Origin: Escherichia coli | GTDB taxonomy: Bacteria; Pseudomonadota; Gammaproteobacteria; Enterobacterales; Enterobacteriaceae | Assembly: GCF_003790525.1 (NCBI RefSeq) | Contig: NZ_CP033635.1 | DNA length: 64,000 nt | Direction: 5' to 3' (one strand) | Part shown: one piece after another, positions 1 through 64,000 of the stretch | Numbering within the stretch: position 1 is the first letter of the stretch | How the letters are laid out: the number at the start of each line of letters is the position of its first letter | The notes under the pieces: model-generated | Database searches by the model: none | The model's input: only the letters and a program-made list of their open reading frames with translations | Told to the model about the DNA's origin: nothing | Made by a program: the position numbers and the translations under genes

Positions 1-1
1 C

Positions 2-1819
2 GATTATCGTCTGGCGACGCCGGATCTGCGCATCGGTCTGCCGGAAACCAAACTGGGCATCATGCCGGGCTTTGGCGGTTCTGTACGTATGCCACGTATG
101 CTGGGCGCTGACAGTGCGCTGGAAATCATTGCCGCCGGTAAAGATGTCGGCGCGGATCAGGCGCTGAAAATCGGTCTGGTGGATGGTGTAGTCAAAGCAG
201 AAAAACTGATTGAAGGGGCGATGGCGATTTTACGCCAGGCCATTAACGGCGACCTCGACTGGAAAGCGAAACGTCAGCCGAAGCTGGAACCGCTAAAACT
301 GAGCGAGATTGAAGCCACCATGAGCTTCACCATCGCTAAAGGGATGGTCGCACAAACGGCGGGGAAACATTATCCGGCCCCCATCACCGCAGTAAAAACC
401 ATTGAAGCTGCGGCCCGTTTTGGTCGTGAAGAAGCCCTAAACCTGGAAAACAAAAGTTTTGTCCCGCTGGCGCATACCAACGAAGCTCGCGCACTGGTCG
501 GCATTTTCCTTAACGATCAATATGTAAAAGGCAAAGCGAAGAAACTCACCAAAGACGTTGAAACCCCGAAACAGGCCGCTGTGCTGGGCGCAGGCATTAT
601 GGGTGGCGGCATCGCTTACCAGTCTGCGTGGAAAGGCGTACCGGTTGTCATGAAAGATATCAACGACAAGTCGTTAACCCTCGGCATGACCGAAGCCGCG
701 AAACTGCTGAACAAGCAGCTTGAGCGCGGCAAGATCGATGGTCTGAAACTGGCTGGCGTGATCTCCACAATTCACCCAACGCTCGACTACGCCGGGTTTG
801 ACCGCGTGGATGTTGTGGTAGAAGCGGTTGTTGAAAACCCGAAAGTGAAAAAAGCCGTACTGGCAGAAACCGAACAAAAAGTACGCCCGGATACCGTACT
901 GGCGTCTAACACTTCAACCATTCCTATCAGCGAACTGGCCAACGCGCTGGAACGTCCGGAAAACTTCTGCGGGATGCACTTCTTTAACCCGGTCCACCGA
1001 ATGCCGTTAGTAGAAATTATTCGCGGCGAGAAAAGCTCCGACGAAACCATCGCGAAAGTCGTCGCCTGGGCGAGCAAGATGGGCAAAACGCCGATTGTGG
1101 TTAACGACTGCCCCGGCTTCTTCGTCAACCGTGTACTGTTCCCCTATTTCGCCGGTTTCAGCCAGTTGCTGCGCGACGGCGCGGATTTCCGCAAGATCGA
1201 CAAAGTGATGGAAAAACAGTTTGGCTGGCCGATGGGGCCGGCATATCTGCTGGACGTTGTGGGGATTGATACCGCGCATCACGCTCAGGCGGTGATGGCA
1301 GCAGGCTTCCCGCAGCGGATGCAGAAAGATTACCGCGATGCCATCGATGCGCTGTTTGATGCCAACCGTTTTGGTCAGAAGAACGGCCTCGGTTTCTGGC
1401 GTTATAAAGAAGACAGTAAAGGCAAGCCGAAGAAAGAAGAAGATGCCGTCGTTGACGACCTGCTGGCAGAAGTGAGCCAGCCGAAGCGCGATTTCAGCGA
1501 AGAAGAGATTATCGCCCGCATGATGATCCCGATGGTCAACGAAGTGGTGCGCTGTCTGGAAGAAGGCATTATCGCCACTCCAGCAGAAGCGGATATGGCG
1601 CTGGTCTACGGACTGGGGTTCCCTCCGTTCCACGGCGGCGCGTTCCGCTGGCTGGACACCCTCGGTAGCGCAAAATACCTCGATATGGCACAACAATATC
1701 AGCACCTCGGCCCGCTGTATGAAGTGCCGGAAGGTCTGCGTAATAAAGCGCGTCATAACGAACCGTACTATCCCCCGGTTGAGCCAGCCCGTCCGGTTGG
1801 CGACCTGAAAACGGCTTAA
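2..1819 (+). CDS. fadB: Fatty-acid oxidation complex alpha subunit FadB (enoyl-CoA hydratase / 3-hydroxyacyl-CoA dehydrogenase), 3' ~606 codons; N-terminus lies upstream of the window
   Basis: Frame is open from the window edge ([26 protein letters not shown]...); NAD-binding motif [10 protein letters not shown]; thiolase gene starts 9 bp after the stop. Confidence 0.95.
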
Positions 1820-2992
<1,173 letters not shown>

Positions 2993-2998
2993 CCACTT

Positions 2999-3112
2999 GC
3001 CGGATGCGGCGTGAACGCCTTATCCGGTCTACCGATCCTGCACCAATATAGGCCTGATAAGACGCGCCAGCGTCGCATCAGGCATCGTGCACCGATTGCC
3101 GGATGCGACATA
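2999..3112. repeat. REP/BIME-type extragenic palindromes (GCCGGATGCGGCGTGAACGCCTTATCCGG units)
   Basis: Characteristic enterobacterial REP sequence read directly in the fadA-fre convergent intergenic region. Confidence 0.8.
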
Positions 3113-3152
3113 GATCTAAATGCCACTGTATAAAGTTTTAGTTGCCGTTCTT

Positions 3153-3177
3153 CCCGCCTGTCAGGGGCGGGTTTTTT
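3153..3177 (+). terminator. Rho-independent terminator downstream of fadBA
   Basis: GC stem CCCGCC...GGCGGG followed by a T6 run. Confidence 0.6.
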
Positions 3178-3182
3178 ATATC

Positions 3183-3884
3183 TCAGATAAATGCAAACGC
3201 ATCGCCAAACAGGCGATCTTCCCGCGCATTACGCTCGCTGCAAAACAGGTCACGGGCAATTTTCGCCATCTCAAAACGTCCGGCAATATAGATATCATGC
3301 TCTGCCAGCGTACCATGATCCTGCAATACCGCCGTTAACACGGTGCCAGTACGCCCACGCCAGCCCGCTTCCGGTTGTTCAACCACCGGCACCACTTGCA
3401 GACCAGGATGCTTCAACGAAAGCGCCTCAAGCTCGGAGAGATCATAAAGATGCTGCTCTTCACGCCCGCCCCAGTAAATGGTGATATCACGGTTTGGGTT
3501 ACGCGCCAGCGCCGTCAGCAAAATCGAGCGCGCATAAGAGAACCCGGTGCCACCCGCAATCAAAATCATCGGACGTTCTTCATCATCGCGCAGCCATGCC
3601 TCACCGTGCGGAATATCGACCACGATTTGATGATCTTTAAGAATGCGGTCCATGACTGCTTTCGCGTAAAGGTTGATTTCAGAAGCGCCAATATGCAGCT
3701 CGATGAACCCTTTTTCATCTGGCGTCGAAGCCATTGAGAACGGACGTTTGTCACGCTCATCCATCACTACCATCAAATACTGACCAGCACGAAAAGAAAA
3801 GGCCGCGTCTGGTACGATTCGGACACGGTATACGGTATCCGTGATAGCTTCTACCGAGGTCACTTTACAGCTTAAGGTTGTCAT
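3183..3884 (-). CDS. fre: NAD(P)H-flavin reductase Fre
   Basis: Translation [21 protein letters not shown]... matches Fre; the six-frame ORF extends 11 codons further upstream, start chosen at MTTLSC. Confidence 0.9.
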
Positions 3885-3929
3885 GCGCTTTCTCTGTCGG
3901 ATCGATAAATAGGGCAAAACAAACGCGCA

Positions 3930-5423
3930 TCAGGCGCTTTTACCGTTGTTAAAAATAGCCAGTTCATCCCAGATGGCGTCAATATGCGCGACAACATCCG
4001 GATCTTTTTTGATGGGACGTCCCCATTCACGCTGGGTTTCCCCTGGCCATTTATTCGTGGCATCCAGCCCCATTTTTGAACCCAGCCCGGACACAGGCGA
4101 GGCAAAATCCAGATAATCAATAGGCGTATTTTCGACCAACACCGTGTCCCGCGCCGGGTCCATACGGGTGGTAATCGCCCAAATCACATCGTTCCAGTCG
4201 CGTGCGTTGACGTCATCATCGCAAACGATCACAAATTTAGTGTACATAAACTGGCGTAAGAACGACCAGACGCCCATCATGACGCGCTTCGCGTGTCCGG
4301 CGTACTGTTTTTTGATCGTCACTACCGCCAGGCGATAAGAGCAGCCTTCCGGCGGCAGGTAAAAATCGACAATTTCCGGGAACTGTTTTTGCAGAATCGG
4401 CACAAACACTTCGTTCAGTGCGACACCCAGCACCGCAGGTTCATCCGGCGGACGCCCGGTATAGGTGGAATGATAAATCGCATCTTCACGCTGGGTAATA
4501 TGCGTCACGGTAAATACCGGGAAACTATCGACTTCGTTATAGTAACCGGTGTGGTCGCCATACGGCCCTTCCGGCGCAGTTTCGCCTTGTTCGATATACC
4601 CTTCCAGCACAATCTCCGCACTGGCGGGCACTTCGAGATCATTGGAAATACACTTTACTACTTCGGTTTTGGTGCCGCGTAGCAATCCGGCAAACGCATA
4701 CTCTGAAAGCGTATCCGGAACGGGGGTGACTGCACCGAGAATCGTGGCGGGATCGGCACCCAGCGCCACAGAAACCGGGAAACGTTCGCCCGGATGCGCC
4801 ACACACCACTCCTGATAATCCAGCGCGCCGCCGCGATGCGACAGCCAGCGCATAATCAGTTTGTTTTTACCAATCAGCTGCTGGCGATAAATGCCCAGAT
4901 TCTGCCGCTCTTTATGCGGGCCGCGCGTCACGGTCAGCCCCCAGGTAATCAGCGGCGCGGCATCTTCCGGCCAGCAGGTCATAATGGGAATGCGATTGAG
5001 ATCGACGTCATCGCCAGAGACGATTTTTTGTTGGCAAGGCGCACCACGCAGCCGCTTTGTCGGCATGTTCAATACTTGCTTAAACTGCGGCAGTTTATCA
5101 AACAGGTCGCGGAAACCTTTTGGCGGCTCCGGCTCTTTCAGAAACGCCAATAATTTACCAACTTCACGCAGCGCCGAAACATCTTCCTGCCCCATGCCCA
5201 TCGCCACGCGCTTTGGCGTACCGAACAGGTTGCACAGCACCGGCATTGAGTAGCCTTTAGGGTTTTCGAACAACAGCGCAGGCCCACCGGCACGCAAAGT
5301 GCGGTCAGCAATTTCAGTGATTTCCAGATGCGGATCCACCGGGAGCGTGATACGTTTTAGCTCACCCTGCTGTTCAAGCAGCGTCAAGAAGTCGCGTAAA
5401 TCGTTATATTTCATGGCGTCCAT
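3930..5423 (-). CDS. ubiD: 3-octaprenyl-4-hydroxybenzoate decarboxylase UbiD
   Basis: 497 aa [28 protein letters not shown]..., full-length UbiD. Confidence 0.95.
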
Positions 5424-5544
5424 TGTAGCCTCTTAATCTGCGCCCATTATACGGCGTTCATCTTTGCGATGCTGTAAATTTGTTAAATTAGCGTGAACTC
5501 TGACGGTATAACGCAAACCGGGGAATATAATTAACTTAGCGTAA

Positions 5545-6857
<1,313 letters not shown>

Positions 6858-6898
6858 CCTGTACTCCATATGACAACCGCCCTGACGGGCGGTTGAAT

Positions 6899-7675
6899 TT
6901 ATTCTTCAGTTTTTTCGCTTTCTGCTTCAGCGTCGTTTTCCTCTTCCCGGTTTCGACCCTTACCAACGTAAAAGCGAGAGAAGAAGACACCGATTTCAAA
7001 CAGGCAGTACATCGGGATCGCCAGCAGCGTTTGCGAGAAGACATCCGGCGGCGTCAGCAACATCCCGACAACGAATGCACCAACCAGCACATACGGGCGT
7101 TTTTTGCGTAAGTCTTCTGGCGAGGTAATCCCCATCCAGCACAGCAGCACAATTGCCACAGGCACTTCAAAGGAGACACCAAACGCCATAAACAACGCCA
7201 TAACGAAGCTTAAATAGCTGGCGATGTCGGTGGATACCTGTACCCCTTCCGGCGCGGTATTGGCAAGGAAGCCAAATGCCAGCGGAAAGACCACAAAGTA
7301 GGCGAACGCCATGCCGATATAAAAAAGCAGAGAGCTGGAAACCAGCAGCGGCACCACCAGGCGACGTTCATGCTTATACAGCGCTGGGGCGATAAACGCC
7401 CACACCTGATAGAGAATCACCGGCGCTGACAGAATCAGCGACACCATAAAGGTCAGCTTGATCGGCGTAAAGAACGGCGAGGCCACGTCGGTGGCGATCA
7501 TCGTTGAACCTTGCGGCAACTGCTTGATCAATGGCGCGGATACCAGGTGATAGATGTCATTGGCGAAATAGACCAGACACAGGAATATCACGATCACCGC
7601 GATAATGCAGTTCAGCAGACGCTTACGCAGCTCAATCAGATGCGTGATAAGCGGTTGAGTATCTTCTACAGACAT
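6899..7675 (-). CDS. tatC: Twin-arginine translocase subunit TatC
   Basis: 258 aa polytopic membrane protein, [21 protein letters not shown]... Confidence 0.95.
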
Positions 7676-7677
7676 GT

Positions 7678-8193
7678 TTACGGTTTATCACTCGACGAAG
7701 GGGAAGGTGCAGCGGTTTTCGGTTCAGCGTCCGCAGCAGGTTTTACCACCGGCTCTGGCGTGGTTTCTGGCTTCTGTTCCGGCGAACTGGCCTGCGTTTG
7801 TGCAGCGGCAGGCGTTACGCCTTCATGCGCAGCTTCATTGTCTTTCACCACCGGGTTATGGATGGTGTGCGCTTCATCGCTCGCCTTTTCAGGATCGTTT
7901 GCAACGTAGGAACGCTTCATCGACTCCGCGGCCTGGCGTAATTCATCCATCGACGCTTTCAGTTCGGGTGTCAGGTTAGTGAGGCTCGCCTTTTCAACCT
8001 TTTTCAGACTGTCCTGAAACTCCTGGAGTTTTAACTCCTGGGTCAGTTCGTTCTGCACCGTTGTCGCCAGTGAACGCAACGCGCGAATCCAGCCCGCGAC
8101 CGTTTTTACCGCCACAGGCAGTCGTTGCGGCCCCAGAACGACGAGGCCGATGATGAATACCAATAGCAGTTCGCTAAAACCGATATCAAACAC
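7678..8193 (-). CDS. tatB: Twin-arginine translocase subunit TatB
   Basis: 171 aa, [26 protein letters not shown]..., N-terminal TM helix plus amphipathic helix. Confidence 0.95.
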
Positions 8194-8196
8194 GGA

Positions 8197-8466
8197 TTAC
8201 ACCTGCTCTTTATCGTGGCGCTTCGCGTCTTGTGTTTTAGCCTGTTCCTGATTCGTATCCGCCTGCTTATCGGCGATAGTTTTCGCAGTAAAATCAGCAT
8301 CCTGACTGGTTTTATCCTGCTTTGGTTCATCATCGCTCATTGCTTTTTTAAAGCCTTTGATCGACGCACCAAGATCGGAACCGATGGAGCCGAGCTTTTT
8401 GGTGCCAAAAAGCAGTACAACGATGACGGCAATAATCAATAACTGCCAAATACTGATACCACCCAT
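8197..8466 (-). CDS. tatA: Twin-arginine translocase subunit TatA
   Basis: [29 protein letters not shown]...; start chosen at MGGIS rather than the longer six-frame ORF. Confidence 0.9.
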
Positions 8467-8544
8467 ACATGTTCCTCTGTGGTAGATGATGATTAAACAA
8501 GGCCGCATTATACGTTACACAGCCCGCCTTGAGCGATGAAAAAA

Positions 8545-10787
<2,243 letters not shown>

Positions 10788-10800
10788 TTCCGGTCTCCTG

Positions 10801-11556
10801 TCAGAACTTATAACCACGATGCAACGCCACAACCCCTGCCGTCAGATTGTAGTAGTCGACACTTTCGAATCCGGCATCCTGCATCATGGCTTTCAGGGTA
10901 TCCTGATCGGGATGCATACGGATGGATTCTGCCAGATAACGGTAGCTGTCGGCGTCGTTCGCGACCAGTGAGCCAATACGCGGCAGCACATGGAAGGAGT
11001 ATGCATCATAGGCTTTGCTCAGCGGCTCGATAATTGGCTTCGAGAACTCAAGCACCAGCAGGCGGCCGCCGGGTTTCAGCACGCGATACATTGAACGCAG
11101 TGCTTTATCTTTGTCGGTGACGTTACGCAGACCAAACGAAATGGTGATGCAATCAAAGGTGTTATCCGGGAACGGCAGCGCCTCAGCGTTCGCTTGAACA
11201 TACTCAACGTTGCCAATCACACCGATATTACGCAGCTTCTCGCGTCCCATTTTGAGCATGGATTCATTGATATCAGCAAGGACCACTTTGCCAGTTTCTC
11301 CGACCAGGCGGGAGAATTTCGCTGTCAGGTCGCCGGTGCCACCAGCCAGATCCAGCACGGTCTGCCCACGGCGTACGCCGCTGCAATCAATCGTGAATCG
11401 CTTCCACAAACGATGAATACCGAATGACATCAAATCATTCATGACATCGTATTTTGATGCCACGGAATGGAAAACGTGAGCGACCATATCCGCTTTTTGT
11501 TCCTTCGCGACGGTCTGAAAACCAAAGTGCGTCGTTTCTTGTGACTTATCCACCAT
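10801..11556 (-). CDS. ubiE: Demethylmenaquinone/ubiquinone C-methyltransferase UbiE
   Basis: 251 aa, SAM-methyltransferase motif [10 protein letters not shown]. Confidence 0.95.
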
Positions 11557-11650
11557 CTCAATGCCTGCTCATCAAAAAATTGTTCCAGAAGTGTAACAGA
11601 TTGGGCGTCGATGCCCTAGATTTCTACCCGGCTTAACTACCCCCAATGGG

Positions 11651-13078
11651 CTAGCGCGACTGCTGATTATATTCATCATCGCGTTGATAAGCTTCATCAT
11701 TCGGCTGCTCCGGAACCGACCGCAGTCGATACTCTTCATCCTGGCTCACCGCTTGTTCAGCCAAATCCGGATTAATCTCGCGTTTAATTTCTACCCCTAA
11801 ACCGCGAAACGCTTCTGCCTGCGCCAGCACATTTCCGCGACCTGAAGAGAGTTTTTTCATTGCCTGGCGGTAGTTATCCTGCGCTTTGTCGAGACTTTGA
11901 CCAATCGCTGACATGTCATCGACGAACAAACGCATCTTGTCGTACAGCTTGCTGGCACGATCGGCGATTTGCTGGGCGTTGCGGCTTTGATGCTCATAAC
12001 GCCACAGGTTGGCGATAGTGCGCAGCGCCACCAGCAGCGTAGTCGGGCTAACCAGCATGATATTGTTTTTCAACGCTTCGGTGATCAGCTCCGGCTGGCG
12101 GTCAAGCGCCAGTAAAAAAGCGGGTTCAACGGGAATAAACATCAGAACGTAATCCAGGGTTCGCAGCCCCGGCAGCTGTTGATAATCTTTGCGTCCCAGC
12201 AAACGGATATGGTTACGCACCGACGCGATATGTTCCTGTAGCGCGCTTTCGCGGGTGTAGTCATCTTCGGCGTTGAAATAGCGTTCATAGGCGACCAGCG
12301 TCATTTTGGCGTCGATCACCACATCTTTTCCCTGCGGCAACCGCACGATGACATCCGGCTGCATCCGCGAGCGGGCGTCATTTTCGATGCTGACCTGGGT
12401 TTCATATTCATACCCTTCACGCAGACCGGAAGCCTCCAGCACCCGCGTCAATACTACCTCGCCCCAGTTGCCCTGGGTTTTATTGTCGCCTTTCAGCGCA
12501 CGCGTCAGGTTGATCGCTTCCTGGGCCATCTGGGCGTTGAGTTGCTGGAGGTTGCGGATTTCGTGAGTCAGGGTATGACGTTCTTGGGCTTCTTTACCAA
12601 AGCTGTCCTGGACCTGACGGCGGAAACCGTCCAGTTGTTCACGTAGCGGCGACAACAGGCTGTTCAGGCTCTGACGGTTTTGCTCATCAACCCGGCGATT
12701 GCTGTGCTCAAAAATACGGTTGGCGAGGTTTTCAAACTGCTCACTGAGGCGCTGCTCGCTGTTAATCATCTGGCGAATTTTATCGTCAGCATGTTGCTGT
12801 GCAGCTTCCATCCGCGTGGTTACTTCACGCAGATCGGCCTCCAGAGAGGTGTTAATACTTTGCAGGCTGCGCACTTCGTTATTGAGTAACTCGCACTCAG
12901 CGCGCCAGTGCTCGCTTTGAGTAATTTGTTGTTTTGCCGCGCTTAACTCCGCGACCATCTCTTCACGTTCAGCTAATTGCTCGGCTTTTTGCTGCGCATG
13001 TTGATAACTGGCAAACAGCCAGCCAATTGCCACACCCACCAATGCAATAACTGCGTAAACCATGATTGAGAAATCCAC
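11651..13078 (-). CDS. rmuC: DNA recombination protein RmuC
   Basis: 475 aa, N-terminal TM segment plus long coiled-coil. Confidence 0.9.
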   Translation of the reverse strand: MDFSIMVYAVIALVGVAIGWLFASYQHAQQKAEQLAEREEMVAELSAAKQQITQSEHWRAECELLNNEVRSLQSINTSLEADLREVTTRMEAAQQHADDKIRQMINSEQRLSEQFENLANRIFEHSNRRVDEQNRQSLNSLLSPLREQLDGFRRQVQDSFGKEAQERHTLTHEIRNLQQLNAQMAQEAINLTRALKGDNKTQGNWGEVVLTRVLEASGLREGYEYETQVSIENDARSRMQPDVIVRLPQGKDVVIDAKMTLVAYERYFNAEDDYTRESALQEHIASVRNHIRLLGRKDYQQLPGLRTLDYVLMFIPVEPAFLLALDRQPELITEALKNNIMLVSPTTLLVALRTIANLWRYEHQSRNAQQIADRASKLYDKMRLFVDDMSAIGQSLDKAQDNYRQAMKKLSSGRGNVLAQAEAFRGLGVEIKREINPDLAEQAVSQDEEYRLRSVPEQPNDEAYQRDDEYNQQSR

Positions 13079-13198
13079 AACGCCTCCTGACGCAACAACT
13101 TACCCGCACAAAATAGAATTGTGCTGTACAAACGTCCAGTTTGAAAGAAGTTTCCTGCGAGGCGCTACGCAAAACGATCGTTAATTTTCATTATTTTA

Positions 13199-13232
13199 TC
13201 CCACAATATGAGATGGAGTTTATATTGTGGGA
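13199..13232. promoter_or_regulatory. Perfect 11-bp inverted repeat TCCCACAATAT-N12-ATATTGTGGGA, candidate operator in the rmuC / IclR-gene divergent region
   Basis: Palindrome read directly in sequence, ~60 bp upstream of the IclR-family start. Confidence 0.5.
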
Positions 13233-13294
13233 TATATCACCTTTTCCCCACGTCATTATGTGGAACACTTCAGCAATATCATCAGGAGAAACGT

Positions 13295-14062
13295 ATGGCA
13301 GAAACCTCTTCAACCACCGCAGGCGCACAAACGTTATTACGTGGACTGGCGGTTCTTAATGCTGTTTATAACGGCTGCCATGACCTAAAAAGTATCGGCG
13401 AGTTCACCGGCACGACCCGGAGCACAACCCATCGTTTAGTCACCGTTCTGGTGGAACAACGCTACCTGCGCCATGTCCCAACGCAGGGCTACCAACTGGG
13501 TGCCAAACTGATCGAATTCGGTGCCAGAGCACTGGAAAGCACCTCGCTGTACGAAATTGCCCAGCCCGTTTTGCAACGCCTTGCCCGTTACACCCTGGAC
13601 ACCGTGCATCTGGGGATCGTTGAAGGCGACGAAGTGCTGTATCTGGAGAAGATCAACAGTCAGCGCGGGCTGGAAATGCGCTCACGCCCAGGCCATCGCA
13701 TGCCACTGGCAATCACCGGCATCGGCAAAGCATTGATACTCAACCGAACAGAAGAAGAGTGGCGCACGCTGTTTAAGACCTGTGGTGATGAAACAAAACT
13801 GGGCGCATTTATTCAGAACATGCGTCGTTATGCCGCCAGTGGTTTTGCTTTTGATCTGGAAGAGAACGAGCCGACTATCCGTTGCGTTGCAGCGCCGGTT
13901 TACAACGCCCGGGATGAAATTGTGGCGGCTATTTCTGTCGCCAGTACCACCACGTATATGTCGCTGGCGCGTCTGGAAGAACTGGCACCTTACGTCAAAT
14001 CCTGTGCAGAAGAGATATCCGCTGAACTGGGCTGGGGTAAGCACGTCCGCAAAGATAAATAA
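13295..14062 (+). CDS. IclR-family transcriptional regulator
   Basis: N-terminal wHTH region (LRGLAVLNAV...) and C-terminal effector domain; start chosen at MAETSST (the six-frame ORF extends from 13208). Confidence 0.75.
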   Translation: MAETSSTTAGAQTLLRGLAVLNAVYNGCHDLKSIGEFTGTTRSTTHRLVTVLVEQRYLRHVPTQGYQLGAKLIEFGARALESTSLYEIAQPVLQRLARYTLDTVHLGIVEGDEVLYLEKINSQRGLEMRSRPGHRMPLAITGIGKALILNRTEEEWRTLFKTCGDETKLGAFIQNMRRYAASGFAFDLEENEPTIRCVAAPVYNARDEIVAAISVASTTTYMSLARLEELAPYVKSCAEEISAELGWGKHVRKDK

Positions 14063-14085
14063 ACCATGATTAAAGGAAACGACTA

Positions 14086-15090
14086 ATGCCGGGAGCACCC
14101 TCATTTATTGCCCTGGACTGGGGAACGTCATCGCTTCGGGCATGGCGTTTTGGCGAATCACCAAATCCACAAGAAAAACGTGAATTCCCCTGGGGGATCA
14201 TGAAATTACCCTCCCAGGCAGCAACACGTGAGGACGCTTTCCACGATACGTTTTTACGTGTCTGCGGCGACTGGCTGGCACAAACCCCATGCCCGGTACT
14301 GGCTTGCGGCATGCTCGGCAGTGCGCAAGGGTGGCAACCAGCAGCTTATTTACCTTGCCCGGTCACTCTCGAGGGTCTGGCGAAGCAGTTGACGCCAGTT
14401 ATCCACCAGCAGCAGACAATGCTGCACATCATTCCTGGCGTGATTAAAGAAGGTGAAATGCCCGAAGTGATGCGTGGCGAAGAGACACAAATCTTCGGTG
14501 CTATCTCGATGGAACCGGCCCTGCAAAACGCGATCCATCAGGGTATGCCAGTGCTGATAGGCTTACCCGGCACACATGCGAAATGGGCAGTAGTTGAAAA
14601 CAACACCATTACCGATTTCCGAACCTTTATGACGGGCGAGTTATTTGATGTTTTATCCCGCCATTCGATTCTCGGTGCCACCATGCATCCTGGAGATGAA
14701 CCGCACTGGGATGCCTTCACCCACGGGCTGACAGCAGCACAAGAGCATCATCAGACCGGATTATTATCGACGCTGTTTTCGACCCGTTCGCGCCTGCTGA
14801 CCAGTAATCTTACGTCGTCCTCGCAGGGGGATTACCTTTCCGGATTACTGATAGGCCATGAATTATGCGGTCTGGCATCCAGTTTGCTACGTGATTTACC
14901 CGCCACAACACCGATCGCCTTAATCGGTAGCGCAAATCTGAACAGCCGCTATTCACAAGCATTCAGCCACGTTTTTCCCGACAGACAGATACACGCCATT
15001 CCTAATGCCACTGAACAGGGATTATGGCGAATCGCCCACGCTGCCGGGTTACTGTCCACCAACGCCAGGGAATGTACCCATGCCATTTAA
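14086..15090 (+). CDS. 2-dehydro-3-deoxygalactonokinase-like (DgoK-family) sugar-acid kinase
   Basis: Motifs IALDWGTSSLRAW, VMRGEETQIFGA, PGTHAKW, DFRTFMTGELF, LSGLLIG resemble DgoK; RBS aggaaa upstream. Confidence 0.7.
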   Translation: MPGAPSFIALDWGTSSLRAWRFGESPNPQEKREFPWGIMKLPSQAATREDAFHDTFLRVCGDWLAQTPCPVLACGMLGSAQGWQPAAYLPCPVTLEGLAKQLTPVIHQQQTMLHIIPGVIKEGEMPEVMRGEETQIFGAISMEPALQNAIHQGMPVLIGLPGTHAKWAVVENNTITDFRTFMTGELFDVLSRHSILGATMHPGDEPHWDAFTHGLTAAQEHHQTGLLSTLFSTRSRLLTSNLTSSSQGDYLSGLLIGHELCGLASSLLRDLPATTPIALIGSANLNSRYSQAFSHVFPDRQIHAIPNATEQGLWRIAHAAGLLSTNARECTHAI

Positions 15091-15709
15091 GACGCTTTTG
15101 CAAAAAACCGGGTTAGTCGCCATTTTACGCGGCGTGAAACCGGATGAGATTGTCGCCATCGGTGAAAAACTGTACGCCGCCGGATTCCGCCTGATTGAGA
15201 TTCCTATGAACTCGCCGGAGGCGTTGCAAAGTATCAGTTTACTGCGCGACGCCCTGCCTAAGGATTGCCTGGTCGGAGCCGGAACTGTGCTTTCGGTAGA
15301 GCAGGTGGTTGCGGTTAAAGAGGCTGGGGGCCAGATTATCGTGATGCCGCATTGCGATACTGCGGTGATCCGTCGCGCCCGTGCGCTGGGTATGTATTGT
15401 GCGCCTGGCGTCGCCACGCCCACCGAAGCCTTTGCTGCCATTGAACATGGTGCTAATGCCATCAAGCTGTTCCCGGCTGAACAAATTACGCCAGAAGTTA
15501 CCAAAGCCTGGCGTGCGGTTATTCCACAATCCGTTCCGATGTTACCGGTTGGCGGTATCACACCGGAAACCATGGCGCGTTATCTGAGCCACGGCGCAAA
15601 CGGCTTTGGCCTCGGTTCTGCGCTATATCACCCCGGCATGACGCCAGAGCAAGTCTATGAAAATGCAGTACTGTTTATGAACGCATGGAACAATTTAAAT
15701 AGCAACTAA
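15080..15709 (+). CDS. 2-dehydro-3-deoxy-6-phosphogalactonate (KDPGal/KDPG-type) aldolase, DgoA-like
   Basis: LVAILRGVKPDE...IEIPMNSP...GAGTVL...CAPGVATPTEAF...GANAIKLFPA...PVGGITPE; start at MPFKTLL overlaps the kinase stop by 11 nt. Confidence 0.7.
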   Translation: MPFKTLLQKTGLVAILRGVKPDEIVAIGEKLYAAGFRLIEIPMNSPEALQSISLLRDALPKDCLVGAGTVLSVEQVVAVKEAGGQIIVMPHCDTAVIRRARALGMYCAPGVATPTEAFAAIEHGANAIKLFPAEQITPEVTKAWRAVIPQSVPMLPVGGITPETMARYLSHGANGFGLGSALYHPGMTPEQVYENAVLFMNAWNNLNSN

Positions 15710-15733
15710 CTGATAAATAAGGATATAAAAGCA

Positions 15734-16708
15734 ATGATAAAACATCTTACCTTACCGAAAAAAATGGCTGCAATGGTACTTCTTGCAGGCGCTGCCCTCA
15801 GCATTGCGCCTGTACAGGCAGCCTCCTACCCAACCAAACAGATCGAGTTAGTCGTTCCCTACGCTGCCGGAGGCGGTACGGATCTGGTTGCCCGTGCCTT
15901 TGCTGATGCCGCCAAAAACCATTTACCCGTCAGCATCGGGGTTATCAATAAACCTGGCGGAGGCGGTGCTATCGGCCTGAGTGAAATCGCCGCTGCCCGC
16001 CCTGGCGGTTACAAAATTGGTTTAGGCACGGTTGAACTGACCACCCTTCCCAGCCTCGGAATGGTGCGTTTTAAAACCAGCGATTTTAAACCCATTGCCC
16101 GTCTAAACGCGGATCCGGCTGCTATCACCGTCCGTTCTGATGCGCCGTGGAATAGCTATGAAGAATTTATGACTTACGCCAAAGCGAATCCCGGAAAAGT
16201 ACGCATTGGTAACTCAGGCACCGGAGCTATCTGGCATCTGGCGGCAGCTGCACTGGAAGACAAAACGGGTGCGAAGTTTTCTCATGTCCCGTATGACGGC
16301 GCAGCCCCTGCCATTACAGGCCTGTTAGGCGGGCATATTGAAGCGGTTTCCGTAAGCCCAGGAGAAGTTATCAACCATGTGAAAGGCGGCAAGCTGAAGA
16401 CACTGGTAGTGATGGCGGATGAGCGAATGAAAACCATGCCTGACGTCCCGACGTTAAAAGAGAAAGGCGTTGATCTCTCCATCGGCACCTGGCGCGGCCT
16501 GATTGTGTCGCAAAAAACGCCGCAGGATGTGGTGGATGTTCTGGCAAAGGCAGCAAAAGAGACGGCTGAAGAGCCTGCATTCCAGGATGCACTGCAAAAG
16601 TTGAATCTCAACTATGCATGGCTTGACGCTGCCAGCTTCCAGACCCAAATCAGCGAACAGGAAAAGTACTTTGACGAGTTGCTGACTCGCCTGGGCCTGA
16701 AAAAATAA
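15734..16708 (+). CDS. Tripartite tricarboxylate transporter (TTT) periplasmic substrate-binding protein, TctC/Bug family
   Basis: 324 aa with signal peptide (MIKHLTLPKKMAAMVLLAGAALSIAPVQA); characteristic YPTKQIELVVPYAAGGGTDL. Confidence 0.75.
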   Translation: MIKHLTLPKKMAAMVLLAGAALSIAPVQAASYPTKQIELVVPYAAGGGTDLVARAFADAAKNHLPVSIGVINKPGGGGAIGLSEIAAARPGGYKIGLGTVELTTLPSLGMVRFKTSDFKPIARLNADPAAITVRSDAPWNSYEEFMTYAKANPGKVRIGNSGTGAIWHLAAAALEDKTGAKFSHVPYDGAAPAITGLLGGHIEAVSVSPGEVINHVKGGKLKTLVVMADERMKTMPDVPTLKEKGVDLSIGTWRGLIVSQKTPQDVVDVLAKAAKETAEEPAFQDALQKLNLNYAWLDAASFQTQISEQEKYFDELLTRLGLKK

Positions 16709-16721
16709 ACCTGAGGTACGG

Positions 16722-17231
16722 TTGATGAACACAAAACAGTCTGTTGCTCAACTCGCCGTACCGCACCGCAAGCGCCTTTCATCAACGATGGTGGTGGCGC
16801 TGTTACTTTGTGTGGTTGCTGGCGCGGTGATGATTAATGCCGCTGATTTTCCAGCAACTGCCATTGAAACGGATCCCGGTGCAAGTGCCTTCCCTACCTT
16901 CTATGCCTGTGCCCTGATTGTGCTCGCTGTCTTGCTGGTGATACGCGATCTTTTGCAGGCAAAACCAGCCTCTTGCGCCAACGCACAGGAAAAACCGGCA
17001 TTCAGGAAAACGGCAACAGGAATTGCGGCAACCGCGTTTTATATTGTGACGATGAGCTACTGCGGTTATCTCATTACTACTCCTGTTTTCCTCATCGTCA
17101 TTATGACGTTGATGGGCTACAGGCGATGGGTACTCACACCGGGTATTGCGCTGCTGTTAACGGCAATCCTCTGGTTGCTGTTTGTCGAAGCGTTACAGGT
17201 GCCATTGCCTGTCGGCACATTTTTCGAATAA
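16722..17231 (+). CDS. TTT small membrane subunit, TctB-like
   Basis: 169 aa, four predicted TM helices, immediately between TctC-like and TctA-like genes. Confidence 0.65.
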   Translation: MMNTKQSVAQLAVPHRKRLSSTMVVALLLCVVAGAVMINAADFPATAIETDPGASAFPTFYACALIVLAVLLVIRDLLQAKPASCANAQEKPAFRKTATGIAATAFYIVTMSYCGYLITTPVFLIVIMTLMGYRRWVLTPGIALLLTAILWLLFVEALQVPLPVGTFFE

Positions 17232-17243
17232 CAGGGGCCAGCA

Positions 17244-18734
17244 ATGTTTGAAAGTGAACTTTTAACTCAGGGTTTTTCGACATTACTCAATAATCCTCAG
17301 GCGCTGCTGTTTGCCACTTTTGGGGTGATGCTGGGTATTGTGATTGGCGCTTTGCCTGGTCTGACAGCGACCATGGGTGTGGCGATTTTGCTGCCTTTCA
17401 CCTACGGCATGGAGCCTGTTTCTGGCTTGTTGATGATTTGCGGCGTCTTTTTTGGTGGCGTCTACGGTGGTTCTATCACCGCAATTTTGCTCAAAATTCC
17501 CGGAACGCCTGCCGCCGCAGCCACCGCTATTGATGGTTATGAGCTGACGAAACAGGGAAAAGCAGGGCTGGCATTGAGTGCCGCCACGTTCTCTTCCTTT
17601 AGTGGCGGAACGCTCAGCATTATCGTGCTGATGTTTCTCTCTCCGGTACTTGCCAGTTGGGCGCTGAAATTTAGTGCCTCGGAGTCCTTCGCCCTGGCAA
17701 CCTTCGGACTGAGCATTATTGCCAGTATTTCCGGTGAGTCACTGATTAAAGGGCTGATTGCCGGGGTTGGCGGATTGCTGATCGCAACGATAGGCCTTGA
17801 TCCAATGGGCGGTTTTCCACGGTTTACAGGTGGATTTGTGGAGCTGATGAATGTGCCATTTATCCCGGTGATGATTGGTTTATTTGCTGCTTCAGAAGCA
17901 TTCCGCTCTATGGAGCAAAACCAGCAAATTCGTCAGGGGGCGAAGGTGGCTATCGGCAGTCTGTTACTGCCCTGGCAAACACTACGCCGCATTGCATTAA
18001 CCATTTTGCGCTCATCAGGATTAGGGGTTTTTATCGGCATGATCCCCGGTGCGGGGGCGGATATTGCAGCTTTTGTTGCCTATAACGAAACTCGTCGTTT
18101 CAGTAAGACACCAGAAAACTTTGGTAAGGGTGAAATTAAAGCTGTGGCCTCCTGTGAGGCAGGCGCGAATGGCTGCACCGGTGGCGCATTGTTACCTATG
18201 CTGACGCTGGGGATCCCTGGCGATGCGGTAACCGCCATCATGCTGGGCGCGTTAACGTTACAGGGAATGCAACCAGGCCCGCTGATGTTTACCGACCACG
18301 GCGATATGGTTTATACACTGTTTGTCGGCATGATCTTCTGTTACTTCATGCTACTAGTTCTTGGACTGCTCTCTTTGAAAGTCATCGGTAATGTGGTGAA
18401 AATTCCCGGCAATATTCTCACACCGATGATCCTCGCACTTTGTGTGGTCGGGACTTATGCGTTGAACAATAGCCTGTTTGATGTTGGCATTATGCTGATT
18501 GCAGGCGTGGTGGGCTATTTCATGCAGAAAGGAGGATATCCGGCATCACCCGTAGTGCTGGCATTGATTATGGGGCCAATGGCGGAAAGTAATTTTCGCC
18601 GTGCGCTGTCGCTTTCTGGTGGGTCACTCGACTTTCTGTATACCCGACCGATAACTCTGGCATTGCTGACTCTGGCAGCCTTTACGCTACTGACGCCAAT
18701 AATCCGCAAAATAATGCGTTTACGGCGTCAATAA
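17244..18734 (+). CDS. TTT large permease subunit, TctA-like
   Basis: 496 aa polytopic membrane protein with duplicated G-rich motifs (LPGLTATMGVAILLP / IPGAGADIAAFVAYNE). Confidence 0.75.
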   Translation: MFESELLTQGFSTLLNNPQALLFATFGVMLGIVIGALPGLTATMGVAILLPFTYGMEPVSGLLMICGVFFGGVYGGSITAILLKIPGTPAAAATAIDGYELTKQGKAGLALSAATFSSFSGGTLSIIVLMFLSPVLASWALKFSASESFALATFGLSIIASISGESLIKGLIAGVGGLLIATIGLDPMGGFPRFTGGFVELMNVPFIPVMIGLFAASEAFRSMEQNQQIRQGAKVAIGSLLLPWQTLRRIALTILRSSGLGVFIGMIPGAGADIAAFVAYNETRRFSKTPENFGKGEIKAVASCEAGANGCTGGALLPMLTLGIPGDAVTAIMLGALTLQGMQPGPLMFTDHGDMVYTLFVGMIFCYFMLLVLGLLSLKVIGNVVKIPGNILTPMILALCVVGTYALNNSLFDVGIMLIAGVVGYFMQKGGYPASPVVLALIMGPMAESNFRRALSLSGGSLDFLYTRPITLALLTLAAFTLLTPIIRKIMRLRRQ

Positions 18735-18741
18735 CTGATAT

Positions 18742-18769
18742 CGCTCCCCGAAGTTGGGGAGCGTTTTTT
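18742..18769 (+). terminator. Rho-independent terminator after the tct-like operon (overlaps the 3' end of udp)
   Basis: CGCTCCCC-GAAGTT-GGGGAGCG hairpin followed by T6. Confidence 0.65.
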
Positions 18770-19532
18770 ATTTCAGCAGACGACGCGCCGCTTCCACCAC
18801 GATTTTCACCGCATGGCTTTCGGTTTGTTTCATCGTCTCAGCATTCGGGATCTCTTGCTGGGTGCGGTTAACGATAACCCCCGCTACCATACCGGCACGC
18901 AGGCCCTGACTTGCACACATGGTCAGCAGGGTTGCAGATTCCATTTCATAGTTCATTACGCCCATCGCCTGCCACTCTTCCATAGAACCTTTAAAGTGAC
19001 GAACTACGCGACCAGAGTAAGTATCGTAACGTTCCTGACCCGGGTAGAAGGTATCAGAAGAAGCCGTCACACCAACGTGAGTGGTGGCACCAATTGACTT
19101 CGCCGCTTCAACCAGCGCAGTCGTACATTCGAAATCAGCGACAGCCGGGAATTCCAGCGGTGCGAAGTGCAGGCTCGCACCATCCAGACGAACAGACGCC
19201 GTGGTAACCAGGACATCGCCAACATTAATATGCGGCTGAATAGCGCCTGTTGTGCCGATACGCAGGAAGGTGCGAATGCCCAGCTGTGCCAGCTCTTCAA
19301 CAGCAATAGAGGTAGACGGGCCGCCGATACCGGTAGAGCAGACGATAACAGGTTTACCATCCAGCTCTGCACGCCAGGTGGTGAATTCGCGATGAGATGC
19401 CAGCTTAACCGGCTTATCCATCAGCGCGGCGATCTTTTCCACACGATCCGGGTCGCCAGGGACGATGGCAAGCGTAGCCCCTTGTAAATCGTTTTTAGTG
19501 AGGCCGAGATGAAAAACATCAGACTTGGACAT
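18768..19532 (-). CDS. udp: Uridine phosphorylase
   Basis: [35 protein letters not shown]..., full-length Udp. Confidence 0.95.
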
Positions 19533-19657
19533 ATACAACTCCTCTGTGAATCGGTTTAGTCAGAAGAAGCAAAAAGACACTTTACCGAAGGGTTTAACAT
19601 TTTTTCGTGATACTCATCACCATGACGAAAATGCGTTGCATAAATTTACCCGCCAAA

Positions 19658-19674
19658 AGTGATGCAAATCACAT
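19658..19674. promoter_or_regulatory. CRP-like site (aGTGAtgcaaaTCACAt) in the udp/ysgA divergent promoter region
   Basis: Match to TGTGA-N6-TCACA; udp is a known CRP/CytR-regulated gene. Confidence 0.4.
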
Positions 19675-19793
19675 AAATCACTCTTCATTCTGCAGGACTG
19701 CATAAAAGATGAGCCGATTCAGGCAATGTGATTTGTTGCATGCTGACTATAGTTAACATTGCGCAACATTTTTATAAGGGTACGGAGAATACC

Positions 19794-20603
19794 ATGGCAA
19801 CAACACAACAATCTGGATTTGCACCTGCTGCATCGCCTCTCGCTTCGACCATCGTTCAGACTCCGGACGACGCGATTGTGGCGGGCTTCACCTCTATCCC
19901 TTCACAAGGGGATAACATGCCTGCTTACCATGCCAGACCAAGGCAAAGCGATGGCCCACTGCCAGTGGTCATTGTAGTGCAGGAAATTTTTGGCGTGCAT
20001 GAACATATCCGCGATATTTGTCGCCGTCTGGCGCTGGAGGGGTATCTGGCTATCGCACCTGAACTTTACTTCCGCGAAGGCGATCCGAATGATTTTGCCG
20101 ATATCCCTACGCTGCTTAGCGGTCTGGTAGCAAAAGTGCCTGACTCGCAGGTGCTGGCCGATCTCGATCATGTCGCCAGTTGGGCTTCCCGCAACGGCGG
20201 CGATGTTCATCGTTTAATGATCACCGGATTCTGCTGGGGTGGACGTATCACCTGGCTGTATGCCGCGCATAATCCACAACTGAAAGCAGCGGTGGCATGG
20301 TACGGCAAATTAACCGGCGATAAGACGCTGAATTCACCGAAACAACCTGTTGATATCGCAACCGATCTTAACGCGCCGGTTCTCGGCTTATATGGTGGTC
20401 AGGATAACAGCATTCCGCAAGAGAGTGTGGAAACGATGCGCCAGGCGCTGCGGGCAGCAAACGCGAAAGCAGAGATTATCGTGTACCCGGATGCAGGGCA
20501 TGCGTTCAACGCCGATTATCGTCCGAGCTATCATGCCGAGTCTGCGAAAGACGGCTGGCAGCGAATGTTGGAATGGTTTACACAGTATGGTGTTAAAAAG
20601 TAA
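19794..20603 (+). CDS. ysgA: Dienelactone hydrolase-family protein (carboxymethylenebutenolidase-like) YsgA/DlhH
   Basis: MATTQQSGFAPAASPLASTIVQTPDDAIV... alpha/beta hydrolase; RBS ggag before the chosen ATG. Confidence 0.85.
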   Translation: MATTQQSGFAPAASPLASTIVQTPDDAIVAGFTSIPSQGDNMPAYHARPRQSDGPLPVVIVVQEIFGVHEHIRDICRRLALEGYLAIAPELYFREGDPNDFADIPTLLSGLVAKVPDSQVLADLDHVASWASRNGGDVHRLMITGFCWGGRITWLYAAHNPQLKAAVAWYGKLTGDKTLNSPKQPVDIATDLNAPVLGLYGGQDNSIPQESVETMRQALRAANAKAEIIVYPDAGHAFNADYRPSYHAESAKDGWQRMLEWFTQYGVKK

Positions 20604-20669
20604 CGCCATAGTCGCTAAATCTGATGATTAAGCTCACACAATTTCAACGATTTTTTTAATCTCAAAACC

Positions 20670-20698
20670 ATACAGCATCAAAAAATTTGTTGCTGTAT
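20670..20698. promoter_or_regulatory. Perfect inverted repeat ATACAGCA-N13-TGCTGTAT, with a related direct-repeat copy (AAAAATTTcGTTGCTGT) ~70 bp downstream; candidate operator upstream of the accessory operon
   Basis: Read directly in the 256-bp ysgA / hydrolase intergenic region. Confidence 0.45.
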
Positions 20699-20859
20699 GC
20701 CACTCTTTGACTCCCTTCACATTCGTCATCACACCACCTGCTGAATGCAAAAATTTCGTTGCTGTGCGGCAAACTTTTTTCCTGTTTTGTGCCGCTTTTC
20801 TCCTGAATACTCGTTCTCAGAACAACTGGATCGTTTAAACATCAGACAGGAGATTTACC

Positions 20860-21528
20860 ATGACGCAATCCATTTTTCAGGCTCAACCCTTTGAATTACC
20901 TTTTGATCCGCGCACAACTGCACTGGTCATGATCGACATGCAGCGTGACTTTGTCGAAGCAGGGGGCTTCGGTGAGGCACTGGGCAATGATGTTTCACTG
21001 GTACGCACGGCTATCGCACCATGTACAGAGGTGCTGGCAGCCGCACGTCAAAAAGGAATTATGGTTATTCATACTCGTGAAGGCCATCGTGCAGACTTAA
21101 GCGACTGCCCGCCAGCCAAACTGACGCGCGGCGGAAAAACCTTTATTGGTGAACCAGGACCGATGGGACGCATTCTGGTCAGAGGTGAAGCAGGTCATGA
21201 CATCATTCCTGAACTGTACCCGGTGGCAGGCGAACCGGTGATTGATAAGCCTGGCAAAGGCGCGTTTTATCAAACCGACTTACATCTGATTTTGCAAAAC
21301 CACGGTATCAAGACGCTGATAGTTTGTGGTGTTACAACCGAAGTTTGCGTAACCACCACCGTGCGCGAAGCAAATGATCGTGGCTATGAATGCATTATCC
21401 CGGAAGATTGTGTCGGCTCCTATTTCCCGGAATTCCAGAAATACGCCCTCGAGATGATCAAAGCACAAGGTGCCATTTTCGGTTGGGTTACTGATTCCAA
21501 AGCCATTATTGCAGGCCTGGAAGGCTAA
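20860..21528 (+). CDS. Isochorismatase-family cysteine hydrolase (amidohydrolase of RutB / biuret-hydrolase / N-carbamoylsarcosine amidase type)
   Basis: 222 aa; ALVMIDMQRDF (Asp), conserved Lys, LIVCGVTTEVCV (nucleophile Cys); RBS aggag. Confidence 0.75.
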   Translation: MTQSIFQAQPFELPFDPRTTALVMIDMQRDFVEAGGFGEALGNDVSLVRTAIAPCTEVLAAARQKGIMVIHTREGHRADLSDCPPAKLTRGGKTFIGEPGPMGRILVRGEAGHDIIPELYPVAGEPVIDKPGKGAFYQTDLHLILQNHGIKTLIVCGVTTEVCVTTTVREANDRGYECIIPEDCVGSYFPEFQKYALEMIKAQGAIFGWVTDSKAIIAGLEG

Positions 21529-21533
21529 CACCG

Positions 21534-22394
21534 ATGGTACAGGTTACGCTTTGCGCATCGTCGTTGGGATATCTTTTCCCGCAGAATGAAACGCAAGATT
21601 TACGTCTACATAGCGCTTTTAAACATGCGGTAAATCTGTATTCAGACGCGGGAACATTCATCACTCTGTTGTGTGCGCAAACGTATCTGAATCTCCCTGA
21701 TGCAGCCAGAGTCTGGCTACCTGAATGTTGGGACTGGCGAAGAGAGATTGCCCATTCAGATCCCATTCAGTTAACCCCAGGCTTACTGCGGACACCTCGA
21801 TTTTGTGTGGCGCTCGAAAACGCAACGCTCTGGCAGTCGCCATTTGTGGGGGGAATGCTGACACTTGAGGCATTCCCTTTGGTTTTCCAGCACTACCCAA
21901 CGATGGCATCGCAACGGCTTTTATTTTGTCTGGAACATAACGTTCAAAGCACATTGCACCTGCCGGATAGTCTCACGCACCAGGGATTAGCGATTATGGA
22001 GCATCCAGATGCGCTGGAACGCCAGGTGCCACAACTGATCGGCTTTGGTAAAGGCTTAACGCCCGATGGAGATGACTATTTGTTGGGCTATCTGGCAGCA
22101 CTCTGGTTATGGCAACTCCCTGCACCACTTGCCGATCATCAATACCGGTTGCAGCAGGTAATTGATCAACATGCGCACAACACCACGGATATCAGTCGTC
22201 ATTATCTGGAGCGTGCGCTTCAGGGACATTTTTCAGAACCGATTTGCCAGTTACTCGCACAACTGGTTGGGAGTGCATCGGCAATGACAATCGCATCCTG
22301 TGCAGAACAGGTCATGCAATTTGGCGCAACGTCAGGAGTAGATTGCCTTGCAGGAATGCTGCATGGCTTTCGAACCCTGAACACCATAAATTGA
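21534..22394 (+). CDS. DUF2877-like protein (YlbF/AllH-like component of the FdrA module)
   Basis: 286 aa; assignment from family resemblance and position beside FdrA-like and DUF1116-like genes; the least secure assignment in the cluster. Confidence 0.5.
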   Translation: MVQVTLCASSLGYLFPQNETQDLRLHSAFKHAVNLYSDAGTFITLLCAQTYLNLPDAARVWLPECWDWRREIAHSDPIQLTPGLLRTPRFCVALENATLWQSPFVGGMLTLEAFPLVFQHYPTMASQRLLFCLEHNVQSTLHLPDSLTHQGLAIMEHPDALERQVPQLIGFGKGLTPDGDDYLLGYLAALWLWQLPAPLADHQYRLQQVIDQHAHNTTDISRHYLERALQGHFSEPICQLLAQLVGSASAMTIASCAEQVMQFGATSGVDCLAGMLHGFRTLNTIN

Positions 22395-22488
22395 TTTCAA
22401 CCTTTTCTCCCGTAGCCCGTTTATGGGGCTACACGGGGATGCTTTGCCCGAATTTTGCTATCGGGCGGAATGAAACAGGCGTAACAGC

Positions 22489-24048
22489 ATGAAAGTTAAA
22501 TATAAAGTTTTCAGTAATCTTTATCAGGACTCAGTTTCTCTGATGCAGATTTCCGCGCAAATCAGCAAGTTGCCCGGTATTCAACAGGCCTCGGTCGTCA
22601 TGGGAACACCCAATAATCTCGAGCAATTGAGCGATGCGGGTCTGGGTAACGAAATCAACGCCAGTCCCAATGATTTAGTGATTGCAGTCATGGGTGAAGA
22701 AGATATTTGCAATGAAGCACTGGTACTGGCCCAGCAACGTCTGACCAGCAAACCCGATGATGAAACGGATAGTGGCATTAAAACACCGGAAAAGGTCAGC
22801 CTGGAAATGGCACTGGAAGCCGAGCCCGAAGCCAACCTGGCACTCATTTCTGTACCGGGAGACTACGCCGCCGCCGAAGCAATTAAAGCGTTAAACCTCG
22901 GAATGAACGTGATGATGTTCAGCGATAACGTCAGTATCGTGCAGGAAAAATCCATCAAAACGCTTGCCCGAGAACGTCAGCGCATCGTAATGGGACCTGA
23001 CTGTGGAACCGCCATTGTTAACGGCATTCCGTTAGGCTTCGCTAATGTGGTGAAACGCGGAGCAATTGGTGTTATTGGCGCGTCAGGCACCGGGCTACAG
23101 GAAGTGACTTGCCGAATCGACCAGCTCGGAGCGGGTATTTCTCAGGCGTTGGGAACAGGCGGACATGATCTCAGTGAAGAGATTGGTGGAATATCGATGC
23201 TCTTCGCTTTAGATGCGCTGGCGCAAGACGATGAAACTCGCGTGATTGTGCTTATTTCAAAACCGCCTTCACCGATCGTTGCCCGGACTATTCTGGAGCG
23301 TGCCGAGGCTTGTGGAAAACCCGTGGTGGTGAATTTCCTCGGTGCGAATCCGCATGATCTGGCACGTCCCAATATCACCGCGGCCACCACACTTGCCAGC
23401 GCCGCAAATATCGCCGTGGCGTTACTGAATGATCAACCACTTCCGACTATCGAGACCGAAATTTCCTGCGACGATCTCACAATGTTACAAAACGCCTGCC
23501 AGCGCCTGCCAGCCCATCGCCAGGCGATACGCGGTGTTTTCGCCGGAGGAACCTTCTGCTACGAAGCGCAACTTATCTGCCAACAAAAGGGATTCAGCGC
23601 AGCCTCCAATACGCCAGTTGCGGGTAATCGTGCTCTGGCAAATATCTGGCAAAGCGAAGATCACACGTTGATCGATATGGGCGACGATGATTTCACCCGT
23701 GGCAAACCGCATCCAATGATCGACCCGACTCTGCGCAATCAACGTCTGCTCAACGAACTCAACGACTCACACACTGCCGTCGTGTTATTCGACCTGGTAC
23801 TTGGTTATGGCGCTTCCACGACGCCTGCCAGCGAATTACTGGACCAACTTTCACACATCGACATGAATAACGCACCGTTGCTGATTGCGCACGTTTGCGG
23901 AACGGAAGCTGATCCGCAAATACGCAGTCAGCAGATAAGCGCACTACAAAATGCAGGGGTCATCATCGCCAGCAGCAATGCACAGGCGGCGTTATGGGCC
24001 AGCACCGTTGCACAGACTCAGTTGCAGAAAAAGGGGCTAAACGCATGA
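22489..24048 (+). CDS. FdrA-like protein (succinyl-CoA synthetase alpha-like / acyl-CoA synthetase-like fold)
   Basis: 519 aa; MMFSDNV, VMGPDCGT, GVIGASGTG, HPMIDPTLRNQ motifs typical of FdrA/AllF family. Confidence 0.75.
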   Translation: MKVKYKVFSNLYQDSVSLMQISAQISKLPGIQQASVVMGTPNNLEQLSDAGLGNEINASPNDLVIAVMGEEDICNEALVLAQQRLTSKPDDETDSGIKTPEKVSLEMALEAEPEANLALISVPGDYAAAEAIKALNLGMNVMMFSDNVSIVQEKSIKTLARERQRIVMGPDCGTAIVNGIPLGFANVVKRGAIGVIGASGTGLQEVTCRIDQLGAGISQALGTGGHDLSEEIGGISMLFALDALAQDDETRVIVLISKPPSPIVARTILERAEACGKPVVVNFLGANPHDLARPNITAATTLASAANIAVALLNDQPLPTIETEISCDDLTMLQNACQRLPAHRQAIRGVFAGGTFCYEAQLICQQKGFSAASNTPVAGNRALANIWQSEDHTLIDMGDDDFTRGKPHPMIDPTLRNQRLLNELNDSHTAVVLFDLVLGYGASTTPASELLDQLSHIDMNNAPLLIAHVCGTEADPQIRSQQISALQNAGVIIASSNAQAALWASTVAQTQLQKKGLNA

Positions 24049-25469
24049 ATACCTTATTTAATCAGCCTTTGAAGGTTGTGAACGCGGGACTACACAGTTT
24101 TGCTGACAATATTCAACATGCCGGGGGAAGCGCAATTGCACTCAACTGGCAGCCACCAGCACAAGGCGATATTGACGCTGGATTGGATCTGGCATCGTTG
24201 CTACGTCATCCCCTGGTAGAAAATGCCAACCAAATCGCCATGACACGTTATCTCGAAGCACAGCCCGTGCTGGTGGATGTCATGCTCGCTAAAGAGGCCA
24301 TTCCAGAAATGGCTGAACAAAAACGTATTTTGCACTCTGGCCCGCCGATTGCCTGGGAAGAGATGTGTGGTCCGGTAAAAGGGGCGATTATTGGTGCCAT
24401 GCTGTACGAAGGTTGGGCCACCAGCCAGCAAGACGCTGAAAACCAAATAAACGCAGGCGAAATCGACCTTGCCCCTTGTCATCATTATCACGCGGTTGGC
24501 CCAATGGCAGGCATCATCAGCCCGTCGATGCCGTTATGGGTGGTAGAAAACAAAACCAACGGCCACCGTACTTTTAGCAATTTCAATGAAGGTCTGGGTA
24601 AGGTTCTCCGTTTTGGCGCCAATAACGATGAAGTTCTCAATCGTCTGGCCTGGATGCGCGATGAACTGGCGCCGGCAATGAAAGCAGCAATCGCACAACA
24701 CGGCGAGCTGGAACTCAAGCCATTAATGGCGCAGGCGCTGCATATGGGGGATGAAGTTCATAACCGCAATGCTGCCGCTACCGGTTTGCTGATTAAGCGC
24801 CTGCTCCCGGCATTGCTGGCCTGCTCTCTTCCACAGGAACATATCCAGCGCGTCGTGGCATTTATCACCGGTAACGATCACTTCTTCCTCAATCTTTCGA
24901 TGGCCGCCTGTAAAGCAATGATGGATGCCGCCGCCAATGTACCGTTCAGTTCAATGGTTACGGTGATGGCGCGTAACGGGGTGAATTTTGGTATTCGGCT
25001 TTCCGGTACTGGCGATCGCTGGTTCCAGGCTCCTGCCAATGCCGTTGAAGGTCTGTTCTTCCCCGGATTTGGCGTCGACGATGCCGCTGCTGACCTGGGT
25101 GATAGCGCAATTACTGAAACCGCAGGTGTGGGTGGCTTCGCGATGGCGTCGTCTCCGGCGATCGTCAAATTTGTGGGAGGCACCCCTGCCGATGCCACCA
25201 ATAACAGCCGTCGGATGCAAGCCGTCACCCTCGGCGGTAACCCCGCATTTACACTTCCAGCCCTCAATTTTGCCCCCACCGCAGCAGGGATTGATGCGCG
25301 TAAAGTGACCGATCGCGGCATTTTACCGGTCATCAATACGGGTATCGCCCACAAACAAGCGGGGGTCGGGCAAATTGGTGCCGGGATCACCACTGCGCCG
25401 ATGGCCTGTTTTGTCGCCGCTGTACGTGCACTGGCGGAGATCGTCGCAAAGGAGAACCATCATGGTTAA
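24045..25469 (+). CDS. DUF1116-like protein (YlbE/AllG-like)
   Basis: ~474 aa; start ATG overlaps the FdrA-like stop (ATGA), so translationally coupled. Confidence 0.6.
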   Translation: MNTLFNQPLKVVNAGLHSFADNIQHAGGSAIALNWQPPAQGDIDAGLDLASLLRHPLVENANQIAMTRYLEAQPVLVDVMLAKEAIPEMAEQKRILHSGPPIAWEEMCGPVKGAIIGAMLYEGWATSQQDAENQINAGEIDLAPCHHYHAVGPMAGIISPSMPLWVVENKTNGHRTFSNFNEGLGKVLRFGANNDEVLNRLAWMRDELAPAMKAAIAQHGELELKPLMAQALHMGDEVHNRNAAATGLLIKRLLPALLACSLPQEHIQRVVAFITGNDHFFLNLSMAACKAMMDAAANVPFSSMVTVMARNGVNFGIRLSGTGDRWFQAPANAVEGLFFPGFGVDDAAADLGDSAITETAGVGGFAMASSPAIVKFVGGTPADATNNSRRMQAVTLGGNPAFTLPALNFAPTAAGIDARKVTDRGILPVINTGIAHKQAGVGQIGAGITTAPMACFVAAVRALAEIVAKENHHG

Positions 25470-26418
25470 GCCACTGGCTGTCGTCGCGGTTGGCGGCAAT
25501 GCGCTCATTCAGGACGAGCAACGCAATAGTATTCCCGATCAATATGTTGCAGTGATGGAAAGCGTGCAGCATATCGTTGATATGGTTGAAGCCGGATGGG
25601 ACCTGGTGCTAACCCACGGTAATGGCCCGCAGGTGGGCTTTATTCTGCGCCGCTCTGAACTCGCCAGTAACGAAGTTTCTCCGGTTCCACTTGATTACGC
25701 CGTGGGTGATACACAAGGTGCAATTGGCTACATGTTCCAGAAAGCACTGCATAACGAATTGGCTCGCCGTGGCATAAACAAACCGGTAATTGCCCTGGTG
25801 ACACAAACGCGAGTCAGCCCACATGACGATGCTTTCGCCAGCCCCAGTAAACCAATTGGCGCGTTTCTCGATGAAGCAACGGCCCAACAACGCCAACAAC
25901 AACTCGGCTGGACGCTGATGGAGGACGCCGGGCGTGGTTGGCGGCGTACAGTTCCCTCTCCTGCCCCACTGGAAGTTATTGAGCACGACACCATCGCTCA
26001 CCTGGTGCGCCAGGGATATCTGGTTATTGCCTGCGGCGGCGGCGGTATTCCGGTGGTGCGAGACGGACAACAACTGAAAGGTGTAGAAGCCGTGATCGAT
26101 AAAGATCTGGCCTCCGCGCTGCTCGCCAGTCAGTTAGGCGCAGATCTGCTGGTGATCCCCACCGGTGTAGAAAAAGTGGCGATTAACTTTGGTACACCAC
26201 AACAACAGTGGCTCGACGCTATCAGCGTTGCCGAAGCGCAAACGCTGTTGCGGGAAGGTCAGTTTGGTGTCGGCAGTATGCAACCCAAAGTGGAAGCCAT
26301 TGTTGATTTCATCAATGCCAGCCAGCAACAAGGCAAACAGGCCAGCGGCCTGATTACTTCACCGCAAACCATAAAAGCAGCCCTGGCGCATCAGAGCGGT
26401 ACATGGATAACCCTTTAA
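25462..26418 (+). CDS. Carbamate kinase
   Basis: MVKPLAVVAVGGNALIQ... amino-acid-kinase fold, THGNGPQVG, IACGGGGIPVV; RBS aggag; overlaps the upstream gene by 8 nt. Confidence 0.8.
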   Translation: MVKPLAVVAVGGNALIQDEQRNSIPDQYVAVMESVQHIVDMVEAGWDLVLTHGNGPQVGFILRRSELASNEVSPVPLDYAVGDTQGAIGYMFQKALHNELARRGINKPVIALVTQTRVSPHDDAFASPSKPIGAFLDEATAQQRQQQLGWTLMEDAGRGWRRTVPSPAPLEVIEHDTIAHLVRQGYLVIACGGGGIPVVRDGQQLKGVEAVIDKDLASALLASQLGADLLVIPTGVEKVAINFGTPQQQWLDAISVAEAQTLLREGQFGVGSMQPKVEAIVDFINASQQQGKQASGLITSPQTIKAALAHQSGTWITL

Positions 26419-26434
26419 TTCTCTGGAGAACACA

Positions 26435-26824
26435 ATGACTACAACGCTTTTAGCCGTTAACGGAACGCTGATGCGCGGCCTGGAACTCAACCCAAATATG
26501 CAAAAAGCGGGCGGTATTTTTGTCCGTGAAGACCGAACTGACGCCCATTACCGGTTGTGGAGTATTAATGATCGCCATCCGGGAATGATTCGCGTGAATG
26601 AAGGAGGAACACACGTCGACGTAGAAATTTGGCAATTACCGCTGGCCAGTTTTGCCGCTCTGTTAATGAGCGAACCCGCTGGGCTGGCAATTGGCAAAAT
26701 CAAACTTGCCGATGGTAGCGAAGTGCTGGGCGTACTGGCAGAAAACTGGCTGACCGAAGGCCAACGGGAAATTACAGAACTGGGTAGCTGGCGCAAATAC
26801 ACCGGGCATTTTCATACTGTGTAA
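26435..26824 (+). CDS. Gamma-glutamylcyclotransferase-like (AIG2/GGCT fold) protein
   Basis: 129 aa; N-terminal AVNGTLMRG resembles the YGSLM-type GGCT motif. Confidence 0.55.
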   Translation: MTTTLLAVNGTLMRGLELNPNMQKAGGIFVREDRTDAHYRLWSINDRHPGMIRVNEGGTHVDVEIWQLPLASFAALLMSEPAGLAIGKIKLADGSEVLGVLAENWLTEGQREITELGSWRKYTGHFHTV

Positions 26825-26849
26825 CGCGCATTTATAAAGGGAACATACT

Positions 26850-28073
26850 ATGCGTAAAAAAGAAGAGAATCTGAATACGGCATCAGGATTGCGTATTGCC
26901 ATGATTTTGCTGGGTATTGCCGTCACACCTGTGCTGTTGTCATCCTCAAGCCTCGGCAATCAACTTTCCAGCGGCAGTTTAATTAGCGTCGTATTGTTAG
27001 GCGGCGTCATTCTGACCTTACTTTCAGCCATCACCATTAGCGTGGGAGAAAAAGCCCGCCTACCAACGTATGGCATTGTGAAATATTCGTTTGGCGAAAA
27101 AGGGGCCATCGCCATTAACATTTTGATGGCGATAAGTCTGTTCGGCTGGATTGCCGTTACCGCCAATATGTTTGGTCATTCGGTACATGACTTACTGGCT
27201 CAACATGGACTGGAAGTTCCACTGGCACTGTTAGTGGCGGCTGGCTGTGTCATTTTTGTCGCCTCTACGGCATTTGGCTTTGCCGTTCTGGGAAAAATTG
27301 CCCAGGTTGCCGTGCCGGTTATCGCGCTGGTGCTGTGTTACATCCTCTATGTGGCAACCCATACCGAAGTGGCAGTACCAGCGGCGATTGTGGAGATGAA
27401 TACAGGTGTCGCCGTTTCCACCGTTGTTGGCACCATTATTGTGCTGGTTGCCACACTGCCTGATTTCGGTAGTTTTGTGCATAACCGCAAACATGCGCTG
27501 ATTGCCGCAGGCGTGACGTTTCTGGTTGCCTACCCTCTGCTCTACTGGGCGGGTGCAACGCCGAGCGCCATTAGTGGTCAGGGATCTTTACTGGGTGCGA
27601 TGGCGGTATTCGGTGCGGTTCTGCCTGCGGCGCTGTTGTTGATTTTCGCCTGCGTCACCGGTAACGCGGGCAATATGTTCCAGGGCACGCTGGTGGTTTC
27701 CACACTGCTTACCCGCTTTCCCAAATGGCAGATTACCGTGGCGCTGGGTATCCTTTCCGCCATCGTAGGCAGTATGGATATTATGGCGTGGTTTATTCCG
27801 TTTCTGCTGTTCCTGGGTATCGCCACGCCACCCGTTGCCGGAATTTATATCGCTGACTTTTTCTTTTATCGCCGTAATGGCTATCAAGAGTCAGTGTTAG
27901 CCCAGGAGTCACAGATTAAAGTGCTGACATTCGCAGCATGGATCATAGGCGCAGCGGTTGGCTTTATGACCGTAAAAGGCTTATTCACCCTGACGACGAT
28001 CCCTTCGGTAGACTCGATTCTGGTGGCATGTATCGCTTATGCGATTCTCAGTCGGGCAAGTCAACACCGCTAA
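26850..28073 (+). CDS. NCS1-family nucleobase/cytosine-type permease (CodB-like)
   Basis: 407 aa, ~12 TM helices, overall similarity to purine-cytosine permeases. Confidence 0.7.
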   Translation: MRKKEENLNTASGLRIAMILLGIAVTPVLLSSSSLGNQLSSGSLISVVLLGGVILTLLSAITISVGEKARLPTYGIVKYSFGEKGAIAINILMAISLFGWIAVTANMFGHSVHDLLAQHGLEVPLALLVAAGCVIFVASTAFGFAVLGKIAQVAVPVIALVLCYILYVATHTEVAVPAAIVEMNTGVAVSTVVGTIIVLVATLPDFGSFVHNRKHALIAAGVTFLVAYPLLYWAGATPSAISGQGSLLGAMAVFGAVLPAALLLIFACVTGNAGNMFQGTLVVSTLLTRFPKWQITVALGILSAIVGSMDIMAWFIPFLLFLGIATPPVAGIYIADFFFYRRNGYQESVLAQESQIKVLTFAAWIIGAAVGFMTVKGLFTLTTIPSVDSILVACIAYAILSRASQHR

Positions 28074-28150
28074 TTCCTGGGTATACTCAGGCAATGATTA
28101 CGGCTGAATCTGGAGAGATTCAGCCACTTTACCACTGACCAGGAAGCCTT

Positions 28151-29047
28151 ATGTTCATCTCAGACGAAACGCTTCGTGTTATTCATCTGGTCGCCAGACA
28201 CCAGAGCATTACCACCGCAGCCGAGCAGTTAAATAAAGTCCCTTCCGCCATCAGTTACACCATCAAGAAAGCGGAAGAGAGCCTGGGCGTTGAACTGTTC
28301 ATTCGTAAGGGACGCTATATTGAATTATCGCCAGCGGGAAGTTACTTCATCGAACATAGCAAAACTATTCTTGGCGACCTGGAAGCATTAAAGCGCAACA
28401 CAGTGCTGATTCACGATGGTATTGAGCGTGAACTGACAATTGCGGTAAACAATATTATTCCTGGTGATTTGCTGGTGGCATTTATTCGAGATTTTGAACG
28501 GCAATTCACATCAACAACACTGACGGTAGATCTTGAGGTATACAACGGCTGCTGGGATGCGCTGTACAGTAAGCGTGCCGATCTGGTCTACGGTGCTCCT
28601 CATGCAGTGCCAAGCAGTGAAGGCATCATTAGCGAACCGGTCGGACAAATGGAATGGGATTTTGTCGTCAGCCCACTCCACCCACTGGCAGCGAAGCGGC
28701 ATCCATTAGAAAACAGTGAATTGCGTCATTATCCAGCGGTTTGTATCCGCGATACCTCCGTTAACTTCCCCCCGATGCAAGCCTGGTTGTTGGAAGGACA
28801 AAAACCCATTTTTGTTCCTGACTTCGCTACGGCAATCGCCTTAATAGAACAAAACGTCGGTATTGGTTATATTCCACATCATCTGGCATTGCCGTTATTG
28901 AACAGCGGTAAATTGCTTAAAAAGCCAATGCGCGAACATAAACACGCCACCAAGTTATTTCTTGCCGCTCGTTCCGATGGTATGGGCAAAGCCTGTCAGT
29001 GGTGCATAGAATATTTAAGAAATCCGCAATTAATTTTCTGTTCCTGA
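28151..29047 (+). CDS. LysR-type transcriptional regulator
   Basis: N-terminal HTH (LRVIHLVARHQSITTAAEQLNKVPSAISYTIKKAEESLG) plus substrate-binding domain. Confidence 0.8.
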   Translation: MFISDETLRVIHLVARHQSITTAAEQLNKVPSAISYTIKKAEESLGVELFIRKGRYIELSPAGSYFIEHSKTILGDLEALKRNTVLIHDGIERELTIAVNNIIPGDLLVAFIRDFERQFTSTTLTVDLEVYNGCWDALYSKRADLVYGAPHAVPSSEGIISEPVGQMEWDFVVSPLHPLAAKRHPLENSELRHYPAVCIRDTSVNFPPMQAWLLEGQKPIFVPDFATAIALIEQNVGIGYIPHHLALPLLNSGKLLKKPMREHKHATKLFLAARSDGMGKACQWCIEYLRNPQLIFCS

Positions 29048-29140
29048 AGATCCACATCATACCTGGCATACATAGCAAAATGGCTTCCGGTGTTGGAAGC
29101 CATTATTGTGCTGCAATTTACAATGACTCGTTAATACTCA

Positions 29141-31402
29141 TCATCCCCGACGCAAATTCTGCGCCGCCTGCACCATGTTCGCCAGTGCCGCGCGGGTTTC
29201 TGGCCAGCCGCGCGTTTTCAGGCCACAGTCCGGGTTGACCCACAGACGCTCTGCCGGAATGCGTTTTGCCGCTTTCTTCAGCAAGGCTTCAATCCATTCC
29301 ACGCTCGGTACGTTTGGCGAGTGAATGTCATAGACGCCAGGACCGATTTCATTTGGATAATCAAACTCTTCGAACGACTCCAGCAACTCCATGTCGGAAC
29401 GCGAGGTTTCGATGGTGATGACGTCTGCGTCCAGCGCCGCAATCGAATCCATGATGTCGTTGAACTCGCAGTAACACATGTGAGTGTGGATTTGTGTGTC
29501 ATCTTTCGCCACAGCGGCGTTGATACGGAAAGCCTCCACGCCCCACTGGAGATAGGCATCCCAGTCGCTGCGACGCAGTGGTAAACCTTCGCGCAATGCC
29601 GGTTCGTCAATCTGAATGATGCCAATTCCAGCGGCTTCCAGGTCCGCGACTTCATCACGCAGCGCCAGCGCAATTTGTTTGGCGATGGTTTCACGGCTGA
29701 CATCTTCACGCGGGAACGACCAGCAGAGAATAGTCACCGGGCCGGTCAACATCCCTTTCACCGGTTTATCAGTCAGGGATTGCGCATATTTTGCCCACTC
29801 CACGGTAATCGGTGCCGGGCGGCTAACGTCACCAATAACAATCGGTGGCTTCACGCAGCGGGAACCGTAGCTCTGTACCCAACCGTTTTGCGTAAAGACA
29901 AAGCCATCCAGATGCTCGCCAAAGTATTCCACCATGTCATTACGCTCGGCCTCGCCATGTACCAGCACATCCAGTCCCAAACGTTCCTGCTCAACAATGG
30001 CCTGCTTGATATGTTCCGCAATGCCTGTGCGGTAGTTGTTGGCGTCGAGATTACCCTTTTTGAAATCCAGACGCAGGGTACGAATCTCCGTGGTTTGCGG
30101 GAAAGAACCAATCGTGGTGGTCGGCCATGCTGGGAGTTTAAAACGCGCACGCTGGGCTTCAGCACGCACTTCATAGACATTCGCACGCTGACTGTCCTGA
30201 GCGGTGATCGCCGCCAGACGCTTTTCTACTGCCGGATTATGTACACGAGTAGAGTGACGACGCGCCTGAATCGGAGCGCTCCACGCTGCCAGAGCTGCCG
30301 TATCACCACTGTTCAACGCATCGCGCAGCAATGCCAGTTCATGACATTTTTGCAGGGCGAAGGCAAACCAGCTTTTCACTTCTGCATCAAGACGTGTTTC
30401 CACACTCAGGTCAATGGGACTGTGCAGCAGTGAGCAGGAAGATGCCACCCACAAATCACGTTTGCCGACAATGTCCTTAATTTGCGCATATTTCTCGGTA
30501 AGATCGGCGCGCCAGACGTTACGACCATTGATAAGACCCGCAGACAGCAGCCAGTCAGAAGGCAGACGCTTGTGCAGTTCAGCAACGTCATCTTTACCAT
30601 GTACAAGATCGACATGCAGACCCTGAACAGGCAGCGCAGTAATCGTGTCGAGATTTGGTGTTACGCCTTCAAAATAGGTGGTCAGCAGCAGTTTCACCTG
30701 TCCCTGGAGCGCGTCGTAAGCGGGTTTGTATGCGTCCAGCCACGCCTGCGGCAGTTCCAGTACCAGCGCGGGTTCATCAATCTGTACCCACTCGATGCCG
30801 CGTTTCGCCAGTTCTGCCAGCACTTGCTGATAAACCGGCAGAATGTCGTTCAGCAGGCTCAGGCGATCAAACTGTTCACCTTTCACTTTACCCAGCCACA
30901 GGTAGGTAACTGGCCCCAGCAGCACAGGTTTCACCTTGTGGCCCAGCGCCAGCGCCTCGTCCACTTCCTCCAGCAGCTGCGTCCAGGTCAGTTTGAACTG
31001 TTGGCCTTTAACGAACTCCGGCACCATGTAGTGATAGTTGGTGTTAAACCATTTGGTCATTTCCGCTGCCGCCGCAGGTTCGCCAGTCGGTGCACGTCCA
31101 CGACCAATACGGAACAGGGTGTCGATATCTACCGAACCATCGTTGTTCTGGTGACGCGCCGGAACATTACCCAGCAGCAGACTGGTGGTCAGTACATGAT
31201 CGTACCAGGCAAAATCGCCCACCGGCAGCAGGTCGATACCCGCTTGCTTTTGTTGCTCCCAGTGACGAGCACGTAATTCACGCCCTACCGCCAGCAGTTC
31301 TTCACGCGTGGAGTTCCCCGCCCAATAACTCTCTTGCGCTTTTTTCAGCTCGCGACGCAGGCCAACGCGAGGGAAACCGAGGGTGTGATTAAGAATTGTC
31401 AT
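29141..31402 (-). CDS. metE: Cobalamin-independent methionine synthase MetE
   Basis: 753 aa, [29 protein letters not shown]... Confidence 0.95.
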
Positions 31403-31519
31403 TATATGCCCCTTATGGAATTTTTAGTATTTAGCCGTCCAGATGTTTACACATCCATAATTGGCGGTTACTGTATATTCCTCAAGCGCAAATTATTCAT
31501 GCCGAAGTGAAGGACTTTC
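31403..31519. promoter_or_regulatory. metE/metR divergent promoter region with candidate MetJ/MetR sites (CCAGATGTTTACACATCC)
   Basis: Met-box-like octamer pair seen in sequence; known regulatory arrangement in E. coli. Confidence 0.4.
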
Positions 31520-32473
31520 ATGATCGAAGTAAAACACCTGAAAACGCTACAAGCGTTGCGGAACTGCGGCTCACTCGCAGCCGCTGCGGCGACGTTGCAT
31601 CAAACGCAATCCGCCCTGTCTCACCAGTTTAGCGATCTGGAACAACGCCTTGGCTTCCGGCTATTTGTGCGTAAAAGCCAGCCGCTTCGCTTTACACCGC
31701 AGGGAGAAATCCTGTTGCAACTGGCAAATCAGGTGCTGCCGCAAATTAGCCAGGCACTGCAAGCCTGCAATGAACCGCAGCAGACGCGCCTGCGCATTGC
31801 CATAGAGTGCCATAGCTGTATTCAGTGGCTGACGCCCGCATTAGAAAATTTCCATAAGAACTGGCCGCAGGTGGAGATGGATTTTAAATCGGGCGTAACG
31901 TTTGATCCGCAGCCTGCGTTGCAACAGGGCGAGCTGGATCTGGTGATGACGTCCGATATTCTGCCGCGCAGTGGCCTGCATTATTCGCCGATGTTCGACT
32001 ATGAAGTGCGTCTGGTGTTAGCACCTGACCATCCACTGGCGGCAAAAACGCGAATTACACCGGAAGATCTCGCCAGCGAGACGCTGTTGATTTATCCGGT
32101 GCAGCGTAGCCGACTGGATGTCTGGCGGCATTTTCTTCAGCCAGCAGGCGTCAGCCCGTCACTGAAAAGCGTCGATAACACCTTATTGTTGATTCAGATG
32201 GTTGCCGCACGGATGGGTATTGCCGCACTACCGCATTGGGTAGTGGAGAGTTTTGAACGCCAGGGTCTGGTGGTCACCAAAACCCTGGGCGAAGGCTTGT
32301 GGAGCCGACTGTACGCCGCCGTGCGCGATGGCGAGCAGCGTCAGCCGATTACAGAAGCGTTTATTCGTTCAGCGCGCAATCACGCCTGCGATCATCTGCC
32401 GTTTGTGAAGAGCGCGGAGCGACCCACTTACGATGCACCCACAGTGAGGCCAGGATCACCAGCGCGCCTGTAA
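31520..32473 (+). CDS. metR: LysR-type regulator MetR
   Basis: 317 aa, [45 protein letters not shown]... Confidence 0.95.
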
Positions 32474-33260
32474 TAAACGTTGGCCAGTGCGGCTGTTGGT
32501 GCCAGATAGCCAGGTTTACCAGCAGCCCTGCCGGAACGTGCATATTATTCATAATGCCCAGCGTTCCGGCGTCCACCTGCGTCGCGCCGTAGTTCCACAT
32601 AAAGTAGCCAATCCCGGAAGCCACCACGCCAAGAAACACCAGAATGCCCCATTGCAACGTGGTTTGCGGCATTTTCTGCGCATTTCCTAGCAAGAACCAT
32701 GCAATCACTGCCACCAGGAACGCGCCAAGATAGAACCACGCAAAGGCGTTATGCTGCGGCATCGGGCGAGTTTCCATCAGACGTTTGTAACCCACCATGC
32801 CGATGGCAAAAGTGATATTGGAGAGTTGCACCAGCAATAAGCCAGTCCAGAAATGGTCGGTGACCTGATCATAGCGAATAATCCCGGCACCAATCACCGC
32901 CAGCAAGGCGCTAAAAGCATAGCCCCAGCGCAGACGGCGCTTACTCATGATGTCATAAATCAGCGTGATGTAGAGCGGCGTCAGTACGGTGAACAGCAAC
33001 AGTTCGGAGACCGTCAGGTAGAGATAGGCGCGGAAACTCAGCATATACATCACACCGAGCTGCATCGCGCCCACCAGCATATACAGGCCGACCGTTTTCA
33101 GGCTATTGCCACGGGTACGCAGAAACGGCAGAAAAACGAGTGCCGCCAGGCCAACGCGCACCAGCACCGCAAAATAGCTATCGACGTGCCCCGCAAGGTA
33201 CTCGCCATAAAAGCTAAAGGAGAAGGCCCACAGAATCGTGGTGATGATAAGTAGCGCCAC
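32361..33260 (-). CDS. yigM: DMT/EamA-family inner-membrane transporter YigM (reported biotin transporter)
   Basis: 299 aa, 10 TM helices; 3' end overlaps the metR 3' end convergently by 113 bp. Confidence 0.85.
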
Positions 33261-33335
33261 AATGGAAAACTCTTTGATTAACGAGTATCCATTGTAGCGA
33301 AGTATCAGGTTGACAACTGACCAAATAAAGAACGA

Positions 33336-34136
33336 TTACGATAAATAGAGCTTACGCAGATAATGCGGCACTGCGTCCTCGGCGTTAGTACCAATCACTT
33401 CCAGTTCCGGATGCAGATCTTTCAGACGCTGGTGCGCACTGCCCATAATGCAGCCTTTCCCCGCCATCGACAGCATTTCGGCGTCGTTCATGCCATCGCC
33501 AAAGGCAATACAATCTTGCAGGCTGTAGCCCAGTTTCTTCGCCACCGCTTCCAGCGCATGGCCTTTCGACACGCCGCCCGCCATCACTTCCAGACAGGTT
33601 AAGGTAGAGAAACTAACGTTGACGCGATCGCCCCAGCGAGCATTAATCGCCTGCTCCAGCGGCAGCAGTTGTTCATGGGAATCGCAGGTGAAGAACACTT
33701 TGCTGACGCCTTCCGGCTCCAGTAATCCCGGCTCATACAGCGCATATTTGAATACCGCTTCTTTAAAAAAGCGCATCTCTTCCGGGCGATGACGATTCAT
33801 AAACCATTCGTCGTCGCGATAAACGTTAGTAATGATGTCCGGATTGTCGTTGACTACGCCAAACAGATCGCTGGCAATATCGCGATCCAGGTTATGAGCA
33901 AAAATCAGATTGCCATCCAGATCGTGAACGCGCGCGCCATTGGAGGTAATCATGTAAGACTTAATCTCCAGATTATCGCGAATTTGCCCCACATCAACGT
34001 GGTGACGACCGGTCGCAAATACAAAGTTGATGCCGCGCGCGGTGAGCAGCTTCAGAGTTTCTTTGGCGTAAGGGGATAACGTATGGTCGGGAGAAAGTAA
34101 CGTGCCATCTAAATCAGACGCAACAACCTGGTACAT
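33336..34136 (-). CDS. yigL: HAD-family sugar/pyridoxal-phosphate phosphatase YigL
   Basis: MYQVVASDLDGTLLSPDHTL... Cof-type HAD motifs; start chosen at MYQVV rather than the extended six-frame ORF. Confidence 0.9.
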   Translation of the reverse strand: MYQVVASDLDGTLLSPDHTLSPYAKETLKLLTARGINFVFATGRHHVDVGQIRDNLEIKSYMITSNGARVHDLDGNLIFAHNLDRDIASDLFGVVNDNPDIITNVYRDDEWFMNRHRPEEMRFFKEAVFKYALYEPGLLEPEGVSKVFFTCDSHEQLLPLEQAINARWGDRVNVSFSTLTCLEVMAGGVSKGHALEAVAKKLGYSLQDCIAFGDGMNDAEMLSMAGKGCIMGSAHQRLKDLHPELEVIGTNAEDAVPHYLRKLYLS

Positions 34137-34143
34137 AAGAAAT

Positions 34144-35166
34144 TTAAACCTCTGTAGAGCGGTTTCCGCTGGGTGAGTTATGCCTGTTGAAAAAATCAAC
34201 GATAGCGTGGAGCGCGACTGAGCGCATTGCGTCCTTTTCAAAAAGGATCTCATGGTACGCACCTTTAATTACCAACGGCCGTCCTCCTTCGACAGGATGG
34301 CCCGCAGCGGTGCGTAGTTCACAAAAACGGTCGTGCATGCGGTTATCCACCACGCGTTCCTCTTCAGCTTGTAAGAGAAGCGTTGGCGTGGCGTCATCAC
34401 CCGCACCGGCTAACACCTGTTCGCCAGCCAGAATACTTTCGCGTACCCAATGGTAGGTCGGCCCACCGACGCGAATCGTTGGGTCATCAGCATAAAAGCG
34501 TAAGTTACGTCGATATCGCTGTCTGCTGTGGGTCAGTACGTTGATAGCAAACGGCAACGCGCGCCAGCGCCCGGTGCCTATTGCATAGCCATCACGGAAA
34601 CGTGGATGCGCTTCGGCCCAGTTGAGGATCTGCCGTGCCATAAATGACGGCATACGAATCACGATCCCAAACATTGGCGCAGTTAGCGCAATGGCGTCAC
34701 ATACACCTGGATGGCGTTGCAGAAATAATGTGGAGATCGCACCGCCCATTGAATGTGCCAGTATATAGCGTTTACGCCACGGACCGGGCTGAACCTCCTG
34801 CTGCCAGAATGCCGCCAGATCATCAACATAATCATTAAAGCGATTAACATGCCCGAGATGCGGATCGGCTAACAGGCGACCGGAACGTCCCTGCCCGCGA
34901 TGGTCGATGATTAAGACATCAAACCCCAAATGGAACAGGTCATAGGCCAGTTCCGCATATTTTACGTAGCTCTCAATACGCCCCGGGCAGATGACTACCA
35001 CCCGGTCATGGTGCTGTGCGCGAAAACGGACAAAGCGCACCGGAATGTCATCCACACCAGTAAATTCTGCTTCATCACGCTGACGCCAGAAATCAGTCAG
35101 CGGTCCCATGGTAAAAGCAGCAAACGCGTTTTCTCTTGTTTCCCAGTCTTTTTGCTGCTGAAACAT
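34144..35166 (-). CDS. pldB: Lysophospholipase L2 PldB
   Basis: 340 aa alpha/beta hydrolase with GHSMGG nucleophile elbow. Confidence 0.9.
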   Translation of the reverse strand: MFQQQKDWETRENAFAAFTMGPLTDFWRQRDEAEFTGVDDIPVRFVRFRAQHHDRVVVICPGRIESYVKYAELAYDLFHLGFDVLIIDHRGQGRSGRLLADPHLGHVNRFNDYVDDLAAFWQQEVQPGPWRKRYILAHSMGGAISTLFLQRHPGVCDAIALTAPMFGIVIRMPSFMARQILNWAEAHPRFRDGYAIGTGRWRALPFAINVLTHSRQRYRRNLRFYADDPTIRVGGPTYHWVRESILAGEQVLAGAGDDATPTLLLQAEEERVVDNRMHDRFCELRTAAGHPVEGGRPLVIKGAYHEILFEKDAMRSVALHAIVDFFNRHNSPSGNRSTEV

Positions 35167-35276
35167 CGGGTAATCTGCCTCTTAAACCACGTAAAATCGT
35201 TTTTTTAAGCGTGCCTGACACAACGCTGCGACAGTAGCGTATTGTGGCACAAAAATAGACACACCGGGAGTTCATC

Positions 35277-35897
35277 ATGACCTTAGAATGGTGGTTTGCC
35301 TACCTGCTGACATCGATCATTTTAAGCCTGTCGCCAGGCTCTGGCGCAATCAACACCATGACCACCTCGCTCAACCACGGTTATCGCGGCGCGGTGGCGT
35401 CTATTGCTGGGCTTCAGACCGGACTGGCGATTCATATTGTGCTGGTTGGCGTGGGGTTGGGGACGCTATTTTCCCGCTCAGTGATTGCGTTTGAAGTGTT
35501 GAAGTGGGCAGGCGCAGCTTACTTGATTTGGCTGGGAATACAGCAATGGCGCGCCGCTGGTGCAATTGACCTTAAATCGCCAGCCTCTACTCAATCGCGC
35601 CGACATTTGTTCCAGCGCGCAGTTTTTGTGAATCTTACCAATCCCAAAAGTATTGTGTTTCTGGCGGCGCTATTTCCGCAATTCATCATGCCGCAGCAGC
35701 CACAACTGATGCAGTATATCGTGCTCGGCGTCACCACTATTGTGGTCGATATTATTGTGATGATCGGTTACGCCACCCTTGCTCAACGGATTGCTCTATG
35801 GATTAAAGGACCAAAGCAGATGAAGGCGCTGAATAAGATTTTCGGCTCGTTGTTTATGCTGGTGGGAGCGCTGTTAGCATCGGCGAGGCATGCGTGA
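35277..35897 (+). CDS. rhtB: Homoserine/homoserine-lactone efflux protein RhtB (LysE family)
   Basis: 206 aa, [28 protein letters not shown]... Confidence 0.9.
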
Positions 35898-35904
35898 AAA
35901 ATAA

Positions 35905-35940
35905 TGTCGGATGCGGCGTAAACGCCTTATCCGACTTACT
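35905..35940. repeat. REP palindrome (GTCGGATGCGGCGTAAACGCCTTATCCGAC)
   Basis: Read in the rhtB-rhtC convergent intergenic region. Confidence 0.75.
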
Positions 35941-35958
35941 CTGATGACGCGTCTGGCA

Positions 35959-36579
35959 TCAACGCGAAATAATCAAATGAATGCCAAATCCGGCAAATAA
36001 CGCCCCGGCAAAACCATCAATCCACTTCGCCAGACGTTGATAACCACGGCGCATTTGCGGCAGGGCAAACAGGCTGGCAACGACGGTAAACCACGCCAGT
36101 GTTTCGATAATAATCAACGCGAAAATGCCCCAGCGCTCAGTGGTGCCGACGTTATCGCCGACAAACAGCGAGAATACCGAACCAAAGTAGATAATCGCTT
36201 TCGGATTGGCGAGATTGGTCAGTAAGCCTTTCAGGAAACTGCGCCCGCTTTTTGCCAGCTCAACCTGTGGTGCAGGCGCAGAAACCGCCTCTTTTTTCAG
36301 TGCACCGCGTAGCATCTGGTAACCCATCCAGCAGAGATACAGGCCACCGCCCACCATAATCAGCGTATGCAGCCAGGCCATTTTTTCGATAATCAAATGT
36401 AGGCCAAGCAACGCAATCCCAGCCCAAACCATTACGCCGCAGGTAATGCCCAGCACGCCCATCATCGCTTCTTTACGGGAACGACTGACAGCGGTCTGAG
36501 AGACAAAAAAGAAATCGGGACCGGGGCTCATAAGCGCCACAATGTGCACCATGGCGACGGTGAGGAATAACATCAACAT
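35959..36579 (-). CDS. rhtC: Threonine efflux protein RhtC (LysE family)
   Basis: 206 aa, MLMLFLTVAMVHIVALMSPGPDFFFV... Confidence 0.9.
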   Translation of the reverse strand: MLMLFLTVAMVHIVALMSPGPDFFFVSQTAVSRSRKEAMMGVLGITCGVMVWAGIALLGLHLIIEKMAWLHTLIMVGGGLYLCWMGYQMLRGALKKEAVSAPAPQVELAKSGRSFLKGLLTNLANPKAIIYFGSVFSLFVGDNVGTTERWGIFALIIIETLAWFTVVASLFALPQMRRGYQRLAKWIDGFAGALFAGFGIHLIISR

Positions 36580-36642
36580 ACATTAGACTCGCGGGGGAAA
36601 CGTTTACGGAGTCTTCATCCTGGCACTTTTTTATGCTGCTGA

Positions 36643-38478
36643 CTACTCTTCGTCGTCACCATCGACATGCGCGCGGATAAGCGCCATAAACGGTTTACCA
36701 AAGCGTTCCAGCTTGCGCATCCCAACGCCGTTAACGCTGAGCATTTCGCTGGCGGTGATCGGCATCTGTTCAGCCATCTCAATCAAGGTTGCGTCGTTAA
36801 ACACCACGTACGGCGGGACATTGCTTTCATCGGCAATCGATTTACGCAGTTTGCGTAATTTGGCGAACAGTTTGCGATCATAGTTGCCGCCGAAGGATTT
36901 CTGCATCGCTTTCGGTTTGAGCGCCACGATACGCGGCACGGCAAGTTGCAAAGAGGATTCGCCGCGCAGCACCGGACGCGCAGCCTCTGTCAGTTGTAGG
37001 GCAGAATGCTGGGCAATATTTTGCGTCACCAGGCCGAGGTGAATCAGCTGGCGGATCACGCTCACCCAATGTTCATGGCTTTTATCACGGCCCATGCCAT
37101 AGACTTTCAGTTTGTCATGACCATAGTCGCGGATACGCTGATTATTAGCACCGCGAATAACTTCCACCACATAGCCCATCCCAAACCGCTGATTCACACG
37201 ACCAATGGTGGAAAGGGCAATCTGAGCATCGGTTGAACCATCGTATTGTTTCGGCGGATCGAGGCAGATATCGCAGTTCCCGCACGGCTCCTGCCGCCCT
37301 TCGCCAAAGTAGTTCAGCAGCACCAGACGACGGCAAGTTTGCGCTTCGGCAAACGCGCCCATCGCATTGAGTTTATGGCGCTCGATATCCTGCAATTGCC
37401 CCTGCGGCTTCTCTTCCAGACAACGGCGTAGCCACGCCATATCGGCCGGATCGTAAAACAGCATCGCTTCCGCGGGCAGGCCATCACGCCCGGCGCGACC
37501 GGTTTCCTGATAATAGGATTCGATATTGCGCGGAATATCAAAGTGGACCACGAAGCGGACGTTAGGCTTGTTGATGCCCATGCCAAACGCCACGGTCGCC
37601 ACCACAATTTGCAGGTCATCGCGCTGAAATTTTTCCTGCACGTCGGCGCGGACATTATTTTCCAGCCCGGCATGATAGGCCGCCGCGCTAATACCCTTGC
37701 TTTGCAGGCGCGCAGCGGTGTCTTCTACTTTCGCCCGGCTGTTGCAGTAGATAATGCCGGACTTACCGCGCTGTTCCTGCACGTAGCGCATCAACTGATC
37801 GAGCGGTTTGAACTTCTCCATCAGCATGTAGCGAATATTCGGACGATCAAAACTGCTGATTTGAATCAGCGGATCGTTCAGCCCCAGCAGGCGCACGATA
37901 TCCTGGCGCGTGGTGTCATCGGCTGTGGCAGTCAGCGCCATAAACGGCAGCGTCGGAAAACGCTGACGCAGCTGACCGAGGGCAGCGTATTCCGGGCGGA
38001 AATCGTGACCCCATTGGGAGATACAGTGCGCTTCATCAACGGCTAATAACACCGGATTCCAGTGCGCCAGATGCTCAAGAAAGTTATCCAGCATCAGGCG
38101 TTCCGGCGCGATATAAAGCAGGCGGATTTGCCCGGTGCGACAGCCTGTCATCACTTCAAGTTGCTGCTCGCGGGTTTGCGTCGAGTTAAGGCACACCGCC
38201 GCCACGCCGTTGGCTTGCAGTTGATCCACCTGATCTTTCATCAACGAAATCAGCGGTGAAACAACCACGGTAAGGCCGTTTAGCAATAAGGCAGGGATTT
38301 GATAGCAAAGGGATTTTCCGCCACCAGTGGGCATGACAACGAGGCAATCGCGGCCGGAAAGCACAGTGTCGATAATTTCTTCCTGGCCGGGGCGAAACTG
38401 TTGGTAGCCAAAGGTTTCTTGTAAAACCTGTTTAGCCCCGGACTCCAGATTCAACACTTCCGCCTGCGCCACATTCAC
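36643..38478 (-). CDS. recQ: ATP-dependent DNA helicase RecQ
   Basis: Helicase motifs ([18 protein letters not shown] box [18 protein letters not shown]), zinc-binding CGNCDNC, HRDC domain; exact start uncertain by a few codons. Confidence 0.95.
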
Positions 38479-38596
38479 CCCGATTGCCTGAAATAAAAAC
38501 AGGCGCTATTTTCAGCGCCTGCGCGAGAAACTGCAATGCTTTTAGTCTCTGAGAGGGTAATCCTGGATGCTGGATTCCAGATTTGCCAACCATTCA

Positions 38597-39466
38597 TCAA
38601 AACAGGTCGTTTAGCATAACTCCCACACCAACGCGGGTCTGGTTGAAGTTATAGTCGATGAGCGATTCGCCATAGCCGCTGTAAACCTGAGTATAAAGGC
38701 GCACATGTTTGGTGATCGGGTAACTTAAGCCTAACTCCGCGCCGCCGTAGCCCGTGTTCCAGTTGTACTGTCCTTTCGCACTCAACACCGCATCACCGAG
38801 GTGATAGCCGATTTTAAGCTGGTAGTAACCCATATATTTGGTGATATCCGGGTTATCGTCAGTATTACCCACCACATACCACGGCTTCACCTCTACCAGC
38901 CAGTTACCGTTTTCTGCCATCAGGCGTGTATAAAGGCGGTTCCAGCTGCGGGAGGTCGGGTCTGAACGCCCGTTAGAGTCGTGGTTATAACCCATCTCCA
39001 CATCGCGCAGCGTCCAACCTGCAAAACGGTAATCGGTGGCAAAACCGAGGAACAATTGCGGTTCGTAGTTGGTTTCACGAAACGGTGAAGACTCTTCGCT
39101 ATTGGACAGTTGCCACCAGGATTTTTGCGTGTAAGACGCACCCAATACCGAGTTCGGGCCTAAAATCCCACGCCACAGCGGAAATGCCAGGCTCAACTGA
39201 AACTTTACTTCATCCTTACGCGCATTTTCCGCCCAGTCGTAACTGGCAATCGCTTCTTTATTCAGATCGCTGGTTTGGGTGTAGATGATGTAGTTGGTGT
39301 CATAAGGATAAAGGGTGAACGGATTGTCATGCTCCTGCAGCATATTGGCGATAATACTGCCACGCACCGCTGGCGCGTCATGCACCTCTTTCACCGTTGC
39401 CTCTTGTGCATATACTGCCATAGGCAACATAAACACCGGCAACAACCAGCCCTGCAGAGTCCGCAT
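38597..39466 (-). CDS. pldA: Outer-membrane phospholipase A (OMPLA)
   Basis: 289 aa with signal peptide, beta-barrel, catalytic HDSNG motif. Confidence 0.95.
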   Translation of the reverse strand: MRTLQGWLLPVFMLPMAVYAQEATVKEVHDAPAVRGSIIANMLQEHDNPFTLYPYDTNYIIYTQTSDLNKEAIASYDWAENARKDEVKFQLSLAFPLWRGILGPNSVLGASYTQKSWWQLSNSEESSPFRETNYEPQLFLGFATDYRFAGWTLRDVEMGYNHDSNGRSDPTSRSWNRLYTRLMAENGNWLVEVKPWYVVGNTDDNPDITKYMGYYQLKIGYHLGDAVLSAKGQYNWNTGYGGAELGLSYPITKHVRLYTQVYSGYGESLIDYNFNQTRVGVGVMLNDLF

Positions 39467-39630
39467 CGCTCGTGTTCTCCGTAACGAATTATTGATAAGG
39501 TGAATATTTTTCTGCGGGCTATTTTACATACTTAACTCCATAGCCGTTAGTTATCCCTTCCTAAAGTAGAAATCAACAATAAAGAAGCATAAAATCAACA
39601 TTTCATTAACTAATGAAGTGTAAGGATGAT

Positions 39631-40098
39631 ATGTCTGCCGTACTGACCGCTGAACAAGCCCTGAAATTAGTGGGTGAGATGTTTGTTTATCACATGCCGT
39701 TTAACCGCGCATTGGGGATGGAACTGGAGCGTTACGAAAAAGAGTTCGCACAGCTGGCCTTTAAAAATCAGCCAATGATGGTGGGTAACTGGGCGCAAAG
39801 CATTTTGCACGGCGGGGTCATTGCGTCGGCGCTGGATGTCGCCGCCGGTCTGGTGTGCGTGGGAAGTACCTTAACCCGCCACGAAACCATCAGTGAAGAT
39901 GAACTACGCCAGCGGCTATCGCGGATGGGGACCATTGATCTTCGCGTCGATTATCTGCGCCCAGGCAGAGGCGAGCGTTTTACTGCTACCAGTAGCCTGT
40001 TACGTGCAGGCAATAAAGTCGCCGTCGCCCGCGTTGAATTACACAATGAAGAACAGCTTTATATTGCCAGTGCCACCGCCACCTATATGGTAGGTTGA
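39631..40098 (+). CDS. yigI: PaaI/YigI-type hotdog-fold thioesterase
   Basis: [33 protein letters not shown]... Confidence 0.85.
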
Positions 40099-40149
40099 AG
40101 ACATAAAAGCAGGTAAACTGCTGTTACCAATTAAAAATGAGTATTCCCG

Positions 40150-41040
40150 ATGGATGCAAAACAAACGCGGCAGGGCGTATTACTCGCTCTTGCCGCTTAT
40201 TTTATTTGGGGTATTGCGCCAGCGTACTTCAAGCTGATTTACTACGTGCCCGCCGATGAGATCCTGACGCATCGCGTGATCTGGTCGTTTTTCTTTATGG
40301 TGGTGCTGATGAGCATTTGCCGCCAGTGGTCCTATTTAAAAACGCTGATTCAGACGCCACAGAAAATTTTTATGCTGGCAGTCTCTGCCGTGCTGATTGG
40401 TGGCAACTGGCTACTGTTTATCTGGGCGGTGAACAATCACCATATGCTGGAAGCGAGCCTTGGTTACTTTATTAACCCACTGGTGAACATTGTGCTGGGG
40501 ATGATTTTCCTCGGCGAGCGATTCCGCCGGATGCAATGGCTGGCGGTGATTCTGGCGATATGTGGCGTGTTGGTTCAGTTGTGGACTTTTGGTTCACTGC
40601 CGATTATCGCGCTGGGGCTGGCGTTTAGTTTTGCCTTCTACGGCCTGGTACGCAAGAAGATTGCTGTTGAAGCGCAAACCGGCATGTTAATCGAAACTAT
40701 GTGGTTGCTGCCCGTGGCGGCGATTTACCTGTTTGCTATTGCCGACAGCTCAACCAGCCATATGGGGCAAAACCCGATGTCGCTGAATTTACTGCTGATC
40801 GCCGCCGGTATTGTCACTACCGTACCGCTGTTGTGTTTTACTGCGGCTGCGACACGCCTGCGTCTCTCAACGTTAGGCTTTTTTCAGTACATTGGCCCGA
40901 CGCTGATGTTCCTGCTGGCTGTGACGTTTTATGGTGAAAAACCGGGTGCCGATAAGATGGTAACCTTCGCCTTTATTTGGGTGGCGCTGGCAATTTTTGT
41001 GATGGATGCGATTTATACGCAGCGTAGAACGTCCAAATAA
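40150..41040 (+). CDS. rarD: DMT-superfamily transporter RarD
   Basis: 296 aa, 10 TM helices, MDAKQTRQGVLLALAAYFIWGIAPAYFK... Confidence 0.9.
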   Translation: MDAKQTRQGVLLALAAYFIWGIAPAYFKLIYYVPADEILTHRVIWSFFFMVVLMSICRQWSYLKTLIQTPQKIFMLAVSAVLIGGNWLLFIWAVNNHHMLEASLGYFINPLVNIVLGMIFLGERFRRMQWLAVILAICGVLVQLWTFGSLPIIALGLAFSFAFYGLVRKKIAVEAQTGMLIETMWLLPVAAIYLFAIADSSTSHMGQNPMSLNLLLIAAGIVTTVPLLCFTAAATRLRLSTLGFFQYIGPTLMFLLAVTFYGEKPGADKMVTFAFIWVALAIFVMDAIYTQRRTSK

Positions 41041-41349
41041 AAAATAAATATATTCTGAAAAAATATGCCGACTCTTGCATGAGAGTGGGCATATTGCCAT
41101 GCTGACAGGAGACTCACATAAGGAAAGGCAGAATTTCCAGACGTCGTTGTATATTTTCATTTGCTTTAATAAATTTCATTTTTGGTAAATTCAGCATTAT
41201 GTTATTAGCGATGAGCAAGACCAATCATTAACCAAGTTCTCTTCAGAATGTAATGAAAAATGTGAAGTGCATTTCTTTTTTAAAATTTTTTACCCTATTA
41301 TTTCTTATCAAATTAACATTGCCCTTAATTATAAGAAAGGAGAATATAA

Positions 41350-42198
41350 ATGAACAACATATTAGGCTCATCAATTAATATGCCCTGTACACTTTTCGAA
41401 ACTATTACTTTATTCGATGATTTTTCTGCTGATGATATGCAGTATGGGGATATGGAAGAACAAGATTTTCTCTCACTCGGCTTAAGCGACATCTCTGCAA
41501 AAGTTGATCCTTACCGCCTCATTAAATACCATTTTCCTGGGCCGAATTCTACTTATGGTGCTTTTAGTGTTCCAACTTCTGGAACAAAAATATCACAAAG
41601 TGAATGTATTGATATTTTATTTGCAGAAATGAAAGATCTGGCAAAAATGTTTTCCTTTTTTGGACAATACAAAACACTCATCCAGGATCTGATTGATCAT
41701 TTTAGATATGGAAATGGCAACAGTTTCCATAGCCAGGAATTGAACTTATCTTTTCATGAACGAATAAACAAATATGATTATAATAGCCCAATACGTGTAA
41801 TCAAAGAATGTATCGAAAATGATATTTCTTCAACACCTACGATAGGATACCGGCCTCTTCTCCTACAAAAGATTAAGACCGAATTACTTTCATCAAGACT
41901 AAATAAATTCAATGATTTTAAAGATAATTTTAATGGCATGGGAATCAGCATTCATGATATCTCAGCTCAAAAAATATCTCTTTTAAATTTTCAAAAATAT
42001 CCTATGGGCTGGAGCGCTACCATTCATTTCATAGCACAAGACCACTTTGGTTTGGATGTGACTGATATAAAAAACAAGATTTACAACAAGTATAGATTTT
42101 TTCGCATATGGTTCTTTTTACAACGGCATAAAGACTTTGCTTTCAAACCTTTTTTCACCAATTTTAACACTATCGAAAGAATCGAAAATTATCTATGA
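41350..42198 (+). CDS. Hypothetical protein, 282 aa, acidic, no signal peptide or TM segment; function unknown (toxin/effector-like candidate)
   Basis: Long ORF in AT-rich DNA with strong RBS (agaaaggagaatataaATG); stop overlaps the next start (ATGA); I recognise no family motif with confidence. Confidence 0.55.
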   Translation: MNNILGSSINMPCTLFETITLFDDFSADDMQYGDMEEQDFLSLGLSDISAKVDPYRLIKYHFPGPNSTYGAFSVPTSGTKISQSECIDILFAEMKDLAKMFSFFGQYKTLIQDLIDHFRYGNGNSFHSQELNLSFHERINKYDYNSPIRVIKECIENDISSTPTIGYRPLLLQKIKTELLSSRLNKFNDFKDNFNGMGISIHDISAQKISLLNFQKYPMGWSATIHFIAQDHFGLDVTDIKNKIYNKYRFFRIWFFLQRHKDFAFKPFFTNFNTIERIENYL

Positions 42199-42692
42199 AA
42201 AGAAAACTCCAGAAAATTATATTATATTTATTTCTTCTATGCTGCATCTATAATTTATGGACATTGCGTCCTGTACAGATTTTGTATACATACTCTGATG
42301 CTGGCAATTCAGTCTTTCTGGTCGTTGATCATCTGCCATGGACTGACAGCGATAAAATAAATTGGTATCTGAAGCATCAGAATGAAATTAAAAATCAACA
42401 CCCCCTACCAGAAGGTAGTTGGCATACCTGGTATGTTATTGATATCGGTAATGGCTTCACTGACTATAAAAAATATATCGAAGGGCCGTATGAAGATCTC
42501 TACTGTTTCCCGACGATTAAGAGCAATGATAATTGCATCGTAAAAAACTATTTAATGGTTATTAATGAATATCCTTACCGTAATACTCATTTTTTTATTG
42601 CTGATAACAATGAGTATCAACTAACCCAGGAAAATAAGATAGAGCGAGTGTTCAACCCGCATGACTTTGAAAAAGACAATTTTCAGCAATAA
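42195..42692 (+). CDS. Hypothetical membrane-anchored protein, 165 aa, single N-terminal TM helix plus Trp/Tyr-rich soluble domain (immunity-like candidate)
   Basis: N-terminal KIILYLFLLCCIYNLWTL hydrophobic segment; ATGA coupling to the upstream ORF. Confidence 0.55.
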   Translation: MKRKLQKIILYLFLLCCIYNLWTLRPVQILYTYSDAGNSVFLVVDHLPWTDSDKINWYLKHQNEIKNQHPLPEGSWHTWYVIDIGNGFTDYKKYIEGPYEDLYCFPTIKSNDNCIVKNYLMVINEYPYRNTHFFIADNNEYQLTQENKIERVFNPHDFEKDNFQQ

Positions 42693-42720
42693 GCCGGATA
42701 AAGAACAATCTTTACCCGGC
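42693..42720. terminator. Hairpin (GCCGGATAAAGA-ACAA-TCTTTACCCGGC) between the cassette and the convergent corA 3' end; probable bidirectional terminator
   Basis: 12-bp stem with one mismatch, followed by a T-rich tract. Confidence 0.5.
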
Positions 42721-42727
42721 ATTTATA

Positions 42728-43678
42728 TTACAACCAGTTCTTCCGCTTAAAGTACAGATACGGTGCCAGGCCCGCGAGGATCATAAAGATAATCGCGCCA
42801 GGGTAGCCGAAGCTCCACTTCAGTTCCGGCATAAACTCAAAGTTCATCCCGTAGCTGGAAGCGACCAGCGTCGGTGGCAGGAACACCACGGATACCACCG
42901 AGAAGATTTTGATGATGCGGTTCTGCTCGATATTGATAAAGCCCATCGCCGCCTGCATCAGGAAGTTCACCTTCTGGAACAGGGATTCGTTATGCGGCAG
43001 CAGGGATTCGATATCTCGCAGGATTTCACGCGCCTGCTCCAGTTGCCCACCCGGTAAGCGTGCTTTACGTACCAGGAAGTTGAGCGCGCGCTGGGTATCC
43101 ATCAGACACAGGCGAACTTTCCAGCCGATATCTTCCAGTTCCGCCAGCGTGGAGAGCGCCTCGTCGTACTCATCGCCCTGATGCCCTTCCATAATTACCC
43201 GGCTCAACTGCTCCAGGTCACTGTAGATATTTTCAATTTCATCCGCCAACTGTTCGATTTTGGTTTCGAACAGATCCAGCAACAGCTCGTAGGCGTTACC
43301 GTCCACCATCGACTGGCTACGGGCACGCATACGATACAGACGAAAAGCGGGCAGTTCACGCTCACGCAGAGTAAACAGACGACCATCACGAATGGTAAAT
43401 GCCACAGTGGAGTTACCGGCGTGATCTTCCGCATCTTCAAAGAAGAAGAAGGAGTGAATATGCAGGCCGTCATCGTCTTCAAAGAAACGTGCCGATGCTT
43501 CGATGTCTTCCAGTTCCGGGCGGGTTGCCAGGCTCTGGCCAAGTTCAGATTGTACGCGCAGTCGCTCGTCGTCGTCCGGTTCGACAAGATCAATCCATAC
43601 TGCATTTACAAGGGGTTGTGACTCTTCGACTTCCAGCCGGGTCAGTCGGTTATTTTCCAGTTGAAATGCGCTCAGCAT
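42728..43678 (-). CDS. corA: Mg2+/Co2+ transport protein CorA
   Basis: [22 protein letters not shown]... and C-terminal [11 protein letters not shown] (GMN motif); start chosen at MLSAFQ. Confidence 0.95.
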
Positions 43679-44047
43679 GACCGGGACTCCCAATGCTTAA
43701 AATATCGGACAGTTCGGTGGGCACACAGAAACAAATTGGGTTTCAGACCATTAAACAGCCTGACTCAGCGCGACGGGAAAAATTGAGGTCGCTGACAACC
43801 GCTAAGGCTATCAGCAAAAAGGGATAGCCTTAGGAGTTGATCCTGGATGACAGGATAGTGAGCCAGTATCTACTGGGTGTGTCCAAGGCGAATGTCCTCT
43901 TAGAGTGATCGTGCGCGCATGTTACGCCAGCAAAATTTTGCCGTCAACACGCAACAGAACACCACAGAACAATAGTTGAACTTCGCGCTTTTTGGTACTC
44001 GTCAAGGTCGCTAACAGGATAAAAAAATCCCACATCCAGGACCTATA

Positions 44048-44812
44048 ATGGCGCATCGGCTACTCATTGGTAAAGGAATGATCACCTTGAATCTCAAACG
44101 GATTTTTCTCACCTTCACCTTACTTCCCTTGTTTGCTGTTGCCGCTGATGATTGCGCACTCTCAGATCCGACGCTGACCGTACAGGCGTATACCGTTAAT
44201 CCTCAAACAGAGCGGGTGAAAATGTACTGGCAAAAAGCCAATGGCGAAGCGTGGGGAACGTTACATGCTCTGCTGGCGGATATGAATAGTCAGGGTCAGG
44301 TGCAGATGGCGATGAACGGCGGCATCTATGATGAAAGCTATGCGCCGCTCGGTTTGTACATCGAAAACGGTCAGCAGAAGGTGGCGTTAAATCTCGCTTC
44401 AGGTGAAGGGAATTTCTTTATTCGTCCTGGCGGCGTGTTTTATGTCGCGGGAGATAAAGTCGGCATCGTTCGTCTGGATGCCTTTAAAACCAGTAAAGAG
44501 ATTCAGTTTGCAGTGCAGTCAGGGCCAATGTTATTAGAAAACGGCGTAATTAATCCACGCATTCACCCGAATGTTGCCTCGCGTAAAATTCGTAACGGTG
44601 TAGGGATTAATAAACAAGGGAACGCCGTGTTTTTGTTGAGCCAGCAGGCGACAAATTTTTATGATTTTGCCTGCTATGCCAAAGCGAAACTGAACGTTGA
44701 GCAGCTGCTTTATCTTGATGGCACAATTTCACATATGTATATGAAAGGCTGGGCAATCCCGTGGCAACACTATCCTTTTGTTACCATGATTTCCGTCGAG
44801 TGGAAAGGTTAA
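44048..44812 (+). CDS. yigE: DUF2233-family periplasmic protein YigE
   Basis: 254 aa with N-terminal signal-like segment; matches my recollection of YigE. Confidence 0.8.
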   Translation: MAHRLLIGKGMITLNLKRIFLTFTLLPLFAVAADDCALSDPTLTVQAYTVNPQTERVKMYWQKANGEAWGTLHALLADMNSQGQVQMAMNGGIYDESYAPLGLYIENGQQKVALNLASGEGNFFIRPGGVFYVAGDKVGIVRLDAFKTSKEIQFAVQSGPMLLENGVINPRIHPNVASRKIRNGVGINKQGNAVFLLSQQATNFYDFACYAKAKLNVEQLLYLDGTISHMYMKGWAIPWQHYPFVTMISVEWKG

Positions 44813-44894
44813 GCATTGTACACTCGAGGAGGCCAGACAAACTGGGACTGGCTACACAGCTGGAAAATCATCAGATAAATGAAGGGAAACAAAA

Positions 44895-45797
44895 ATGAAA
44901 AAAAGGCTCGCAACGTTATTTTTATTAACGTGTCTGGGATCATCATCCGCCTATGCGGATAACGCTTTGATTTTACAAACTGATTTTAGCCTGAAAGATG
45001 GTGCCGTCTCGGCGATGAAAGGGGTCGCATTCGGCGTTGACCATAATCTTAAAATCTTTGATTTAACACACGAAATTCCACCGTATAACATCTGGGAAGG
45101 CGCTTATCGCCTGTATCAGACTGCCAGTTACTGGCCGCAAGGTTCGGTGTTTGTTAGCGTGGTCGATCCGGGCGTAGGCACTGACCGTAAATCGGTAGTG
45201 CTGAAAACCAAAAACGGTCAATACTTCGTTTCACCAGATAACGGTACGCTCACTTTGGTGGCACAAACTCTGGGTATTGATAGCGTCCGAGAAATCGACG
45301 AAAAAGCTAACCGCCTGAAAGGTTCTGAAAAGTCATATACCTTCCACGGTCGTGACGTGTATGCCTACACCGGTGCGCGTCTGGCTTCCGGGGCGATTAC
45401 GTTCGAACAGGTGGGGCCAGAGCTTCCTGCAAAAGTTGTCGAACTTTCTTATCAGAAAGCAAAAGCAACAAAAGGTGAAGTGAAGGGCAATATCCCGATT
45501 CTCGATATTCAGTACGGCAACGTCTGGAGCAATATCAGCGACGAGTTGCTGAATCAGGCAGGAATCAAACTCAACGACACGTTGTGTGTGACCATTTCCG
45601 AAGGTTCCCAGCAAAAATACGCAGGGAAAATGCCATATGTCGCAAGCTTCGGCGATGTGCCGGAAGGCCAGCCGATGGTGTATCTGAACAGCTTATTGAA
45701 TGTTTCCGTGGCGCTGAATATGGATAATTTTGCGCAGAAACATCAGGTTGCGTCTGGTGCTGACTGGAATATTGATGTGAAGAAGTGCGCTAAGTAA
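44895..45797 (+). CDS. SAM hydrolase / SAM-hydroxide adenosyltransferase-like protein (DUF62 fold) with N-terminal signal peptide
   Basis: Signal peptide MKKRLATLFLLTCLGSSSAYA; VFVSVVDPGVGTDR matches the DPGVGT motif of the fluorinase/chlorinase/SAM-hydrolase family. Confidence 0.6.
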   Translation: MKKRLATLFLLTCLGSSSAYADNALILQTDFSLKDGAVSAMKGVAFGVDHNLKIFDLTHEIPPYNIWEGAYRLYQTASYWPQGSVFVSVVDPGVGTDRKSVVLKTKNGQYFVSPDNGTLTLVAQTLGIDSVREIDEKANRLKGSEKSYTFHGRDVYAYTGARLASGAITFEQVGPELPAKVVELSYQKAKATKGEVKGNIPILDIQYGNVWSNISDELLNQAGIKLNDTLCVTISEGSQQKYAGKMPYVASFGDVPEGQPMVYLNSLLNVSVALNMDNFAQKHQVASGADWNIDVKKCAK

Positions 45798-45851
45798 GGT
45801 GCTGATGCCGAATGCGGTGTGGCGCACCGCATCCTGCAACGGAGTTGTAAA

Positions 45852-48014
45852 TTACACCGTCTCCAGTCGGGCATAAGCCGCCACCAGCCATTTAATACCC
45901 TGGCCCTGGAATGCCACCTGCAAACGGCTATGCTCGCCGCTGCCTTCCATATTGACGATGGTGCCTTCACCAAACTTAGCGTGGCGTACGCGCTGGCCGA
46001 GCTTGTAGCCGCTGTCGTTCTCGACCATCGGCGTACCCATCCGTTGATGGCTGACCGGGCGGCTTACCGTAGCGCGCAGGCGCACCTCTTCCACACACTC
46101 TTCCGGCAACTCACCGATAAAGCGCGACGGGCGATGGTAAACCTCTTTGCCATACAGACGGCGAGTTTCCGCGTAGGTCAGCGTCAGTTTCTGCATCGCG
46201 CGGGTTACGCCAACGTAGGCCAGACGGCGTTCTTCTTCCAGACGTCCGCCTTCATCCAGCGACATCTGGCTTGGGAACATGCCCTCTTCCATACCAACGA
46301 TAAACACCTGCGGGAACTCCAGGCCTTTCGCCGAGTGTAGCGTCATCAACTGCACCGCGTCCTGCCAGGTATCCGCCTGCCCCTCGCCCGCTTCCAGCGC
46401 CGCATGGGAGAGGAATGCCTGCAGCGGCATTAAATCTTCGTCTTCTTCGTTGTAGCTGAACTGGCGCGTTGCCGTCACCAGTTCCTCCAGGTTTTCGATA
46501 CGCGTCTGACCTTTTTCGCCCTTCTCCTGCTCGTACATGGTGCGCAAGCCGGAGTCTTTAATTACCCGGTCAGTCTGTACATGCAGCGGCATATCGGCAG
46601 TTTCCTGCGCTAAGGCGTCGATCAGCTCCATAAACCGCTGTAAGGCACTGGCAGCACGTCCGGCGAGGGCTTTTTCCTGCAACAGTTCACGACATGCCTG
46701 CCAGAGTGTTAACTGGCGATCACGCGATGTCTGACGTACCACGTCCAGCGTCCGGTCACCAATACCCCGCGTTGGTGTATTCACCACGCGCTCAAAGGCC
46801 GCGTCGTCATTACGGTTGGCAATCAGGCGCAGATACGAGAGCGCATCTTTGATTTCCTGGCGTTCGAAGAATCGCATCCCGCCGTAAATACGGTACGGCA
46901 TACTTGCCTGTAACAGTGCTTCTTCCAGCACACGCGACTGGGCGTTGCTGCGGTAGAGAATGGCGCACTCGGCAAGCGCCCCGCCGTTGTCCTGCCAGGT
47001 TTTGATACGGTTAACCACAAAACGCGCTTCATCGAGTTCGTTAAAAGCGCAATAGAGGGAAATAGGCTCACCATCCGCGCCATCGGTCCACAGTTTTTTA
47101 CCCAAACGCCCGTTGTTGTTTTCAATCAGGGCGTTCGCGGCGCTCAGAATATTGCTGGTAGAGCGGTAGTTCTGCTCCAGACGGATAGTTTCAGCACCGG
47201 GGAAATCATTGAGGAAACGCTGAATATTCTCCACCTGCGCTCCGCGCCAGCCGTAGATTGACTGATCGTCATCGCCAACGATCATCACTTTGCCGGTATC
47301 GCCCGCCAGCAGGCGGATCCACGCATACTGAATGTTGTTGGTATCCTGGAATTCGTCCACCAGGATATTGGTAAACCGTTCGCGATAGTGCTGAAGGATA
47401 TGCGGCTTGTTAAGCCACAACTCGTGAGCACGTAGCAGCAGCTCGGCGAAGTCCACCAGCCCCGCGCGGTCACACGCTTCCTGATACGCCTGATACACCT
47501 TCTGCCAGGTCTGCTCCACCGGATTACCGTAGCTTTGAATATGATGTGGACGCAGGCCTTCATCTTTCTGGCTGTTGATGTACCACATTGCCTGGCGCGG
47601 CGGCCACTGCTTCTCGTCGAGGTTCATCGCCTTGATTAGGCGTTTGAGCAGGCGTAGCTGGTCCTCGCTGTCGAGGATCTGAAAATCCTGCGGCAGATTG
47701 GCGTCCATATGGTGCGCACGCAGCAGACGGTGCGCCAGCCCGTGGAAGGTGCCGACCCACATGCCGCCCTGGCTGGTGCCCATCAGCTGCCCGATACGAT
47801 GACGCATCTCCGCCGCCGCTTTGTTGGTAAACGTTACCGCCATAATCGAGTATGGCGAGCAGTTTTCCACGCTCATCAGCCAGGCGATACGATGCACCAG
47901 TACGCGCGTCTTACCACTGCCCGCGCCCGCCAGCACCAGAAGGTTGCTGCGTGGCGCGGCCACCGCTTCGCGCTGTTTGTCATTAAGGCTGTCGAGCAGG
48001 TAAGAAACGTCCAT
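45852..48014 (-). CDS. uvrD: DNA helicase II UvrD
   Basis: MDVSYLLDSLNDKQREAVAAPRSNLLVLAGAGSGKTRVLVHRIAWL...; 720 aa from that start (the six-frame ORF runs 62 codons further upstream without a stop). Confidence 0.95.
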   Translation of the reverse strand: MDVSYLLDSLNDKQREAVAAPRSNLLVLAGAGSGKTRVLVHRIAWLMSVENCSPYSIMAVTFTNKAAAEMRHRIGQLMGTSQGGMWVGTFHGLAHRLLRAHHMDANLPQDFQILDSEDQLRLLKRLIKAMNLDEKQWPPRQAMWYINSQKDEGLRPHHIQSYGNPVEQTWQKVYQAYQEACDRAGLVDFAELLLRAHELWLNKPHILQHYRERFTNILVDEFQDTNNIQYAWIRLLAGDTGKVMIVGDDDQSIYGWRGAQVENIQRFLNDFPGAETIRLEQNYRSTSNILSAANALIENNNGRLGKKLWTDGADGEPISLYCAFNELDEARFVVNRIKTWQDNGGALAECAILYRSNAQSRVLEEALLQASMPYRIYGGMRFFERQEIKDALSYLRLIANRNDDAAFERVVNTPTRGIGDRTLDVVRQTSRDRQLTLWQACRELLQEKALAGRAASALQRFMELIDALAQETADMPLHVQTDRVIKDSGLRTMYEQEKGEKGQTRIENLEELVTATRQFSYNEEDEDLMPLQAFLSHAALEAGEGQADTWQDAVQLMTLHSAKGLEFPQVFIVGMEEGMFPSQMSLDEGGRLEEERRLAYVGVTRAMQKLTLTYAETRRLYGKEVYHRPSRFIGELPEECVEEVRLRATVSRPVSHQRMGTPMVENDSGYKLGQRVRHAKFGEGTIVNMEGSGEHSRLQVAFQGQGIKWLVAAYARLETV

Positions 48015-48072
48015 TGGCACCGCCGCGTAAAAATAGGTTGGGCGGAGAAGCGCAACGCCCTCCGCCAAAAAG

Positions 48073-48088
48073 CTGGGTATATATACAG
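48073..48088 (-). promoter_or_regulatory. LexA (SOS) box CTGTATATATACCCAG upstream of uvrD
   Basis: Reverse complement of CTGGGTATATATACAG on the + strand; matches the CTGT-N8-ACAG consensus. Confidence 0.8.
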
Positions 48089-48097
48089 ATTTGCTGA

Positions 48098-48814
48098 TTA
48101 TATCAGCGAGGTCAGAGATGCCAACCGGGAAATTTCCAGATGCGGGAGTAAACGGCTGTCCCAGGTTTGCATCAGATCGCCATTTTCCGGTCTGATCCAA
48201 CAGGCCTGCATTCCGCTGCGAATTGCCCCACCCACGTCAGTGGTGAGATCGTCCCCGACATGTAAGATCTCGCCGATCGGCACGTTGAGTTTTTCCGCCG
48301 CCAGGAAGTACATATCGCTGAACGGTTTTGAGCGCCCGTGCGGGCCAGCGCGCAACACAAACTCAAAATAATCCCCTAAACCAAACAGCTCCGGCTGGGC
48401 GTTACCGTTGGTGATCGCCACCAGCGGCCATTTCTTCGCCAGCTGTTTTAAGGTGTCGTGGGTTTGCTGCGGGACATCGATTCGGCTGCGCCATTTGGCA
48501 AAGTTGATCATTGCTGCGTGTGCGCCTGCACTGGCTTCTTCGGCACTCAGCCCGGCGTCGAGCATGGCTTGTTCAATCGAACGAAAACGCCAGCGCGTCA
48601 CGTCGTGATAAATCTCGGGTTCCGCTTCCCGTACCGCCTGGCGCAGGCGTTGCAGATCTTCATTCTGGAAGCTGCGCAGCGCCGGATGATAATTTTGCAC
48701 AAAGGTAAGCGCCTCTCGCTCGGTGCGCAAAATCACCGGACGGTTATCGTAAAGGGTATCATCCAGGTCAAAGGTGAGCGCCGAGATGCGCCCCAAAGGC
48801 CGGTAAAAACGCAT
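48098..48814 (-). CDS. yigB: HAD-family phosphatase YigB (5-amino-6-(5-phospho-D-ribitylamino)uracil phosphatase)
   Basis: 238 aa, HAD motifs ([21 protein letters not shown]). Confidence 0.9.
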
Positions 48815-49710
48815 TATTTCCCCCGTTTGGCGCGTGGATGCGCCGCATCGTACACCGAGGCAAGGTGTTGAAAATCAAGATGAGTATAGATTTGCGTGGT
48901 GGAGAGGTTGGCATGACCCAGCAGCTCCTGCACACCACGAAGATCGCCGCTCGACTCCAGCATATGCGTAGCGAACGAGTGACGTAATTTATGCGGGTGA
49001 ACGTGATTATTCAGCCCCTGTTTTATTCCCCATTCGGCAAAGCGTTTTTGCACATTACGCGCGGAGATACGCTTGCCCAGTTTCGACAGGAAAAGCGCGT
49101 CGTCTTCGCTGCCAAACAGGTCGCGCAAATCAAGCCAGTGCTCAATCCACGCCACGGCGTTACGACCAATCGGCAGGCGGCGCTCTTTGCTGCCTTTCCC
49201 CATCACCCACACTTCGCCGGACTCCAGGTCGAGGTGTTTGATATCGAGCCCCACCAGTTCGGAAAGACGCAGCCCCGCGCCGTACATCACTTCCAGCATT
49301 GCCCGATCGCGCACGGCGAGGGGATCGTTGATATCAATATCCAGCAGCCGATTCATATCATCGACGTCGATGTTTTTCGGCAGATGACGCGGCGCTTTCG
49401 GTGCCGACACACCTTTCGCCGGGTTGGCTTTGAGTTCGTTCTGGCTGACCAGCCAGTCAAAAAAGCTACGTAGCGCAGAAAGCCGTAACGCCAGACTTGC
49501 AGCTCCCAGCCCTTTACGGCGGCTGCGTACAGCGAAATTGCGCACCATCGTCACATCACATTGCTGCCAGCTTTGCAGGCCGTTTTCACTGGCAAAATTG
49601 ATGATCGCCTCAAGCTGACGCTGATAGTTAAGTAGGGTTATCGGGCTAAGCTGACGCTCCACGCTCAGATAACGTAGGTAGCGTTCTACATCGGTGTGTA
49701 AATCGGTCAT
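48814..49710 (-). CDS. xerC: Site-specific tyrosine recombinase XerC
   Basis: 298 aa, C-terminal catalytic R..HxxR..Y ([12 protein letters not shown]...TQIYTHL). Confidence 0.95.
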
Positions 49711-50414
49711 ACGCGTTCAATCCAACGCTCCAGAAGCTCCGGCAACATCAGCGCAATTTCATGAAGTAACTGCGTTCCCTGCCCTTGTTGATAGTGACTG
49801 GCATCGCGACTGGTAAACAGCACGACACCCAAATCAGCATCGCTTCCCAGCATCGACATCGCCACCGATCCCACCGCTTTCGCTTCCGGTAGCACCACCA
49901 GAAGCTCCGGTCCGTTAAGTGGCCCCAGATAGTGCTGTTCCTGCCCCAGACGCTGAATACGCAGCGGTTCGAAAGACTGACGGCTTAATGCCAGATGAGT
50001 GTGGTTCGACGGCGCACCTAAACGCCAGCGATCCGGGAACAGGCGTAGGCTCGCACCCGCCAGGCCGAGATCGCGCGCCCAGCGGTGAAAGCGCATCAGC
50101 ATATCATCGAGACTGCTGGCGGCGGTGAGACTGCGCTGCAGGTAGAGTAGACGATAAAACAGGCCTTCGTTGGCAATAGCCTGTTCCATCAACAACGCCA
50201 TGTTCTCTTCCAGAACATGAATGTGATTACGTGCGCGGGCCATGTGCCATTCGACCAACGAAACGGTGCCGCGTACCGGATGCGGCACACGTATCGCTTC
50301 AACTGCGCGCGCATTGCGGATAAAAAACTCAGGATTTTTAATCAGATAATCGACAACCGCCCGGTCATCAAGCTCCGTGAGTGTTTCCTGCAGTTCTTCC
50401 CCTGGTTGCTTCAT
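49707..50414 (-). CDS. yigA: DUF484-family protein YigA
   Basis: 235 aa, in conserved dapF-yigA-xerC-yigB context with 4-bp overlaps. Confidence 0.85.
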
Positions 50415-51235
50415 AGATGAATAAATCCGTCGTAGACATGTACCGCCGGGCCAGTCATATATAACGGGTGACCCGGACCTTTCCAGGCGATATCAAGACG
50501 ACCGCCGGGGAGTTCCACGCGTACTTCTTCGGCCAGCAAACCTTGCTGAATCCCTACCGCCACCGCCGCACATGCGCCGCTGCCGCAGGCCTGGGTTTCT
50601 CCTGCCCCACGCTCATAAACGCGTAAACGAATATGCTCGCGCTTAACCACTTGCATAAAACCGATATTGGCGCGCTCCGGGAAACGTTCGTGGCTTTCCA
50701 GAACAGGACCAAGCGTTTCTACCGCCGCGGTATCGACATCATCGACCTGAATCACGCAATGCGGATTTCCCATCGACACCACGCCGCATAAGATTGTCTG
50801 CTCGGCGGCGCGCATAATATAGGTCTTTTCCGCTTTGTTAGCGCGAAACGGCACGGCAGAAGGTTCGAAGTTGGGTTCGCCCATATTTACGCGGACCAGA
50901 TCATCATCGGTGACGGTAAGAACCATCCGCCCGTTGGCGGTGCTGACGCGGATATCGCGCTTATTGGTCAGCCCTTTCAGACGCACAAAACGGGCAAAGC
51001 AGCGTGCTCCGTTGCCGCACTGCGCCACTTCACTGCCATCAGCATTGAAAATGCGATAGTGAAAATCCAGTTCAGGATCATACGGCGGCTCAACCACCAG
51101 CAGTTGGTCAAACCCTACCCCCAGGTGCCGATCAGCCAGGCGACGAATCAGCTCCGGTGAAAAAAAGACATTCTGCGTTACCGCGTCGACGACCATAAAA
51201 TCGTTGCCAAGGCCATGCATTTTCGAGAACTGCAT
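50411..51235 (-). CDS. dapF: Diaminopimelate epimerase DapF
   Basis: [21 protein letters not shown]..., catalytic Cys motifs (GNGARC, CGSGACA). Confidence 0.95.
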
Positions 51236-51271
51236 CATTTACTCCAATCACGCGGGTACAGAAACTGACTT

Positions 51272-51475
51272 TTAGTAATTCACCTGGGATGGACCATCGC
51301 CAGTGGCGCGGTCGTTTTTATCCGGCACCGTGGATTGCGTTTGCGTCTCTACCGGTTTGGTCGGTGGCGGTGCGTTTTTATCTGCAGGCGGGAAATAGAG
51401 CGGACCTTTCAGACCGCAGCCCGTCAGGCTGAAGAGAGTAAGTAATACAGTGAGTGCCTTAAACACGTTTTTCAT
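51272..51475 (-). CDS. yifL: Small lipoprotein YifL
   Basis: 67 aa; lipobox LTGC after signal peptide (MKNVFKALTVLLTLFSLTGC). Confidence 0.85.
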   Translation of the reverse strand: MKNVFKALTVLLTLFSLTGCGLKGPLYFPPADKNAPPPTKPVETQTQSTVPDKNDRATGDGPSQVNY

Positions 51476-51944
51476 TATGGATTGCCTGTAAAGTTCATCG
51501 CTTTCTGCTTTCTATCATCGCAGGAGAAGACGTAAAAGCAAGCGTTTAGCGACTCTTTATGAAGTCTGAAAAGTGAGGAAATGCTGCGAGTATAACGCTT
51601 ACACGTGGCGATTTATGTTTTGCTGGCAGTTTCGTGATCGGCACCTCGCGCCAGGATGGCTTTATGCACTATCGCAACGTGGTTTGTTTGTTGTCTTGTT
51701 CGTTGTTCTTATCGTCGGCATGGGGATGTCGGCTTTCCGCGCCTGAACATAATATTTACCAGAAACAGGGAAAAGGCGTGGTGTACCTGCGTCCTTATGA
51801 AAAGACCAATCTTTCGCTATATAGAGATATTATTATTCCGTTGACGGATGAATCATGCCGTAACGCAGCCGCAGACGGGCAAACTTTGAAGCCCTGACCC
51901 CATACCGCTATACTGCCGCCATCACTTAAAAACAGGATACAACA

Positions 51945-52265
51945 ATGAACGACAGTGAATTTCATCGCCTGGCTGATCAACTGTGGCTGACCATTGAAGA
52001 GCGTCTGGACGACTGGGATGGCGATAGCGATATCGACTGCGAAATCAACGGCGGCGTGCTGACCATTACCTTTGAAAACGGGAGCAAAATCATTATCAAC
52101 CGCCAGGAACCGCTGCACCAGGTATGGCTGGCAACCAAACAGGGCGGCTACCATTTTGATATGAAAGGCGATGAGTGGATTTGCGATCGTAGCGGCGAAA
52201 CCTTCTGGGATTTGCTGGAACAGGCGGCAACGCAGCAAGCGGGTGAAACAGTCAGTTTCCGCTAA
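51945..52265 (+). CDS. cyaY: Frataxin homologue CyaY
   Basis: 106 aa, [33 protein letters not shown]... Confidence 0.95.
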
Positions 52266-52304
52266 GATTGCATGCCGGATAAGCCTCGCTTTCCGGCACG
52301 CTCA

Positions 52305-54851
52305 TCACGAAAAATACTGCTGTAATAGCGGCGTGTCGTGATCCTGATTGGCAGGCGGCATGTTGCCAATCGATTTGGTGCGGAACGGAATCACCTGTTC
52401 ACGACCATCAACCTTCACAATCTGATAGAACTGCGGCAGGTTGAAGTTGATGAAGCTTGAGCCGTAGGTAAAACGGTCGTGCGATGACGAGTAGAAGCGA
52501 CTGACGTCACGCACCAGCTCCTCTTTGCTGCCTTCGCAGTGGTGATACACCTCAACCCGGTTGCTTTCGTCGAGAATGTAGATATTAAAGCCATTCTCGT
52601 CTTGCGTTTCTTCGAAGAAGAACTGGATGATCCCTTCGCTGGCAAAGCCGTCCACCACCGCCGGTAATTTGACGTGATTGGTTTCAACCTGCACTGACAG
52701 GCCGTGCAGTTTGTTATGCGAAATAGCGCCATAAAACTCGATGGCATTTTCTAGTTTCTGTACCGATACATTCAGGCGTTCGAAGAATAAGCCCCAGGTT
52801 TGACCAGAAACGCGCAGCGCCTTGAAACGTCCGGTTTCCTGGCGGGTGCTGGAAAGACGCAGTTCAATGCACTCAGAAACCAGTTGCTGCACGCGAGTAC
52901 GGATTAATCCGCGCAGATGCTGGCTATAACAGAAGACTTCCACGCTATCTGGCGGTGCGGCGTCCTGATGCATTTTACCGAGAATGGTTTTCAGGGCTTC
53001 GATCATCGACTGCTCGCCGTTGAAGTGCAACGTACGCACTTCGTTCCACGAGTTGCGGTACAGCAGGTCCACGCTACCTACCAGGCAATTTTGATTCTCG
53101 CCAAAGCTGAAGACGTCCAGCTTACGGAAATCAAAATGCACCACCTGATTGCGGAACGCAGCTGTCGGGTCATATTCCAGGTTAACGATAATCGCCAGAT
53201 GGCGAATCTCACATGGGCTGTAGAGCGCTTTTGGCGTCGGTGCAGGCAGGCGCAGCGGGAAATGGTGCGACACGTCGGCGACCATCTCCTGCAACTTAGG
53301 CAAATCGACAATGCCGTTGCCTTTAATATACAAGCGGGTGCGCGAGGTCAGCAGGCCGTTAAACCATGCCCACGCCACCAGTTTATTCAGGTAACGGTTA
53401 TATTCCAGCGGCTGATGGCTGATGATCGACTCAATATTTGGCGCGCGGTTATACAGATACCAACCTGAACGGTTAGCCCGGCCCGGCGGCACATAAATAA
53501 AGGTCAGATTCGGTTCCGAGAGATCGGGCGAAATCTGCGGGTTTACCAGCGTCACTTTACCTGGCAATGCTTCAAACGCGGCGTACAGCTTACGTGTCAG
53601 CACGCCGATATCCTGCGGGCTGGCGGAGACGCTAAGGTTATTGCGGCGCGCAAAGCGGATCAGATTACGGTAGCTCTGCATCATCGCGTCGAGCAGCTCG
53701 TTGTGCGCCTCACGCACCTGATCAATCTTCCAGTTGGCGCGGTTATCGAGCATTGCCAGACGCGCATCGTCCCATTCCCACTCTTTCACTAACTGGGTTA
53801 GCACTTCACGACGCCAGCCTACGCAAGCGCGTTCGCGGCTGAGTTTTTCGCACACTTTTAAATAGAAGCAGCGGCGTACTAAATCCAGACGGGTGAAATC
53901 TTCAATCGCCGTCAGGTATTCCGTAACACGCTCCAGCATCATGCAGTATGGATCGAGGCCAAACGACACAATCTCGCCGTCGTGCAAACGCTGTTTGATA
54001 TCTTTCGCCAGCAGGCGTGGGTTGGGATATTCCCAGGAATAGGCTTCCAATAGCAGTGTTTTCAGCACCGCTTTGTATGGGGAATCGATACTCTTGTAGA
54101 GCTGCCAAAGGCTGGCACCAAAGTACTCTTCAGCAGAAAGCGAGCTTAAGCCACCAAGATCCAGCCATTCATTAGGAGTAAGCACGCCCTGCGCGTAAAG
54201 CGTCATCACATAGTCGTCGTAATGCTCTTCTTCGTCGCACGGCACCATATTCCACAGAATACGCTTACCGGCGAGACGCACGGCGGTACGATAAAATTCG
54301 TCAAGCAGCAGTATATGCTGGGTGGAGCCACAATCTTCGCCCCCCAGGCTGCCGCTTTCATTATGACGGAAGCGATTTTCATCAATCAGGAAGAAGCTGA
54401 CTTCCACACCCAGCGAGGCGGCCCAGCTTTCCAGCAGACTACATTTACGTTGTAGTAACTGGCGCTCTTCGCTATCGAGCCAGGATTGATGACAGACCCA
54501 GATATCCAGGTCAGAGGAACAACTTTGCCCTACGGACGAGGTGCTGCCCATGGTGTATACACCAGTAATTGGAAGCTCACCTTTCGGCGGATCCTGTACT
54601 GACATTCCACGATACAGTTCAAGCTCGTTCAGGTAGTGGCGTTGAGTTTCATCAGGCGTGTAAAGGCAAATGCCTTTGGGAACGTTACCATCAAGGTAAC
54701 CCGGCATTAGCGGATGGTGATAGTGCAACAATGTCGGCAGTAGACTGTAGACCTGTTGGAATGCAGGCCCCATAGCAGCAAGCGCGCGATCCACACGCAA
54801 TTGATTTATGGCATCCAGTCTCTGTTTCAGAGTCTCAATATAGAGGTACAA
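52305..54851 (-). CDS. cyaA: Adenylate cyclase CyaA (class I)
   Basis: 848 aa, [31 protein letters not shown]...; the first codon is TTG in the sequence. Confidence 0.95.
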
Positions 54852-55237
54852 GACGTATCGCCTGATTTGCTACCCGTCATGACTGTGATTCCGCCAACAT
54901 CAACGGTAACACGCGGCATTCGGGATATTTCGTATGTCAAAGGTAACCGTTACCACTTTTCGCGCCTGGTTTTTTTAGTTTCACGACGAAAAAATGGTCT
55001 AAAACGTGATCAATTTAACACCTTGCTGATTGACCGTAAAGAAAGATGCGCTACATACAAGTGTAGCACCGTTTATTCTCTGTAAATTCCTTATTACGAC
55101 GGCGTGAAACGCCTGTCAGGATCCACTGCCAGACCTCATTTTACGGTTTGCGCAGGCGTCTACGTTTCACCACAACACTGACATCGCTCTGGCAAGGATG
55201 TTAGGATGGACCACGGATGATAATGACGGTAACAAGC

Positions 55238-56179
55238 ATGTTAGACAATGTTTTAAGAATTGCCACACGCCAAAGCCCACTTGCACTCTGGCAGGCACAC
55301 TATGTCAAAGACAAGTTGATGGCGAGCCATCCGGGCCTGGTCGTTGAACTGGTACCGATGGTGACGCGCGGCGATGTGATTCTTGATACGCCGCTGGCGA
55401 AAGTAGGCGGAAAAGGCTTATTTGTTAAAGAGCTGGAAGTCGCGCTCCTGGAGAATCGCGCCGATATCGCCGTACATTCAATGAAAGATGTGCCGGTTGA
55501 ATTCCCGCAAGGTCTGGGGCTGGTCACCATTTGCGAGCGTGAAGATCCTCGCGATGCCTTTGTGTCCAATAACTATGAAAGTCTGGATGCGTTACCGGCA
55601 GGCAGTATCGTCGGGACGTCCAGTTTACGTCGCCAGTGCCAACTGGCTGAACGCCGCCCGGATCTGATTATCCGCTCCCTGCGCGGCAACGTCGGCACTC
55701 GCCTGAGTAAACTGGATAACGGCGAATACGATGCCATCATTCTTGCCGTAGCCGGACTAAAACGTTTAGGTCTGGAGTCCCGCATTCGCGCCGCATTGCC
55801 ACCCGAGATTTCTCTTCCGGCGGTAGGACAAGGTGCGGTGGGTATTGAATGCCGCCTTGATGATTCTCGCACTCGCGAGCTGCTTGCCGCGCTGAATCAC
55901 CACGAAACTGCACTGCGCGTTACCGCAGAACGCGCCATGAATACCCGTCTCGAAGGCGGATGTCAGGTGCCAATTGGTAGCTACGCCGAGCTTATTGATG
56001 GCGAAATCTGGCTGCGTGCGCTGGTCGGCGCGCCGGACGGTTCGCAGATTATTCGCGGTGAACGCCGCGGTGCGCCGCAAGATGCCGAACAAATGGGGAT
56101 TTCGCTGGCAGAAGAGCTACTGAATAACGGCGCGCGCGAGATCCTCGCTGAAGTCTATAACGGAGACGCCCCGGCATGA
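55238..56179 (+). CDS. hemC: Porphobilinogen deaminase (hydroxymethylbilane synthase) HemC
   Basis: [27 protein letters not shown]...; start chosen at MLDNVL. Confidence 0.95.
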
Positions 56180-56916
56180 GTATCCTGGTCACCCGCCCGT
56201 CTCCCGCTGGAGAAGAGTTAGTGAGCCGTCTGCGCACACTGGGGCAGGTGGCCTGGCATTTTCCGCTGATTGAGTTTTCTCCGGGTCGACAATTACCGCA
56301 ACTTGCTGATCAACTGGCAGCGCTGGGGGAGAGCGATCTGTTGTTTGCCCTCTCGCAACACGCGGTTGCTTTTGCCCAATCACAGCTACATCAGCAAGAT
56401 CGTAAATGGCCCCGATTACCTGATTATTTCGCCATTGGACGCACCACCGCACTGGCATTACATACCGTAAGCGGACAGAAGATTCTCTACCCGCAGGATC
56501 GGGAAATCAGCGAAGTCTTGCTACAATTACCTGAATTACAAAATATTGCGGGCAAACGTGCGCTGATATTACGTGGCAATGGCGGTCGTGAGCTAATTGG
56601 GGATTCCCTGACGGCGCGCGGTGCTGAGGTCACTTTTTGTGAATGTTATCAACGATGCGCAATCCATTACGATGGTGCAGAAGAAGCGATGCGCTGGCAA
56701 TCCCGCGAGGTGACGACGGTCGTTGTTACCAGCGGTGAAATGTTGCAGCAACTCTGGTCGCTGATCCCACAATGGTATCGTGAGCACTGGTTACTACGCT
56801 GTCGACTATTGGTCGTCAGTGAGCGTTTGGCGAAACTCGCCCGGGAACTGGGCTGGCAAGACATTAAGGTCGCCGATAACGCTGACAACGATGCGCTTTT
56901 ACGGGCATTACAATAA
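56176..56916 (+). CDS. hemD: Uroporphyrinogen-III synthase HemD
   Basis: 246 aa; 4-bp overlap with hemC. Confidence 0.9.
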
Positions 56917-56937
56917 CTCTCATAACAGGAAGCCATA

Positions 56938-58131
56938 ATGACGGAACAAGAAAAAACCTCCGCCGTGGTTGAAGAGACCAGGGAGGCCGTGGACACCACG
57001 TCACAACCTGTCGCAACAGAAAAAAAGAGTAAGAACAATACCGCATTGATTCTCAGCGCGGTGGCTATCGCTATTGCTCTGGCGGCGGGCGTCGGTTTGT
57101 ATGGCTGGGGTAAACAACAGGCCGTCAATCAGACTGCCACCAGCGATGCCCTGGCTAACCAACTTACTGCACTGCAAAAAGCCCAGGAGAGCCAAAAAGC
57201 CGAGCTGGAAGGCATTATCAAGCAACAAGCTGTACAGCTTGAGCAGGCGAATCGTCAGCAAGAAACGCTGGCAAAACAGCTGGATGAAGTCCAACAAAAG
57301 GTCGCCACCATTTCCGGCAGCGATGCTAAAACCTGGCTGCTGGCTCAGGCTGATTTCCTGGTGAAACTCGCCGGACGGAAGCTGTGGAGCGATCAGGACG
57401 TCACGACCGCTGCAGCGTTGCTGAAAAGTGCAGACGCCAGCCTGGCGGATATGAATGACCCGAGTCTGATTACCGTTCGCCGGGCAATTACCGATGATAT
57501 CGCCAGCCTTTCTGCGGTATCGCAGGTGGATTATGACGGCATTATCCTTAAGCTTAATCAGCTTTCAAATCAGGTAGATAACCTGCGTCTTGCTGATAAT
57601 GATAGCGATGGTTCGCCGATGGATTCCGACGGTGAAGAGCTTTCCAGTTCCATCAGCGAATGGCGTATCAATCTGCAAAAAAGCTGGCAGAACTTTATGG
57701 ACAACTTCATTACGATTCGCCGTCGTGATGACACCGCCGTACCGCTGTTAGCGCCAAATCAGGATATCTATCTGCGCGAAAATATTCGCTCTCGCCTGCT
57801 GGTCGCAGCACAAGCTGTACCGCGTCACCAGGAAGAGACTTATCGCCAGGCGCTGGAGAACGTCTCCACCTGGGTACGTGCTTACTACGATACTGATGAT
57901 GCCACCACCAAAGCGTTCCTCGACGAGGTGGACCAGTTAAGCCAGCAAAATATCTCGATGGATCTTCCGGAAACCCTGCAAAGCCAGGCGATGCTGGAAA
58001 AATTGATGCAGACCCGCGTGCGTAACCTGCTGGCACAACCGGCAGCAGGGACAACGGAAGCTAAACCTGCACCTGCACCTGCACCTGCACCGCAAGCTGA
58101 TACTCCGGCAGCCGCGCCGCAAGGAGAATAA
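56938..58131 (+). CDS. hemX: HemX (putative uroporphyrinogen-III C-methyltransferase-like membrane protein)
   Basis: 397 aa, N-terminal TM, coiled-coil, C-terminal PAPAPAPAP repeat. Confidence 0.9.
58066..58092 (+). repeat. Tandem hexanucleotide repeat (CCTGCA)x4 plus one degenerate unit, encoding (Pro-Ala)n at the HemX C-terminus
   Basis: Counted directly in sequence. Confidence 0.85.
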
Positions 58132-58133
58132 CC

Positions 58134-59330
58134 ATGCTAAAAGTGTTATTGCTCTTTGTTTTGCTGATTGCGGGGATCGTGGTTGGCCCGATGATTGCCG
58201 GTCATCAGGGGTACGTATTGATTCAGACCGACAACTACAATATCGAAACCAGCGTCACTGGCCTCGCGATTATTTTGATTCTGGCGATGGTAGTGCTGTT
58301 TGCCATTGAGTGGCTACTGCGGCGGATCTTCCGCACAGGCGCGCACACCCGTGGGTGGTTTGTCGGACGTAAGCGTCGCCGTGCCCGTAAGCAGACCGAA
58401 CAGGCGCTGCTGAAACTAGCGGAAGGCGATTATCAGCAAGTTGAAAAGCTGATGGCGAAAAATGCCGATCACGCTGAACAACCGGTGGTGAACTATCTGC
58501 TGGCTGCCGAAGCCGCGCAACAACGCGGTGATGAAGCACGCGCCAACCAACATCTGGAACGCGCAGCGGAGCTGGCCGGCAACGACACAATTCCGGTAGA
58601 AATCACCCGTGTACGTCTGCAACTGGCCCGTAATGAAAACCATGCTGCACGCCACGGCGTGGATAAGCTGCTGGAAGTTACGCCACGCCATCCGGAAGTA
58701 TTACGTCTGGCGGAACAGGCGTATATCCGCACTGGTGCATGGAGTTCGCTGCTGGATATCATCCCATCAATGGCGAAAGCCCACGTTGGCGATGAAGAAC
58801 ATCGTGCAATGCTGGAACAACAGGCATGGATTGGCCTGATGGATCAGGCGCGTGCCGATAACGGTAGCGAAGGTTTGCGTAACTGGTGGAAAAACCAAAG
58901 CCGGAAAACGCGTCATCAGGTGGCGTTACAGGTGGCAATGGCGGAACACCTTATTGAGTGTGATGACCATGACACCGCCCAGCAAATTATCATCGACGGC
59001 CTGAAACGCCAGTATGACGATCGCCTGCTGCTGCCGATCCCGCGTCTGAAAACCAATAACCCGGAACAGCTGGAAAAAGTGCTGCGCCAACAGATCAAAA
59101 ACGTGGGCGATCGCCCGTTGTTGTGGAGCACACTGGGTCAGTCGCTGATGAAGCACGGCGAATGGCAGGAAGCATCGCTCGCCTTCCGCGCGGCGCTGAA
59201 ACAACGTCCGGACGCCTACGATTACGCATGGCTTGCCGACGCGCTGGACAGACTGCACAAACCGGAAGAAGCCGCAGCGATGCGTCGCGATGGCTTGATG
59301 CTGACCTTACAGAATAACCCGTCACAGTAG
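58134..59330 (+). CDS. hemY: HemY (TPR-containing inner-membrane protein of the hem operon)
   Basis: 398 aa, N-terminal TM helices, TPR-like repeats. Confidence 0.9.
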   Translation: MLKVLLLFVLLIAGIVVGPMIAGHQGYVLIQTDNYNIETSVTGLAIILILAMVVLFAIEWLLRRIFRTGAHTRGWFVGRKRRRARKQTEQALLKLAEGDYQQVEKLMAKNADHAEQPVVNYLLAAEAAQQRGDEARANQHLERAAELAGNDTIPVEITRVRLQLARNENHAARHGVDKLLEVTPRHPEVLRLAEQAYIRTGAWSSLLDIIPSMAKAHVGDEEHRAMLEQQAWIGLMDQARADNGSEGLRNWWKNQSRKTRHQVALQVAMAEHLIECDDHDTAQQIIIDGLKRQYDDRLLLPIPRLKTNNPEQLEKVLRQQIKNVGDRPLLWSTLGQSLMKHGEWQEASLAFRAALKQRPDAYDYAWLADALDRLHKPEEAAAMRRDGLMLTLQNNPSQ

Positions 59331-59340
59331 TTCTTTCTCA

Positions 59341-59362
59341 CCCGGAGGCAAGCACCTCCGGG
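59341..59362 (+). terminator. Hairpin CCCGGAGG-CAAGCA-CCTCCGGG after hemY
   Basis: Perfect 8-bp GC-rich stem 10 bp after the hemY stop. Confidence 0.5.
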
Positions 59363-59377
59363 ACCTTTCTGATACAT

Positions 59378-59584
59378 AAAAAAACGCCTGCTCTTATTAC
59401 GGAGCAGGCGTTAAAACAGGTCTGTATGACAACAAGTGGGTGCTTCACTCAACGTTGTGTCCATGGTGTCTGATGAGGCATAAGCGACATCTGTCAGTGG
59501 ACGATAAGCACCGTAAACGGCTCTGCGTCATTCCGGAGTTTATGAGGCACTAAGGCGAACATAAGAGATGGAATGAGCATCTAC
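59378..59584 (-). ncRNA. glmZ: Small regulatory RNA GlmZ (SraJ/RyiA), regulator of glmS
   Basis: Minus-strand sequence GUAGAUGCUCAUUCCAUCUCUUAUGUUCGCC...CGCCUGCUCCGUAAUAAGAGCAGGCG-U7 matches my memory of GlmZ, including the intrinsic terminator; lies in the expected hemY-aslA intergenic region. Confidence 0.8.
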
Positions 59585-59993
59585 TCGTTTATTATGCCAC
59601 AGAGAACCGGGAAATAACATCCCTTAACACTTGTTATGAGATAATTCTGTAATCCTCTTTGCTTCCTGAGTGAATATTTCTCCTGCGCACGATTCTACAC
59701 ATATATATAATGAATAATAAAATTCATTCAATTAATAACATATATATTAATTGCCGTTAAAACTAAAAACAGCATCAATAATCAACGCGATATAACATCA
59801 CCGCCTTACATATCACCTGCGCCAGAGGTAGGATTGAAAACGCTCTCCTGATTTTCCAATTCATTTTCTGGATAAATAAATAATTTATTTTTATCACTAT
59901 TATTTATGCAATCATCCTGTCAGGGAGAGGGATCTCAATTATCAATGCTTAATTACGTCAACATTTTGACGACATGAAACCGGAGCATTTTGC

Positions 59994-61649
59994 ATGGAAT
60001 TTTCGTTTTCACCCAAACTTCTTGTTGTAGCTGTCGCCGCCGCTCTTCCACTCATGGCCAACGCAGCAGATACCCCGTCAACCGCCACCGCACGCAAAGG
60101 CTTTGCCGGATACGATCACCCAAACCAGTATCTGGTTAAACCGGCGACCACTATTGCCGACAACATGATGCCGGTGATGCAGCATCCTGCACAAGACAAA
60201 GAAACCCAGCAGAAGCTGGCAGAACTTGAGAAAAAAACCGGTAAGAAACCGAACGTGGTTGTTTTCTTGCTGGATGATGTGGGCTGGATGGATGTTGGCT
60301 TTAACGGCGGCGGCGTGGCGGTGGGTAACCCTACACCAGATATCGACGCCGTTGCCAGCCAGGGGCTGATTTTAACTTCGGCGTATTCTCAACCGAGTTC
60401 TTCCCCAACCCGCGCCACGATTCTTACCGGACAATACTCCATCCACCACGGCATTCTGATGCCGCCAATGTACGGGCAACCGGGCGGTCTGCAAGGGTTA
60501 ACCACTCTGCCGCAGTTGCTGCACGATCAGGGCTACGTCACTCAGGCCATCGGGAAATGGCATATGGGGGAAAACAAAGAGTCGCAGCCGCAGAACGTTG
60601 GCTTTGATGATTTCCGCGGCTTTAACTCGGTATCCGATATGTATACCGAATGGCGTGATGTTCACGTCAACCCGGAAGTCGCCCTGAGCCCGGATCGTTC
60701 TGAATACATCCAAAAACTGCCGTTCAGCAAAGATGACGTTCATGCCGTGCGCGGCGGTGAACAGGAAGCCATTGCCGACATTACGCCGAAATATATGGAA
60801 GACCTGGATCAACGCTGGATGGAATATGGCGTTAAGTTCCTCGACAAGATGGCGAAGAGCGATAAGCCTTTCTTCCTCTACTACTGCACTCGCGGCTGTC
60901 ACTTCGATAACTACCCAAATGCGAAATATGCGGGTAGCTCTCCGGCGCGCACCTCTTACGGCGACTGCATGGTGGAGATGAACGATATCTTCGCCAATCT
61001 GTATAAAGCACTGGAGAAAAACGGTCAGCTTGATAACACGCTGATTGTGTTCACCTCTGATAACGGTCCGGAAGCCGAAGTTCCGCCGCACGGTCGCACG
61101 CCGTTCCGCGGTGCGAAAGGTTCTACATGGGAAGGCGGCGTTCGTGTGCCAACCTTCGTTTACTGGAAAGGCATGATCCAACCGCGTAAATCTGACGGCA
61201 TTGTCGATCTGGCGGATCTCTTCCCTACGGCGCTGGATCTGGCGGGGCATCCTGGGGCGAAGGTAGCGAATTTAGTACCGAAAACCACCTTTATCGATGG
61301 TGTGGACCAGACATCTTTCTTCCTGGGAACAAATGGTCAGTCTAACCGTAAGGCCGAGCACTACTTCCTCAACGGTAAACTTTCTGCTGTGCGTATGGAT
61401 GAGTTCAAGTATCACGTCCTGATCCAGCAACCGTACGCGTATACCCAGAGCGGGTATCAGGGTGGATTCACCGGCACAGTAATGCAAACGGCGGGATCGT
61501 CGGTGTTTAACCTGTACACCGATCCGCAGGAAAGCGACTCCATCGGCGTGCGCCATATTCCGATGGGTGTACCGCTACAGACCGAAATGCACGCGTATAT
61601 GGAGATCCTGAAAAAATATCCACCACGCGCGCAGATTAAATCTGACTAA
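59994..61649 (+). CDS. aslA: Arylsulfatase-like protein AslA (Cys/Ser-type sulfatase family)
   Basis: 551 aa, signal peptide, sulfatase signature region ([13 protein letters not shown]). Confidence 0.9.
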
Positions 61650-61676
61650 GCCGGCGCTATCGCTGAGATCTGCCTT

Positions 61677-61782
61677 TGCCGGATGCGATGCTGACGCATC
61701 TTATCCAGCCTACAGAACGCTGCAATTTATTGAATTTGCAAGGATTGTAGGCCGGATAAGGCGTTCACGCCGCATCCGGCAA
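61677..61782. repeat. REP/BIME palindromic units in the aslA-aslB convergent intergenic region
   Basis: TGCCGGATGCGATGCTGACGCATCTTATCC and GGCCGGATAAGGCGTTCACGCCGCATCCGGC read directly. Confidence 0.8.
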
Positions 61783-61806
61783 TCAACCGCAGGCGGCCGC
61801 CGATTT

Positions 61807-63042
61807 CTACTTATTCACCACCATCAAATGCGCCTGCATAATGTCGCTGGCCGGACGACCGTGCGCCAGCAAATCAGCCATTGCTTTAAGATATGGCGGT
61901 AGATGGCGGAAATAACGCTGATACCCGGCACACAAATAATTCAGCCCCGGTTTGCCGCTGGCATCGAGCATAAAGCGGTGTTTCGGGCAGCCTCCCCAAC
62001 ATGCTTTTAACACGTTACAACTGCGACACTGCGCTGGTAACTGCTTAAATTTATCTTCACCAAACACCTGCTGTTGCGGGGAATCTACCATTTCTGCAAT
62101 TGTCTGCTGAAGCATATTCCCCAGTCGATATTGCGAATAAACATAGTGATCGCAGGCGTAAACGTCGCCGTTGTGTTCAACAATCACCGAGCGCCCACAG
62201 GTTGGCTGATGATGGCAAACCGCTCCTGGCGCACCGACAAAATTGGCAAACGCCCATTCGATATTCATCACGAAAATCTTGCCGACGTCGCGTTTGATCC
62301 AGTGGTCGAATATCGCCACCAAAAATTCACCGAACTCATCGGGGCGTACCGACCATTCCGTCAGTTCGCCCTGAATATCGCCGGGAGCATGTAGCTTAAG
62401 TCCAGCATGAACAGCCGTTTCATCAGCCAGGCGTTCGACCACAGGAATAAACTGGATAAACTCAACGCCTGCATCACACAGAAAATCATAGACTTGCAAA
62501 GGTTGTAACGCACTGGTGCGATTTACGCAGACCAGCACGTTATAGTTGACATGATGTTTTTGCAGGAGCGTCAGGGCACGCATCACCAGCTTATGCGTTG
62601 GTCTGCCGCCTTTGGTCACGCGATATTGATTGTGGATCTCAGCCGGACCATCCAGCGATAACCCAACAAGAAAATGATTTTCTGCCAGAAATGCACACCA
62701 TTCGTCATCAAGCAGAACGCCGTTAGTCTGGAAGCTGTTACTTATCTTCCTGCCAGCACCATATTTCGCCTGTAGCGCCACGGCACGGCGGTAAAAATCC
62801 AGCCCGAGTAACGTTGGTTCGCCACCCTGCCAGGTAAAAGCCACTTCGTTTTGGGTTTCGCTGGCAGCGATATAGTGACGGACATACGCTTCCAGCGTGT
62901 CATCGTCCATATGCGTGACTGGCTTTTCGCGGTAAAGGGATTGTTTTTCGAGATAAAAACAGTAGTCACAGTTCAGATTACAATCGGAACCGCTCGGTTT
63001 CGCCATCACATGAAAAGCACGCGTTGGAACCTGTTGCAGCAT
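61807..63042 (-). CDS. aslB: Anaerobic sulfatase-maturating enzyme homologue AslB (radical SAM, SPASM domain)
   Basis: MLQQVPTRAFHVMAKPSGSDCNLNCDYCFY... (CxxxCxxC radical-SAM motif); start chosen at MLQQVP. Confidence 0.9.
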   Translation of the reverse strand: MLQQVPTRAFHVMAKPSGSDCNLNCDYCFYLEKQSLYREKPVTHMDDDTLEAYVRHYIAASETQNEVAFTWQGGEPTLLGLDFYRRAVALQAKYGAGRKISNSFQTNGVLLDDEWCAFLAENHFLVGLSLDGPAEIHNQYRVTKGGRPTHKLVMRALTLLQKHHVNYNVLVCVNRTSALQPLQVYDFLCDAGVEFIQFIPVVERLADETAVHAGLKLHAPGDIQGELTEWSVRPDEFGEFLVAIFDHWIKRDVGKIFVMNIEWAFANFVGAPGAVCHHQPTCGRSVIVEHNGDVYACDHYVYSQYRLGNMLQQTIAEMVDSPQQQVFGEDKFKQLPAQCRSCNVLKACWGGCPKHRFMLDASGKPGLNYLCAGYQRYFRHLPPYLKAMADLLAHGRPASDIMQAHLMVVNK

Positions 63043-63188
63043 GGTCGCTCCTTGCCTGAAGTCATCCTTCAATAAGTTAAGGGCGAAATCATACCGTGGC
63101 GCAATGCGTTATTACGGGCGTTTATTGCGAAGGGAAAGTGACGAAATGCACAGAAAACAAAAAACCCCGCCGAAGCGGGGTTCAAAAT

Positions 63189-63265
63189 TGGTCGGCGAGA
63201 GAGGATTCGAACCTCCGACCCACTGGTCCCAAACCAGTTGCGCTACCAAGCTGCGCTACTCGCCG
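63189..63265 (-). tRNA. proM: tRNA-Pro (anticodon UGG)
   Basis: 77-nt cloverleaf on the minus strand ending CCA; anticodon loop uuUGGga; T-arm GGTTCGAATCC. Confidence 0.9.
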
Positions 63266-63306
63266 AAATACTGCTTTTTGAATTTTTAGTTCAATTCTTT
63301 AAAGTC

Positions 63307-63394
63307 GTGGTGCGAGGGGGGGGACTTGAACCCCCACGTCCGTAAGGACACTAACACCTGAAGCTAGCGCGTCTACCAATTCCGCCACCTTCGC
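63307..63394 (-). tRNA. leuT: tRNA-Leu (anticodon CAG), long variable arm
   Basis: Minus strand GCGAAGGTGGCGGAATTGGTAGACGCGCTAGCTTCAGGTGTTAG...CACCA; boundaries +/-1 nt. Confidence 0.9.
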
Positions 63395-63414
63395 ATTGTC
63401 ACAACTTCTAATAA

Positions 63415-63491
63415 TGGGGTGGCTAATGGGATTCGAACCCACGACAACTGGAATCACAATCCAGGGCTCTACCAACTGAGCTATAGCCACC
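63415..63491 (-). tRNA. hisR: tRNA-His (anticodon GUG) with extra 5' G(-1)
   Basis: Minus strand GGTGGCTATAGCTCAGTTGGTAGAGCCCTGGATTGTGATTCCAG...CCCCA. Confidence 0.9.
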
Positions 63492-63548
63492 ACTACAAAT
63501 CTTGTTACGCGGTATTACTACCACCGCAGCTCAAGCGCCGGGACTAAA

Positions 63549-63625
<77 letters not shown>

Positions 63626-63727
63626 TTAGCGCCGTTGCGGGGGTGGATAATACGGACTTCCCACCCCTCTGTCTAGTCCCTTTTTAAATAAATTGCGCGT
63701 TTGGTTACGGTTTGTGCGTTTTGCTGC

Positions 63728-64000
63728 TTATTCCTCCAGTTTATGCGCTTTACCGTGGCGATTAAGCCCAAAAATTTTATAAATCGCCGTCACCGCCAGC
63801 ATAAAGATGATGCCGACAAACAGCGACATACGCGTATCTTCATTAAAGTACATGCCGATCAAAACGCAAATCAGGAATGCCATTGTTACGTAGTTGGCCC
63901 ACGGGAACAGGATTGAGCGGAACGGATGGCTGGCAATCGCCGCTTTATGCGCACGACGAAAACGCAGCTGGCTTATCAATATCACAAACCATGGCACCAT
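63728..64000 (-). CDS. yifK: Amino-acid permease YifK (APC family), 3' end only; gene continues beyond the window
   Basis: C-terminal TM segment and tail (...[18 protein letters not shown]); reading frame open to the window edge. Confidence 0.75.

Follow-up and report, generated by a model that had tools for sequence, protein, structure and literature searches.

Introduction

In the dgoRKADT operon of E. coli, adjacent and overlapping genes for a kinase (DgoK) and an aldolase (DgoA) are found with those for a dehydratase (DgoD), an MFS transporter (DgoT) and a GntR-type regulator (DgoR), and the pathway ends in pyruvate and glyceraldehyde-3-phosphate. Enterobacteria also import, phosphorylate and cleave preformed 2-keto-3-deoxy-hexonates by way of KdgT, KdgK and Eda; the IclR-family repressor of this system, KdgR, senses KDG. 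The founding tripartite tricarboxylate (TTT) transporter, Salmonella TctCBA, transports citrate or other tricarboxylates under the control of TctDE. Most characterised TTT binding proteins have di- or tricarboxylate ligands (PMC13390454), as the names of the structural homologs of TctC also indicate. The TTT binding protein TTT-C (PDB 25HK) from the alginate locus of Vibrio sp. C42 binds unsaturated alginate saccharides (PMC13390454). Sphingomonas sp. A1 follows a DEH-to-KDG-to-KDPG route in which the reductase A1-R turns the alginate product DEH into KDG (PMC6011931, PMC8778563); the A1-R genes lie outside its alginate cluster (PMC8778563). In Salinivirga fredricksonii HL-109, Leyn et al. predict, as a prediction only, D-galactonate uptake for a GalR (IclR)-dgoK-TTT cluster (PMC5507952).

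Here we describe a block of six genes in a 64,000-nucleotide stretch of DNA (the window) that matches E. coli SMS-3-5 at 100% identity. It has the kinase Pfam family (PF05035) and the aldolase NCBIfam subfamily of dgoRKADT, the two genes likewise adjacent and overlapping, and the same predicted end products. In place of DgoT and DgoR it encodes a TTT transporter and an IclR-family protein, and it has no DgoD. Its proposed logic is that of the KdgR/KdgT/KdgK/Eda system, from which it differs in transporter family, kinase family (DGOK, not PfkB) and aldolase subfamily, and it has no KdgR ortholog. The transporter shares the three-component architecture of Salmonella TctCBA, but no two-component genes of the TctDE type are adjacent, and the context is sugar-acid rather than tricarboxylate catabolism. 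As in Vibrio, the TTT system is predicted to feed a kinase and aldolase route, although the alginate lyases, KdgF, DehR, PfkB-type KdgK and Eda of the C42 locus are all missing from the block. Close homologs of the Sphingomonas reductases A1-R and A1-R' (PDB 3AFM, 4TKL) flank orthologous cassettes; the E. coli block has no reductase, and the cassette enzymes are of the DgoK/DgoA rather than the KdgK/Eda type. The Salinivirga cluster resembles the block in gene content, with the same combination of IclR regulator, DgoK-type kinase and TTT transporter. A literature search found no publication testing the ligand, growth phenotype or expression of the E. coli locus.

Results and discussion

A six-gene operon between rmuC and udp

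The spacer between rmuC (-) and udp (-) contains six ORFs on one strand (13295-18734), together with the following features.

13197-13234, strand not assigned: candidate IclR operator, a 13-nt perfect inverted repeat found by repeat search
13295-14062, + strand: IclR-family regulator, gene 1 of the operon (RefSeq CDS WP_000852398.1)
14086-15090, + strand: DGOK-family sugar-acid kinase (2-keto-3-deoxy-galactonokinase family; Pfam PF05035, E=6e-89)
15080-15709, + strand: class I pyruvate aldolase of the DgoA (KDPGal aldolase) subfamily (NF006600)
15734-16708, + strand: TctC/Bug-family periplasmic substrate-binding protein (homology to solved Bug/TctC proteins)
16725-17231, + strand: TctB small membrane subunit (Pfam PF07331, E=2.5e-21; RefSeq CDS)
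17244-18734, + strand: TctA large permease subunit (Pfam PF01970, E=1.2e-151)
18742-18763, + strand: intrinsic terminator at the 3' end of the operon (9-bp stem with 7 GC pairs, then a T-run)

The six genes form one operon, because they are tightly spaced (intergenic gaps of 12-24 nt), the kinase and aldolase genes overlap by 11 nt and there is a single terminator. The terminator is strong, abuts the udp stop codon, stands where K-12 has the udp terminator hairpin and probably also serves the convergent udp gene. Neither ORF inspection of the block nor a survey of the neighbourhood (±10 kb) revealed a DgoD-like ORF, and an A1-R-type short-chain reductase is likewise absent within 10 kb on either side. 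The original prediction, of a same-strand cluster of six genes between rmuC and udp with DgoK/DgoA-family enzymes, a TTT transporter and no dehydratase, agrees with this layout and with the family matches described below.

The inverted repeat, TATCCCACAATAT-N12-ATATTGTGGGATA, lies ~60 nt 5' of the regulator start codon. Half-sites of the TCCCAC(A/T)AT type also occur 5' of the orthologous iclR genes in seven other loci (L011, L006, L083, L084, L009, L014 and L005), and we regard the repeat as a candidate IclR operator. A longer regulator ORF starting at 13208 was considered unlikely since it overlaps the palindrome. Among NCBIfam models, the regulator scores highest against BhcR (143 bits) and KdgR (130 bits, cutoff 275). 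Both scores fall far below the cutoffs, and the protein is therefore, as far as family models go, an IclR-family member without an assignable effector.

Kinase and aldolase

The kinase matches PF05035 over its full length and has homologs in the PDB (3r1x and 3t69, E ~1e-37). With only 34% identity to DgoK of the same strain, it is by alignment a member of the DGOK family and not a DgoK ortholog; its clade has no NCBIfam equivalog. Identity to the orthologs in other cassettes was 38-55% in one comparison and 32-55% across the full locus set. These orthologs are about as far from DgoK as the E. coli kinase is, and a preference for KDGal over KDG would thus not follow from family membership.

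The aldolase scores 320 bits against NF006600 (cutoff 207) and 136 bits against the Eda model TIGR01182, which is under the cutoff of 156. It is 46% identical to DgoA of the same strain and retains both the Schiff-base Lys and the catalytic Glu. The two sites that set the stereoselectivity (as defined in PMC4915726) are of the KDPGal type, LVAIL in β1 and PVGG with V157 in β7. The enzyme family and these residues make KDGal the most likely intermediate, with KDG possible.

A complete TTT transporter

By its family matches, TctCBA is a complete TTT system. PF03401 is recorded for a cluster representative (P0001) that is 99% identical to TctC. TctC has a signal peptide, whose predicted cleavage site, assigned by eye, lies between AQA and AS. 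Its closest solved structures are 4x9t (apo, E=3e-99), 25hk (Vibrio TTT-C, E=7e-64) and BugD, which makes TTT-C the second-closest solved relative; it is also the closest one to have been characterised functionally. In the alignment, the ligand-linked residues Gly24, Gly183, Thr225 and Arg227 of TTT-C map to G48, G210, T252 and R254 of TctC. In TTT-C these residues are essential for ligand binding or contribute to it (PMC13390454). The canonical second carboxylate-binding loop, GNSGTGAIWHL, is intact in E. coli TctC and shortened in TTT-C, which suggests that the E. coli pocket is the smaller of the two.

The cassette in other bacteria

At least 20 loci of Alpha-, Beta- and Gammaproteobacteria (locus set L002-L018, L034 and L082-L084) share the gene order IclR-kinase-aldolase-TctCBA, in hosts that include Rhodoferax, Azospirillum, Skermanella, Brenneria, Phytobacter, Klebsiella, Lelliottia and Moraxellaceae. 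Identity to the E. coli proteins across these loci is 57-84% for TctC, 62-90% for TctA and 41-67% for the aldolase. The missing dehydratase is a conserved trait of the cassette and not an accident of one strain: no DgoD homolog or other recurrent dehydratase family was found within ±10 kb of at least 20 cassette loci. The contrasting TTT locus L039, in which DgoD supplies a dehydratase where one would be needed, encodes a TctC just 41% identical to that of E. coli. The recurrence of the cassette without a dehydratase, together with this distant TctC, favours an imported compound that has already reached the level of a 2-keto-3-deoxy-hexonate, or stands one redox step from it.

Under a different explanation, the TTT system would be a high-affinity importer of D-galactonate or another aldonate, core DgoD or an unlinked dehydratase would act on it, and the block would supply a second kinase and aldolase. 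The same strain indeed has a canonical dgoRKADT operon with a functional-looking dgoD, ~160 kb from the block, the aldolase determinants are of the KDPGal type, and the prediction for the Salinivirga cluster (PMC5507952) points the same way. An SMP-30 lactonase-like gene, present in the loci of 10 of 20 relatives, would fit a route from sugar through lactone to aldonate. We nevertheless consider this explanation rather unlikely. A dehydratase is linked in none of the at least 20 orthologous loci, only in the more distant L039, and the two enzymes of the block would repeat what DgoK and DgoA already do. Some operons, L009 among them (IclR-SDR-TctCBA-kinase-aldolase), are compact and look complete with neither lactonase nor dehydratase. 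The linked oxidoreductases are by type aldehyde reductases rather than sugar 1-dehydrogenases of known specificity.

An A1-R-type reductase is linked to the cassette in 15 of the 20 proteobacterial loci outside E. coli. This linkage is a new observation, which the original prediction had missed; new, too, is that the nearest functionally characterised relative of TctC, Vibrio TTT-C, takes unsaturated alginate saccharides as ligands. The linked enzymes match A1-R and A1-R' over their full length (E=1e-95), the A1-R homologs in the loci are 53-67% identical to the query SDR of the locus comparison, and the closest database relatives of A1-R come from cassette-bearing contigs. Klebsiella and Lelliottia have an Fe-ADH in its place, and the Phytobacter and Brenneria loci have no linked reductase within 10 kb on either side. 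An aldehyde reductase of this type thus accompanies the cassette in most relatives, which ties the cassette family to the breakdown products of unsaturated uronates. Enzymes of the A1-R type yield the primary alcohol that a C6 kinase needs (PMC6011931, PMC8778563).

The reductase raises the possibility that the ligand is itself an unsaturated monouronate or a 4-deoxy-5-hexosulose uronate, be it alginate-derived DEH or the DKI that pectin or glycosaminoglycans give, in which case E. coli would use an unlinked reductase. Apart from the linkage and the database relatives of A1-R, the candidate pocket residues of TctC speak for it, being almost invariant between reductase-bearing and reductase-free loci, as do G48, G210, T252 and R254, common with TTT-C. 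The position of the Sphingomonas A1-R genes outside the alginate cluster may also mean that this module is their usual setting. Against it, the loci of E. coli, Phytobacter and Brenneria have no linked reductase, and TctC retains the carboxylate-binding loop that Vibrio TTT-C is missing. Engineered alginate use in E. coli reportedly required that a DEH reductase be supplied. By stereochemical reasoning, moreover, both natural isomers would give 4S products (KDG or L-KDGal), at odds with a KDPGal-type aldolase. On balance we think this choice of ligand rather unlikely.

Analogous loci in Firmicutes encode a TctC 50-67% identical to that of E. coli, an aldolase and a PfkB kinase of the KDG/KDGal type; the kinase has been swapped for a non-orthologous one and the chemistry kept, so that this step is conserved in function. 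That two unrelated kinase families, DGOK and PfkB, both indicate 2-keto-3-deoxy-hexonates makes it improbable that the substrate is some other acid, such as a longer 3-deoxy-ulosonic acid (KDO or DAH), a 3-deoxy-aldonate or a di- or tricarboxylate, and that the DgoK/DgoA names mislead. KDO and DAH do share the 4R configuration of KDGal, the kinase is distant from DgoK in a clade with no equivalog, and di- and tricarboxylates are the usual ligands of characterised TTT binding proteins. The aldolase, however, scores well over its subfamily cutoff, and apart from one aroD neighbour the context has no arabinose-5-phosphate isomerase or shikimate-pathway genes.

Proposed function

We propose, with a probability of about 0.45 for the explanation as a whole, that the block is a trimmed form of a widespread module, minus the reductase, and serves as an operon under IclR control with which E. 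coli scavenges a 2-keto-3-deoxy-hexonate that is already formed. We infer that TctC captures the acid in the periplasm, TctBA carries it into the cell and the kinase phosphorylates it at C6, so that it ends as pyruvate and triose phosphate. Repression would come from the IclR protein at the palindrome 5' of the iclR gene, and binding of the acid or its phosphate would lift it. In relatives, where an SMP-30-like protein is often present too, a 4-deoxy-5-hexosulose uronate would gain the C6 hydroxyl through the A1-R-type reductase. There are precedents in the binding of uronate-derived saccharides by TTT-C and in KdgR, an IclR-family protein among the top matches of the regulator.

The original prediction that the substrate is already a 2-keto-3-deoxy acid, widened to include an acid one redox step away, is favoured by the conserved absence of a dehydratase and the contrast with L039; uptake of D-galactonate, processed by core dgoD, still competes with it. 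Because dgoD is available in trans, an operon without a dehydratase does not prove that none is needed, and the published prediction for a similar cluster (PMC5507952) also tells against our proposal. There is a stereochemical conflict within the extended family as well: A1-R-type enzymes favour erythro substrates and their product KDG is 4S (PMC6011931), whereas all proteobacterial cassette aldolases have KDPGal-type (4R) determinants. The near-invariance of the TctC pocket with or without the reductase may moreover reflect a common aldehyde ligand (DEH or DKI), for which E. coli would need an unlinked reductase. As far as we know, free KDGal has not been documented as a naturally occurring pool in the gut.

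Distribution and origin

The full-length block is present in 1452-1454 of 5,426 complete E. coli genomes (about one quarter). It is absent from K-12; in K-12, O157 and others the match is confined to the initial 96 nt of the intergenic region. The rmuC-udp distance in K-12 is 140 nt, and the block replaces ~45 nt of that spacer. Its predicted accessory status is thus borne out. The implied restriction to pathogenic lineages is not: the block is intact in ATCC 8739 and in C41(DE3) (BL21 lineage), whose TctA is identical to that of the block (WP_000463026.1). Nor is an accessory insertion the best description. Since Phytobacter carries the cassette at the same ubiE-udp position, the block is better read as an old locus since lost in many lineages.

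Implications

Among known sugar-acid operons the block is a moderately interesting variant with a rare transporter type, and it is easy to study experimentally. A wider reading, which we offer quite tentatively, is that it represents the reductase-less form of a widespread, undescribed module for the uptake of polyuronide monomers, whose full form combines a TTT system, an A1-R-type reductase, a DGOK kinase and a DgoA aldolase. If so, this module would be where the 'alginate' DEH reductases are usually encoded, and in TctC a bacterial binding protein for monomers of the DEH, DKI, KDG or KDGal type would be recognised for the first time. E. coli strains with the cassette (B2, F, B and C lineages) would then cross-feed on 2-keto-3-deoxy acids that other gut microbes free in the breakdown of pectin, alginate or glycosaminoglycans.

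Organization of the block between rmuC and udp

The window matches E. coli SMS-3-5 (NC_010498.1) at 100% identity. ORFs and RefSeq coding sequences both place six genes on one strand between rmuC and udp, as the original prediction had it, and all six proteins already carry RefSeq names, given by homology.

Genes of the block and its two flanks
11651-13078, minus strand: rmuC, flanking gene
13295-14062, plus strand: IclR regulator (ORF, RefSeq CDS), first gene of the operon
14086-15090, plus strand: kinase (ORF), DGOK family
15080-15709, plus strand: aldolase (ORF), KDPGal-aldolase subfamily
15734-16708, plus strand: TctC (ORF), Bug/TctC binding protein
16725-17231, plus strand: TctB (ORF), Pfam match
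17244-18734, plus strand: TctA (ORF), Pfam match
18768-19532, minus strand: udp, flanking gene

Successive genes are separated by 23, −11 (an overlap), 24, 16 and 12 nt, and the sole strong terminator of the block lies at 18742-18763. The six genes therefore form one operon, headed by the regulator gene. Upstream of iclR there is a perfect 13-nt inverted repeat (arms 13197-13209 and 13222-13234), and TCCCAC(A/T)AT half-sites related to it precede the orthologous regulator genes in other genera; we regard the repeat as a candidate operator. The longest ORF of the regulator begins at 13208, within this palindrome, and the RefSeq start at 13295 is preceded by a good AGGAG Shine–Dalgarno sequence. 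The regulator belongs to the IclR family; its top matches, BhcR and KdgR, both score far under their cutoffs.

Kinase, aldolase and transporter

The kinase matches the Pfam DGOK family over its full length (E=6e-89) as well as two solved DgoK structures. The aldolase scores 320 bits against the KDPGal-aldolase subfamily model (cutoff 207) and falls under the cutoff of the Eda model. The predicted DgoK-like kinase and DgoA-like aldolase are borne out by these matches, at only 34% identity to SMS-3-5's own DgoK and 46% to DgoA. Cassette kinases of other genera are 34-35% identical to DgoK and 38-57% among themselves, and comparison with NCBIfam gave no equivalog for the clade; these kinases form a separate DGOK subfamily. 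Experimentally, aldolase stereoselectivity is controlled by two sites, the β1 strand and V154/T161 (PMC4915726). Both are of KDPGal type in the block aldolase, where they read LVAIL and PVGG, and in all proteobacterial orthologs, as judged from alignments with E. coli Eda as the outgroup.

TctA and TctB match their own Pfam families and TctC is homologous to solved Bug/TctC proteins; the anticipated TctCBA transporter is a bona fide tripartite tricarboxylate transporter (TTT) system. It is not of the type of the founding citrate TTT, which is TctDE-controlled. The solved structure nearest to TctC is 4x9t, deposited as an uncharacterised protein; the structure is free of ligand. The second-nearest solved relative is TTT-C of Vibrio sp. 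C42 (25HK), which binds unsaturated alginate degradation products and belongs to a transporter that growth on alginate requires (PMC13390454). By alignment, TctC has Gly48, Thr49, Asp50, Pro128, Gly210, Thr252 and Arg254 in common with residues reported to be important in TTT-C (PMC13390454). The canonical GNSGTGAIWHL loop is kept in E. coli TctC, whereas it is shortened in the Vibrio protein. Candidate TctC pocket positions are almost invariant over 17 orthologs, taken from loci with and without the reductase described below. The ligand of the E. coli protein could also be a 4-deoxy-5-hexosulose uronate (DEH, from alginate, or DKI, from pectin and glycosaminoglycans) or an unsaturated monouronate, with the E. 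coli reductase encoded at an unlinked site; we consider this unlikely.

A conserved cassette lacking a dehydratase

A scan with a TctC alignment, one genome per species, yielded 79 loci, which were then analysed by tblastn and on Pfam-annotated contigs. Six-frame ORF calling was crude in high-GC loci (clusters c11-c13 and c17 are antisense artefacts); the locus tables are therefore based on tblastn and precomputed Pfam annotation. Where TctC is at least 57% identical, the loci have the order IclR-kinase-aldolase-TctCBA unchanged. They include Rhodoferax, Azospirillum, Skermanella, Azohydromonas, Aquincola, Caldimonas, Mangrovicoccus and an Acetobacteraceae isolate, as well as Brenneria, Phytobacter, Klebsiella, Lelliottia and a Moraxellaceae MAG; the genes are rearranged in Spirabiliibacterium and Photobacterium. 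Firmicute loci (TctC 50-67% identical) combine TctCBA with an aldolase, a PfkB kinase whose top NCBIfam matches are bifunctional KDG/KDGal kinases, and sometimes a 2-hydroxyacid dehydrogenase. The conserved core thus consists of uptake, the phosphorylation of a 2-keto-3-deoxy-hexonate and an aldol cleavage.

The canonical D-galactonate operon, dgoRKADT, is defined by its dehydratase DgoD, its MFS transporter DgoT and its GntR-type regulator DgoR. We looked for all three in the block and found none, so it is not a canonical dgo operon. The original prediction had stressed the missing dehydratase, and the same holds for the relatives: no DgoD homolog was found within 10 kb of these cassette loci, and no dehydratase family recurs among their clustered neighbouring ORFs. 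The missing dehydratase is a family-wide property of the cassette. A complete dgoRKADT operon is also present in SMS-3-5, ~160 kb from the block, and D-galactonate has been predicted as the substrate of a similar Salinivirga cluster (PMC5507952). Import of D-galactonate followed by dehydration by the core DgoD is an unlikely reading for the E. coli block. A more distant locus in Vibrio sonorensis (L039; TctC only 41% identical) does encode DgoD, DgoK and DgoA next to its TTT genes, in the order IclR-TctCBA-DgoD-DgoK-DgoA (~8900-15600). Its tctA and dgoD each apparently lie in two ORFs, which may reflect pseudogenes or assembly errors.

Linkage to an A1-R-type reductase

Of 20 proteobacterial loci, 15 have a gene for a 258-aa short-chain reductase beside the cassette; it is divergent from iclR or else lies in line within the operon. 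The protein aligns over its full length with A1-R, a DEH reductase of Sphingomonas sp. A1 (E=1e-95), and with the second such enzyme, wild-type A1-R' (E=1e-86). Conversely, the sequences in the database nearest to A1-R (65-83% identity) belong to the same taxa as the cassette loci, and several lie on contigs that agree with cassette loci in species and length (Skermanella, Azospirillum agricola, Caldimonas); a Moraxellaceae example repeats the reductase-cassette arrangement. P0122, the closest relative at 83%, is alone in its contig, and an exact-sequence database search for the gene context of A1-R' gave no record. In Sphingomonas both reductase genes are far from the alginate cluster (PMC8778563). 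A1-R' prefers anionic erythro substrates (KDG 100%, D-gluconate 79%, D-galactonate 0.2%; PMC6011931).

Other partners recur. An SMP-30/gluconolactonase-family gene (PF08450) lies directly after tctA or nearby in ten loci, downstream of tctA in L002, L003, L004, L007, L014, L034 and L082 (e.g. L082, 13184-14098). Its product has only regucalcins as PDB relatives (E ~1e-22) and no NCBIfam match. In Klebsiella and Lelliottia, an Fe-dependent alcohol/aldehyde dehydrogenase gene and a second, highly diverged DGOK gene are found instead. In the K. oxytoca locus (L083; 5079-7258 and 13239-14003), and likewise in Lelliottia (L084), the two form an upstream divergent pair. The second kinase is only 23-27% identical to the other kinases, and an additional IclR gene follows tctA. 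None of these partners (A1-R-type reductase, SMP-30, Fe-dehydrogenase/second DGOK) occurs at the E. coli, Phytobacter and Brenneria loci. In Rhodoferax (L082) the A1-R-like reductase has a type I 3-dehydroquinate dehydratase gene (5639-6427) as its neighbour. DEH hydrates are said to look like quinate (PMC8778563); the neighbourhood may be a coincidence.

Proposed pathway and a stereochemical conflict

We infer a mechanism from the genes present, the families they belong to, the structure of the operon and the conservation observed here. TctC would capture a 2-keto-3-deoxy-hexonate in the periplasm and TctBA would carry it into the cytoplasm, where the kinase would form the 6-phosphate and the aldolase would cleave this, with pyruvate and glyceraldehyde-3-phosphate as products. 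Accumulation of the acid or its phosphate would cause the IclR protein to release the operon from repression. In the full module of other genera, the aldehyde reductase would make the C6 hydroxyl from a 4-deoxy-5-hexosulose uronate. Because the enzyme families and the stereo-determinants point to it, we favour KDGal as the substrate. We give the proposed mechanism as a whole a probability of about 45%; it is improbable that some different acid altogether is the substrate. A glucarate-like route (aldolase acting on 5-keto-4-deoxy-glucarate, tartronate semialdehyde reductase, glycerate kinase) was rejected as the best guess, since both kinase families among the orthologs are of 2-keto-3-deoxy-hexonate type.

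By our own Fischer-projection reasoning, reduction of DEH gives KDG (4S,5R) and reduction of DKI gives L-KDGal (4S,5S). In conflict with these 4S products, the aldolases of the cassettes look 4R-specific by motif. We also discarded the idea that the linked reductase turns DKI directly into the kinase substrate, as neither L-KDGal nor KDG fits a 4R KDPGal-type aldolase. One of three explanations must hold. The motif-based stereochemical call is wrong for this clade (swapped stereo-determinants invert selectivity only partly; PMC4915726), the linked reductases have another physiological substrate, or the reductase acts in a side branch.

Distribution and origin

Of 5,426 complete E. coli genomes, 1452-1454 carry the full block (97.8-100% identity), a share of 27% that is not a population frequency because clinical lineages are over-represented among complete genomes; the remaining genomes match its first 96 nt only. 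K-12 lacks the block, in line with the original prediction, and has an rmuC-udp spacer of 140 nt. The block takes the place of ~45 nt of this spacer, the udp terminator hairpin among them, and brings its own terminator. C41(DE3), which derives from BL21, and ATCC 8739 both carry it intact at the same site. In Phytobacter massiliensis (L011, 4295-14860) ubiE and udp enclose the same six-gene cassette, with no rmuC match found at that position; identity to the E. coli counterparts is 75-96% for the flanking proteins and 55-90% for the cassette proteins. The GC content of the block equals that of its flanks, and we saw no mobility genes or flanking repeats around it. Together with the Phytobacter synteny these features led us to reject a recent insertion and point to an old locus, which many E. 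coli lineages have lost differentially.

Only ~2 kb from this block, ysgA and metE enclose a second strain-variable one (20860-29047). It encodes an isochorismatase-like cysteine hydrolase, DUF2877, FdrA and DUF1116 proteins, carbamate kinase ArcC, an allophanate-hydrolase-related protein, a cytosine permease and a LysR regulator, and has the look of a cluster for nitrogen-heterocycle or carbamate catabolism. Of the 5,426 genomes, 1553 have it at full length; the rest match the metE edge only.

Significance

Our literature searches found no experimental study of the E. coli locus, and a BL21 metabolic model, a B-versus-K-12 multi-omics paper and a BL21 transcriptome paper do not mention it. 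The block is the core of a wider module that usually includes an A1-R-type reductase and, as far as these searches show, is undescribed. If confirmed, the pathway would provide the first substrate for any E. coli TTT transporter and an entry to the kinase/aldolase branch of sugar-acid catabolism that bypasses a dehydratase, and would account for a strain-variable metabolic trait of about a quarter of sequenced complete genomes. Gain- and loss-of-function tests are simple, because BL21-lineage strains and ATCC 8739 have the operon intact and K-12 does not have it. This ease of testing, BL21 against K-12, is one of the two most useful outcomes; the other is the link of the A1-R family to the module, which ties the well-studied A1-R and A1-R' to a conserved transporter-kinase-aldolase unit whose own role is apparently undescribed.

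Follow-up and report, generated by a model that had tools for sequence, protein, structure and literature searches.

A tandem-box palindrome as the predicted operator of an IclR-family regulator in a widespread Escherichia coli islet

Within the 64-kb stretch of Escherichia coli DNA analyzed here (the window, which is 100% identical to E. coli SMS-3-5, NC_010498.1), a perfect inverted repeat precedes the gene for an IclR-family regulator in a small genomic islet. This palindrome is probably a two-box operator of the islet's own regulator, through which a six-gene operon for sugar-acid uptake and breakdown would be switched on and off. The first-pass annotation had called it a likely autoregulatory or operon operator, a view supported by its position in islet-specific DNA, by the conservation of its half-sites across genera and by the tandem layout of the predicted sites. 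Linkage of the repeat to the regulator and to the dgoKA genes, conservation of the motif, and absence from islet-less genomes are all read directly from the sequence. As a control element it is of an ordinary and well-understood kind, not previously pointed out for this E. coli islet; it is useful for annotating a widespread, uncharacterized islet and will not surprise a specialist.

The repeat lies inside the 216-bp spacer between rmuC and the regulator gene, in the divergent region to which it had originally been assigned. On the minus strand, rmuC starts at 13078, placing the repeat 119 bp upstream of that start. On the plus strand, the regulator gene (13295 to 14062; 255 aa, WP_000852398.1) matches the Pfam families PF09339 (HTH_IclR) and PF01614 (IclR_C) and has a ribosome-binding site, AGGAGA, at 13284 to 13289; the RefSeq start agrees, and the ATG at 13295 is 60 bp past the right arm, the distance estimated earlier. 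It is the first gene of the operon. The same strand then carries a 2-keto-3-deoxygalactonate kinase-like gene (dgoK-like, Pfam DGOK; 14086 to 15090), a 2-dehydro-3-deoxy-6-phosphogalactonate aldolase-like gene (dgoA-like; 15080 to 15709), and tctC (15734 to 16708), tctB (16725 to 17231) and tctA (17244 to 18734), each part of a tripartite tricarboxylate-type (TTT) transporter. A strong intrinsic terminator with a 9-bp GC-rich stem and a T-run (18742 to 18773, plus strand) marks the right edge of the islet. Since the six genes of the iclR-dgoK-dgoA-tctC-tctB-tctA array are tightly packed, with gaps of at most 24 bp and one terminator at the end, a single site would control the whole operon, the regulator gene included. 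No second box was found inside the operon in the dgoA-tctC gaps of the window and of four other loci (L004, L006, L007 and L024).

The islet spans 5.6 kb between rmuC and udp and stands in place of about 47 bp of K-12 spacer: homology to a K-12-type genome (TG1) ends at 13174 on the left and restarts at about 18774 on the right. Neither an integrase nor a transposase gene is among its genes, and there is no dehydratase gene to accompany the kinase and the aldolase. It is present in 1456 of 5426 complete E. coli genomes, once in each, or about a quarter of them, with ExPEC lineages and B strains (BL21, for example) among the carriers. The palindrome occurs once per genome in exactly these 1456 genomes, 22 bp inside the left junction (13174/13175), and K-12-type genomes lack it. 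The first-pass annotation had named conservation of the palindrome in genomes lacking the island as grounds for assigning it to the rmuC promoter, and no such conservation is seen. In APEC O1 the islet has been noted as six ORFs of unknown function (PMC3349570), and a literature search for functional work on it returned mentions of its existence only.

The repeat had been described as 11-bp arms at 13199 to 13232, TCCCACAATAT-N12-ATATTGTGGGA. It reads exactly so, with the correction that the arms are 13 bp rather than 11, the repeat finder gaining one bp at each end (TATCCCACAATAT and ATATTGTGGGATA). The left arm, TATCCCACAATAT, occupies 13197 to 13209 and the right arm, ATATTGTGGGATA, 13222 to 13234; they are separated by a 12-bp spacer, GAGATGGAGTTT, at 13210 to 13221. 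No perfect inverted repeat in the 64-kb window is longer, and no other perfect 13-bp one occurs there at a loop of at most 30 nt. In dinucleotide-preserving shuffles of the window with the same loop limit, 13-bp perfect repeats are expected at 0.045 per 64 kb, at least one appearing in 3% of shuffles, and from the same shuffles the chance of finding one in a 216-bp spacer is about 1.5e-4. The 11-bp version alone would be unremarkable, because 0.75 perfect repeats with arms of that length are expected window-wide. A search of the window for further copies of the arms at up to 3 mismatches gave 16 matches against 13 expected, and besides the two arms themselves none was better than 3 mismatches.

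Closer inspection resolves the repeat into two predicted binding sites. Box A (13198 to 13214, ATCCCACAATATGAGAT) is a 17-bp quasi-palindrome that agrees at 15 of 16 positions with ATCCCAYA-N-TRTGGGAT, the 17-mer scoring consensus implied by the published sites of an alphaproteobacterial group in Table S2 of PMC8222616, and is the predicted site for one regulator dimer. It can be written ATCCCACA-A-TATGAGAT, that is, two inverted half-sites around an A/T-rich center, as expected of an IclR operator. Box B (13217 to 13233, AGTTTATATTGTGGGAT), also 17 bp, agrees at 12 of 16 positions, has a strong outer half and a weak inner one, and is centered 19 bp from box A. The perfect 13-bp arms thus correspond to the strong outer halves of the two boxes, the left arm holding the box A outer half-site ATCCCACA and the right arm the box B outer half-site TGTGGGAT; the inner halves, GAGAT and AGTTT, are degenerate and fall in the spacer between the arms.

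Only two 17-mers in the window score at least 12/16, and they are the ones at 13198 (15/16) and 13217 (12/16). Matches of at least 15/16 are expected at 0.003 per 64 kb, and only 0.2% of shuffles contain a tandem pair. Because about 6 sites of box B strength (12/16) are expected per 64 kb, the support for box B is its spacing and conservation, not its score. The simpler pattern ATCCC-N7-GGGAT, with at most one mismatch, occurs at one place in the window, 13198. Likewise, under a weight matrix built from non-Escherichia boxes only, 13196 to 13216 is the top-scoring segment of the window; at 13.97 it lies little above the typical shuffle maximum (12.1), and the match is significant only given its location. 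The 19-nt spacing of the boxes falls within the 18 to 22 nt that characterizes tetramer geometry: tandem IclR palindromes with centers 18 to 22 nt apart were reported in more than half of the orthologous groups and were read as tetramer binding (PMC8222616). The earlier remark that IclR regulators bind palindromes of this size therefore holds for the whole repeat as a tetramer footprint and fails for it as a dimer site, the recognition unit being the 17-bp box. In every respect that can be tested computationally, the predicted element is what a tandem-box IclR operator should be.

The motif is found with the regulator well outside Escherichia. By protein search, orthologues of the regulator occur in other Enterobacterales (54 to 73% identity) and in a large betaproteobacterial group (about 55%). 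A genome scan yielded 80 regulator loci, whose neighbors were checked by tblastn of the islet proteins; a dgoK-like gene adjoins the regulator in all of them except one 4-kb contig, and a dgoA-like gene is present in 76. The full iclR-dgoK-dgoA-tctCBA array occurs in Buttiauxella, Phytobacter, Klebsiella spallanzanii, Lelliottia and Brenneria, and in Buttiauxella and Klebsiella it likewise sits between rmuC and udp. In Achromobacter, Bordetella and Collimonas, dgoKA is divergent from the regulator gene. The genes 3' of the Achromobacter regulator (LysR, aldehyde dehydrogenase, epimerase, Bug protein and GST) are unrelated to the dgo pair and so give no clue to the effector.

In six enterobacterial genera, and also in Achromobacter/Bordetella, a 17-bp box resembling ATCCCAyA-N-TrTGGGAT precedes the orthologous regulator gene. 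Searched as ATCCC-N7-GGGAT with at most one mismatch, it lies 95 to 250 bp upstream of that gene in 4 enterobacterial genera besides Escherichia and in 9 Alcaligenaceae. The box reads ATCCCATATATAGGGAT in Buttiauxella and Klebsiella, TTCCCACATATTGGGAT in Phytobacter, ATCCCTATATGTGGGAC in Brenneria, ATCCCTATATATGAAAC in Lelliottia and ATCCCACATA(T/C)AGGGAA in the nine Alcaligenaceae. In most loci a second box follows 19 to 20 bp from the first; it reads TGTTTATATTATGGGAT in Buttiauxella, GGTTTATATTGCGGTAT in Lelliottia and ATCTCAAAATATAGAAT in Achromobacter, at a spacing of 19 to 20 nt in all three. When five enterobacterial spacers are aligned, invariant columns cluster on TCCCA.A, G.GA, TTATA.T, GG.AT and T.TCACC, the remainder having diverged, and a six-sequence alignment gives the same picture. 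No ATCCC-N7-GGGAT box was found within 400 bp upstream of the Burkholderia, Paraburkholderia and Caballeronia orthologues (about 60 loci), nor directly upstream of the regulator in the Pseudomonas (L086) and Serratia odorifera (L087) loci, where the gene arrangement is different. Orthologous proteins of the Burkholderia type have long N-terminal extensions, and their upstream layout is different.

Across 60 bp around the repeat, 845 of the 1456 islet-bearing E. coli genomes share one sequence and about 609 differ at 1 to 3 positions; the palindrome is imperfect in about 40%. The right arm is invariant among the five E. coli lineages aligned. Ecol_AZ159 (AZC159-type), the sampled representative of the variant class, has a C-to-T change in the left arm (ATCCCATAATAT) together with one spacer change; the arm change yields ATCCCAT, the form found in Klebsiella and Buttiauxella. 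In the divergent lineage L003 the left arm carries an A-to-T change. These arm variants imply that perfect symmetry is not required. The most variable positions are 13214 to 13216, in the spacer between the arms, which have changed repeatedly among E. coli lineages. Substitutions across the 38 bp of the repeat as a whole show no clear depletion within E. coli, and the variable columns (5 in these 38 bp against about 16 in the remaining 178 bp) are too sparse to gauge selection.

The regulator is not one of the named members of its family. Its scores against the NCBIfam equivalog models (cut-offs in parentheses) are 142.7 for BhcR (350), 129.7 for KdgR (275), 93.2 for IclR (380) and 74.6 for AllR (406), all far below the cut-offs, which rules out each of these identities. 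Its closest solved relatives are a TM0065-type IclR protein, KdgR, AllR, YiaJ and TtgV, with E values of 1e-22 or weaker. The predicted operator shares some features with those of E. coli IclR, AllR and KdgR: an IclR-family regulator beside its target, palindromic half-sites with an A/T-rich center and, probably, effector-released repression of a catabolic operon. It differs from them in its half-site, ATCCCAYA here as opposed to TGGAAAT (IclR/AllR) or AAATGAAACA (KdgR). The arrangement of two dimer sites about two helical turns apart resembles the TtgV tetramer-operator model.

The closest counterpart, likened by DNA motif alone, is the AZC_2273 group in Table S2 of Suvorova and Gelfand 2021 (PMC8222616), drawn from Azorhizobium, Methylobacterium, Caulobacter and Hirschia. 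Its sites, which are predictions, include gTCCCAcAaTATGGGAT and a pair, ATCCCATATatTGGGAT and gTttCtTtaTgTGGGAT, 20 nt apart. The 17-bp motif is nearly the same (gTCCCAcAaTATGGGAT and ATCCCATATatTGGGAT compared with ATCCCACAATATGAGAT in E. coli), and the second box of M446_4911, gTttCtTtaTgTGGGAT, has the weak inner and strong outer halves of E. coli AGTTTATATTGTGGGAT. The predicted regulon (enolase-superfamily dehydratases, short-chain dehydrogenases and an MFS permease) is also of a sugar-acid type. Unlike the E. coli islet, however, this group is alphaproteobacterial, lists no dgoK, dgoA or TTT genes and has a spacing of 20 nt rather than 19. Locus tags of the islet (EcSMS35, UTI89, APECO1 and ECP_) do not occur in the searched part of the supplement to PMC8222616. 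For regulation biology the result is confirmatory: the tandem-palindrome rule for IclR tetramers gains an enterobacterial case, and a motif predicted earlier only in Alphaproteobacteria gains a wider range.

Two further systems are comparable in gene content or logic. The E. coli dgo operon is described as under a specific repressor acting on inverted repeats at a dgoK/dgoA-type promoter, combined with catabolite control and a sugar-acid inducer (PMC7674646). The control predicted for the islet resembles it in joining a repressor at inverted repeats, dgoK/dgoA-type genes and cAMP-CRP. The differences are that DgoR is a GntR/FadR protein and the islet regulator an IclR one, that the operator sequence is another, that transport is by the MFS protein DgoT as opposed to TctCBA, and that the islet has no dehydratase gene. 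In Salinivirga fredricksonii, an IclR-family 'GalR' is found with dgoK and a TTT-family transporter, with a predicted role in galactonate-type uptake and catabolism (Leyn et al. 2017, PMC5507952); here the likeness is one of gene content (IclR regulator, dgoK and TTT-family transporter), in a distant alphaproteobacterium.

A CRP-like site, TGTGGGATATATCACC, lies against the predicted operator at 13226 to 13241, with 2 mismatches to TGTGA-N6-TCACA and its center 61.5 bp from the ATG; in E. coli, 8 to 9 bp of box B and of the right arm fall within it. Sites with at most 2 core mismatches occur in all seven enterobacterial regions (chance about 0.09 to 0.15 per region), centered 60.5 to 62.5 bp from the ATG in Escherichia, Buttiauxella, Phytobacter and Klebsiella and 70.5 to 72.5 bp from it in Lelliottia and Brenneria. 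The invariant T.TCACC block 3' of box B is the right half of this site. Compared with Buttiauxella, Phytobacter and Klebsiella, E. coli is missing 9 bp between box B and TCACC, and the TGTG of the box B outer half therefore doubles as the left half of the CRP-like site.

A scan of the E. coli spacer for the sigma-70 consensus gave nothing on the plus strand, and in Klebsiella, too, the plus strand showed no consensus promoter; the minus strand of the E. coli spacer has one weak 9/12 sigma-70 match (13282 to 13255, reading leftward), which is at chance level. Because the plus strand offers no such promoter, the position of the operator relative to the promoter rests on the geometry of the CRP-like site. 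From that geometry and the six-sequence alignment, a weak -10 element, AACACT (13264 to 13269, plus strand), is proposed with low confidence. If CRP acts from -41.5, transcription would start near 13275 and the leader would be roughly 20 nt. The CRP-like site would then be placed as in a class II CRP-dependent promoter, with no recognizable -35. Elsewhere the boxes lie at better core elements. In Achromobacter/Bordetella the upstream box contains the -35 of a 10/12 promoter that points toward dgoK (TTGAGA-17-TAGAAT), and in Buttiauxella TCAACA and GATAAT flank box A; as predicted from these elements, both arrangements are of repressor-type geometry.

The overlap of the CRP-like site with the right arm suggests that the regulator keeps CRP from activating transcription as long as no sugar-acid effector has released it. 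We infer the binding itself, the tetramer stoichiometry, the sign of regulation, the effector, the transcription start and the CRP dependence, and the scheme that they compose would run as follows. One regulator dimer would occupy each box, a tetramer spanning boxes A and B. When no inducer is present, this tetramer would shut out CRP and RNA polymerase. The operator would be freed by a metabolite of the pathway, probably 2-keto-3-deoxy-galactonate or a sugar acid close to it; the former is the likely effector because the islet has the kinase and the aldolase and no dehydratase. Upon release, cAMP-CRP would activate the genes for the TTT transporter and the kinase and aldolase, together with the regulator gene itself, which would make the system autoregulatory. 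The predicted operator, the probable CRP dependence and the operon structure give a handle for learning the sugar acid of the TTT transporter and of this second dgoK/dgoA pair. Sugar-acid use, the dgo system included, is described as a recurrent target of selection in gut colonization (PMC9509342 and PMC12288454).

A more specific joint reading, which we offer tentatively as a possibility, would tie these features together. The 9-bp deletion in E. coli may have fused the box B outer half-site with the CRP left half, such that the arm ATATTGTGGGATA would be read by two regulators and the IclR protein would compete directly with CRP (anti-activation). Decay of the inner half-sites might have left a 'split' operator with its strong half-sites three helical turns apart. 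Under the control of such an element would be a tripartite-tricarboxylate-type transporter, perhaps the only one in E. coli, and this transporter could feed a dehydratase-independent salvage of 2-keto-3-deoxy-galactonate, mainly in extraintestinal pathogenic lineages.

The regulator could instead bind the same boxes and activate, alone or with CRP, which we regard as improbable. Some IclR-family members, such as PobR, PcaU and MhpR, are activators. The proposed promoter has no -35, and the boxes would lie upstream of its core, at about -50 and -69 if transcription starts near 13275, which would fit activation, as does the failure to find a consensus promoter on the plus strand in E. coli or Klebsiella. 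However, box B and the CRP core share 8 bp in E. coli, which makes joint binding hardly possible, and the boxes of Alcaligenaceae and Buttiauxella overlap near-consensus core promoter elements. Moreover, the nearest named relatives by profile (KdgR, IclR, AllR and YiaJ) are repressors.

That the repeat acts as an RNA hairpin rather than a protein site, whether in the 5' untranslated region of the operon's own mRNA or in a transcript running toward rmuC (antisense or read-through), is very unlikely. A 52-nt segment does fold into a 16-bp stem at -20.3 kcal/mol on the plus strand (z = -5.3) and at -16.1 kcal/mol on the minus strand; the orthologous segments of Buttiauxella and Klebsiella fold well too, and the common C-to-T variant of E. 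coli would retain a G-U pair. In contrast, the orthologous Phytobacter segment folds no better than its shuffles (z = +0.24) and still keeps the box motif. Across genera, conservation holds for the bases of ATCCCA/TGGGAT and not for the pairing partners: the arms move outward in Buttiauxella and break in Klebsiella without compensation, and the arm change of L003 is likewise uncompensated. Neither strand has a T-run after the stem, no terminator was called at the repeat, and an Rfam scan of 12900 to 13500 at E of at most 1 returned two meaningless sub-threshold matches (best E = 0.5). With a start near 13275, the repeat would in any case lie outside the operon transcript.

We give still less credence to a relic of the islet's arrival devoid of any regulatory role, be it a recombination site, a mobile-element terminal repeat or a quasi-palindrome that template switching made perfect. 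The repeat is just 22 bp from the left junction, and its perfect 13-bp symmetry is more than the cross-genus consensus needs, as such an origin might leave it. Yet neither the right junction nor the rest of the window has a related sequence at up to 3 mismatches, the islet has no integrase or transposase, and the motif travels with the regulator among other neighbors and gene orders in Phytobacter, Lelliottia, Brenneria and Alcaligenaceae. The repeat is present at one place per genome, unlike REP-like repeated palindromes, which have many copies. Finally, an operator belonging to the rmuC promoter, which the location in the divergent spacer 119 bp upstream of the rmuC start might suggest, has next to no probability: homology with islet-less E. 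coli stops at 13174, so the palindrome is not part of a shared rmuC promoter, and 3969 complete E. coli genomes keep rmuC and the 96-bp segment upstream of it (13079 to 13174) without the palindrome.

Relative to K-12, the islet (the iclR-dgoK-dgoA-tctCBA operon between rmuC and udp) has its junctions at window positions 13174/13175 and 18773/18774, and it stands in place of about 47 bp of udp-rmuC spacer that in K-12 contain the udp terminator hairpin (AAAAGGCCGAACGCGTCGGCCTT). The left junction exactly adjoins the stem of a terminator-like hairpin on the minus strand just upstream of rmuC (TTTTGCGTAGCGCCTCGCAGGA + AACTTCTTTC; 13153-13174), which is kept in K-12, Klebsiella spallanzanii and Buttiauxella. 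The right junction lies in the last codons of udp (18768-19532, minus strand), so that the gene ends in ...LLK* here rather than in ...LL*, and its product carries one additional C-terminal Lys. What udp now meets is the tctA terminator of the islet, in the wrong orientation.

The rmuC-udp position is not peculiar to E. coli. The islet occupies it in other genera as well, at the Buttiauxella and Klebsiella spallanzanii loci (L004 and L006, respectively), where its proteins share just 49-91% identity with their E. coli counterparts. This combination of a common site with diverged proteins argues for an old insertion site or an old islet. The islet-less state of K-12-type genomes may be a deletion and not the ancestral state. 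Within E. coli, the islet is also present in the B/BL21 strain BL21-RIPL, where the operator region is identical (NZ_CP083273.1:1924445-1924504), so a common laboratory strain is available for work on the system. The annotation of one of the 1456 islet copies places it on a plasmid record.

Directly downstream of tctA, Lelliottia (L007, 6001-6741) and Serratia odorifera (L087, 3001-3756) encode a second IclR paralogue that shares 61-62% identity with the E. coli regulator. The Lelliottia dgoKA-tctCBA cluster is thus flanked by two related regulators; no ATCCCA-type box was found immediately upstream of the second paralogue in either locus. The orthologues from Burkholderia, Paraburkholderia and Caballeronia (L008-L082) have N-terminal extensions of 40-100 residues, and no ATCCC-N7-GGGAT box lies in the 400 bp upstream of them. 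Common to 29 of these loci is the k-mer CTACAATC(C), located roughly 150-300 bp upstream from the tblastn match. It looks like the -10 element of a promoter (TTGGAG-17-TACAAT) that has ATTCAAATATTGGAG in front of it, and may represent a diverged operator.

Several other repeats and matches were noted. The window-wide scan also returned perfect 11-bp inverted repeats at 43802-43833 (10-nt loop) and 59383-59412 (8-nt loop). The second-best window match to the cross-genus box matrix, built from non-Escherichia boxes, is far from the islet (51754-51774, ATTTACCAGAAACAGGGAAAA, 13.6 bits); its score falls inside the range of the shuffle maxima, so it is probably due to chance. A weak promoter-like match on the minus strand (13282->13255; ATGATA-16-CATAAT, 9/12), directed from the iclR leader back across the operator toward rmuC, is no better than expected by chance in this region. 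Finally, a repeat starting CTATACCCTAAATAATTCGAGTTGCA..., which we take to resemble an ERIC-type enterobacterial intergenic repeat, is common to the Klebsiella dgoA-tctC gap (L006, 8425-8530) and the region upstream of the Serratia regulator (L087, 2850-2935).

Follow-up and report, generated by a model that had tools for sequence, protein, structure and literature searches.

Which compound is handled by the eight genes that lie between ysgA and metE in some Escherichia coli strains, and by which route? The window analysed here, a stretch of 64,000 nucleotides of E. coli DNA, was identical (100%) to strain SMS-3-5 (NC_010498.1). The originally predicted arrangement, eight same-strand genes between ysgA (19794–20603, + strand) and metE (29141–31402, − strand), was borne out by the ORF listing and the RefSeq annotation, which place them on the + strand at 20860–29047. 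The two flanking genes are indeed neighbours in K-12-type strains, where 39 nt separate them. The proposed presence/absence check showed that at least 80% of the region is carried by 1553 of 5426 complete E. coli genomes (~29%). This eight-gene island is typical of extraintestinal pathogens. Its genes are the uncharacterised half of the tkt1 island of ExPEC (PMC3349570), and the same island is already known descriptively as GR 29 (PMC12928451).

Gene families and layout of the cluster

Family calls were made with NCBIfam, Pfam (AllH, AllG, AH_C) and PDB sequences, and all the families named in the original prediction were present. The gaps between successive genes were, in order, 5, 94, −4, −8, 16, 25, and 77 nt. 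Although the eight genes are co-directional, their sequence layout is better described as a seven-gene operon plus a LysR regulator than as the eight-gene operon first proposed, because the LysR gene has its own 77-nt spacer and lies upstream or divergent in other genera.

The first gene (20860–21528, + strand) encodes an isochorismatase-like cysteine hydrolase of 222 aa. Its top PDB match was Herbaspirillum TrtA (6XIX, 270 bits; 59% identity), followed by Rhizobium BiuH (6AZO, 237 bits; 53.5% identity) and RutB (105 bits). The triad D26/K130/C163 is kept, all six residues that discriminate TrtA from BiuH (defined in PMC7948467) are TrtA-type (F37, N43, A135, E161, Y188, and I206), and the substrate-binding residues are also TrtA-like. 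The predicted isochorismatase family thus stands and can be sharpened; judged by these residues, the hydrolase is of the TrtA type, not BiuH or RutB. The signature held in 80 of 80 hydrolase homologues, with A134S, a neutral change in TrtA (PMC7948467), as the sole variation; second hydrolases in the 80 loci had the BiuH signature and occurred only at loci without the FdrA module. The predicted reaction is conversion of triuret to 1-carboxybiuret and NH3. Triuret activity is known for the Herbaspirillum enzyme, which is 59% identical to that of the window (PMC7948467), and the signature remains a prediction because only one TrtA has been characterised. The clade of the window enzyme shares 67–92% identity internally but 59% with that TrtA, and could have a neighbouring specificity instead of triuret.

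The next three genes encode an AllH/DUF2877-family subunit (286 aa; 21534–22394, + strand; Pfam AllH PF11392, E 6.5e-27), an FdrA/AllF-like subunit with a succinyl-CoA-synthetase-alpha-like fold (519 aa; 22489–24048, + strand), and an AllG/DUF1116-like subunit (474 aa; 24045–25469, + strand; Pfam AllG PF06545, E 8.6e-99), whose gene overlaps the FdrA-like gene by 4 nt. The AllH-like subunit is 36% identical to AllH (partial alignment) and 27% to YahE, and its gene is missing in some orthologous clusters, such as those of Mycobacteria. The FdrA-like subunit scored 496 bits with NCBIfam NF004760 FdrA (cut-off 433), is 43.6% identical to AllF and 43.1% to YahF, and was placed in a hydrolase-linked clade separate from both. 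The AllG-like subunit is 48.8% identical to AllG and 46.5% to YahG; about 40 residues at its N-terminus correspond to the C-terminal end of AllF, so that the two are related by fission/fusion. They are followed by a carbamate kinase (318 aa; 25462–26418, + strand), called by NCBIfam (TIGR00746 arcC, 364.4 against a cut-off of 358.25; NF009007, 376.7 against 266), with 50% identity to YahI and 41% to AllK.

By sequence, the three FdrA/AllG/AllH-like subunits constitute a third paralogue of AllFGH oxamate transcarbamylase. The allantoin module to which the original prediction likened them has since been proven to be an oxalurate/phosphate carbamoyltransferase working with a catabolic carbamate kinase (PMC11326118, PMC9843812). 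AllFGH and AllK of the anaerobic allantoin pathway of E. coli share with the window the same three families beside carbamate kinase and, presumably, the chemistry, in which an N-carbamoyl amide is phosphorolysed to carbamoyl phosphate and ATP is then formed. However, the window proteins are paralogues and not orthologues of AllFGHK (37–49% identity, separate clade), their order AllH-AllF-AllG is that of yahEFG, and the ~40-residue segment lies on AllG instead of AllF. The window module is linked to the TrtA-type hydrolase, an AH_C-like protein, and an NCS1 permease and not to allDCE, and its predicted substrate is carboxybiuret, not oxalurate. The canonical allS...allFGHK region is also present in SMS-3-5; with 37–49% identity to AllF, AllG, AllH, and AllK and 27–50% to YahE, YahF, YahG, and YahI, the cluster is not a relocated allantoin locus. 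The yahDEFGHIJ cluster of E. coli K-12 has the same order of DUF2877, FdrA-like, DUF1116, and carbamate kinase genes and divides the domains between its FdrA-like and DUF1116 proteins in the same way, but its proteins are 27–50% identical to those of the window, and it has an ankyrin protein and the Amidohydro_1 protein YahJ instead of the TrtA-type hydrolase, AH_C-like protein, and NCS1 permease.

The sixth gene (26435–26824, + strand) encodes a 129-aa protein, originally predicted to be GGCT-like. The fold was right, and the protein is more precisely a stand-alone paralogue of the allophanate hydrolase C-domain (Pfam AH_C PF21986, E 1.8e-41; weak GGACT match), identical to PDB 5C5Z. True AH C-domains carry an invariant His (motif GAH[LM]), whereas Leu stands at this position in the stand-alone copies (60 of 60); the latter have invariant residues of their own (N9, R14, N21, E32, H48, and E80) and a near-invariant K88 (59/60), and the same type also occurs fused to BiuH-type hydrolases. 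The protein is strictly conserved in TrtA-type clusters and absent from a cyanuric-acid variant described below. Its association is with the hydrolase end of the route, where it probably acts on an N-carboxy intermediate, perhaps as a decarboxylase.

The seventh gene (26850–28073, + strand) encodes an NCS1-family permease of 407 aa (NCBIfam; orthologues match Pfam Transp_cyt_pur), the presumed substrate importer. Identification as a CodB orthologue was ruled out by its score with the NCBIfam cytosine-permease model (146, cut-off 326). An unannotated membrane protein of ~530 aa takes its place in other taxa, and some loci that keep the permease add a UrtA-type ABC transporter (UrtA, 594 bits).

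Regulatory region, LysR regulator and terminator

The region 5' of the hydrolase gene (20604–20859, + strand) contains a 31-bp palindrome (20669–20699), a 30-nt direct repeat (20679–20708 and 20748–20777), two TCACA boxes, and an ATACT −10-like element near 20808. These motifs are kept across 12 enterobacterial genera or species (alignment A1). No consensus sigma-70 or sigma-54 site above chance was found in 20604–20859, which fits an activator-dependent promoter, as we infer from the sequence. The regulator (28151–29047, + strand; 298 aa) belongs to the PunR/AllS group of LysR-type proteins by NCBIfam (PunR 286.7, cut-off 345; AllS 214.3, cut-off 372); it is 34% identical to AllS and 66% to the LysR protein of the cyanuric-acid-hydrolase variant. 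Between the convergent LysR and metE genes, a hairpin at 29079–29104 (−21.1 kcal/mol, z −3.6 on the + strand; −19.9 kcal/mol, z −4.0 on the − strand) is probably a bidirectional terminator and stands in place of the K-12-type hairpin (locus L002).

Conserved linkage and alternative partners

Clusters of this kind occur in over 60 species from several phyla, and the proposed examination of other genera showed gene set and order repeated beside the hydrolase in most of 80 loci. The taxa include Enterobacterales, Vibrionaceae, Shewanella, Burkholderiales, Neisseriales, Dyella, Pseudovibrio, Mycobacteria, Chloroflexi, and a Desulfotomaculum MAG. The FdrA-like protein was found at 64 of the 80 hydrolase loci, the AllG-like protein at 58, carbamate kinase at 53, and the stand-alone AH_C-like protein at 60. 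Reverse sampling from AllG-like proteins led to the same cluster in Salmonella, Psychrobacter, Vibrio vulnificus, and a Rahnella-like organism. On these sequence comparisons, the arrangement is not chance.

At loci without the module, the TrtA-type hydrolase pairs with hydrolytic carboxybiuret/allophanate enzymes: an AtzE-family amidase and a full allophanate hydrolase at L066, BiuH and allophanate hydrolase at L079. At three loci (L069, L075, and L084), the module occurs together with a full allophanate hydrolase. Comammox clusters with trtA and allFGHK are reported to be without the carboxybiuret decarboxylase gene trtB (PMC12625717).

A second front end was found in a 10-kb insertion-sequence-flanked unit on at least 47 enterobacterial plasmids (IS5 and IS26 on the plasmid examined). 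There the orthologous module, kinase, and LysR genes lie downstream of a cyanuric acid amidohydrolase instead of TrtA, with 66% (FdrA), 79% (AllG), 71% (kinase), and 66% (LysR) identity to the window. The nearest relatives of the plasmid module are TrtA-linked enterobacterial modules (FdrA, AllG, and kinase 71–82%; LysR 69–70%). Its amidohydrolase scored 581 with NCBIfam (cut-off 360) and matched PDB 6BUM best (584 bits; barbiturase 324), and is by these scores a bona fide cyanuric acid amidohydrolase. The unit has no BiuH, AtzE, AtzF, TrtA, or AH_C gene. In Firmicutes, a cyanuric acid hydrolase gene lies within or adjoining AllH-AllF-AllG(-kinase) genes in 3 of 3 genomes sampled, these modules being roughly as far from the window module as from YahFG. 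We found no description in the literature of an AtzD-type hydrolase joined directly to an AllHFG-like module and kinase. Cyanuric acid hydrolase and TrtA both yield 1-carboxybiuret (PMC7948467, PMC6557486). From this gene context, the probable substrate of the module is 1-carboxybiuret.

A proposed pathway for triuret

Triuret (carbonyldiurea, H2N-CO-NH-CO-NH-CO-NH2) is an oxidation product of uric acid, and phosphorylation of ADP from carbamoyl phosphate is a known activity of the carbamate kinase family. We think, with middling confidence, that the genes form an operon for breaking down triuret or a planar acyl-ureide closely similar to it. A triuret-like compound would enter via the NCS1 permease, and the TrtA-type hydrolase would take off one terminal amide to give 1-carboxybiuret (H2N-CO-NH-CO-NH-COO-) and NH3. 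The FdrA/AllG/AllH-like complex, modelled on AllFGH acting on oxalurate (H2N-CO-NH-CO-COO-), would use phosphate to cleave the terminal carbamoyl group of carboxybiuret, yielding carbamoyl phosphate and allophanate; a possible second round would convert allophanate to carbamoyl phosphate and carbamate. Carbamate kinase would then form ATP and carbamate from carbamoyl phosphate and ADP, the carbamate giving NH3 and CO2. The LysR protein would activate the operon, probably by sensing a shared intermediate. 1-Carboxybiuret is an oxalurate look-alike.

The ATP-yielding route for an imported carbamoyl compound, as originally envisaged, is thus supported and, as we infer, narrowed to triuret and carboxybiuret. 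We assume that E. coli meets triuret in its habitats, on the grounds that the compound is reported in human urine and is reported to form from urate and peroxynitrite (cited in PMC7948467). Several points count against the model: the E. coli cluster has no amidase domain for allophanate, the AH_C-like protein is conserved yet has no clear job in it, and the Firmicute modules linked to cyanuric acid hydrolase are at a near-equal distance from the window module and YahFG.

Carboxybiuret decays to biuret within minutes (PMC7948467, PMC6557486), and biuret could therefore be the true substrate of the module. Carboxybiuret would be decarboxylated, spontaneously or by a TrtB-like AH_C protein, and the module would phosphorolyse biuret to carbamoyl phosphate and urea, which would be excreted. 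This would give the AH_C-like protein a job like that of the AH C-domain, after an amide-releasing step (PMC5770610), agrees with the AH_C–BiuH fusions, and has a precedent in oxamate, the excreted dead end of the allantoin pathway (PMC11326118). We nevertheless consider it unlikely: biuret has no terminal carboxylate of the kind that makes carboxybiuret oxalurate-like, the three loci combining TrtA, the module, and full allophanate hydrolase need allophanate, which biuret phosphorolysis does not give, the cyanuric-acid variant works without AH_C, the module-carrying comammox clusters are without trtB, and half of the nitrogen would be lost to a urease-negative E. coli.

It is less probable still that the hydrolase acts on biuret (or another small ureide), forming allophanate that the module would split into carbamoyl phosphate and carbamate. 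BiuH is the top NCBIfam match (279.8 bits), the identity to Rhizobium BiuH is 53.5%, carbamate kinase/BiuH-like domain fusions exist (P0051, P0070), and archaeal ammonia oxidisers are reported with biuH beside allFGHK (PMC12625717). However, the score lies under the BiuH equivalog cut-off of 370, the discriminating residues are all those of TrtA, whose characterised representative is 10^4-fold less active on biuret (PMC7948467), and the cyanuric-acid variant supplies carboxybiuret without a BiuH to reach allophanate.

A second oxalurate/allantoin branch, with the module as an isofunctional oxamate transcarbamylase fed oxalurate by the hydrolase from a related amide, would suit an AllFGH-family module with carbamate kinase and an AllS-like LysR protein, but is very improbable given that SMS-3-5 has an allFGHK set of its own, the module forms a clade apart, no allantoin genes were linked to the cluster in any locus sampled, and the linked enzymes all indicate biuret, triuret, and cyanuric acid chemistry. 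The Rut-like scavenging of nitrogen from a pyrimidine breakdown product by a RutB-like hydrolase and CodB-like permease, suggested for GR 29 of APEC strain BEN2908, agrees with the distant kinship of the two proteins to RutB and CodB (NCBIfam; PMC12928451) but is hardly credible. The scores with the RutB (111.9, cut-off 378) and CodB (146, cut-off 326) models are under their cut-offs, the hydrolase resembles TrtA and BiuH much more closely than RutB, and the cluster contains neither a rutA-like gene nor any other Rut gene. Where orthologous clusters use other transporters, these are ABC systems of the urea type, and the alternative partners are allophanate, carboxybiuret, and cyanuric acid enzymes.

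Comparison with hydrolytic pathways

The proposed triuret pathway shares its first enzyme type, with all key residues conserved, and its predicted first intermediate, 1-carboxybiuret, with the TrtA-(TrtB)-BiuH-AtzF pathway of Herbaspirillum sp. BH-1 (PMC7948467), but the window has no BiuH, TrtB, or allophanate-hydrolase amidase domain; its steps after carboxybiuret are assigned to the phosphorolytic module, carbamate kinase, and the stand-alone AH_C paralogue. The AtzD-AtzEG-AtzH-AtzF pathway of Pseudomonas sp. ADP (PMC6219798) also has the 1-carboxybiuret intermediate and, in AtzF, an AH_C-type domain, and L066 links a relative of the window hydrolase to enzymes of this kind, whereas the window is without AtzD, AtzE, AtzG, AtzH, and AtzF. 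The view that the cluster matches no characterised pathway holds, and our literature search found no paper proposing or describing this triuret pathway. Because the phosphorolytic module and kinase replace everything after carboxybiuret, the window route would conserve energy as ATP, unlike the purely hydrolytic Herbaspirillum pathway. If the model is true, triuret would be broken down to ammonia with ATP made, through a step that nobody has described.

Gene content and genomic setting of the cluster

ORF listing, annotation and genome comparison confirmed that eight genes on the + strand lie between ysgA (19794-20603, + strand) and metE (29141-31402, - strand), as the original prediction had stated, and the protein families it had named were borne out by profile, Pfam and PDB searches. 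In order, the genes encode a cysteine hydrolase of predicted TrtA (triuret hydrolase) type (20860-21528), a DUF2877/AllH-family protein (21534-22394), an FdrA-like protein (22489-24048), a DUF1116/AllG-family protein (24045-25469), carbamate kinase (25462-26418), a 129-aa 'allophanate hydrolase-related' protein (26435-26824), an NCS1 permease (26850-28073) and a LysR regulator (28151-29047), with spacers of 5, 94, -4, -8, 16, 25 and 77 nt between successive genes. The LysR gene and metE are convergent, and a stable hairpin (29079-29104) lies between them. In K-12-type strains 39 nt separate ysgA from metE, and the left junction falls inside the last ysgA codons (...QYGVKK in the window versus ...QYGGKKSL in the K-12 type). 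Base composition across the region (0.44-0.59 GC) did not indicate recent foreign origin.

The same eight genes (APECO1_2632-2639), together with an RpiR regulator, tkt1, a PTS component and hxlB, make up the 'tkt1 genomic island' published in 2012, a 16-kb insertion between metE and ysgA in phylogroup B2 ExPEC that was found in 80-94% of B2 UPEC and NMEC strains (PMC3349570). We confirmed the full island layout in a B2-type genome, and found that strain SMS-3-5 (NC_010498.1), to which the window is identical, carries the eight-gene half only. In a 2026 comparison with BEN2908 the region was named GR 29, and a Photobacterium relative was pointed out (PMC12928451). The literature search matched only PMC3349570, PMC12928451 and PMC12625717, and returned no functional study of the eight genes.

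Matches to the window on E. coli plasmids consisted of a LysR-gene remnant of about 190 nt, and the whole cluster was not among them. Matches of this type were found at 130 plasmid places; on E. coli plasmid pGF4-A (L098:11992-12198) the remnant is the 3' end of the gene, with 94% identity, beside IS1. The position of the remnant beside IS1 suggests past mobilisation of part of the cluster. The window also holds a second islet, in the rmuC-udp interval (about 12700-18734; also found at L085:2795-8234 of a compared contig), which is missing from K-12-type strains and encodes an IclR regulator, 2-dehydro-3-deoxygalactonokinase, KDPGal aldolase and a TctCBA tripartite tricarboxylate transporter (TctB, 16722-17231; TctA, 17244-18734). 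It received a mere mention as a '5-kb islet' in PMC3349570.

The hydrolase carries the residue signature of TrtA

The pyrimidine/Rut-like nitrogen route on which the GR 29 authors speculated (PMC12928451) is rejected on profile and structure scores and on gene context: the hydrolase scored 111.9 bits against the RutB model TIGR03614 (cut-off 377.95) and rut genes are absent from the cluster. Among PDB entries, Herbaspirillum TrtA (6XIX, 270 bits) ranked above Rhizobium biuret hydrolase BiuH (237 bits) and RutB (105 bits), and the hydrolase is 59% identical to TrtA and 53.5% identical to BiuH. BiuH gave the best NCBIfam match, but its 279.8 bits fall below the NF050097 cut-off of 370.

The catalytic triad and substrate contacts of TrtA, and six consensus positions that separate TrtA (F35, N41, A134, E160, Y187, I205) from BiuH (Y, Y, S, D, T, V), have been listed (PMC7948467). 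By alignment, D26, K130, C163, V158 and T159 of the window hydrolase correspond to D24, K129, C162, V157 and T158 of TrtA; the Val-Thr cis-peptide pair was judged from these aligned residues, the cis state itself being beyond sequence. The Asp-Lys-Cys triad was invariant in 80/80 hydrolase homologues, and the substrate-contact residues F29, E72, K132 and Q202 were kept in the window hydrolase and in all 80. At the six discriminating positions the window hydrolase has F, N, A, E, Y and I, matching TrtA at 6/6 and BiuH at none; the signature FNAEYI was found in 73 of the 80 homologues and FNSEYI in the other 7, the A134S change being neutral in TrtA (PMC7948467). These residues and scores assign the window hydrolase to the TrtA type, with a predicted activity of converting triuret to carboxybiuret.

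A biuH + atzF cluster of the Herbaspirillum/Rhizobium style, with atzF encoding allophanate hydrolase, was not recovered: neither the window nor the 64 module-bearing loci have a second hydrolase, and the window has no amidase. The only second hydrolases among the 80 loci were paralogues in L070 and L079, both with the BiuH-type signature YYSDTV and both at loci without the module formed by the FdrA-, AllG- and AllH-like proteins. Several natural fusion proteins of the family were also noted (P0051, P0070, P0035, P0004, P0001 and P0044), among them a carbamate kinase joined to a BiuH-like hydrolase (P0051, at 1993-3843 of L087, a eukaryote-like contig); further fusion types are BiuH with TrtA, and a hydrolase with an allophanate-hydrolase-like amidase.

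The FdrA/AllG/AllH-like module is a third paralogous system

The FdrA-like protein passed the NCBIfam FdrA model (496 bits versus 433), and the kinase passed the arcC equivalog TIGR00746 (364.4 versus 358.25) and NF009007 (376.7 versus 266). Pfam assigned AllH (PF11392), AllG (PF06545) and AH_C, the allophanate-hydrolase C-domain family, to three proteins that NCBIfam left open, so that the three AllFGH-type subunit families (FdrA/AllF, AllG and AllH) are encoded together by overlapping or adjacent genes. In E. coli, oxamate transcarbamylase AllFGH forms carbamoyl phosphate and oxamate from oxalurate and phosphate, with AllK (YbcF) as its catabolic carbamate kinase partner (PMC11326118; PMC9843812).

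Identity of the window proteins is 37-49% with AllF, AllG, AllH and AllK, and 27-50% with YahE, YahF, YahG and YahI, the second set in K-12. In a neighbour-joining (NJ) tree, the hydrolase-linked FdrA-like proteins formed their own clade, apart from AllF and YahF. A complete allS...allFGHK locus is kept elsewhere in the SMS-3-5 genome, and no all genes, including the oxalurate-producing allDCE, adjoin the cluster in the window or in orthologous loci. The idea that the cluster is a relocated allantoin/oxalurate locus, which the original prediction had itself raised against its reading, is therefore rejected. On the same evidence (identity, separate clade and retained allFGHK) the window proteins are not orthologues of E. 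coli AllF, AllG and AllH, and the cluster represents a third paralogous system. In the SMS-3-5 all locus (L086:18755-20833), IS1 was found inside the uracil/xanthine transporter gene between allB and glxK.

The gene order of the Yah set is identical to that of the window cluster, and a conserved segment of about 40 residues (V.N.GL.SFA...W.P) is N-terminal in both YahG and the window AllG-like protein (24045-24170), whereas in K-12 AllF (L003) it is C-terminal (residues ~512-544). Such fission or fusion of a segment between AllF and AllG-like proteins indicates that the FdrA and AllG proteins act as a complex.

Conservation of the cluster and variation of its partners

Scanning genomes with the hydrolase as query gave 80 loci (67-99% identity) in Enterobacterales, Vibrionaceae, Shewanella, Motilimonas, Burkholderiales, Neisseriales, Dyella, Pseudovibrio, Mycobacteria, Chloroflexi and a Desulfotomaculum MAG. 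Beside the hydrolase gene we found an FdrA-like gene in 64/80 loci, a stand-alone AH_C-like gene in 60/80, an AllG-like gene in 58/80, a carbamate kinase gene in 53/80, an AllH-like gene in 52/80 and an NCS1 permease gene in 47/80, module-less loci being mostly short contigs. The neighbourhood thus recurs in other genera, and within E. coli at least 80% of the region is present in 1553 of 5426 complete genomes (29%).

The transporter varies among these loci. Permease orthologues carry Pfam Transp_cyt_pur, which places them in the NCS1 family; identity with the cytosine permease CodB was rejected (NF008241, 146 bits versus a cut-off of 326). A polytopic membrane protein of about 530 aa takes the place of the NCS1 permease in 21/80 loci (e.g. 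L006:17392-18996); it had no Pfam, NCBIfam or PDB match and probably represents an undescribed transporter family. In Rahnella and relatives, the genes immediately upstream encode a urea ABC system of UrtA type (594 bits). Such variation, including a urea-type ABC system, points to a urea-like solute. Avibacterium gallinarum (L020:2699-14009) has two tandem FdrA/AllG modules, each with its own LysR gene; one resembles yah and includes the ~530-aa membrane protein and an ankyrin protein, and the other follows a TrtA-type hydrolase and has AH_C at its end.

The downstream enzymes vary as well. AtzE belongs to the 1-carboxybiuret hydrolase family, and at one locus (L066) the TrtA-type hydrolase is accompanied by an AtzE-family amidase (728 bits) and a full allophanate hydrolase (802 bits), with the FdrA module absent; L079 combines TrtA with BiuH and allophanate hydrolase. 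The module therefore takes the position that is filled at such loci by hydrolytic carboxybiuret and biuret enzymes. Three further loci (L069, L075 and L084) have a full allophanate hydrolase (823 bits) with TrtA, the module and the kinase, and no stand-alone AH_C; allophanate is a plausible downstream intermediate.

A cyanuric acid hydrolase replaces TrtA before an orthologous module

Reverse sampling from AllG-like proteins of 72-88% identity gave five samples, of which four (Salmonella, a Rahnella-like organism, Psychrobacter and Vibrio vulnificus) returned the same cluster. The fifth showed the order 411-aa membrane protein, cyanuric acid amidohydrolase, NCS2 permease, AllH, FdrA, AllG, carbamate kinase and LysR, and had no TrtA, AH_C or NCS1 gene in the cluster. 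The amidohydrolase scored 581 bits against an NCBIfam cut-off of 360, and its best PDB matches were cyanuric acid hydrolases (6BUM, 584 bits; barbiturase, 324), so by profile and structure matches it is classed as a genuine cyanuric acid amidohydrolase. Its associated proteins are 66% (FdrA), 79% (AllG), 71% (kinase) and 66% (LysR) identical to those of the window, and the nearest relatives of the module are TrtA-linked modules of two other Enterobacteriaceae (71-82% for FdrA/AllG/kinase, 69-70% for LysR), which assigns it as an orthologue of the window module by identity.

At least 47 plasmids, most of them conjugative, carry this 10-kb unit; they come from Citrobacter, Klebsiella, Enterobacter, Leclercia, Raoultella, Aeromonas, Shewanella and one E. 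coli, and hospital showers were the source of several isolates. In the one plasmid examined for its borders, pE51_002 (L103, NZ_CP042536.1, 106458-116536), it is flanked by IS5 and IS26; further copies are at L093 and L094 (e.g. L094:1450-11529). No biuH, atzE or atzF was present near the unit, which in gene content looks like a self-contained cyanuric acid utilisation cassette; no description of it was found in the literature.

The plasmid cyanuric acid hydrolase and the 411-aa protein are Firmicute-like. In 3/3 Firmicutes sampled, Moorella sp. Hama-1 (L104), a Bacillota genome (L105-L107) and Alkaliphilus crotonatoxidans (L108), the gene for cyanuric acid hydrolase is embedded in or adjoins AllH-AllF-AllG. 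The kinase gene is close in 2/3 (L105-L108), none being called within the stretch read for Moorella. These clusters also encode a PucR-type regulator and a conserved membrane protein of 411-435 aa, and their modules are roughly as far from the window module as from YahFG. The Bacillota genome, which was present in 204 data blocks, has a second AllF/AllG pair, with an NCS1 permease and an Amidohydro_1 enzyme resembling YahJ as neighbours.

For the Moorella enzyme, cyanuric acid hydrolase activity has been established biochemically, and its product, 1-carboxybiuret, decays within minutes (PMC6557486); TrtA also yields 1-carboxybiuret, from triuret (PMC7948467). Two unrelated enzymes with one product are thus interchangeable before an orthologous module, and the simplest reading is that the module consumes 1-carboxybiuret.

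The AH_C-like protein accompanies the hydrolase

The 129-aa protein is identical to PDB 5C5Z, a structural-genomics entry labelled 'glutamyl-tRNA amidotransferase', a name for which we found no support in the sequence comparisons. It matched the Pfam AH_C fold (E 1.8e-41) and aligns with the C-domains of allophanate hydrolases; its match to the 600-position allophanate hydrolase model is confined to positions 472-595. The amidase-signature domain of the allophanate hydrolase N-terminus was not found, nor was any amidase gene in the cluster.

The C-domain His of allophanate hydrolase is reportedly catalytic, as described by Fan et al. in 2013. At this position of the GAH[LM] motif, 60/60 stand-alone copies have Leu versus His in 7/7 full-length allophanate hydrolases, and the stand-alone copies carry invariant polar residues of their own. 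In true allophanate hydrolases, the C-domain works after the amidase domain (PMC5770610).

The AH_C-like protein is strictly conserved in TrtA-type clusters, its gene disappears along with those for TrtA and the NCS1 permease where cyanuric acid hydrolase is swapped in, and AH_C of the stand-alone type is fused to BiuH-type hydrolases in two proteins (P0035 and P0004). The joint loss and the fusions tie it to the isochorismatase-type hydrolase, not to the module. It may process or decarboxylate an N-carboxy product; the pathway proposed below assigns no step to this family.

Regulatory features

The 256-nt region upstream of the hydrolase gene (20604-20859) contains a 31-bp palindrome (20669-20699), a 30-nt direct repeat, two TCACA boxes and an ATACT -10-like element, and these upstream motifs are kept across enterobacterial genera. 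Within 20400-29300, sigma-70-like sites (5 versus 9.0 expected) and terminator-like sites (11 versus 10.7 expected) were not enriched. A sigma-54 consensus search gave 45 matches versus 47 expected, none of them in the upstream region. The LysR protein falls in the PunR/AllS group, with 34% identity to AllS. Its orthology across TrtA-type and cyanuric-acid-type clusters suggests that the inducer would be a shared intermediate.

Proposed pathway and implications

The general interpretation of the original prediction, an ATP-yielding route for an imported carbamoyl compound, holds. Family memberships, residue signatures, gene linkage and the front-end swap are observed, and we infer each catalytic step of this system as follows. 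Carboxybiuret (H2N-CO-NH-CO-NH-COO-) and oxalurate (H2N-CO-NH-CO-COO-) are one NH apart, and by analogy with AllFGH the module would move the terminal carbamoyl group of carboxybiuret onto phosphate, giving carbamoyl phosphate and allophanate. A further turn with allophanate as substrate could yield carbamoyl phosphate and carbamate, and the kinase would make ATP after the module step. The substrate of the module may be carboxybiuret or its decay product biuret.

We tentatively propose, as a reading that is possible rather than probable, that the FdrA/AllG/AllH-like enzyme is a new carbamoyltransferase acting on 1-carboxybiuret, perhaps also on allophanate, and that it serves a widespread ATP-conserving triuret/cyanuric acid branch with two entries. 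The triuret entry through TrtA would be fixed in a chromosomal island typical of B2, D and F ExPEC, and the cyanuric acid entry through an AtzD-type hydrolase would be widespread in anaerobic Firmicutes and captured on conjugative plasmids of hospital-plumbing Enterobacterales. Comammox clusters with trtA, biuH, atzF and allFGHK, and without the carboxybiuret decarboxylase gene trtB, were read by their authors as two co-located pathways (PMC12625717); the proposed carbamoyltransferase would account for the missing trtB. What is added is a specific pathway and a predicted substrate: the parts are of known kinds, and the system, so far undescribed, is not categorically new.

The proposal offers a testable function for eight genes that form half of a pathogen island and have been functionless on paper for more than 10 years, and under it the AllFGH transcarbamylase family, recently identified, would have a second substrate specificity. 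It would also explain why trtA, biuH or cyanuric acid hydrolase genes adjoin 'allFGHK' in nitrifiers, Firmicutes and plasmids, and, if true, the names 'acyl-CoA synthetase FdrA', 'cytosine permease' and 'glutamyl-tRNA amidotransferase' (PDB 5C5Z) would need correction. Urinary triuret is said to be the subject of Kim et al. 2009. As cited in the TrtA paper, triuret is reported in human urine and arises from urate and peroxynitrite (PMC7948467). The ecological meaning, with ExPEC drawing on triuret from urate and the plasmid variant on cyanuric acid from disinfectants, is speculation: chlorinated-isocyanurate disinfectants could be the cyanuric acid supply of the plasmid variant, and the proposed function would tie the island to host urate chemistry, with ExPEC using a urate-oxidation product from urine, inflamed tissue or bird excreta for nitrogen and energy.

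Follow-up and report, generated by a model that had tools for sequence, protein, structure and literature searches.

A putative LysR-type and CRP control region upstream of an accessory catabolic operon in Escherichia coli

The 256-bp gap that precedes the accessory catabolic operon described here is probably (we put the probability at about 0.7) a control region on which a LysR-type regulator and CRP would act through a proximal and a distal module. The model is based on sequence conservation, on the spacing of the conserved elements, on the co-occurrence of the boxes with a regulator gene and on the match to the validated operator of PunR, and from these we predict binding by the regulator, where transcription starts, which way expression is changed and what the distal box does. 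The gap lies within a stretch of 64,000 nucleotides of E. coli DNA, identical to strain SMS-3-5 and referred to below as the window, and all promoter positions are counted from a predicted start at about 20818, 7 nt past the -10 hexamer, and not from a mapped start (Table 1).

The operon belongs to an accessory block of eight genes, every one on the + strand, inserted between ysgA and metE. In about 1553 of 5426 complete E. coli genomes (~29%) at least 80% of this block was present; it makes up half of the 16-kb 'tkt1 island' of B2 extraintestinal pathogens (PMC3349570) and corresponds to 'GR29' of strain BEN2908 (PMC12928451). The seven genes of the operon most likely serve an uncharacterised function in the breakdown of nitrogen compounds, and the 129-aa protein that one of them encodes resembles the C-terminal domain of allophanate hydrolase. 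The remaining gene is the sole regulator gene of the block, and it lies 7.3 kb downstream of the control region and co-directional with the operon. As had been pointed out in the first-pass annotation, the gap between the ysgA stop codon (20603) and the hydrolase ATG (20860) is the only sizeable one in the block (256 bp, the others being 94 and 77 bp). It was confined to island-bearing genomes and missing where the island was missing, which indicates that the gap is part of the island and not of ysgA. A diverged copy of the whole cluster was found on more than 100 E. coli plasmids, its proteins being 91-98% identical and its regulatory region just 68% identical. A search of the literature returned no study of the regulation of the island and no binding, transcription-start or expression data for it.

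Table 1. Features of the control region and of the accessory block (positions in the window; distances from the predicted start).
Feature	Position	Strand	Sequence or description	Remarks
ysgA	stop at 20603		dienelactone hydrolase family	left neighbour of the 256-bp gap
Left edge of conserved regulatory region	20623-20638	.	conserved TCACA at 20634-20638	weak CRP-like left half GATGA
Site 0	20645-20660	-	third, weaker inverted copy, CAACGATTTTTTTAAT	31-32 bp upstream of site 1; centre -165.5
Site 1, putative distal LysR-type box	20669-20699	.	palindrome	outer 4-6 nt of each arm specific to Escherichia
Site 1, conserved 19-nt core	20675-20693		GCATCAA-AAAAT-TTGTTGC	centre 20684, ~-134
CRP-like site	20706-20721	.	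TTTGA-CTCCCT-TCACA	centre 20713.5, ~-104.5; between sites 1 and 2
Site 2, putative proximal LysR-type box	20742-20764	+	consensus CTGCAAAAtwTTCGtyGCTG	position of a recognition site
Site 2, 19-nt register	20744-20762	+	AATGCAA-AAATT-TCGTTGC	centre 20753, ~-65
Conserved block	20771-20785	+	AAACTTTTTTCCTGT; family consensus AAATCATTTCGCTGT	overlaps the -35 region, ~-47 to -33
Predicted -10 hexamer	20806-20811	+	AATACT	TATACT in most genera
Ribosome-binding site	20848-20853	+	AGGAGA	conserved; ahead of the hydrolase ATG at 20860
Operon, seven genes	20860-28073	+	BiuH/TrtA-like cysteine hydrolase to NCS1 permease	
Cysteine hydrolase	20860-21528	+	BiuH/TrtA-like; triuret/biuret-hydrolase-like amidase	first gene of the block
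Block genes 2-4		+	DUF2877, FdrA-like, DUF1116, in this order	oxamate-transcarbamylase-like trio
Block genes 5-7		+	carbamate kinase, 129-aa protein, NCS1 'cytosine' permease, in this order	
LysR-type regulator, WP_000470717.1	28151-29047	+	PunR/AllS subfamily	predicted binder of the boxes

The boxes and the predicted promoter

A perfect inverted repeat with a 13-nt spacer, and a second copy of it about 70 bp downstream, had been reported in the gap in the first-pass annotation and both are present. The arms ATACAGCA (20670-20677) and TGCTGTAT (20691-20698) are separated by exactly 13 nt, and AAAAATTTGTTGCTGT at 20681-20696 has its counterpart AAAAATTTCGTTGCTGT at 20749-20765, with an in-register offset of 69 bp. 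In 217 of 2000 dinucleotide shuffles of the gap there was a perfect inverted repeat of 8 nt with at most 20 nt between its arms, which makes such a repeat weak as evidence. The repeat is longer than first noted, with 14-nt arms containing one mismatch around a 3-nt centre (20669-20682 / 20686-20699), and arms of at least 14 nt with at most one mismatch were seen in none of 2000 shuffles of this A/T-rich gap, the largest arm being 13. In the 64-kb window the 19-nt dyad pattern was matched with 0-1 mismatch only at the palindrome, and with three mismatches at the chance rate (24 observed against 30 expected). The 41-nt segment around the palindrome was located at a single place per genome in 1501 E. 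coli genomes, where it is unannotated, and a dispersed repeat of the REP or MITE kind was rejected on this ground. The similarity of the direct copy extends over 30 nt, of which 23 are identical, and only one of 500 shuffles scored equally. By eye, the 3' flanks of the two boxes are unlike each other in Citrobacter.

When about 80 orthologous clusters were aligned the conserved core read GCAkCAA-N5-TTGmTGC (GCATCAA-N5-TTGyTGC in Enterobacterales), while the outer 4-6 nt on each side (ATACAG/CTGTAT) were specific to Escherichia and not kept in other genera. The predicted functional unit is thus the inner 19-23 nt and not the 'perfect' outer arms. Compared with the T-N11-A motif, site 1 (TCAA-N5-TTGT) and site 2 (GCAA-N5-TCGT) both depart at the last base, and the left half of site 2 is degenerate. 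The operator of PunR in K-12 departs likewise (TCAA-N5-TTGC), and in Vibrio, Shewanella and Amantichitinum the family-wide core TCAA-N5-TTGA agrees with T-N11-A.

A conserved -10 hexamer follows the centre of site 2 at a distance of 53 nt, with an AAAC..CTGT block in between. In Enterobacterales this block has the form AAAyyrTTT..CTGT, with CTGT invariantly 35 nt from the start of site 2, and from its position we infer that it may be an activation binding site. The ATACT of the -10 hexamer was invariant in 21 of 22 Enterobacterales sequences, and the predicted start near 20818-20819 falls on a conserved CAG (20818-20820). A sigma-70 consensus scan of the gap gave no canonical -35/-10 pair, as would be expected for an activator-dependent promoter. 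Relative to the predicted start, the putative recognition site lies near -65 and the putative activation site overlaps -35.

Both copies are most likely operator boxes for the LysR-type regulator of the island, judging from a core that is conserved where the regulator accompanies the cluster and that matches the core of the PunR operator. To this extent the earlier reading of the two copies as a regulator-binding site paired with an activation site was borne out; the pairing itself does not hold, since the copies are 69 bp apart, too far for one LysR tetramer to use them as its recognition and activation sites. The downstream copy is itself a recognition-type box at about -65, with its own activation-like block (20771-20785) and -10 hexamer. 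The palindrome would then be an auxiliary distal box at about -134, a position that is unusual for a LysR-type regulator.

Upstream of the palindrome, site 0 appeared in the Enterobacterales alignment as the conserved block CAACnATTTTTTT (20645-20657) and may be a companion subsite of the distal box. Sites 1 and 0, three turns apart at 31-32 bp, resemble a second pair of recognition and activation sites. That the distal module arose as an inverted duplication of the promoter module was rejected, given that its reverse complement matched the proximal module at the level of chance (53 of 500 shuffles equal), and a leftward promoter at the distal module was likewise rejected because no -10 was consistently conserved to the left of TCACA (20634-20638).

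The CRP-like site matches 9 of the 10 core positions of TGTGA-N6-TCACA, with the right half TCACA at 20717-20721. Its form in the alignment was wTGm-N7-TCACA, in which the half-sites are 11 nt apart from start to start and thus have the canonical N6 spacing. Of 21 Enterobacterales sequences, 17 had a site with at most two core mismatches at this same position, 39.5-40.5 or 50.5-51.5 nt ahead of the proximal box; the chance expectation is 0.15 per 330 nt. In the Vibrio group related sites preceded the proximal box by 29.5-30.5 nt. The invariant right half is of the CRP type and not of the FNR type; FNR was rejected by eye for this reason and because the order of its half-sites was wrong. Neither this site nor the third box upstream had been mentioned in the first-pass annotation.

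Conservation of the boxes and of the regulator gene

Loci with close relatives of the hydrolase were detected in 319 cases, of which 80 were fetched and the cluster genes were mapped onto those 80. The gene order hydrolase-DUF2877-FdrA-DUF1116-carbamate kinase-129-aa protein-permease was kept in Enterobacterales, Vibrionaceae, Shewanella, Burkholderiales, Neisseriales and Xanthomonadales. In about 50 of the 80 loci a regulator gene accompanied the cluster, either at the 3' end and co-directional (Enterobacterales, most Burkholderiales and Dyella), directly upstream and co-directional (the Vibrio/Photobacterium/Shewanella group), or divergent (Neisseriales and Pseudovibrio), in which last case one box is common to the regulator and the operon. 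It was missing in mycobacteria, Chloroflexi, several metagenome-assembled genomes and some Caballeronia. That the LysR gene is co-directional and stands at the far end of the block had been called atypical, which is correct, and this placement is not evidence against a link because the same regulator is found directly upstream or divergent in other lineages. A divergent, autoregulated regulator gene was not found in E. coli and occurred only in the relatives from Neisseriales and Pseudovibrio; such an arrangement is common among LysR systems and not obligatory. No box was found upstream of the regulator gene, which in Enterobacterales seems to be served by a -10-like element and an insulating hairpin of its own.

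The upstream regions of 22 Enterobacterales were aligned and gave sharply bounded conserved blocks amid variable sequence, namely TCACA (20634-20638), site 0, site 1, the CRP-like site, site 2, AAAyyrTTT..CTGT, ATACT, CAG and the ribosome-binding site. Among these sequences the distances were 41-42 nt from site 1 to TCACA, 31-32 nt from site 0 to site 1, and 59-60 nt from site 2 to the -10 hexamer (64 in two sequences). The centres of sites 1 and 2 were 69-71 bp apart in 17 sequences and 79-81 bp apart in 5, a difference of one helical turn, and all of the length variation came from a one-turn insertion between the CRP-like site and site 2. Given that the spacing of the two sites changes by one turn, their helical phase is kept.

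Outside Enterobacterales, the proximal box was found in nearly all lineages that have the regulator. A box followed by a AAATCATTTCGCTGT-like block and a -10 hexamer about 51-53 nt from the box centre was seen in Vibrionaceae, Shewanella, Silvimonas, Amantichitinum, Dyella and Caballeronia, and the same proximal layout, shifted by 10 nt, in Neisseriales. The Vibrio/Photobacterium/Shewanella group has a separate distal box 100-103 bp upstream of the proximal one, and Betaproteobacteria have the proximal box without a distal box. This recurrence of the same proximal module in distant lineages, including those without a distal box, suggests that the downstream copy is the universal promoter-proximal box of the recognition type and that the palindrome is additional to it.

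The same survey bears on the possibility that the palindrome and site 0 are a relic of an ancestral divergent promoter or autoregulatory operator, only the proximal box being at work in E. coli. The divergent regulator with its shared box in Neisseriales and Pseudovibrio, the regulator directly upstream in Vibrionaceae and the lone proximal box of Betaproteobacteria are all compatible with such a history. Site 1 is moreover degenerate in the plasmid copy of the island, where its left half is lost (CATTTGAAAAAAGTTG), which indicates that the distal box may be dispensable. However, site 0, site 1 and their spacings were kept in at least 20 genera of Enterobacterales in which nothing is divergently transcribed, the spacing to the proximal box changes in 10-bp steps, and the Vibrio/Photobacterium/Shewanella group also has a distal box. 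We therefore regard a relic as unlikely.

The regulator and its predicted PunR-type box

The best NCBIfam matches of the regulator were PunR (287 bits, 2e-85) and AllS (214 bits). The score of 287 bits is below the PunR equivalog cut-off of 345 bits and the regulator is therefore a paralogue of PunR and not its orthologue; it is 35% identical to K-12 PunR over 292 residues. By sequence comparison, PunR is the closest named relative of the island protein. The predicted recognition helix KVPSAISYT(I/V)KK(A/L)EE was almost invariant in the cluster-linked regulators, even at 39-50% identity, and its shorter form KVPSAISYT(I/V)KK equals RVPSAVSYTVRQ of PunR, the longer form matching RVPSAVSYTVRQLEE.

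The operator of PunR, TsttwTCAAwAwwwTTGaaGGCA, is an imperfect palindrome of 23 bp; phylogenetic footprinting was used to define it, and ChIP-exo, fluorescence polarisation and EMSA bore it out (PMC8376909). The core of site 1 (TCAA-AAAAT-TTG) and the family-wide box have the same core and spacing as TCAA-W5-TTG of PunR and differ from it in the flanks; in a manual comparison of site 1 with the 23-nt motif, 13 of 13 core positions and 2 of 10 flanking positions matched. In K-12 a TACACT hexamer is found 53 nt downstream of the centre of the PunR box, which is the geometry of site 2.

A 23-nt position matrix was trained on Enterobacterales only and then applied to the other lineages. Of the loci with the regulator, 27 of 31 scored above the 95th background percentile, against 3 of 29 of those without it, a contrast that is confounded by phylogeny and G+C content. 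The contrast nevertheless holds within the single genus Caballeronia. Loci with the regulator have a box at the promoter position there, whereas 4 of 6 loci without it have no box and in the other 2 the sole match above background lies about 57 nt from the ATG. Among the Caballeronia loci without the regulator, L038 has a decayed remnant of a box; at L039 the cluster is wedged between flhF and flhA with no regulator nearby and no box.

The resemblance to PunR raises the question whether the main binder in vivo is host PunR, or another paralogue of the PunR/AllS type, which would link the island to the availability of purines. Every E. coli has PunR, which could bind or compete, the 13-nt core TCAA-W5-TTG is identical to the validated one and the recognition helices are almost the same. 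The flanks, on the other hand, agree with the PunR motif at only 2 of 10 positions (tGGTTt../..gcAGGCA in PunR, CAGCAt../..ttGCTG at site 1), and the box travels with the island regulator across phyla and decays where this regulator is missing. We consider host PunR or such a paralogue quite unlikely to be the main binder.

If the palindrome acted instead in RNA, as a hairpin, terminator or stabiliser of the ysgA transcript, its position 66 nt past the ysgA stop codon, its fold of -14.7 kcal/mol (z-score -5.7) and the absence of any other evident terminator in a scan downstream of ysgA could be accounted for, although a good fold is to be expected of any palindrome. The stem is A/U-rich with no U-tract after it (GCCACUCUUUGACU), however, and the scan called no intrinsic terminator there; the element is a part of the island, not of ysgA. 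In other genera, where the genes upstream are unrelated, it is the sequence of the half-sites that is conserved (CAA/TTG invariant), and most relatives retain the same T/C position that does not pair, the reverse of what compensatory change would give. The distance from the palindrome to the promoter elements is also fixed, and a function in RNA is very improbable. An apparent compensatory change in the plasmid copy (ATAAACA...TGTTTAT against ATACAGCA...TGCTGTAT) was rejected since 7-nt arms are expected by chance (mean best arm in shuffles 7.6), and these arms were also rejected as evidence for structure because the conserved left half-site is lost there. As to known structured RNAs, the sole Rfam match was Mu-gpT-DE at 20801-20862, with 19.8 bits against a gathering score of 49, and was rejected.

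That the A/T-rich dyads are sites for IHF or Fis, or plain bent DNA with no specific regulator, is similarly improbable: the boxes are rich in A-tracts and lie within an upstream activating region, and CATCAAAAAATTTG resembles the IHF consensus WATCAANNNNTTR, but in nearly all sequences the TTG is one nucleotide off the IHF register (ATCAA-N5-TTG), a dimeric helix-turn-helix protein would account for the symmetric G+C-rich flanks (GCA..TGC) and the two-fold symmetry, and the box co-occurs with the regulator gene. Other binders were rejected by eye, PurR because the central CG is missing, an ArgR box because of wrong spacing, and Nac (ATA-N9-TAT), NtrC and sigma-54 (-24/-12) elements because none fits or is conserved.

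Proposed mechanism and known systems

In the control region as we propose it, the LysR-type regulator of the island would bind the dyad boxes through the core TCAA-N5-TTG. The proximal box (centre 20753) and the block at 20771-20785 would form a pair of recognition and activation sites, and the regulator bound to this pair would activate a sigma-70 promoter whose -10 (AATACT) is good and whose -35 is poor. A pathway substrate or intermediate presumably serves as the inducer. CRP-cAMP bound at about -104.5 would co-activate the promoter and add catabolite control. The palindrome exceeds the other boxes in symmetry and would therefore presumably be bound most tightly, and together with site 0 it could hold a second dimer or tetramer of the regulator. 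The distal and proximal complexes may then interact, probably across CRP-bent DNA, with either raised occupancy or a repressing loop as the result.

The conserved helical phase of the distal relative to the proximal module suggests that the two complexes communicate. The distance between sites 1 and 2 corresponds to about n+0.6 turns at 10.5 bp per turn and a simple loop on the same face is not obvious. A more elaborate version, which we put forward as doubtful, is that the three LysR-type boxes and two CRP-like sites (-187.5, -165.5, -134, -104.5 and -65) hold a phase-locked complex of two regulator tetramers over CRP-bent DNA, a loop switch that would repress without inducer and activate with inducer; alternatively, and as tentatively, a leftward, unannotated transcript that runs antisense to the 3' end of ysgA might be driven from the distal module. 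A phase-locked loop switch of this kind is undescribed for the PunR/AllS subfamily.

In classical LysR promoters such as those of BenM, CbnR and OccR the recognition site lies near -65 and the activation sites near -35. The predicted promoter is like these in its dyad at about -65, a less symmetric block reaching -35, a poor -35 and its expected dependence on an activator. It is unlike them in having an extra box of high symmetry at about -134 with a companion subsite and a CRP-like site in between, and in the regulator gene, which is not divergent but 7.3 kb downstream and co-directional.

The closest parallel to a single box is the PunR (YdhB) operator of the punR-punC promoter (PMC8376909), which is bound by a regulator of the same LysR subfamily with a near-identical recognition helix and has a TCAA-W5-TTG core within an imperfect palindrome of about 23 bp, centred about 53 nt before a -10-like hexamer (~-65). 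PunR is an activator of a gene for the transport or utilisation of a nitrogen compound, with adenine as effector (PMC8376909). Unlike in the PunR system, the flanking half-site bases are different, the regulator gene is not divergent from its target, and the island has two to three boxes and a CRP-like site in front of a seven-gene catabolic operon.

A far-upstream site is known for AllS, which binds upstream of allFGHK (fdrA-ylbE-ylbF-ybcF) of E. coli K-12 with a centre at -181 from the ATG, with ArcA sites between the AllS site and the allFGHK promoter (PMC12535856). Both systems have a LysR-type regulator of the same subfamily, an operon with homologues of FdrA, DUF1116, DUF2877 and carbamate kinase, a distant site (-176 from the ATG for site 1) and sites for a global regulator in between. 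They differ in that this global regulator is ArcA there and CRP-like here, and in the placement of the AllS gene relative to its operon. No TCAA-N5-TTG box was seen by eye in the AllS-bound allD-allF gap of K-12.

Taken as a whole, the proposed region would be a bacterial switch of a common type, new to this island. With the predicted promoter, the set of operators and the regulator there is a direct experimental handle on the inducer of an island often found in pathogenic E. coli, and via the inducer on its substrate. The PunR-type box would be extended to a third paralogous regulon, and the system may serve as a natural test case of how paralogous LysR regulators with a shared core box avoid cross-talk.

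The gap between the permease and regulator genes

The gene for the LysR-type regulator follows the operon on the same strand, and the gap that separates it from the NCS1 permease gene contains a conserved -10-like element and a hairpin (see table). The pairing of this hairpin is kept while its sequence varies by genus (Edwardsiella, Buttiauxella and Serratia), and in Rahnella and Silvimonas it takes the form of a canonical terminator with a T-run. Together, the conserved -10-like element and the pairing-conserved hairpin or terminator after the permease gene suggest that the regulator gene forms a unit of its own, probably constitutive and insulated from the operon. The gap contains no LysR-type box (core TCAA-N5-TTG).

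Coordinates of features in the island and of the plasmid-borne copy
Feature	Coordinates	Remarks
Permease-LysR gap	window 28074-28150	
-10-like TATACT	28082-28087	conserved as GGTATA(C/A)T, immediately 3' of the permease stop
Hairpin GGCTGAATC/GATTCAGCC	28102-28125	downstream of the -10-like element
Gap between DUF2877 and fdrA-like gene, within the operon	window 22395-22488	94 bp
Plasmid copy, L002 (pEF5-18-41_2)	3020-3315 and 10593-11483	

Other hairpins and repeats

Inside the DUF2877/fdrA-like gap lies a G+C-rich hairpin, CCCGTAGCCC-GTTTAT-GGGGCTACACGGGG (about 22410-22439), which has no T-run 3' of it and could be an element for RNA processing or stabilisation. The entire regulatory region between ysgA and the hydrolase gene is flanked on both sides by a 12-nt inverted repeat, TCTGATGATTAA / TTAAACATCAGA (window 20620-20631 and 20835-20846), which is complementary at 11/12 positions. 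Other genera do not share this repeat, and it has probably arisen by chance.

Copies of the cluster elsewhere and a neighbouring islet

The complete cluster also occurs in diverged form on more than 100 E. coli plasmids, adjoining a truncated nikB and IS1. Identity is 91-98% for the proteins of this copy but only 68% for its regulatory region, its distal box (the upstream palindrome) lacks the left half-site, and its regulator carries PSTISYTL in place of PSAISYTI, substitutions in a recognition helix that is invariant elsewhere. In Caballeronia sordidicola (L039, 7743-19553) the cluster has inserted between two flagellar genes, flhF (SRP54-type GTPase) and flhA (FHIPEP), and has neither regulator nor box; a sigma-factor gene and a MinD/ParA-like gene are found upstream. 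A contig titled Chryseobacterium sp. 18061, in all probability a contaminated or mislabelled record, has a cluster and regulatory region of Enterobacterales type, both very near those of Buttiauxella izardii.

Upstream of and beside udp lie the genes of a Bug/TctB/TctA tripartite tricarboxylate transporter (window about 15700-18734), which correspond to a small accessory islet that PMC3349570 places between udp and rmuC.

Hydrolase and predicted pathway

The closest solved relatives of the hydrolase are 6xix/6xj4 ('cysteine hydrolase', a triuret hydrolase) and two biuret hydrolases, 6xjm and 5bk6. BiuH is the top NCBIfam match, with a score under the cut-off. The hydrolase is accompanied by the AllFGH-like trio (DUF2877, FdrA-like and DUF1116 proteins), a carbamate kinase, a protein resembling the allophanate hydrolase C-terminal domain and the NCS1 permease (window 20860-28073). 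These relatives and this gene set suggest that the operon encodes a predicted ATP-yielding pathway for a ureide or carbamoyl compound.

Follow-up and report, generated by a model that had tools for sequence, protein, structure and literature searches.

What does the isochorismatase-like hydrolase encoded at positions 20860-21528 act on, and do the genes behind it serve the same substrate? The gene lies in a stretch of Escherichia coli DNA of 64,000 nucleotides (the window below) that matches E. coli SMS-3-5 (NC_010498.1) at 100% identity; there, the gene product is annotated as "cysteine hydrolase family protein" (WP_000194414.1). The open reading frame begins with ATG, encodes 222 aa and is preceded by an AGGAG Shine-Dalgarno sequence 7 nt 5' of the start; since its homologue matches are as strong as E = 1e-128, it is not a chance frame. 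A first-pass annotation of this DNA had placed the enzyme in the ureide/amide-hydrolysing branch of the isochorismatase family, a placement that holds, and had proposed it as the generator of a carbamoyl intermediate for the neighbouring genes, a role that is consistent with gene order and co-occurrence. Here, with slightly better than even confidence, we propose that an enzyme of the triuret-hydrolase (TrtA) type carries out the first step of a catabolic operon of eight genes, which would lead from triuret through carboxybiuret and carbamoyl phosphate to ATP.

Parts of the operon

The operon comprises the hydrolase, DUF2877, FdrA and DUF1116 proteins, a carbamate kinase, a homologue of the allophanate hydrolase (AH) C-terminal domain, an NCS1 permease and a LysR regulator. 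The permease and the carbamoyl-phosphate module that had been noted as neighbours are thus both found, the module at 21534-26418 and the permease at 26850-28073, with the hydrolase as the first gene. The features are listed below.

20604-20859, + strand: presumed promoter/operator region in the gap that separates ysgA from the hydrolase gene, as read from the sequence
20860-21528, + strand: putative TrtA-type isochorismatase-like cysteine hydrolase; triad D26/K130/C163; ligand residues E74, K133, Q203; second shell F37, N43, A135, E161, Y188, I206
21534-22394, + strand: DUF2877 protein, AllH/YahE-type small subunit of an FdrA-type carbamoyltransferase (RefSeq annotation; 26% identity to YahE, 33% to AllH over 110 aa)
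22489-24048, + strand: FdrA-family subunit, an AllF/YahF paralogue with a succinyl-CoA-synthetase-alpha-like fold (NF004760, 496 bits, cut-off 433; PDB 3DMY, FdrA, 290 bits)
24045-25469, + strand: DUF1116 subunit, an AllG/YlbE/YahG paralogue (46% to YahG, 49% to AllG; PDB 3CLQ)
25462-26418, + strand: carbamate kinase (TIGR00746, 364.4 bits, cut-off 358.25; 48% to YahI, 38% to AllK)
26435-26824, + strand: stand-alone homologue of the allophanate hydrolase C-terminal domain (AHC), 129 aa (matches model positions 472-595 of 600 only)
26850-28073, + strand: NCS1-family permease, annotated "cytosine permease" (CodB model 146 bits against a cut-off of 326, which rules out CodB orthology)
28151-29047, + strand: LysR-type regulator (PunR/AllS subfamily), with which the cluster ends (PunR 286.7 bits, cut-off 345; AllS 214.3 bits, cut-off 372)

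The DUF2877 gene starts 5 nt past the hydrolase stop codon, the FdrA and DUF1116 genes share 4 nt at their junction, and the DUF1116 and carbamate kinase genes share 8 nt. For the DUF2877 protein, NCBIfam gave no match and a PDB search gave no relative. Neither BiuH nor an amidase-signature gene occurs in the cluster.

The small protein at 26435-26824 had been described as a GGCT-fold protein that could cyclise or decyclise an intermediate. The gene is real, but the role is not supported: the protein is 100% identical to the deposited crystal structure PDB 5C5Z and can be aligned from end to end with the C-domains of 4GYR and 4ISS, and the allophanate hydrolase model (TIGR02713 / NF006043), whose cut-off is 487, matches it at 104.7 bits and in the C-domain only. 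A GGCT-type cyclotransferase role was therefore rejected. In common with the C-domains of AtzF, KlAH and GbAH, it keeps Y39, E64, E103 and the W-R-x-Y end motif, but it has no amidase-signature N-domain and carries Leu12 in place of the fused-domain His (KlAH His492), a residue for which a catalytic role was reportedly described by Fan et al. in 2013. Residue 12 is Leu in 61/61 stand-alone copies and His in 7/7 fused domains. The stand-alone proteins, which have an invariant polar set of their own (N9, T11, R14, N21, E32, H48, E80 and K88), form a distinct subfamily.

Active site and specificity of the hydrolase

Comparison of structure and active site with RutB, BiuH and TrtA, as suggested in the first-pass annotation, gave an active site of TrtA type. 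Among the solved relatives, TrtA (PDB 6XIX) scores 270.6 bits, BiuH (PDB 6AZO) 237.5 bits and RutB about 105 bits, and the hydrolase is 58% identical to TrtA and 53% to BiuH. The two motif strings cited earlier for the catalytic triad, VMIDMQRDF and LIVCGVTTEVCV, are both found in the open reading frame, and the triad said to be intact is so: Asp26, Lys130 and Cys163 align with D24, K129 and C162 of TrtA and are invariant in 29 homologues. Loss of the catalytic Cys was looked for by alignment, and the Cys is kept. With every catalytic residue in place, the enzyme is probably active, as had been supposed. The ligand contacts of TrtA, namely D24, E72, K132, Q202 (from the partner subunit) and F29, correspond to D26, E74, K133, Q203 and F31, all of them identical. 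Six second-shell positions separate TrtA (F35, N41, A134, E160, Y187, I205) from BiuH (Y, Y, S, D, T and V, respectively) (PMC7948467), and the hydrolase has the TrtA residue at 6/6 (F37, N43, A135, E161, Y188, I206). Altogether, 14/14 catalytic, ligand and discriminating residues of TrtA are identical in the hydrolase, 13 of which are invariant across the 29 homologues. However, this identity is suggestive rather than proof, since the specificities of TrtA and BiuH were not swapped by single mutations in the second shell (PMC7948467).

The AlphaFold2 (AF2) model of the hydrolase (pLDDT 91), in which the Rossmann-like alpha/beta fold of the Pfam PF00857 family is predicted, has a TM-score of 0.92-0.93 to TrtA and BiuH and of 0.87 to RutB. 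The top Foldseek matches are TrtA. Because the TM-scores to TrtA and BiuH are equal, the fold confirms the family only and does not separate the two enzymes. The model also contains an N-terminal two-strand beta-sheet (residues 4-6 and 13-15), a feature that is present in TrtA and lost in BiuH (PMC7948467). The GVTTEVC segment is conserved; in TrtA, the cis-peptide before the catalytic Cys is V157-T158. In a neighbor-joining tree of 30 sequences rooted with RutB, the BiuH clade is separate in 200/200 bootstraps and the characterised TrtA (6XIX) nests within the E. coli-like clade, the joint clade of TrtA and E. coli-like sequences being set against BiuH in just 117/200.

The resemblance to TrtA of Herbaspirillum sp. 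BH-1 (PDB 6XIX/6XJE; PMC7948467) extends over fold, triad, ligand residues, the six second-shell positions and the N-terminal beta-hairpin. The context differs: TrtA stands beside BiuH and AtzF (and TrtB), whereas the E. coli gene stands beside an FdrA-type carbamoyltransferase, a carbamate kinase and the AH C-domain homologue. Fold and active site suggest a catalytically competent hydrolase of the TrtA type, for which triuret would be the substrate. Thus, of the earlier statement that the enzyme is a hydrolase of unknown substrate, the class stands, and the substrate can now be narrowed to triuret or a near-isosteric acyl-urea, given the best PDB match (TrtA), the six positions and the scores below the BiuH and RutB cut-offs (see below). 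Orthology to a pyrazinamidase-type enzyme was looked for as well: the best pyrazinamidase/nicotinamidase match reaches 47.8 bits only, and a YcaC match 33.9 bits only, so both assignments were rejected.

Conserved linkage and the putative transcarbamylase module

The linkage of these genes is conserved. Based on a scan of 100,044 species genomes, from which the 80 closest species loci were kept, FdrA is found within 10 kb of the hydrolase gene at 71/80 loci, DUF1116 at 69/80, carbamate kinase at 63/80 and the AH C-domain homologue at 65/80; all four occur together at 59/80 loci, and are colinear on one strand at 54/80. The cluster is spread over many bacterial genera and several phyla. DUF2877 is detectable at just 42 of the 71 FdrA-positive loci. 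The NCS1 permease gene was found at 49/80 loci, and a LysR homologue lies within 10 kb at 58/80, on either side of the hydrolase gene. In other taxa the permease is replaced by a membrane protein of ~520 aa, for which NCBIfam and Pfam gave no match. A BiuH-type paralogue is present at 2/80 loci only, and full-length AtzF at 5/80. Among the linked FdrA copies, 70/77 match the FdrA of this cluster best, rather than AllF or YahF, and constitute an orthologous group of their own, and the hydrolases linked to FdrA form a clade that is at least 67% identical internally and 58% identical to the one characterised TrtA.

Some loci are informative about the possible order of reactions. For example, two of them (L066 and L072) contain a full-length allophanate hydrolase together with the TrtA-type gene, the FdrA module and carbamate kinase, without BiuH, which fits a transcarbamylase that bridges carboxybiuret and allophanate. 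At another (L063), the TrtA-type gene is paired with an AtzE-family carboxybiuret amidase and AtzF, a pairing that supports carboxybiuret as the hydrolase product.

By sequence, the DUF2877/FdrA/DUF1116 module is paralogous to the oxamic transcarbamylase AllFGH, the third such paralogue in E. coli. It consists of the same three families as AllFGH of E. coli K-12, likewise with a carbamate kinase, AllK (PMC11326118, PMC9843812), and by analogy may share the phosphorolysis of an N-acyl-urea to carbamoyl phosphate and then ATP. AllFGH is by experiment a phosphorolytic N-acyl-urea transcarbamylase, shown on oxalurate/oxamate only, for which allF, allG and allH are all required, and which is, according to its authors, the sole route for urease-negative enterics to assimilate ureidoglycolate/oxalurate nitrogen (PMC11326118). 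The gene order DUF2877-FdrA-DUF1116-carbamate kinase is that of the uncharacterised genes yahE-F-G-I. In contrast to this likeness, identity to the All and Yah modules is at paralogue level only (26-49%), and the operon module forms an orthologous group of its own, found together with the TrtA-type hydrolase. The operon FdrA is 42% identical to YahF and 40% to AllF, and the All subunits (40% AllF, 49% AllG, 33% AllH over 110 aa) are as distant as the Yah paralogues. The upstream chemistry also differs, being allantoin and AllD for the all genes and the YahJ amidohydrolase for the yah genes. A literature search linking triuret to carbamate kinase returned one paper, on nitrifiers (PMC12625717): in comammox bacteria and ammonia-oxidising archaea, biuH/trtA lie beside allFGHK and were read as separate biuret and oxalurate routes (PMC12625717). 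No all genes adjoin the cluster described here.

Proposed pathway, rival readings and occurrence in E. coli

We infer the substrate, the order of the steps and the new substrate of the transcarbamylase as follows. Triuret (carbonyldiurea) is a product of uric acid oxidation and a nitrogen store of amoebae. Triuret, or a near-isosteric acyl-urea, would enter through the NCS1 permease, and the hydrolase would take one terminal amide off triuret as ammonia, which would leave an anionic N-carboxylated ureide, carboxybiuret. The DUF2877/FdrA/DUF1116 enzyme would then phosphorolyse its terminal carbamoyl group(s), giving carbamoyl phosphate and allophanate, and a second transcarbamylase round could proceed to carbamate. 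Carbamate kinase would convert carbamoyl phosphate and ADP to ATP, NH3 and CO2, and the AH C-domain homologue might handle or stabilise an N-carboxy intermediate. Overall, a polyurea would furnish nitrogen as well as ATP by substrate-level phosphorylation, and neither biuret hydrolase nor allophanate hydrolase nor urease would be needed. Since carboxybiuret breaks down to biuret, a dead end, with a half-life of ~20 min, an enzyme that consumes it fast is to be expected. Several points count against the proposal: action on carboxybiuret, biuret or allophanate would be new for an FdrA-type enzyme, AllFGH having been shown to work on oxalurate/oxamate only; the characterised TrtA is just 58% identical and its context is BiuH and AtzF, not FdrA; and the 117/200 bootstraps, the detection of DUF2877 at 42/71 loci and the absence of the fused-domain His from AHC are to be set beside them.

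A broader version of this pathway is possible, though less likely than not: a widespread urease-free phosphorolytic route for polyureas, in which the hydrolase would provide triuret with a carboxylate handle and the transcarbamylase would act on carboxybiuret and then on allophanate, both new substrates for its enzyme class. Two carbamoyl phosphates would be formed per triuret, and therefore two ATP, with all four nitrogens released, and triuret from uric acid oxidation, in urine and bird excreta, would be tied to extraintestinal fitness.

It is rather unlikely that the hydrolase takes another acyl-urea or ureide that fits the TrtA-like pocket, for instance some other oxidation product of purines or uric acid such as oxaluric acid amide or formyl- or carboxy-biuret, with the rest of the operon as proposed. 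The separateness of the FdrA-linked clade, at least 67% identical within and 58% to the characterised TrtA, and a genomic context unlike that of the latter would agree with this, as would a regulator of the AllS/PunR (purine and ureide) subfamily, a permease of a nucleobase family and the trace activity of TrtA on formylurea. However, the first-shell and published second-shell residues are all those of TrtA, the characterised TrtA nests inside the clade, and clade members at three loci (L063, L067 and L076) lie beside AtzE/AtzF or BiuH, in classical triuret/carboxybiuret clusters.

That the hydrolase is BiuH, and forms allophanate from biuret for the transcarbamylase or the C-domain homologue, is improbable. 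BiuH (NF050097) is the best NCBIfam family for it, but the score of 279.8 bits is below the curated cut-off of 370. Many homologues are named "biuret amidohydrolase" by JGI, and allophanate would be an oxalurate-like anionic acyl-urea. BiuH of Rhizobium leguminosarum (PDB 6AZO) shares the fold, the triad, 53% identity and a TM-score equal to that of TrtA, yet it differs at the six discriminating positions, at which the hydrolase has the TrtA residue throughout, and belongs to the clade set apart in 200/200 bootstraps.

Could two independent pathways merely be co-located, with the hydrolase acting on triuret or biuret and the FdrA module and carbamate kinase acting on oxalurate in the manner of AllFGHK? 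The nitrifier genes were read in this way (PMC12625717), and no substrate other than oxalurate has been demonstrated for the enzyme family. We nevertheless consider it quite improbable. K-12 carries allFGHK, so E. coli already owns an oxalurate module, and the copy in the operon is a separate orthogroup; with no BiuH, AtzF or urease to process it, what the hydrolase forms would go no further in E. coli; the linkage is tight across phyla (54/80 colinear), with genes that overlap or nearly abut; and no ureidoglycolate dehydrogenase or other oxalurate-forming gene is found within the cluster. Finally, a RutB-like ureidoacrylate amidohydrolase in pyrimidine-nitrogen salvage, the published reading for GR 29 of APEC BEN2908, which is favoured by 31.8% identity to RutB and a permease annotated by CodB similarity (PMC12928451), can practically be dismissed, since the RutB model (TIGR03614) reaches 111.9 bits where 377.95 are required, the matches to TrtA and BiuH are much stronger, the permease is below the CodB cut-off, and neither rutA nor rutC-G occurs near the hydrolase gene.

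The cluster is absent from K-12 and intact in E. coli B/BL21, and the eight genes are carried by ~29% of complete E. coli genomes. IncF plasmids from human, poultry and pig isolates carry them too, and they are enriched in the chromosomes of B2 ExPEC as well as in IncF virulence plasmids from E. coli of birds and humans. The same eight genes, at the same metE-ysgA site, are part of the tkt1 genomic island, or GR 29, of B2 ExPEC (PMC3349570, PMC12928451), but SMS-3-5 and E. coli B hold just its ureide half of 8.5 kb and lack tkt1, the PTS genes and rpiR. In published reports the eight genes of the island are uncharacterised or read as RutB-like (PMC3349570, PMC12928451). Literature searches for triuret linked to uropathogens found none, and those for biuret use by E. 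coli in phenotype microarrays returned nothing relevant.

If the proposed triuret pathway is true, a testable function would be available for eight genes in ~29% of complete E. coli genomes, which make up half of the ExPEC-associated tkt1 island. The FdrA/DUF1116/DUF2877 enzyme, known so far only for its oxalurate activity, published in 2024, would broaden into a family acting on several acyl-ureas, the co-location of biuH/trtA and allFGHK in nitrifiers would represent one pathway instead of two, and urease-negative bacteria could draw all nitrogen, as well as ATP, from polyureas. Polyureas form when uric acid is oxidised, are excreted by amoebae and occur in urea fertiliser.

As for the region upstream of the hydrolase gene (20604-20859), no match to the sigma-70 consensus was found on the + strand, and the counts of the sigma-70 and terminator scan are at or below shuffle expectation. 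The sigma-54 consensus, with no more than two mismatches, has no match in this region, and its count over the whole window equals chance. The region contains two copies of a AAAAATTT(N)GTTGCTG motif, at about 20681-20703 and 20750-20772, and a conserved TCTCCTGAATACTC box. These motifs are kept across E. coli, Citrobacter, Buttiauxella, Edwardsiella and Serratia, and may be regulatory, for example LysR boxes.

The hydrolase as a TrtA-type enzyme

The ORF at 20860-21528 (+) is as the first-pass annotation described it, with an ATG start, an AGGAG ribosome-binding site and a product of 222 aa that contains both of the motifs quoted there; the window belongs to the E. coli SMS-3-5 chromosome, NC_010498.1, with which its positions 19700-29100 are 100% identical. 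In the homology search, homologues of the hydrolase were found down to E = 1e-128. Among solved structures, triuret hydrolase TrtA of Herbaspirillum ranked first (6XIX, 270.6 bits), followed by biuret hydrolase BiuH (6AZO, 237.5 bits) and RutB (~105 bits), and in the MAFFT alignment the overall identity was 58% to TrtA and 53% to BiuH.

The catalytic triad of TrtA is D24/K129/C162, the ligand is contacted by E72, K132 and Q202, the last supplied by the partner subunit, and six positions differ in consensus between TrtA (F35, N41, A134, E160, Y187 and I205) and BiuH (Y, Y, S, D, T and V) (PMC7948467). In the MAFFT alignment, the E. coli hydrolase has the TrtA residue at all 14 compared positions (D26, F31, F37, N43, E74, K130, K133, A135, T159, E161, C163, Y188, Q203 and I206), 13 of which are invariant among 29 diverse homologues. 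In a neighbour-joining tree rooted with K-12 RutB, the BiuH clade stands apart in 200/200 bootstraps. The characterised TrtA falls within the clade of E. coli-like sequences, and support for the joint clade is 117/200. The AlphaFold2 model (pLDDT 91) shows the N-terminal two-strand sheet that was described for TrtA and reported lost in BiuH (PMC7948467). TrtA is also the top Foldseek match, with a TM-score of 0.92-0.93 for both TrtA and BiuH; therefore, the fold confirms the family and does not separate the two enzymes. The hydrolase is an intact TrtA-type enzyme and adds a new member to the TrtA family; we infer that it acts on triuret.

The cluster and its carbamoyltransferase module

The hydrolase gene heads a same-strand cluster of closely spaced genes: in order, gaps of 5 and 94 nt are followed by two overlaps (4 and 8 nt) and by three further gaps (16, 25 and 77 nt).

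Genes of the cluster (window coordinates, strand, product)
20860-21528, +, hydrolase (RefSeq WP_000194414.1, "cysteine hydrolase family protein")
21534-22394, +, DUF2877 protein
22489-24048, +, FdrA
24045-25469, +, DUF1116 protein
25462-26418, +, carbamate kinase
26435-26824, +, 129-aa protein
26850-28073, +, NCS1 permease
28151-29047, +, LysR regulator, PunR/AllS subfamily

The AllFGH oxamic transcarbamylase, demonstrated in 2024, is composed of FdrA, YlbE (DUF1116) and YlbF (DUF2877) and converts oxalurate and phosphate to oxamate and carbamoyl phosphate, and AllK (YbcF) is a catabolic carbamate kinase (PMC11326118, PMC9843812). In E. coli, the module of the cluster adds a third paralogue, which lies at roughly the same distance from the All proteins as from the Yah proteins: FdrA shares 40% identity with AllF and 42% with YahF, the DUF1116 protein 49% with AllG and 46% with YahG, the carbamate kinase 38% with AllK and 48% with YahI, and the DUF2877 protein 26% with YahE, the gene order being the same as in yahE-F-G-I. 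Up to three modules that combine an FdrA-type transcarbamylase with carbamate kinase thus run in parallel in E. coli, each tied to different upstream chemistry. In K-12 (L082, yahB-yahJ, 2502-11508), an ankyrin protein and the amidohydrolase YahJ accompany the uncharacterised yahE-F-G-(H)-I genes. At L053, one of the related loci compared here, the module adjoining the TrtA-type gene resembles the Yah type more closely.

The 129-aa protein, previously taken for a "GGCT-fold" protein, turned out to match allophanate hydrolase (AH) in its C-terminal domain only, at positions 472-595 of the 600 in the NCBIfam model (104.7 bits, cut-off 487). It is 100% identical to PDB 5C5Z, deposited as "Glutamyl-tRNA amidotransferase", and is annotated in E. 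coli B with the same label. Despite the label, the protein is a stand-alone AH C-domain homologue. When 61 stand-alone copies were aligned with 7 fused AH C-domains, residue 12 was Leu in 61/61 of the former and His (His492 of KlAH) in 7/7 of the latter, and N9, T11, R14, N21, E32, H48, E80 and K88 were invariant polar residues peculiar to the stand-alone group, which is a distinct subfamily.

The intergenic region at 20604-20859 contains two copies of the motif AAAAATTT(N)GTTGCTG, ~70 bp apart, and one TCTCCTGAATACTC box, with conservation that extends from E. coli as far as Edwardsiella and Serratia; these are candidate operator sites of the LysR regulator. Neither a sigma-54 nor a strong sigma-70 consensus was found in this region.

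Linkage across species and a putative pathway

A scan of 100,044 species, with one genome each, found 319 relatives, and the best 80 loci (67-99% identity) were searched with the cluster proteins by tblastn within 10 kb. Among these best 80 of 319, FdrA was present at 71 loci, DUF1116 at 69, the AH C-domain homologue at 65 (5 of them full-length AH, AtzF), carbamate kinase at 63 and the NCS1 permease at 49; all four core partners occurred at 59, a colinear single-strand arrangement at 54 and a second, BiuH-type hydrolase at 2. Among the taxa represented are Enterobacterales, Vibrionales, Pasteurellales, Burkholderiales, Neisseriales, Xanthomonadales, Alphaproteobacteria, Mycobacteria and Chloroflexi, as well as a metagenome-assembled Desulfotomaculum genome. 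For 70 of 77 linked FdrA copies, the best match was the FdrA of the cluster, not AllF or YahF.

Some loci differ in gene content. L063 combines AtzF, a TrtA-type gene and a permease with an AtzE-family amidase, which is the classical carboxybiuret-consuming route. L066 and L072 carry AtzF, a TrtA-type gene, a permease, DUF2877-FdrA-DUF1116 and carbamate kinase without BiuH, and at L067 and L076 a BiuH-type gene accompanies the TrtA-type gene. DUF2877 was detected at 42 of the 71 FdrA-positive loci (26-59% identity where found); it was not detected at L036, L037, L041, L049 (Caballeronia) and L065-L077 (Mycobacteria), where FdrA directly follows the hydrolase. Yet allF, allG and allH are all reported necessary for oxamic transcarbamylase activity (PMC11326118); DUF2877 is either dispensable, too divergent for detection, or encoded elsewhere. 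In addition, a conserved membrane protein of ~515-560 aa adjoins the TrtA-type gene at 23/80 loci (L053, 10723-12279; also L048, L054, L062, L063, L066, L067 and others). No Pfam or NCBIfam family matches this protein, and of its loci only L003 has the NCS1 permease as well; probably it transports the same substrate, as a permease of a type not yet characterised.

From triuret, which is neutral, TrtA releases NH3 to leave the anion carboxybiuret, which breaks down to biuret with a half-life of ~20 min (PMC7948467). In organisms without BiuH or urease, biuret and urea are dead-end products. Oxalurate, carboxybiuret and allophanate are alike N-acyl-ureas with a terminal carboxylate. In the simplest scheme employing every conserved gene, the hydrolase would hydrolyse triuret to carboxybiuret, from which the FdrA-type enzyme would form carbamoyl phosphate and allophanate with phosphate. 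The allophanate may undergo a second phosphorolysis, or be handled with the aid of the C-domain homologue, or be hydrolysed by full AtzF where present, and carbamate kinase would use carbamoyl phosphate and ADP to yield ATP. We hold this mechanism with moderate confidence, at slightly better than even chances. Such an architecture would be a new variant, in which TrtA is coupled with a phosphorolytic carbamoyltransferase and carbamate kinase, and these two take the place of BiuH and AtzF; the searchable literature notes gene co-location only.

Among the rivals, a different acyl-urea could be the substrate of the hydrolase, although its ligand contacts are those of TrtA. That the hydrolase functions as BiuH agrees with its top NCBIfam family, biuret amidohydrolase BiuH, at 279.8 bits, under the curated cut-off of 370; the residues and tree favour TrtA. 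Two unrelated pathways may merely be co-located, as PMC12625717 interprets such genes, which fits poorly with the recurrent colinear order. A RutB-like route, the interpretation in PMC12928451, is improbable: the RutB model reached 111.9 bits at a cut-off of 377.95. PncA and YcaC scored far lower still. In island reports (PMC3349570, PMC12928451), the ureide genes are entered as hypothetical or "RutB-like".

Genomic island, distribution and other regions

The metE-ysgA site is that of the "tkt1 genomic island" (GR 29) of B2 ExPEC, which is 16 kb there and complete in 80.6% of B2 UPEC and 94.1% of B2 NMEC strains (PMC3349570). SMS-3-5 and E. coli B carry the 8.5-kb ureide half only, and K-12 has 39 bp between ysgA and metE. 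Of 5426 complete E. coli genomes, 1559 contain the hydrolase gene, among them those of E. coli B, Nissle 1917 and strains of ST131. In Citrobacter and Buttiauxella, ysgA is likewise the upstream neighbour; therefore, the position of the cluster is old in Enterobacteriaceae, and K-12 may lack it through loss, not because carrier strains gained it recently.

Plasmid copies of the gene number 124 in complete E. coli genomes (~93% nucleotide identity). In PLSDB, 82 plasmid records match at 95-99% protein identity, 78 from Escherichia and 4 from Klebsiella; chicken, pig and human are among the hosts. The single plasmid studied closely, the conjugative IncFIB/IncFIC plasmid pACN001-B (L088, NC_023327.1, 11001-19179), has all eight genes in a slightly divergent form (hydrolase ~96% protein and ~93% DNA identity), near IS elements and a bacteriocin-immunity/iron ABC-transporter region. 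L085 (NZ_CP109956.1) is a further locus associated with the plasmid-borne cluster.

A second insertion relative to K-12, at 13208-18734 between rmuC and udp, carries genes for an IclR regulator, 2-dehydro-3-deoxygalactonokinase, a KDPGal-type aldolase and a TctCBA tripartite tricarboxylate transporter. This insertion corresponds to the "islet" named in the tkt1 island paper (PMC3349570) and is also found in E. coli B. Between 40000 and 46000, the GC content falls to 0.41-0.48. Among the genes there are one of the YPO3983 family and one for a DUF943 protein, both between rarD and corA (41350-42692), and, adjoining yigE, a "SAM hydrolase/SAM-dependent halogenase family" gene at 44895-45797.
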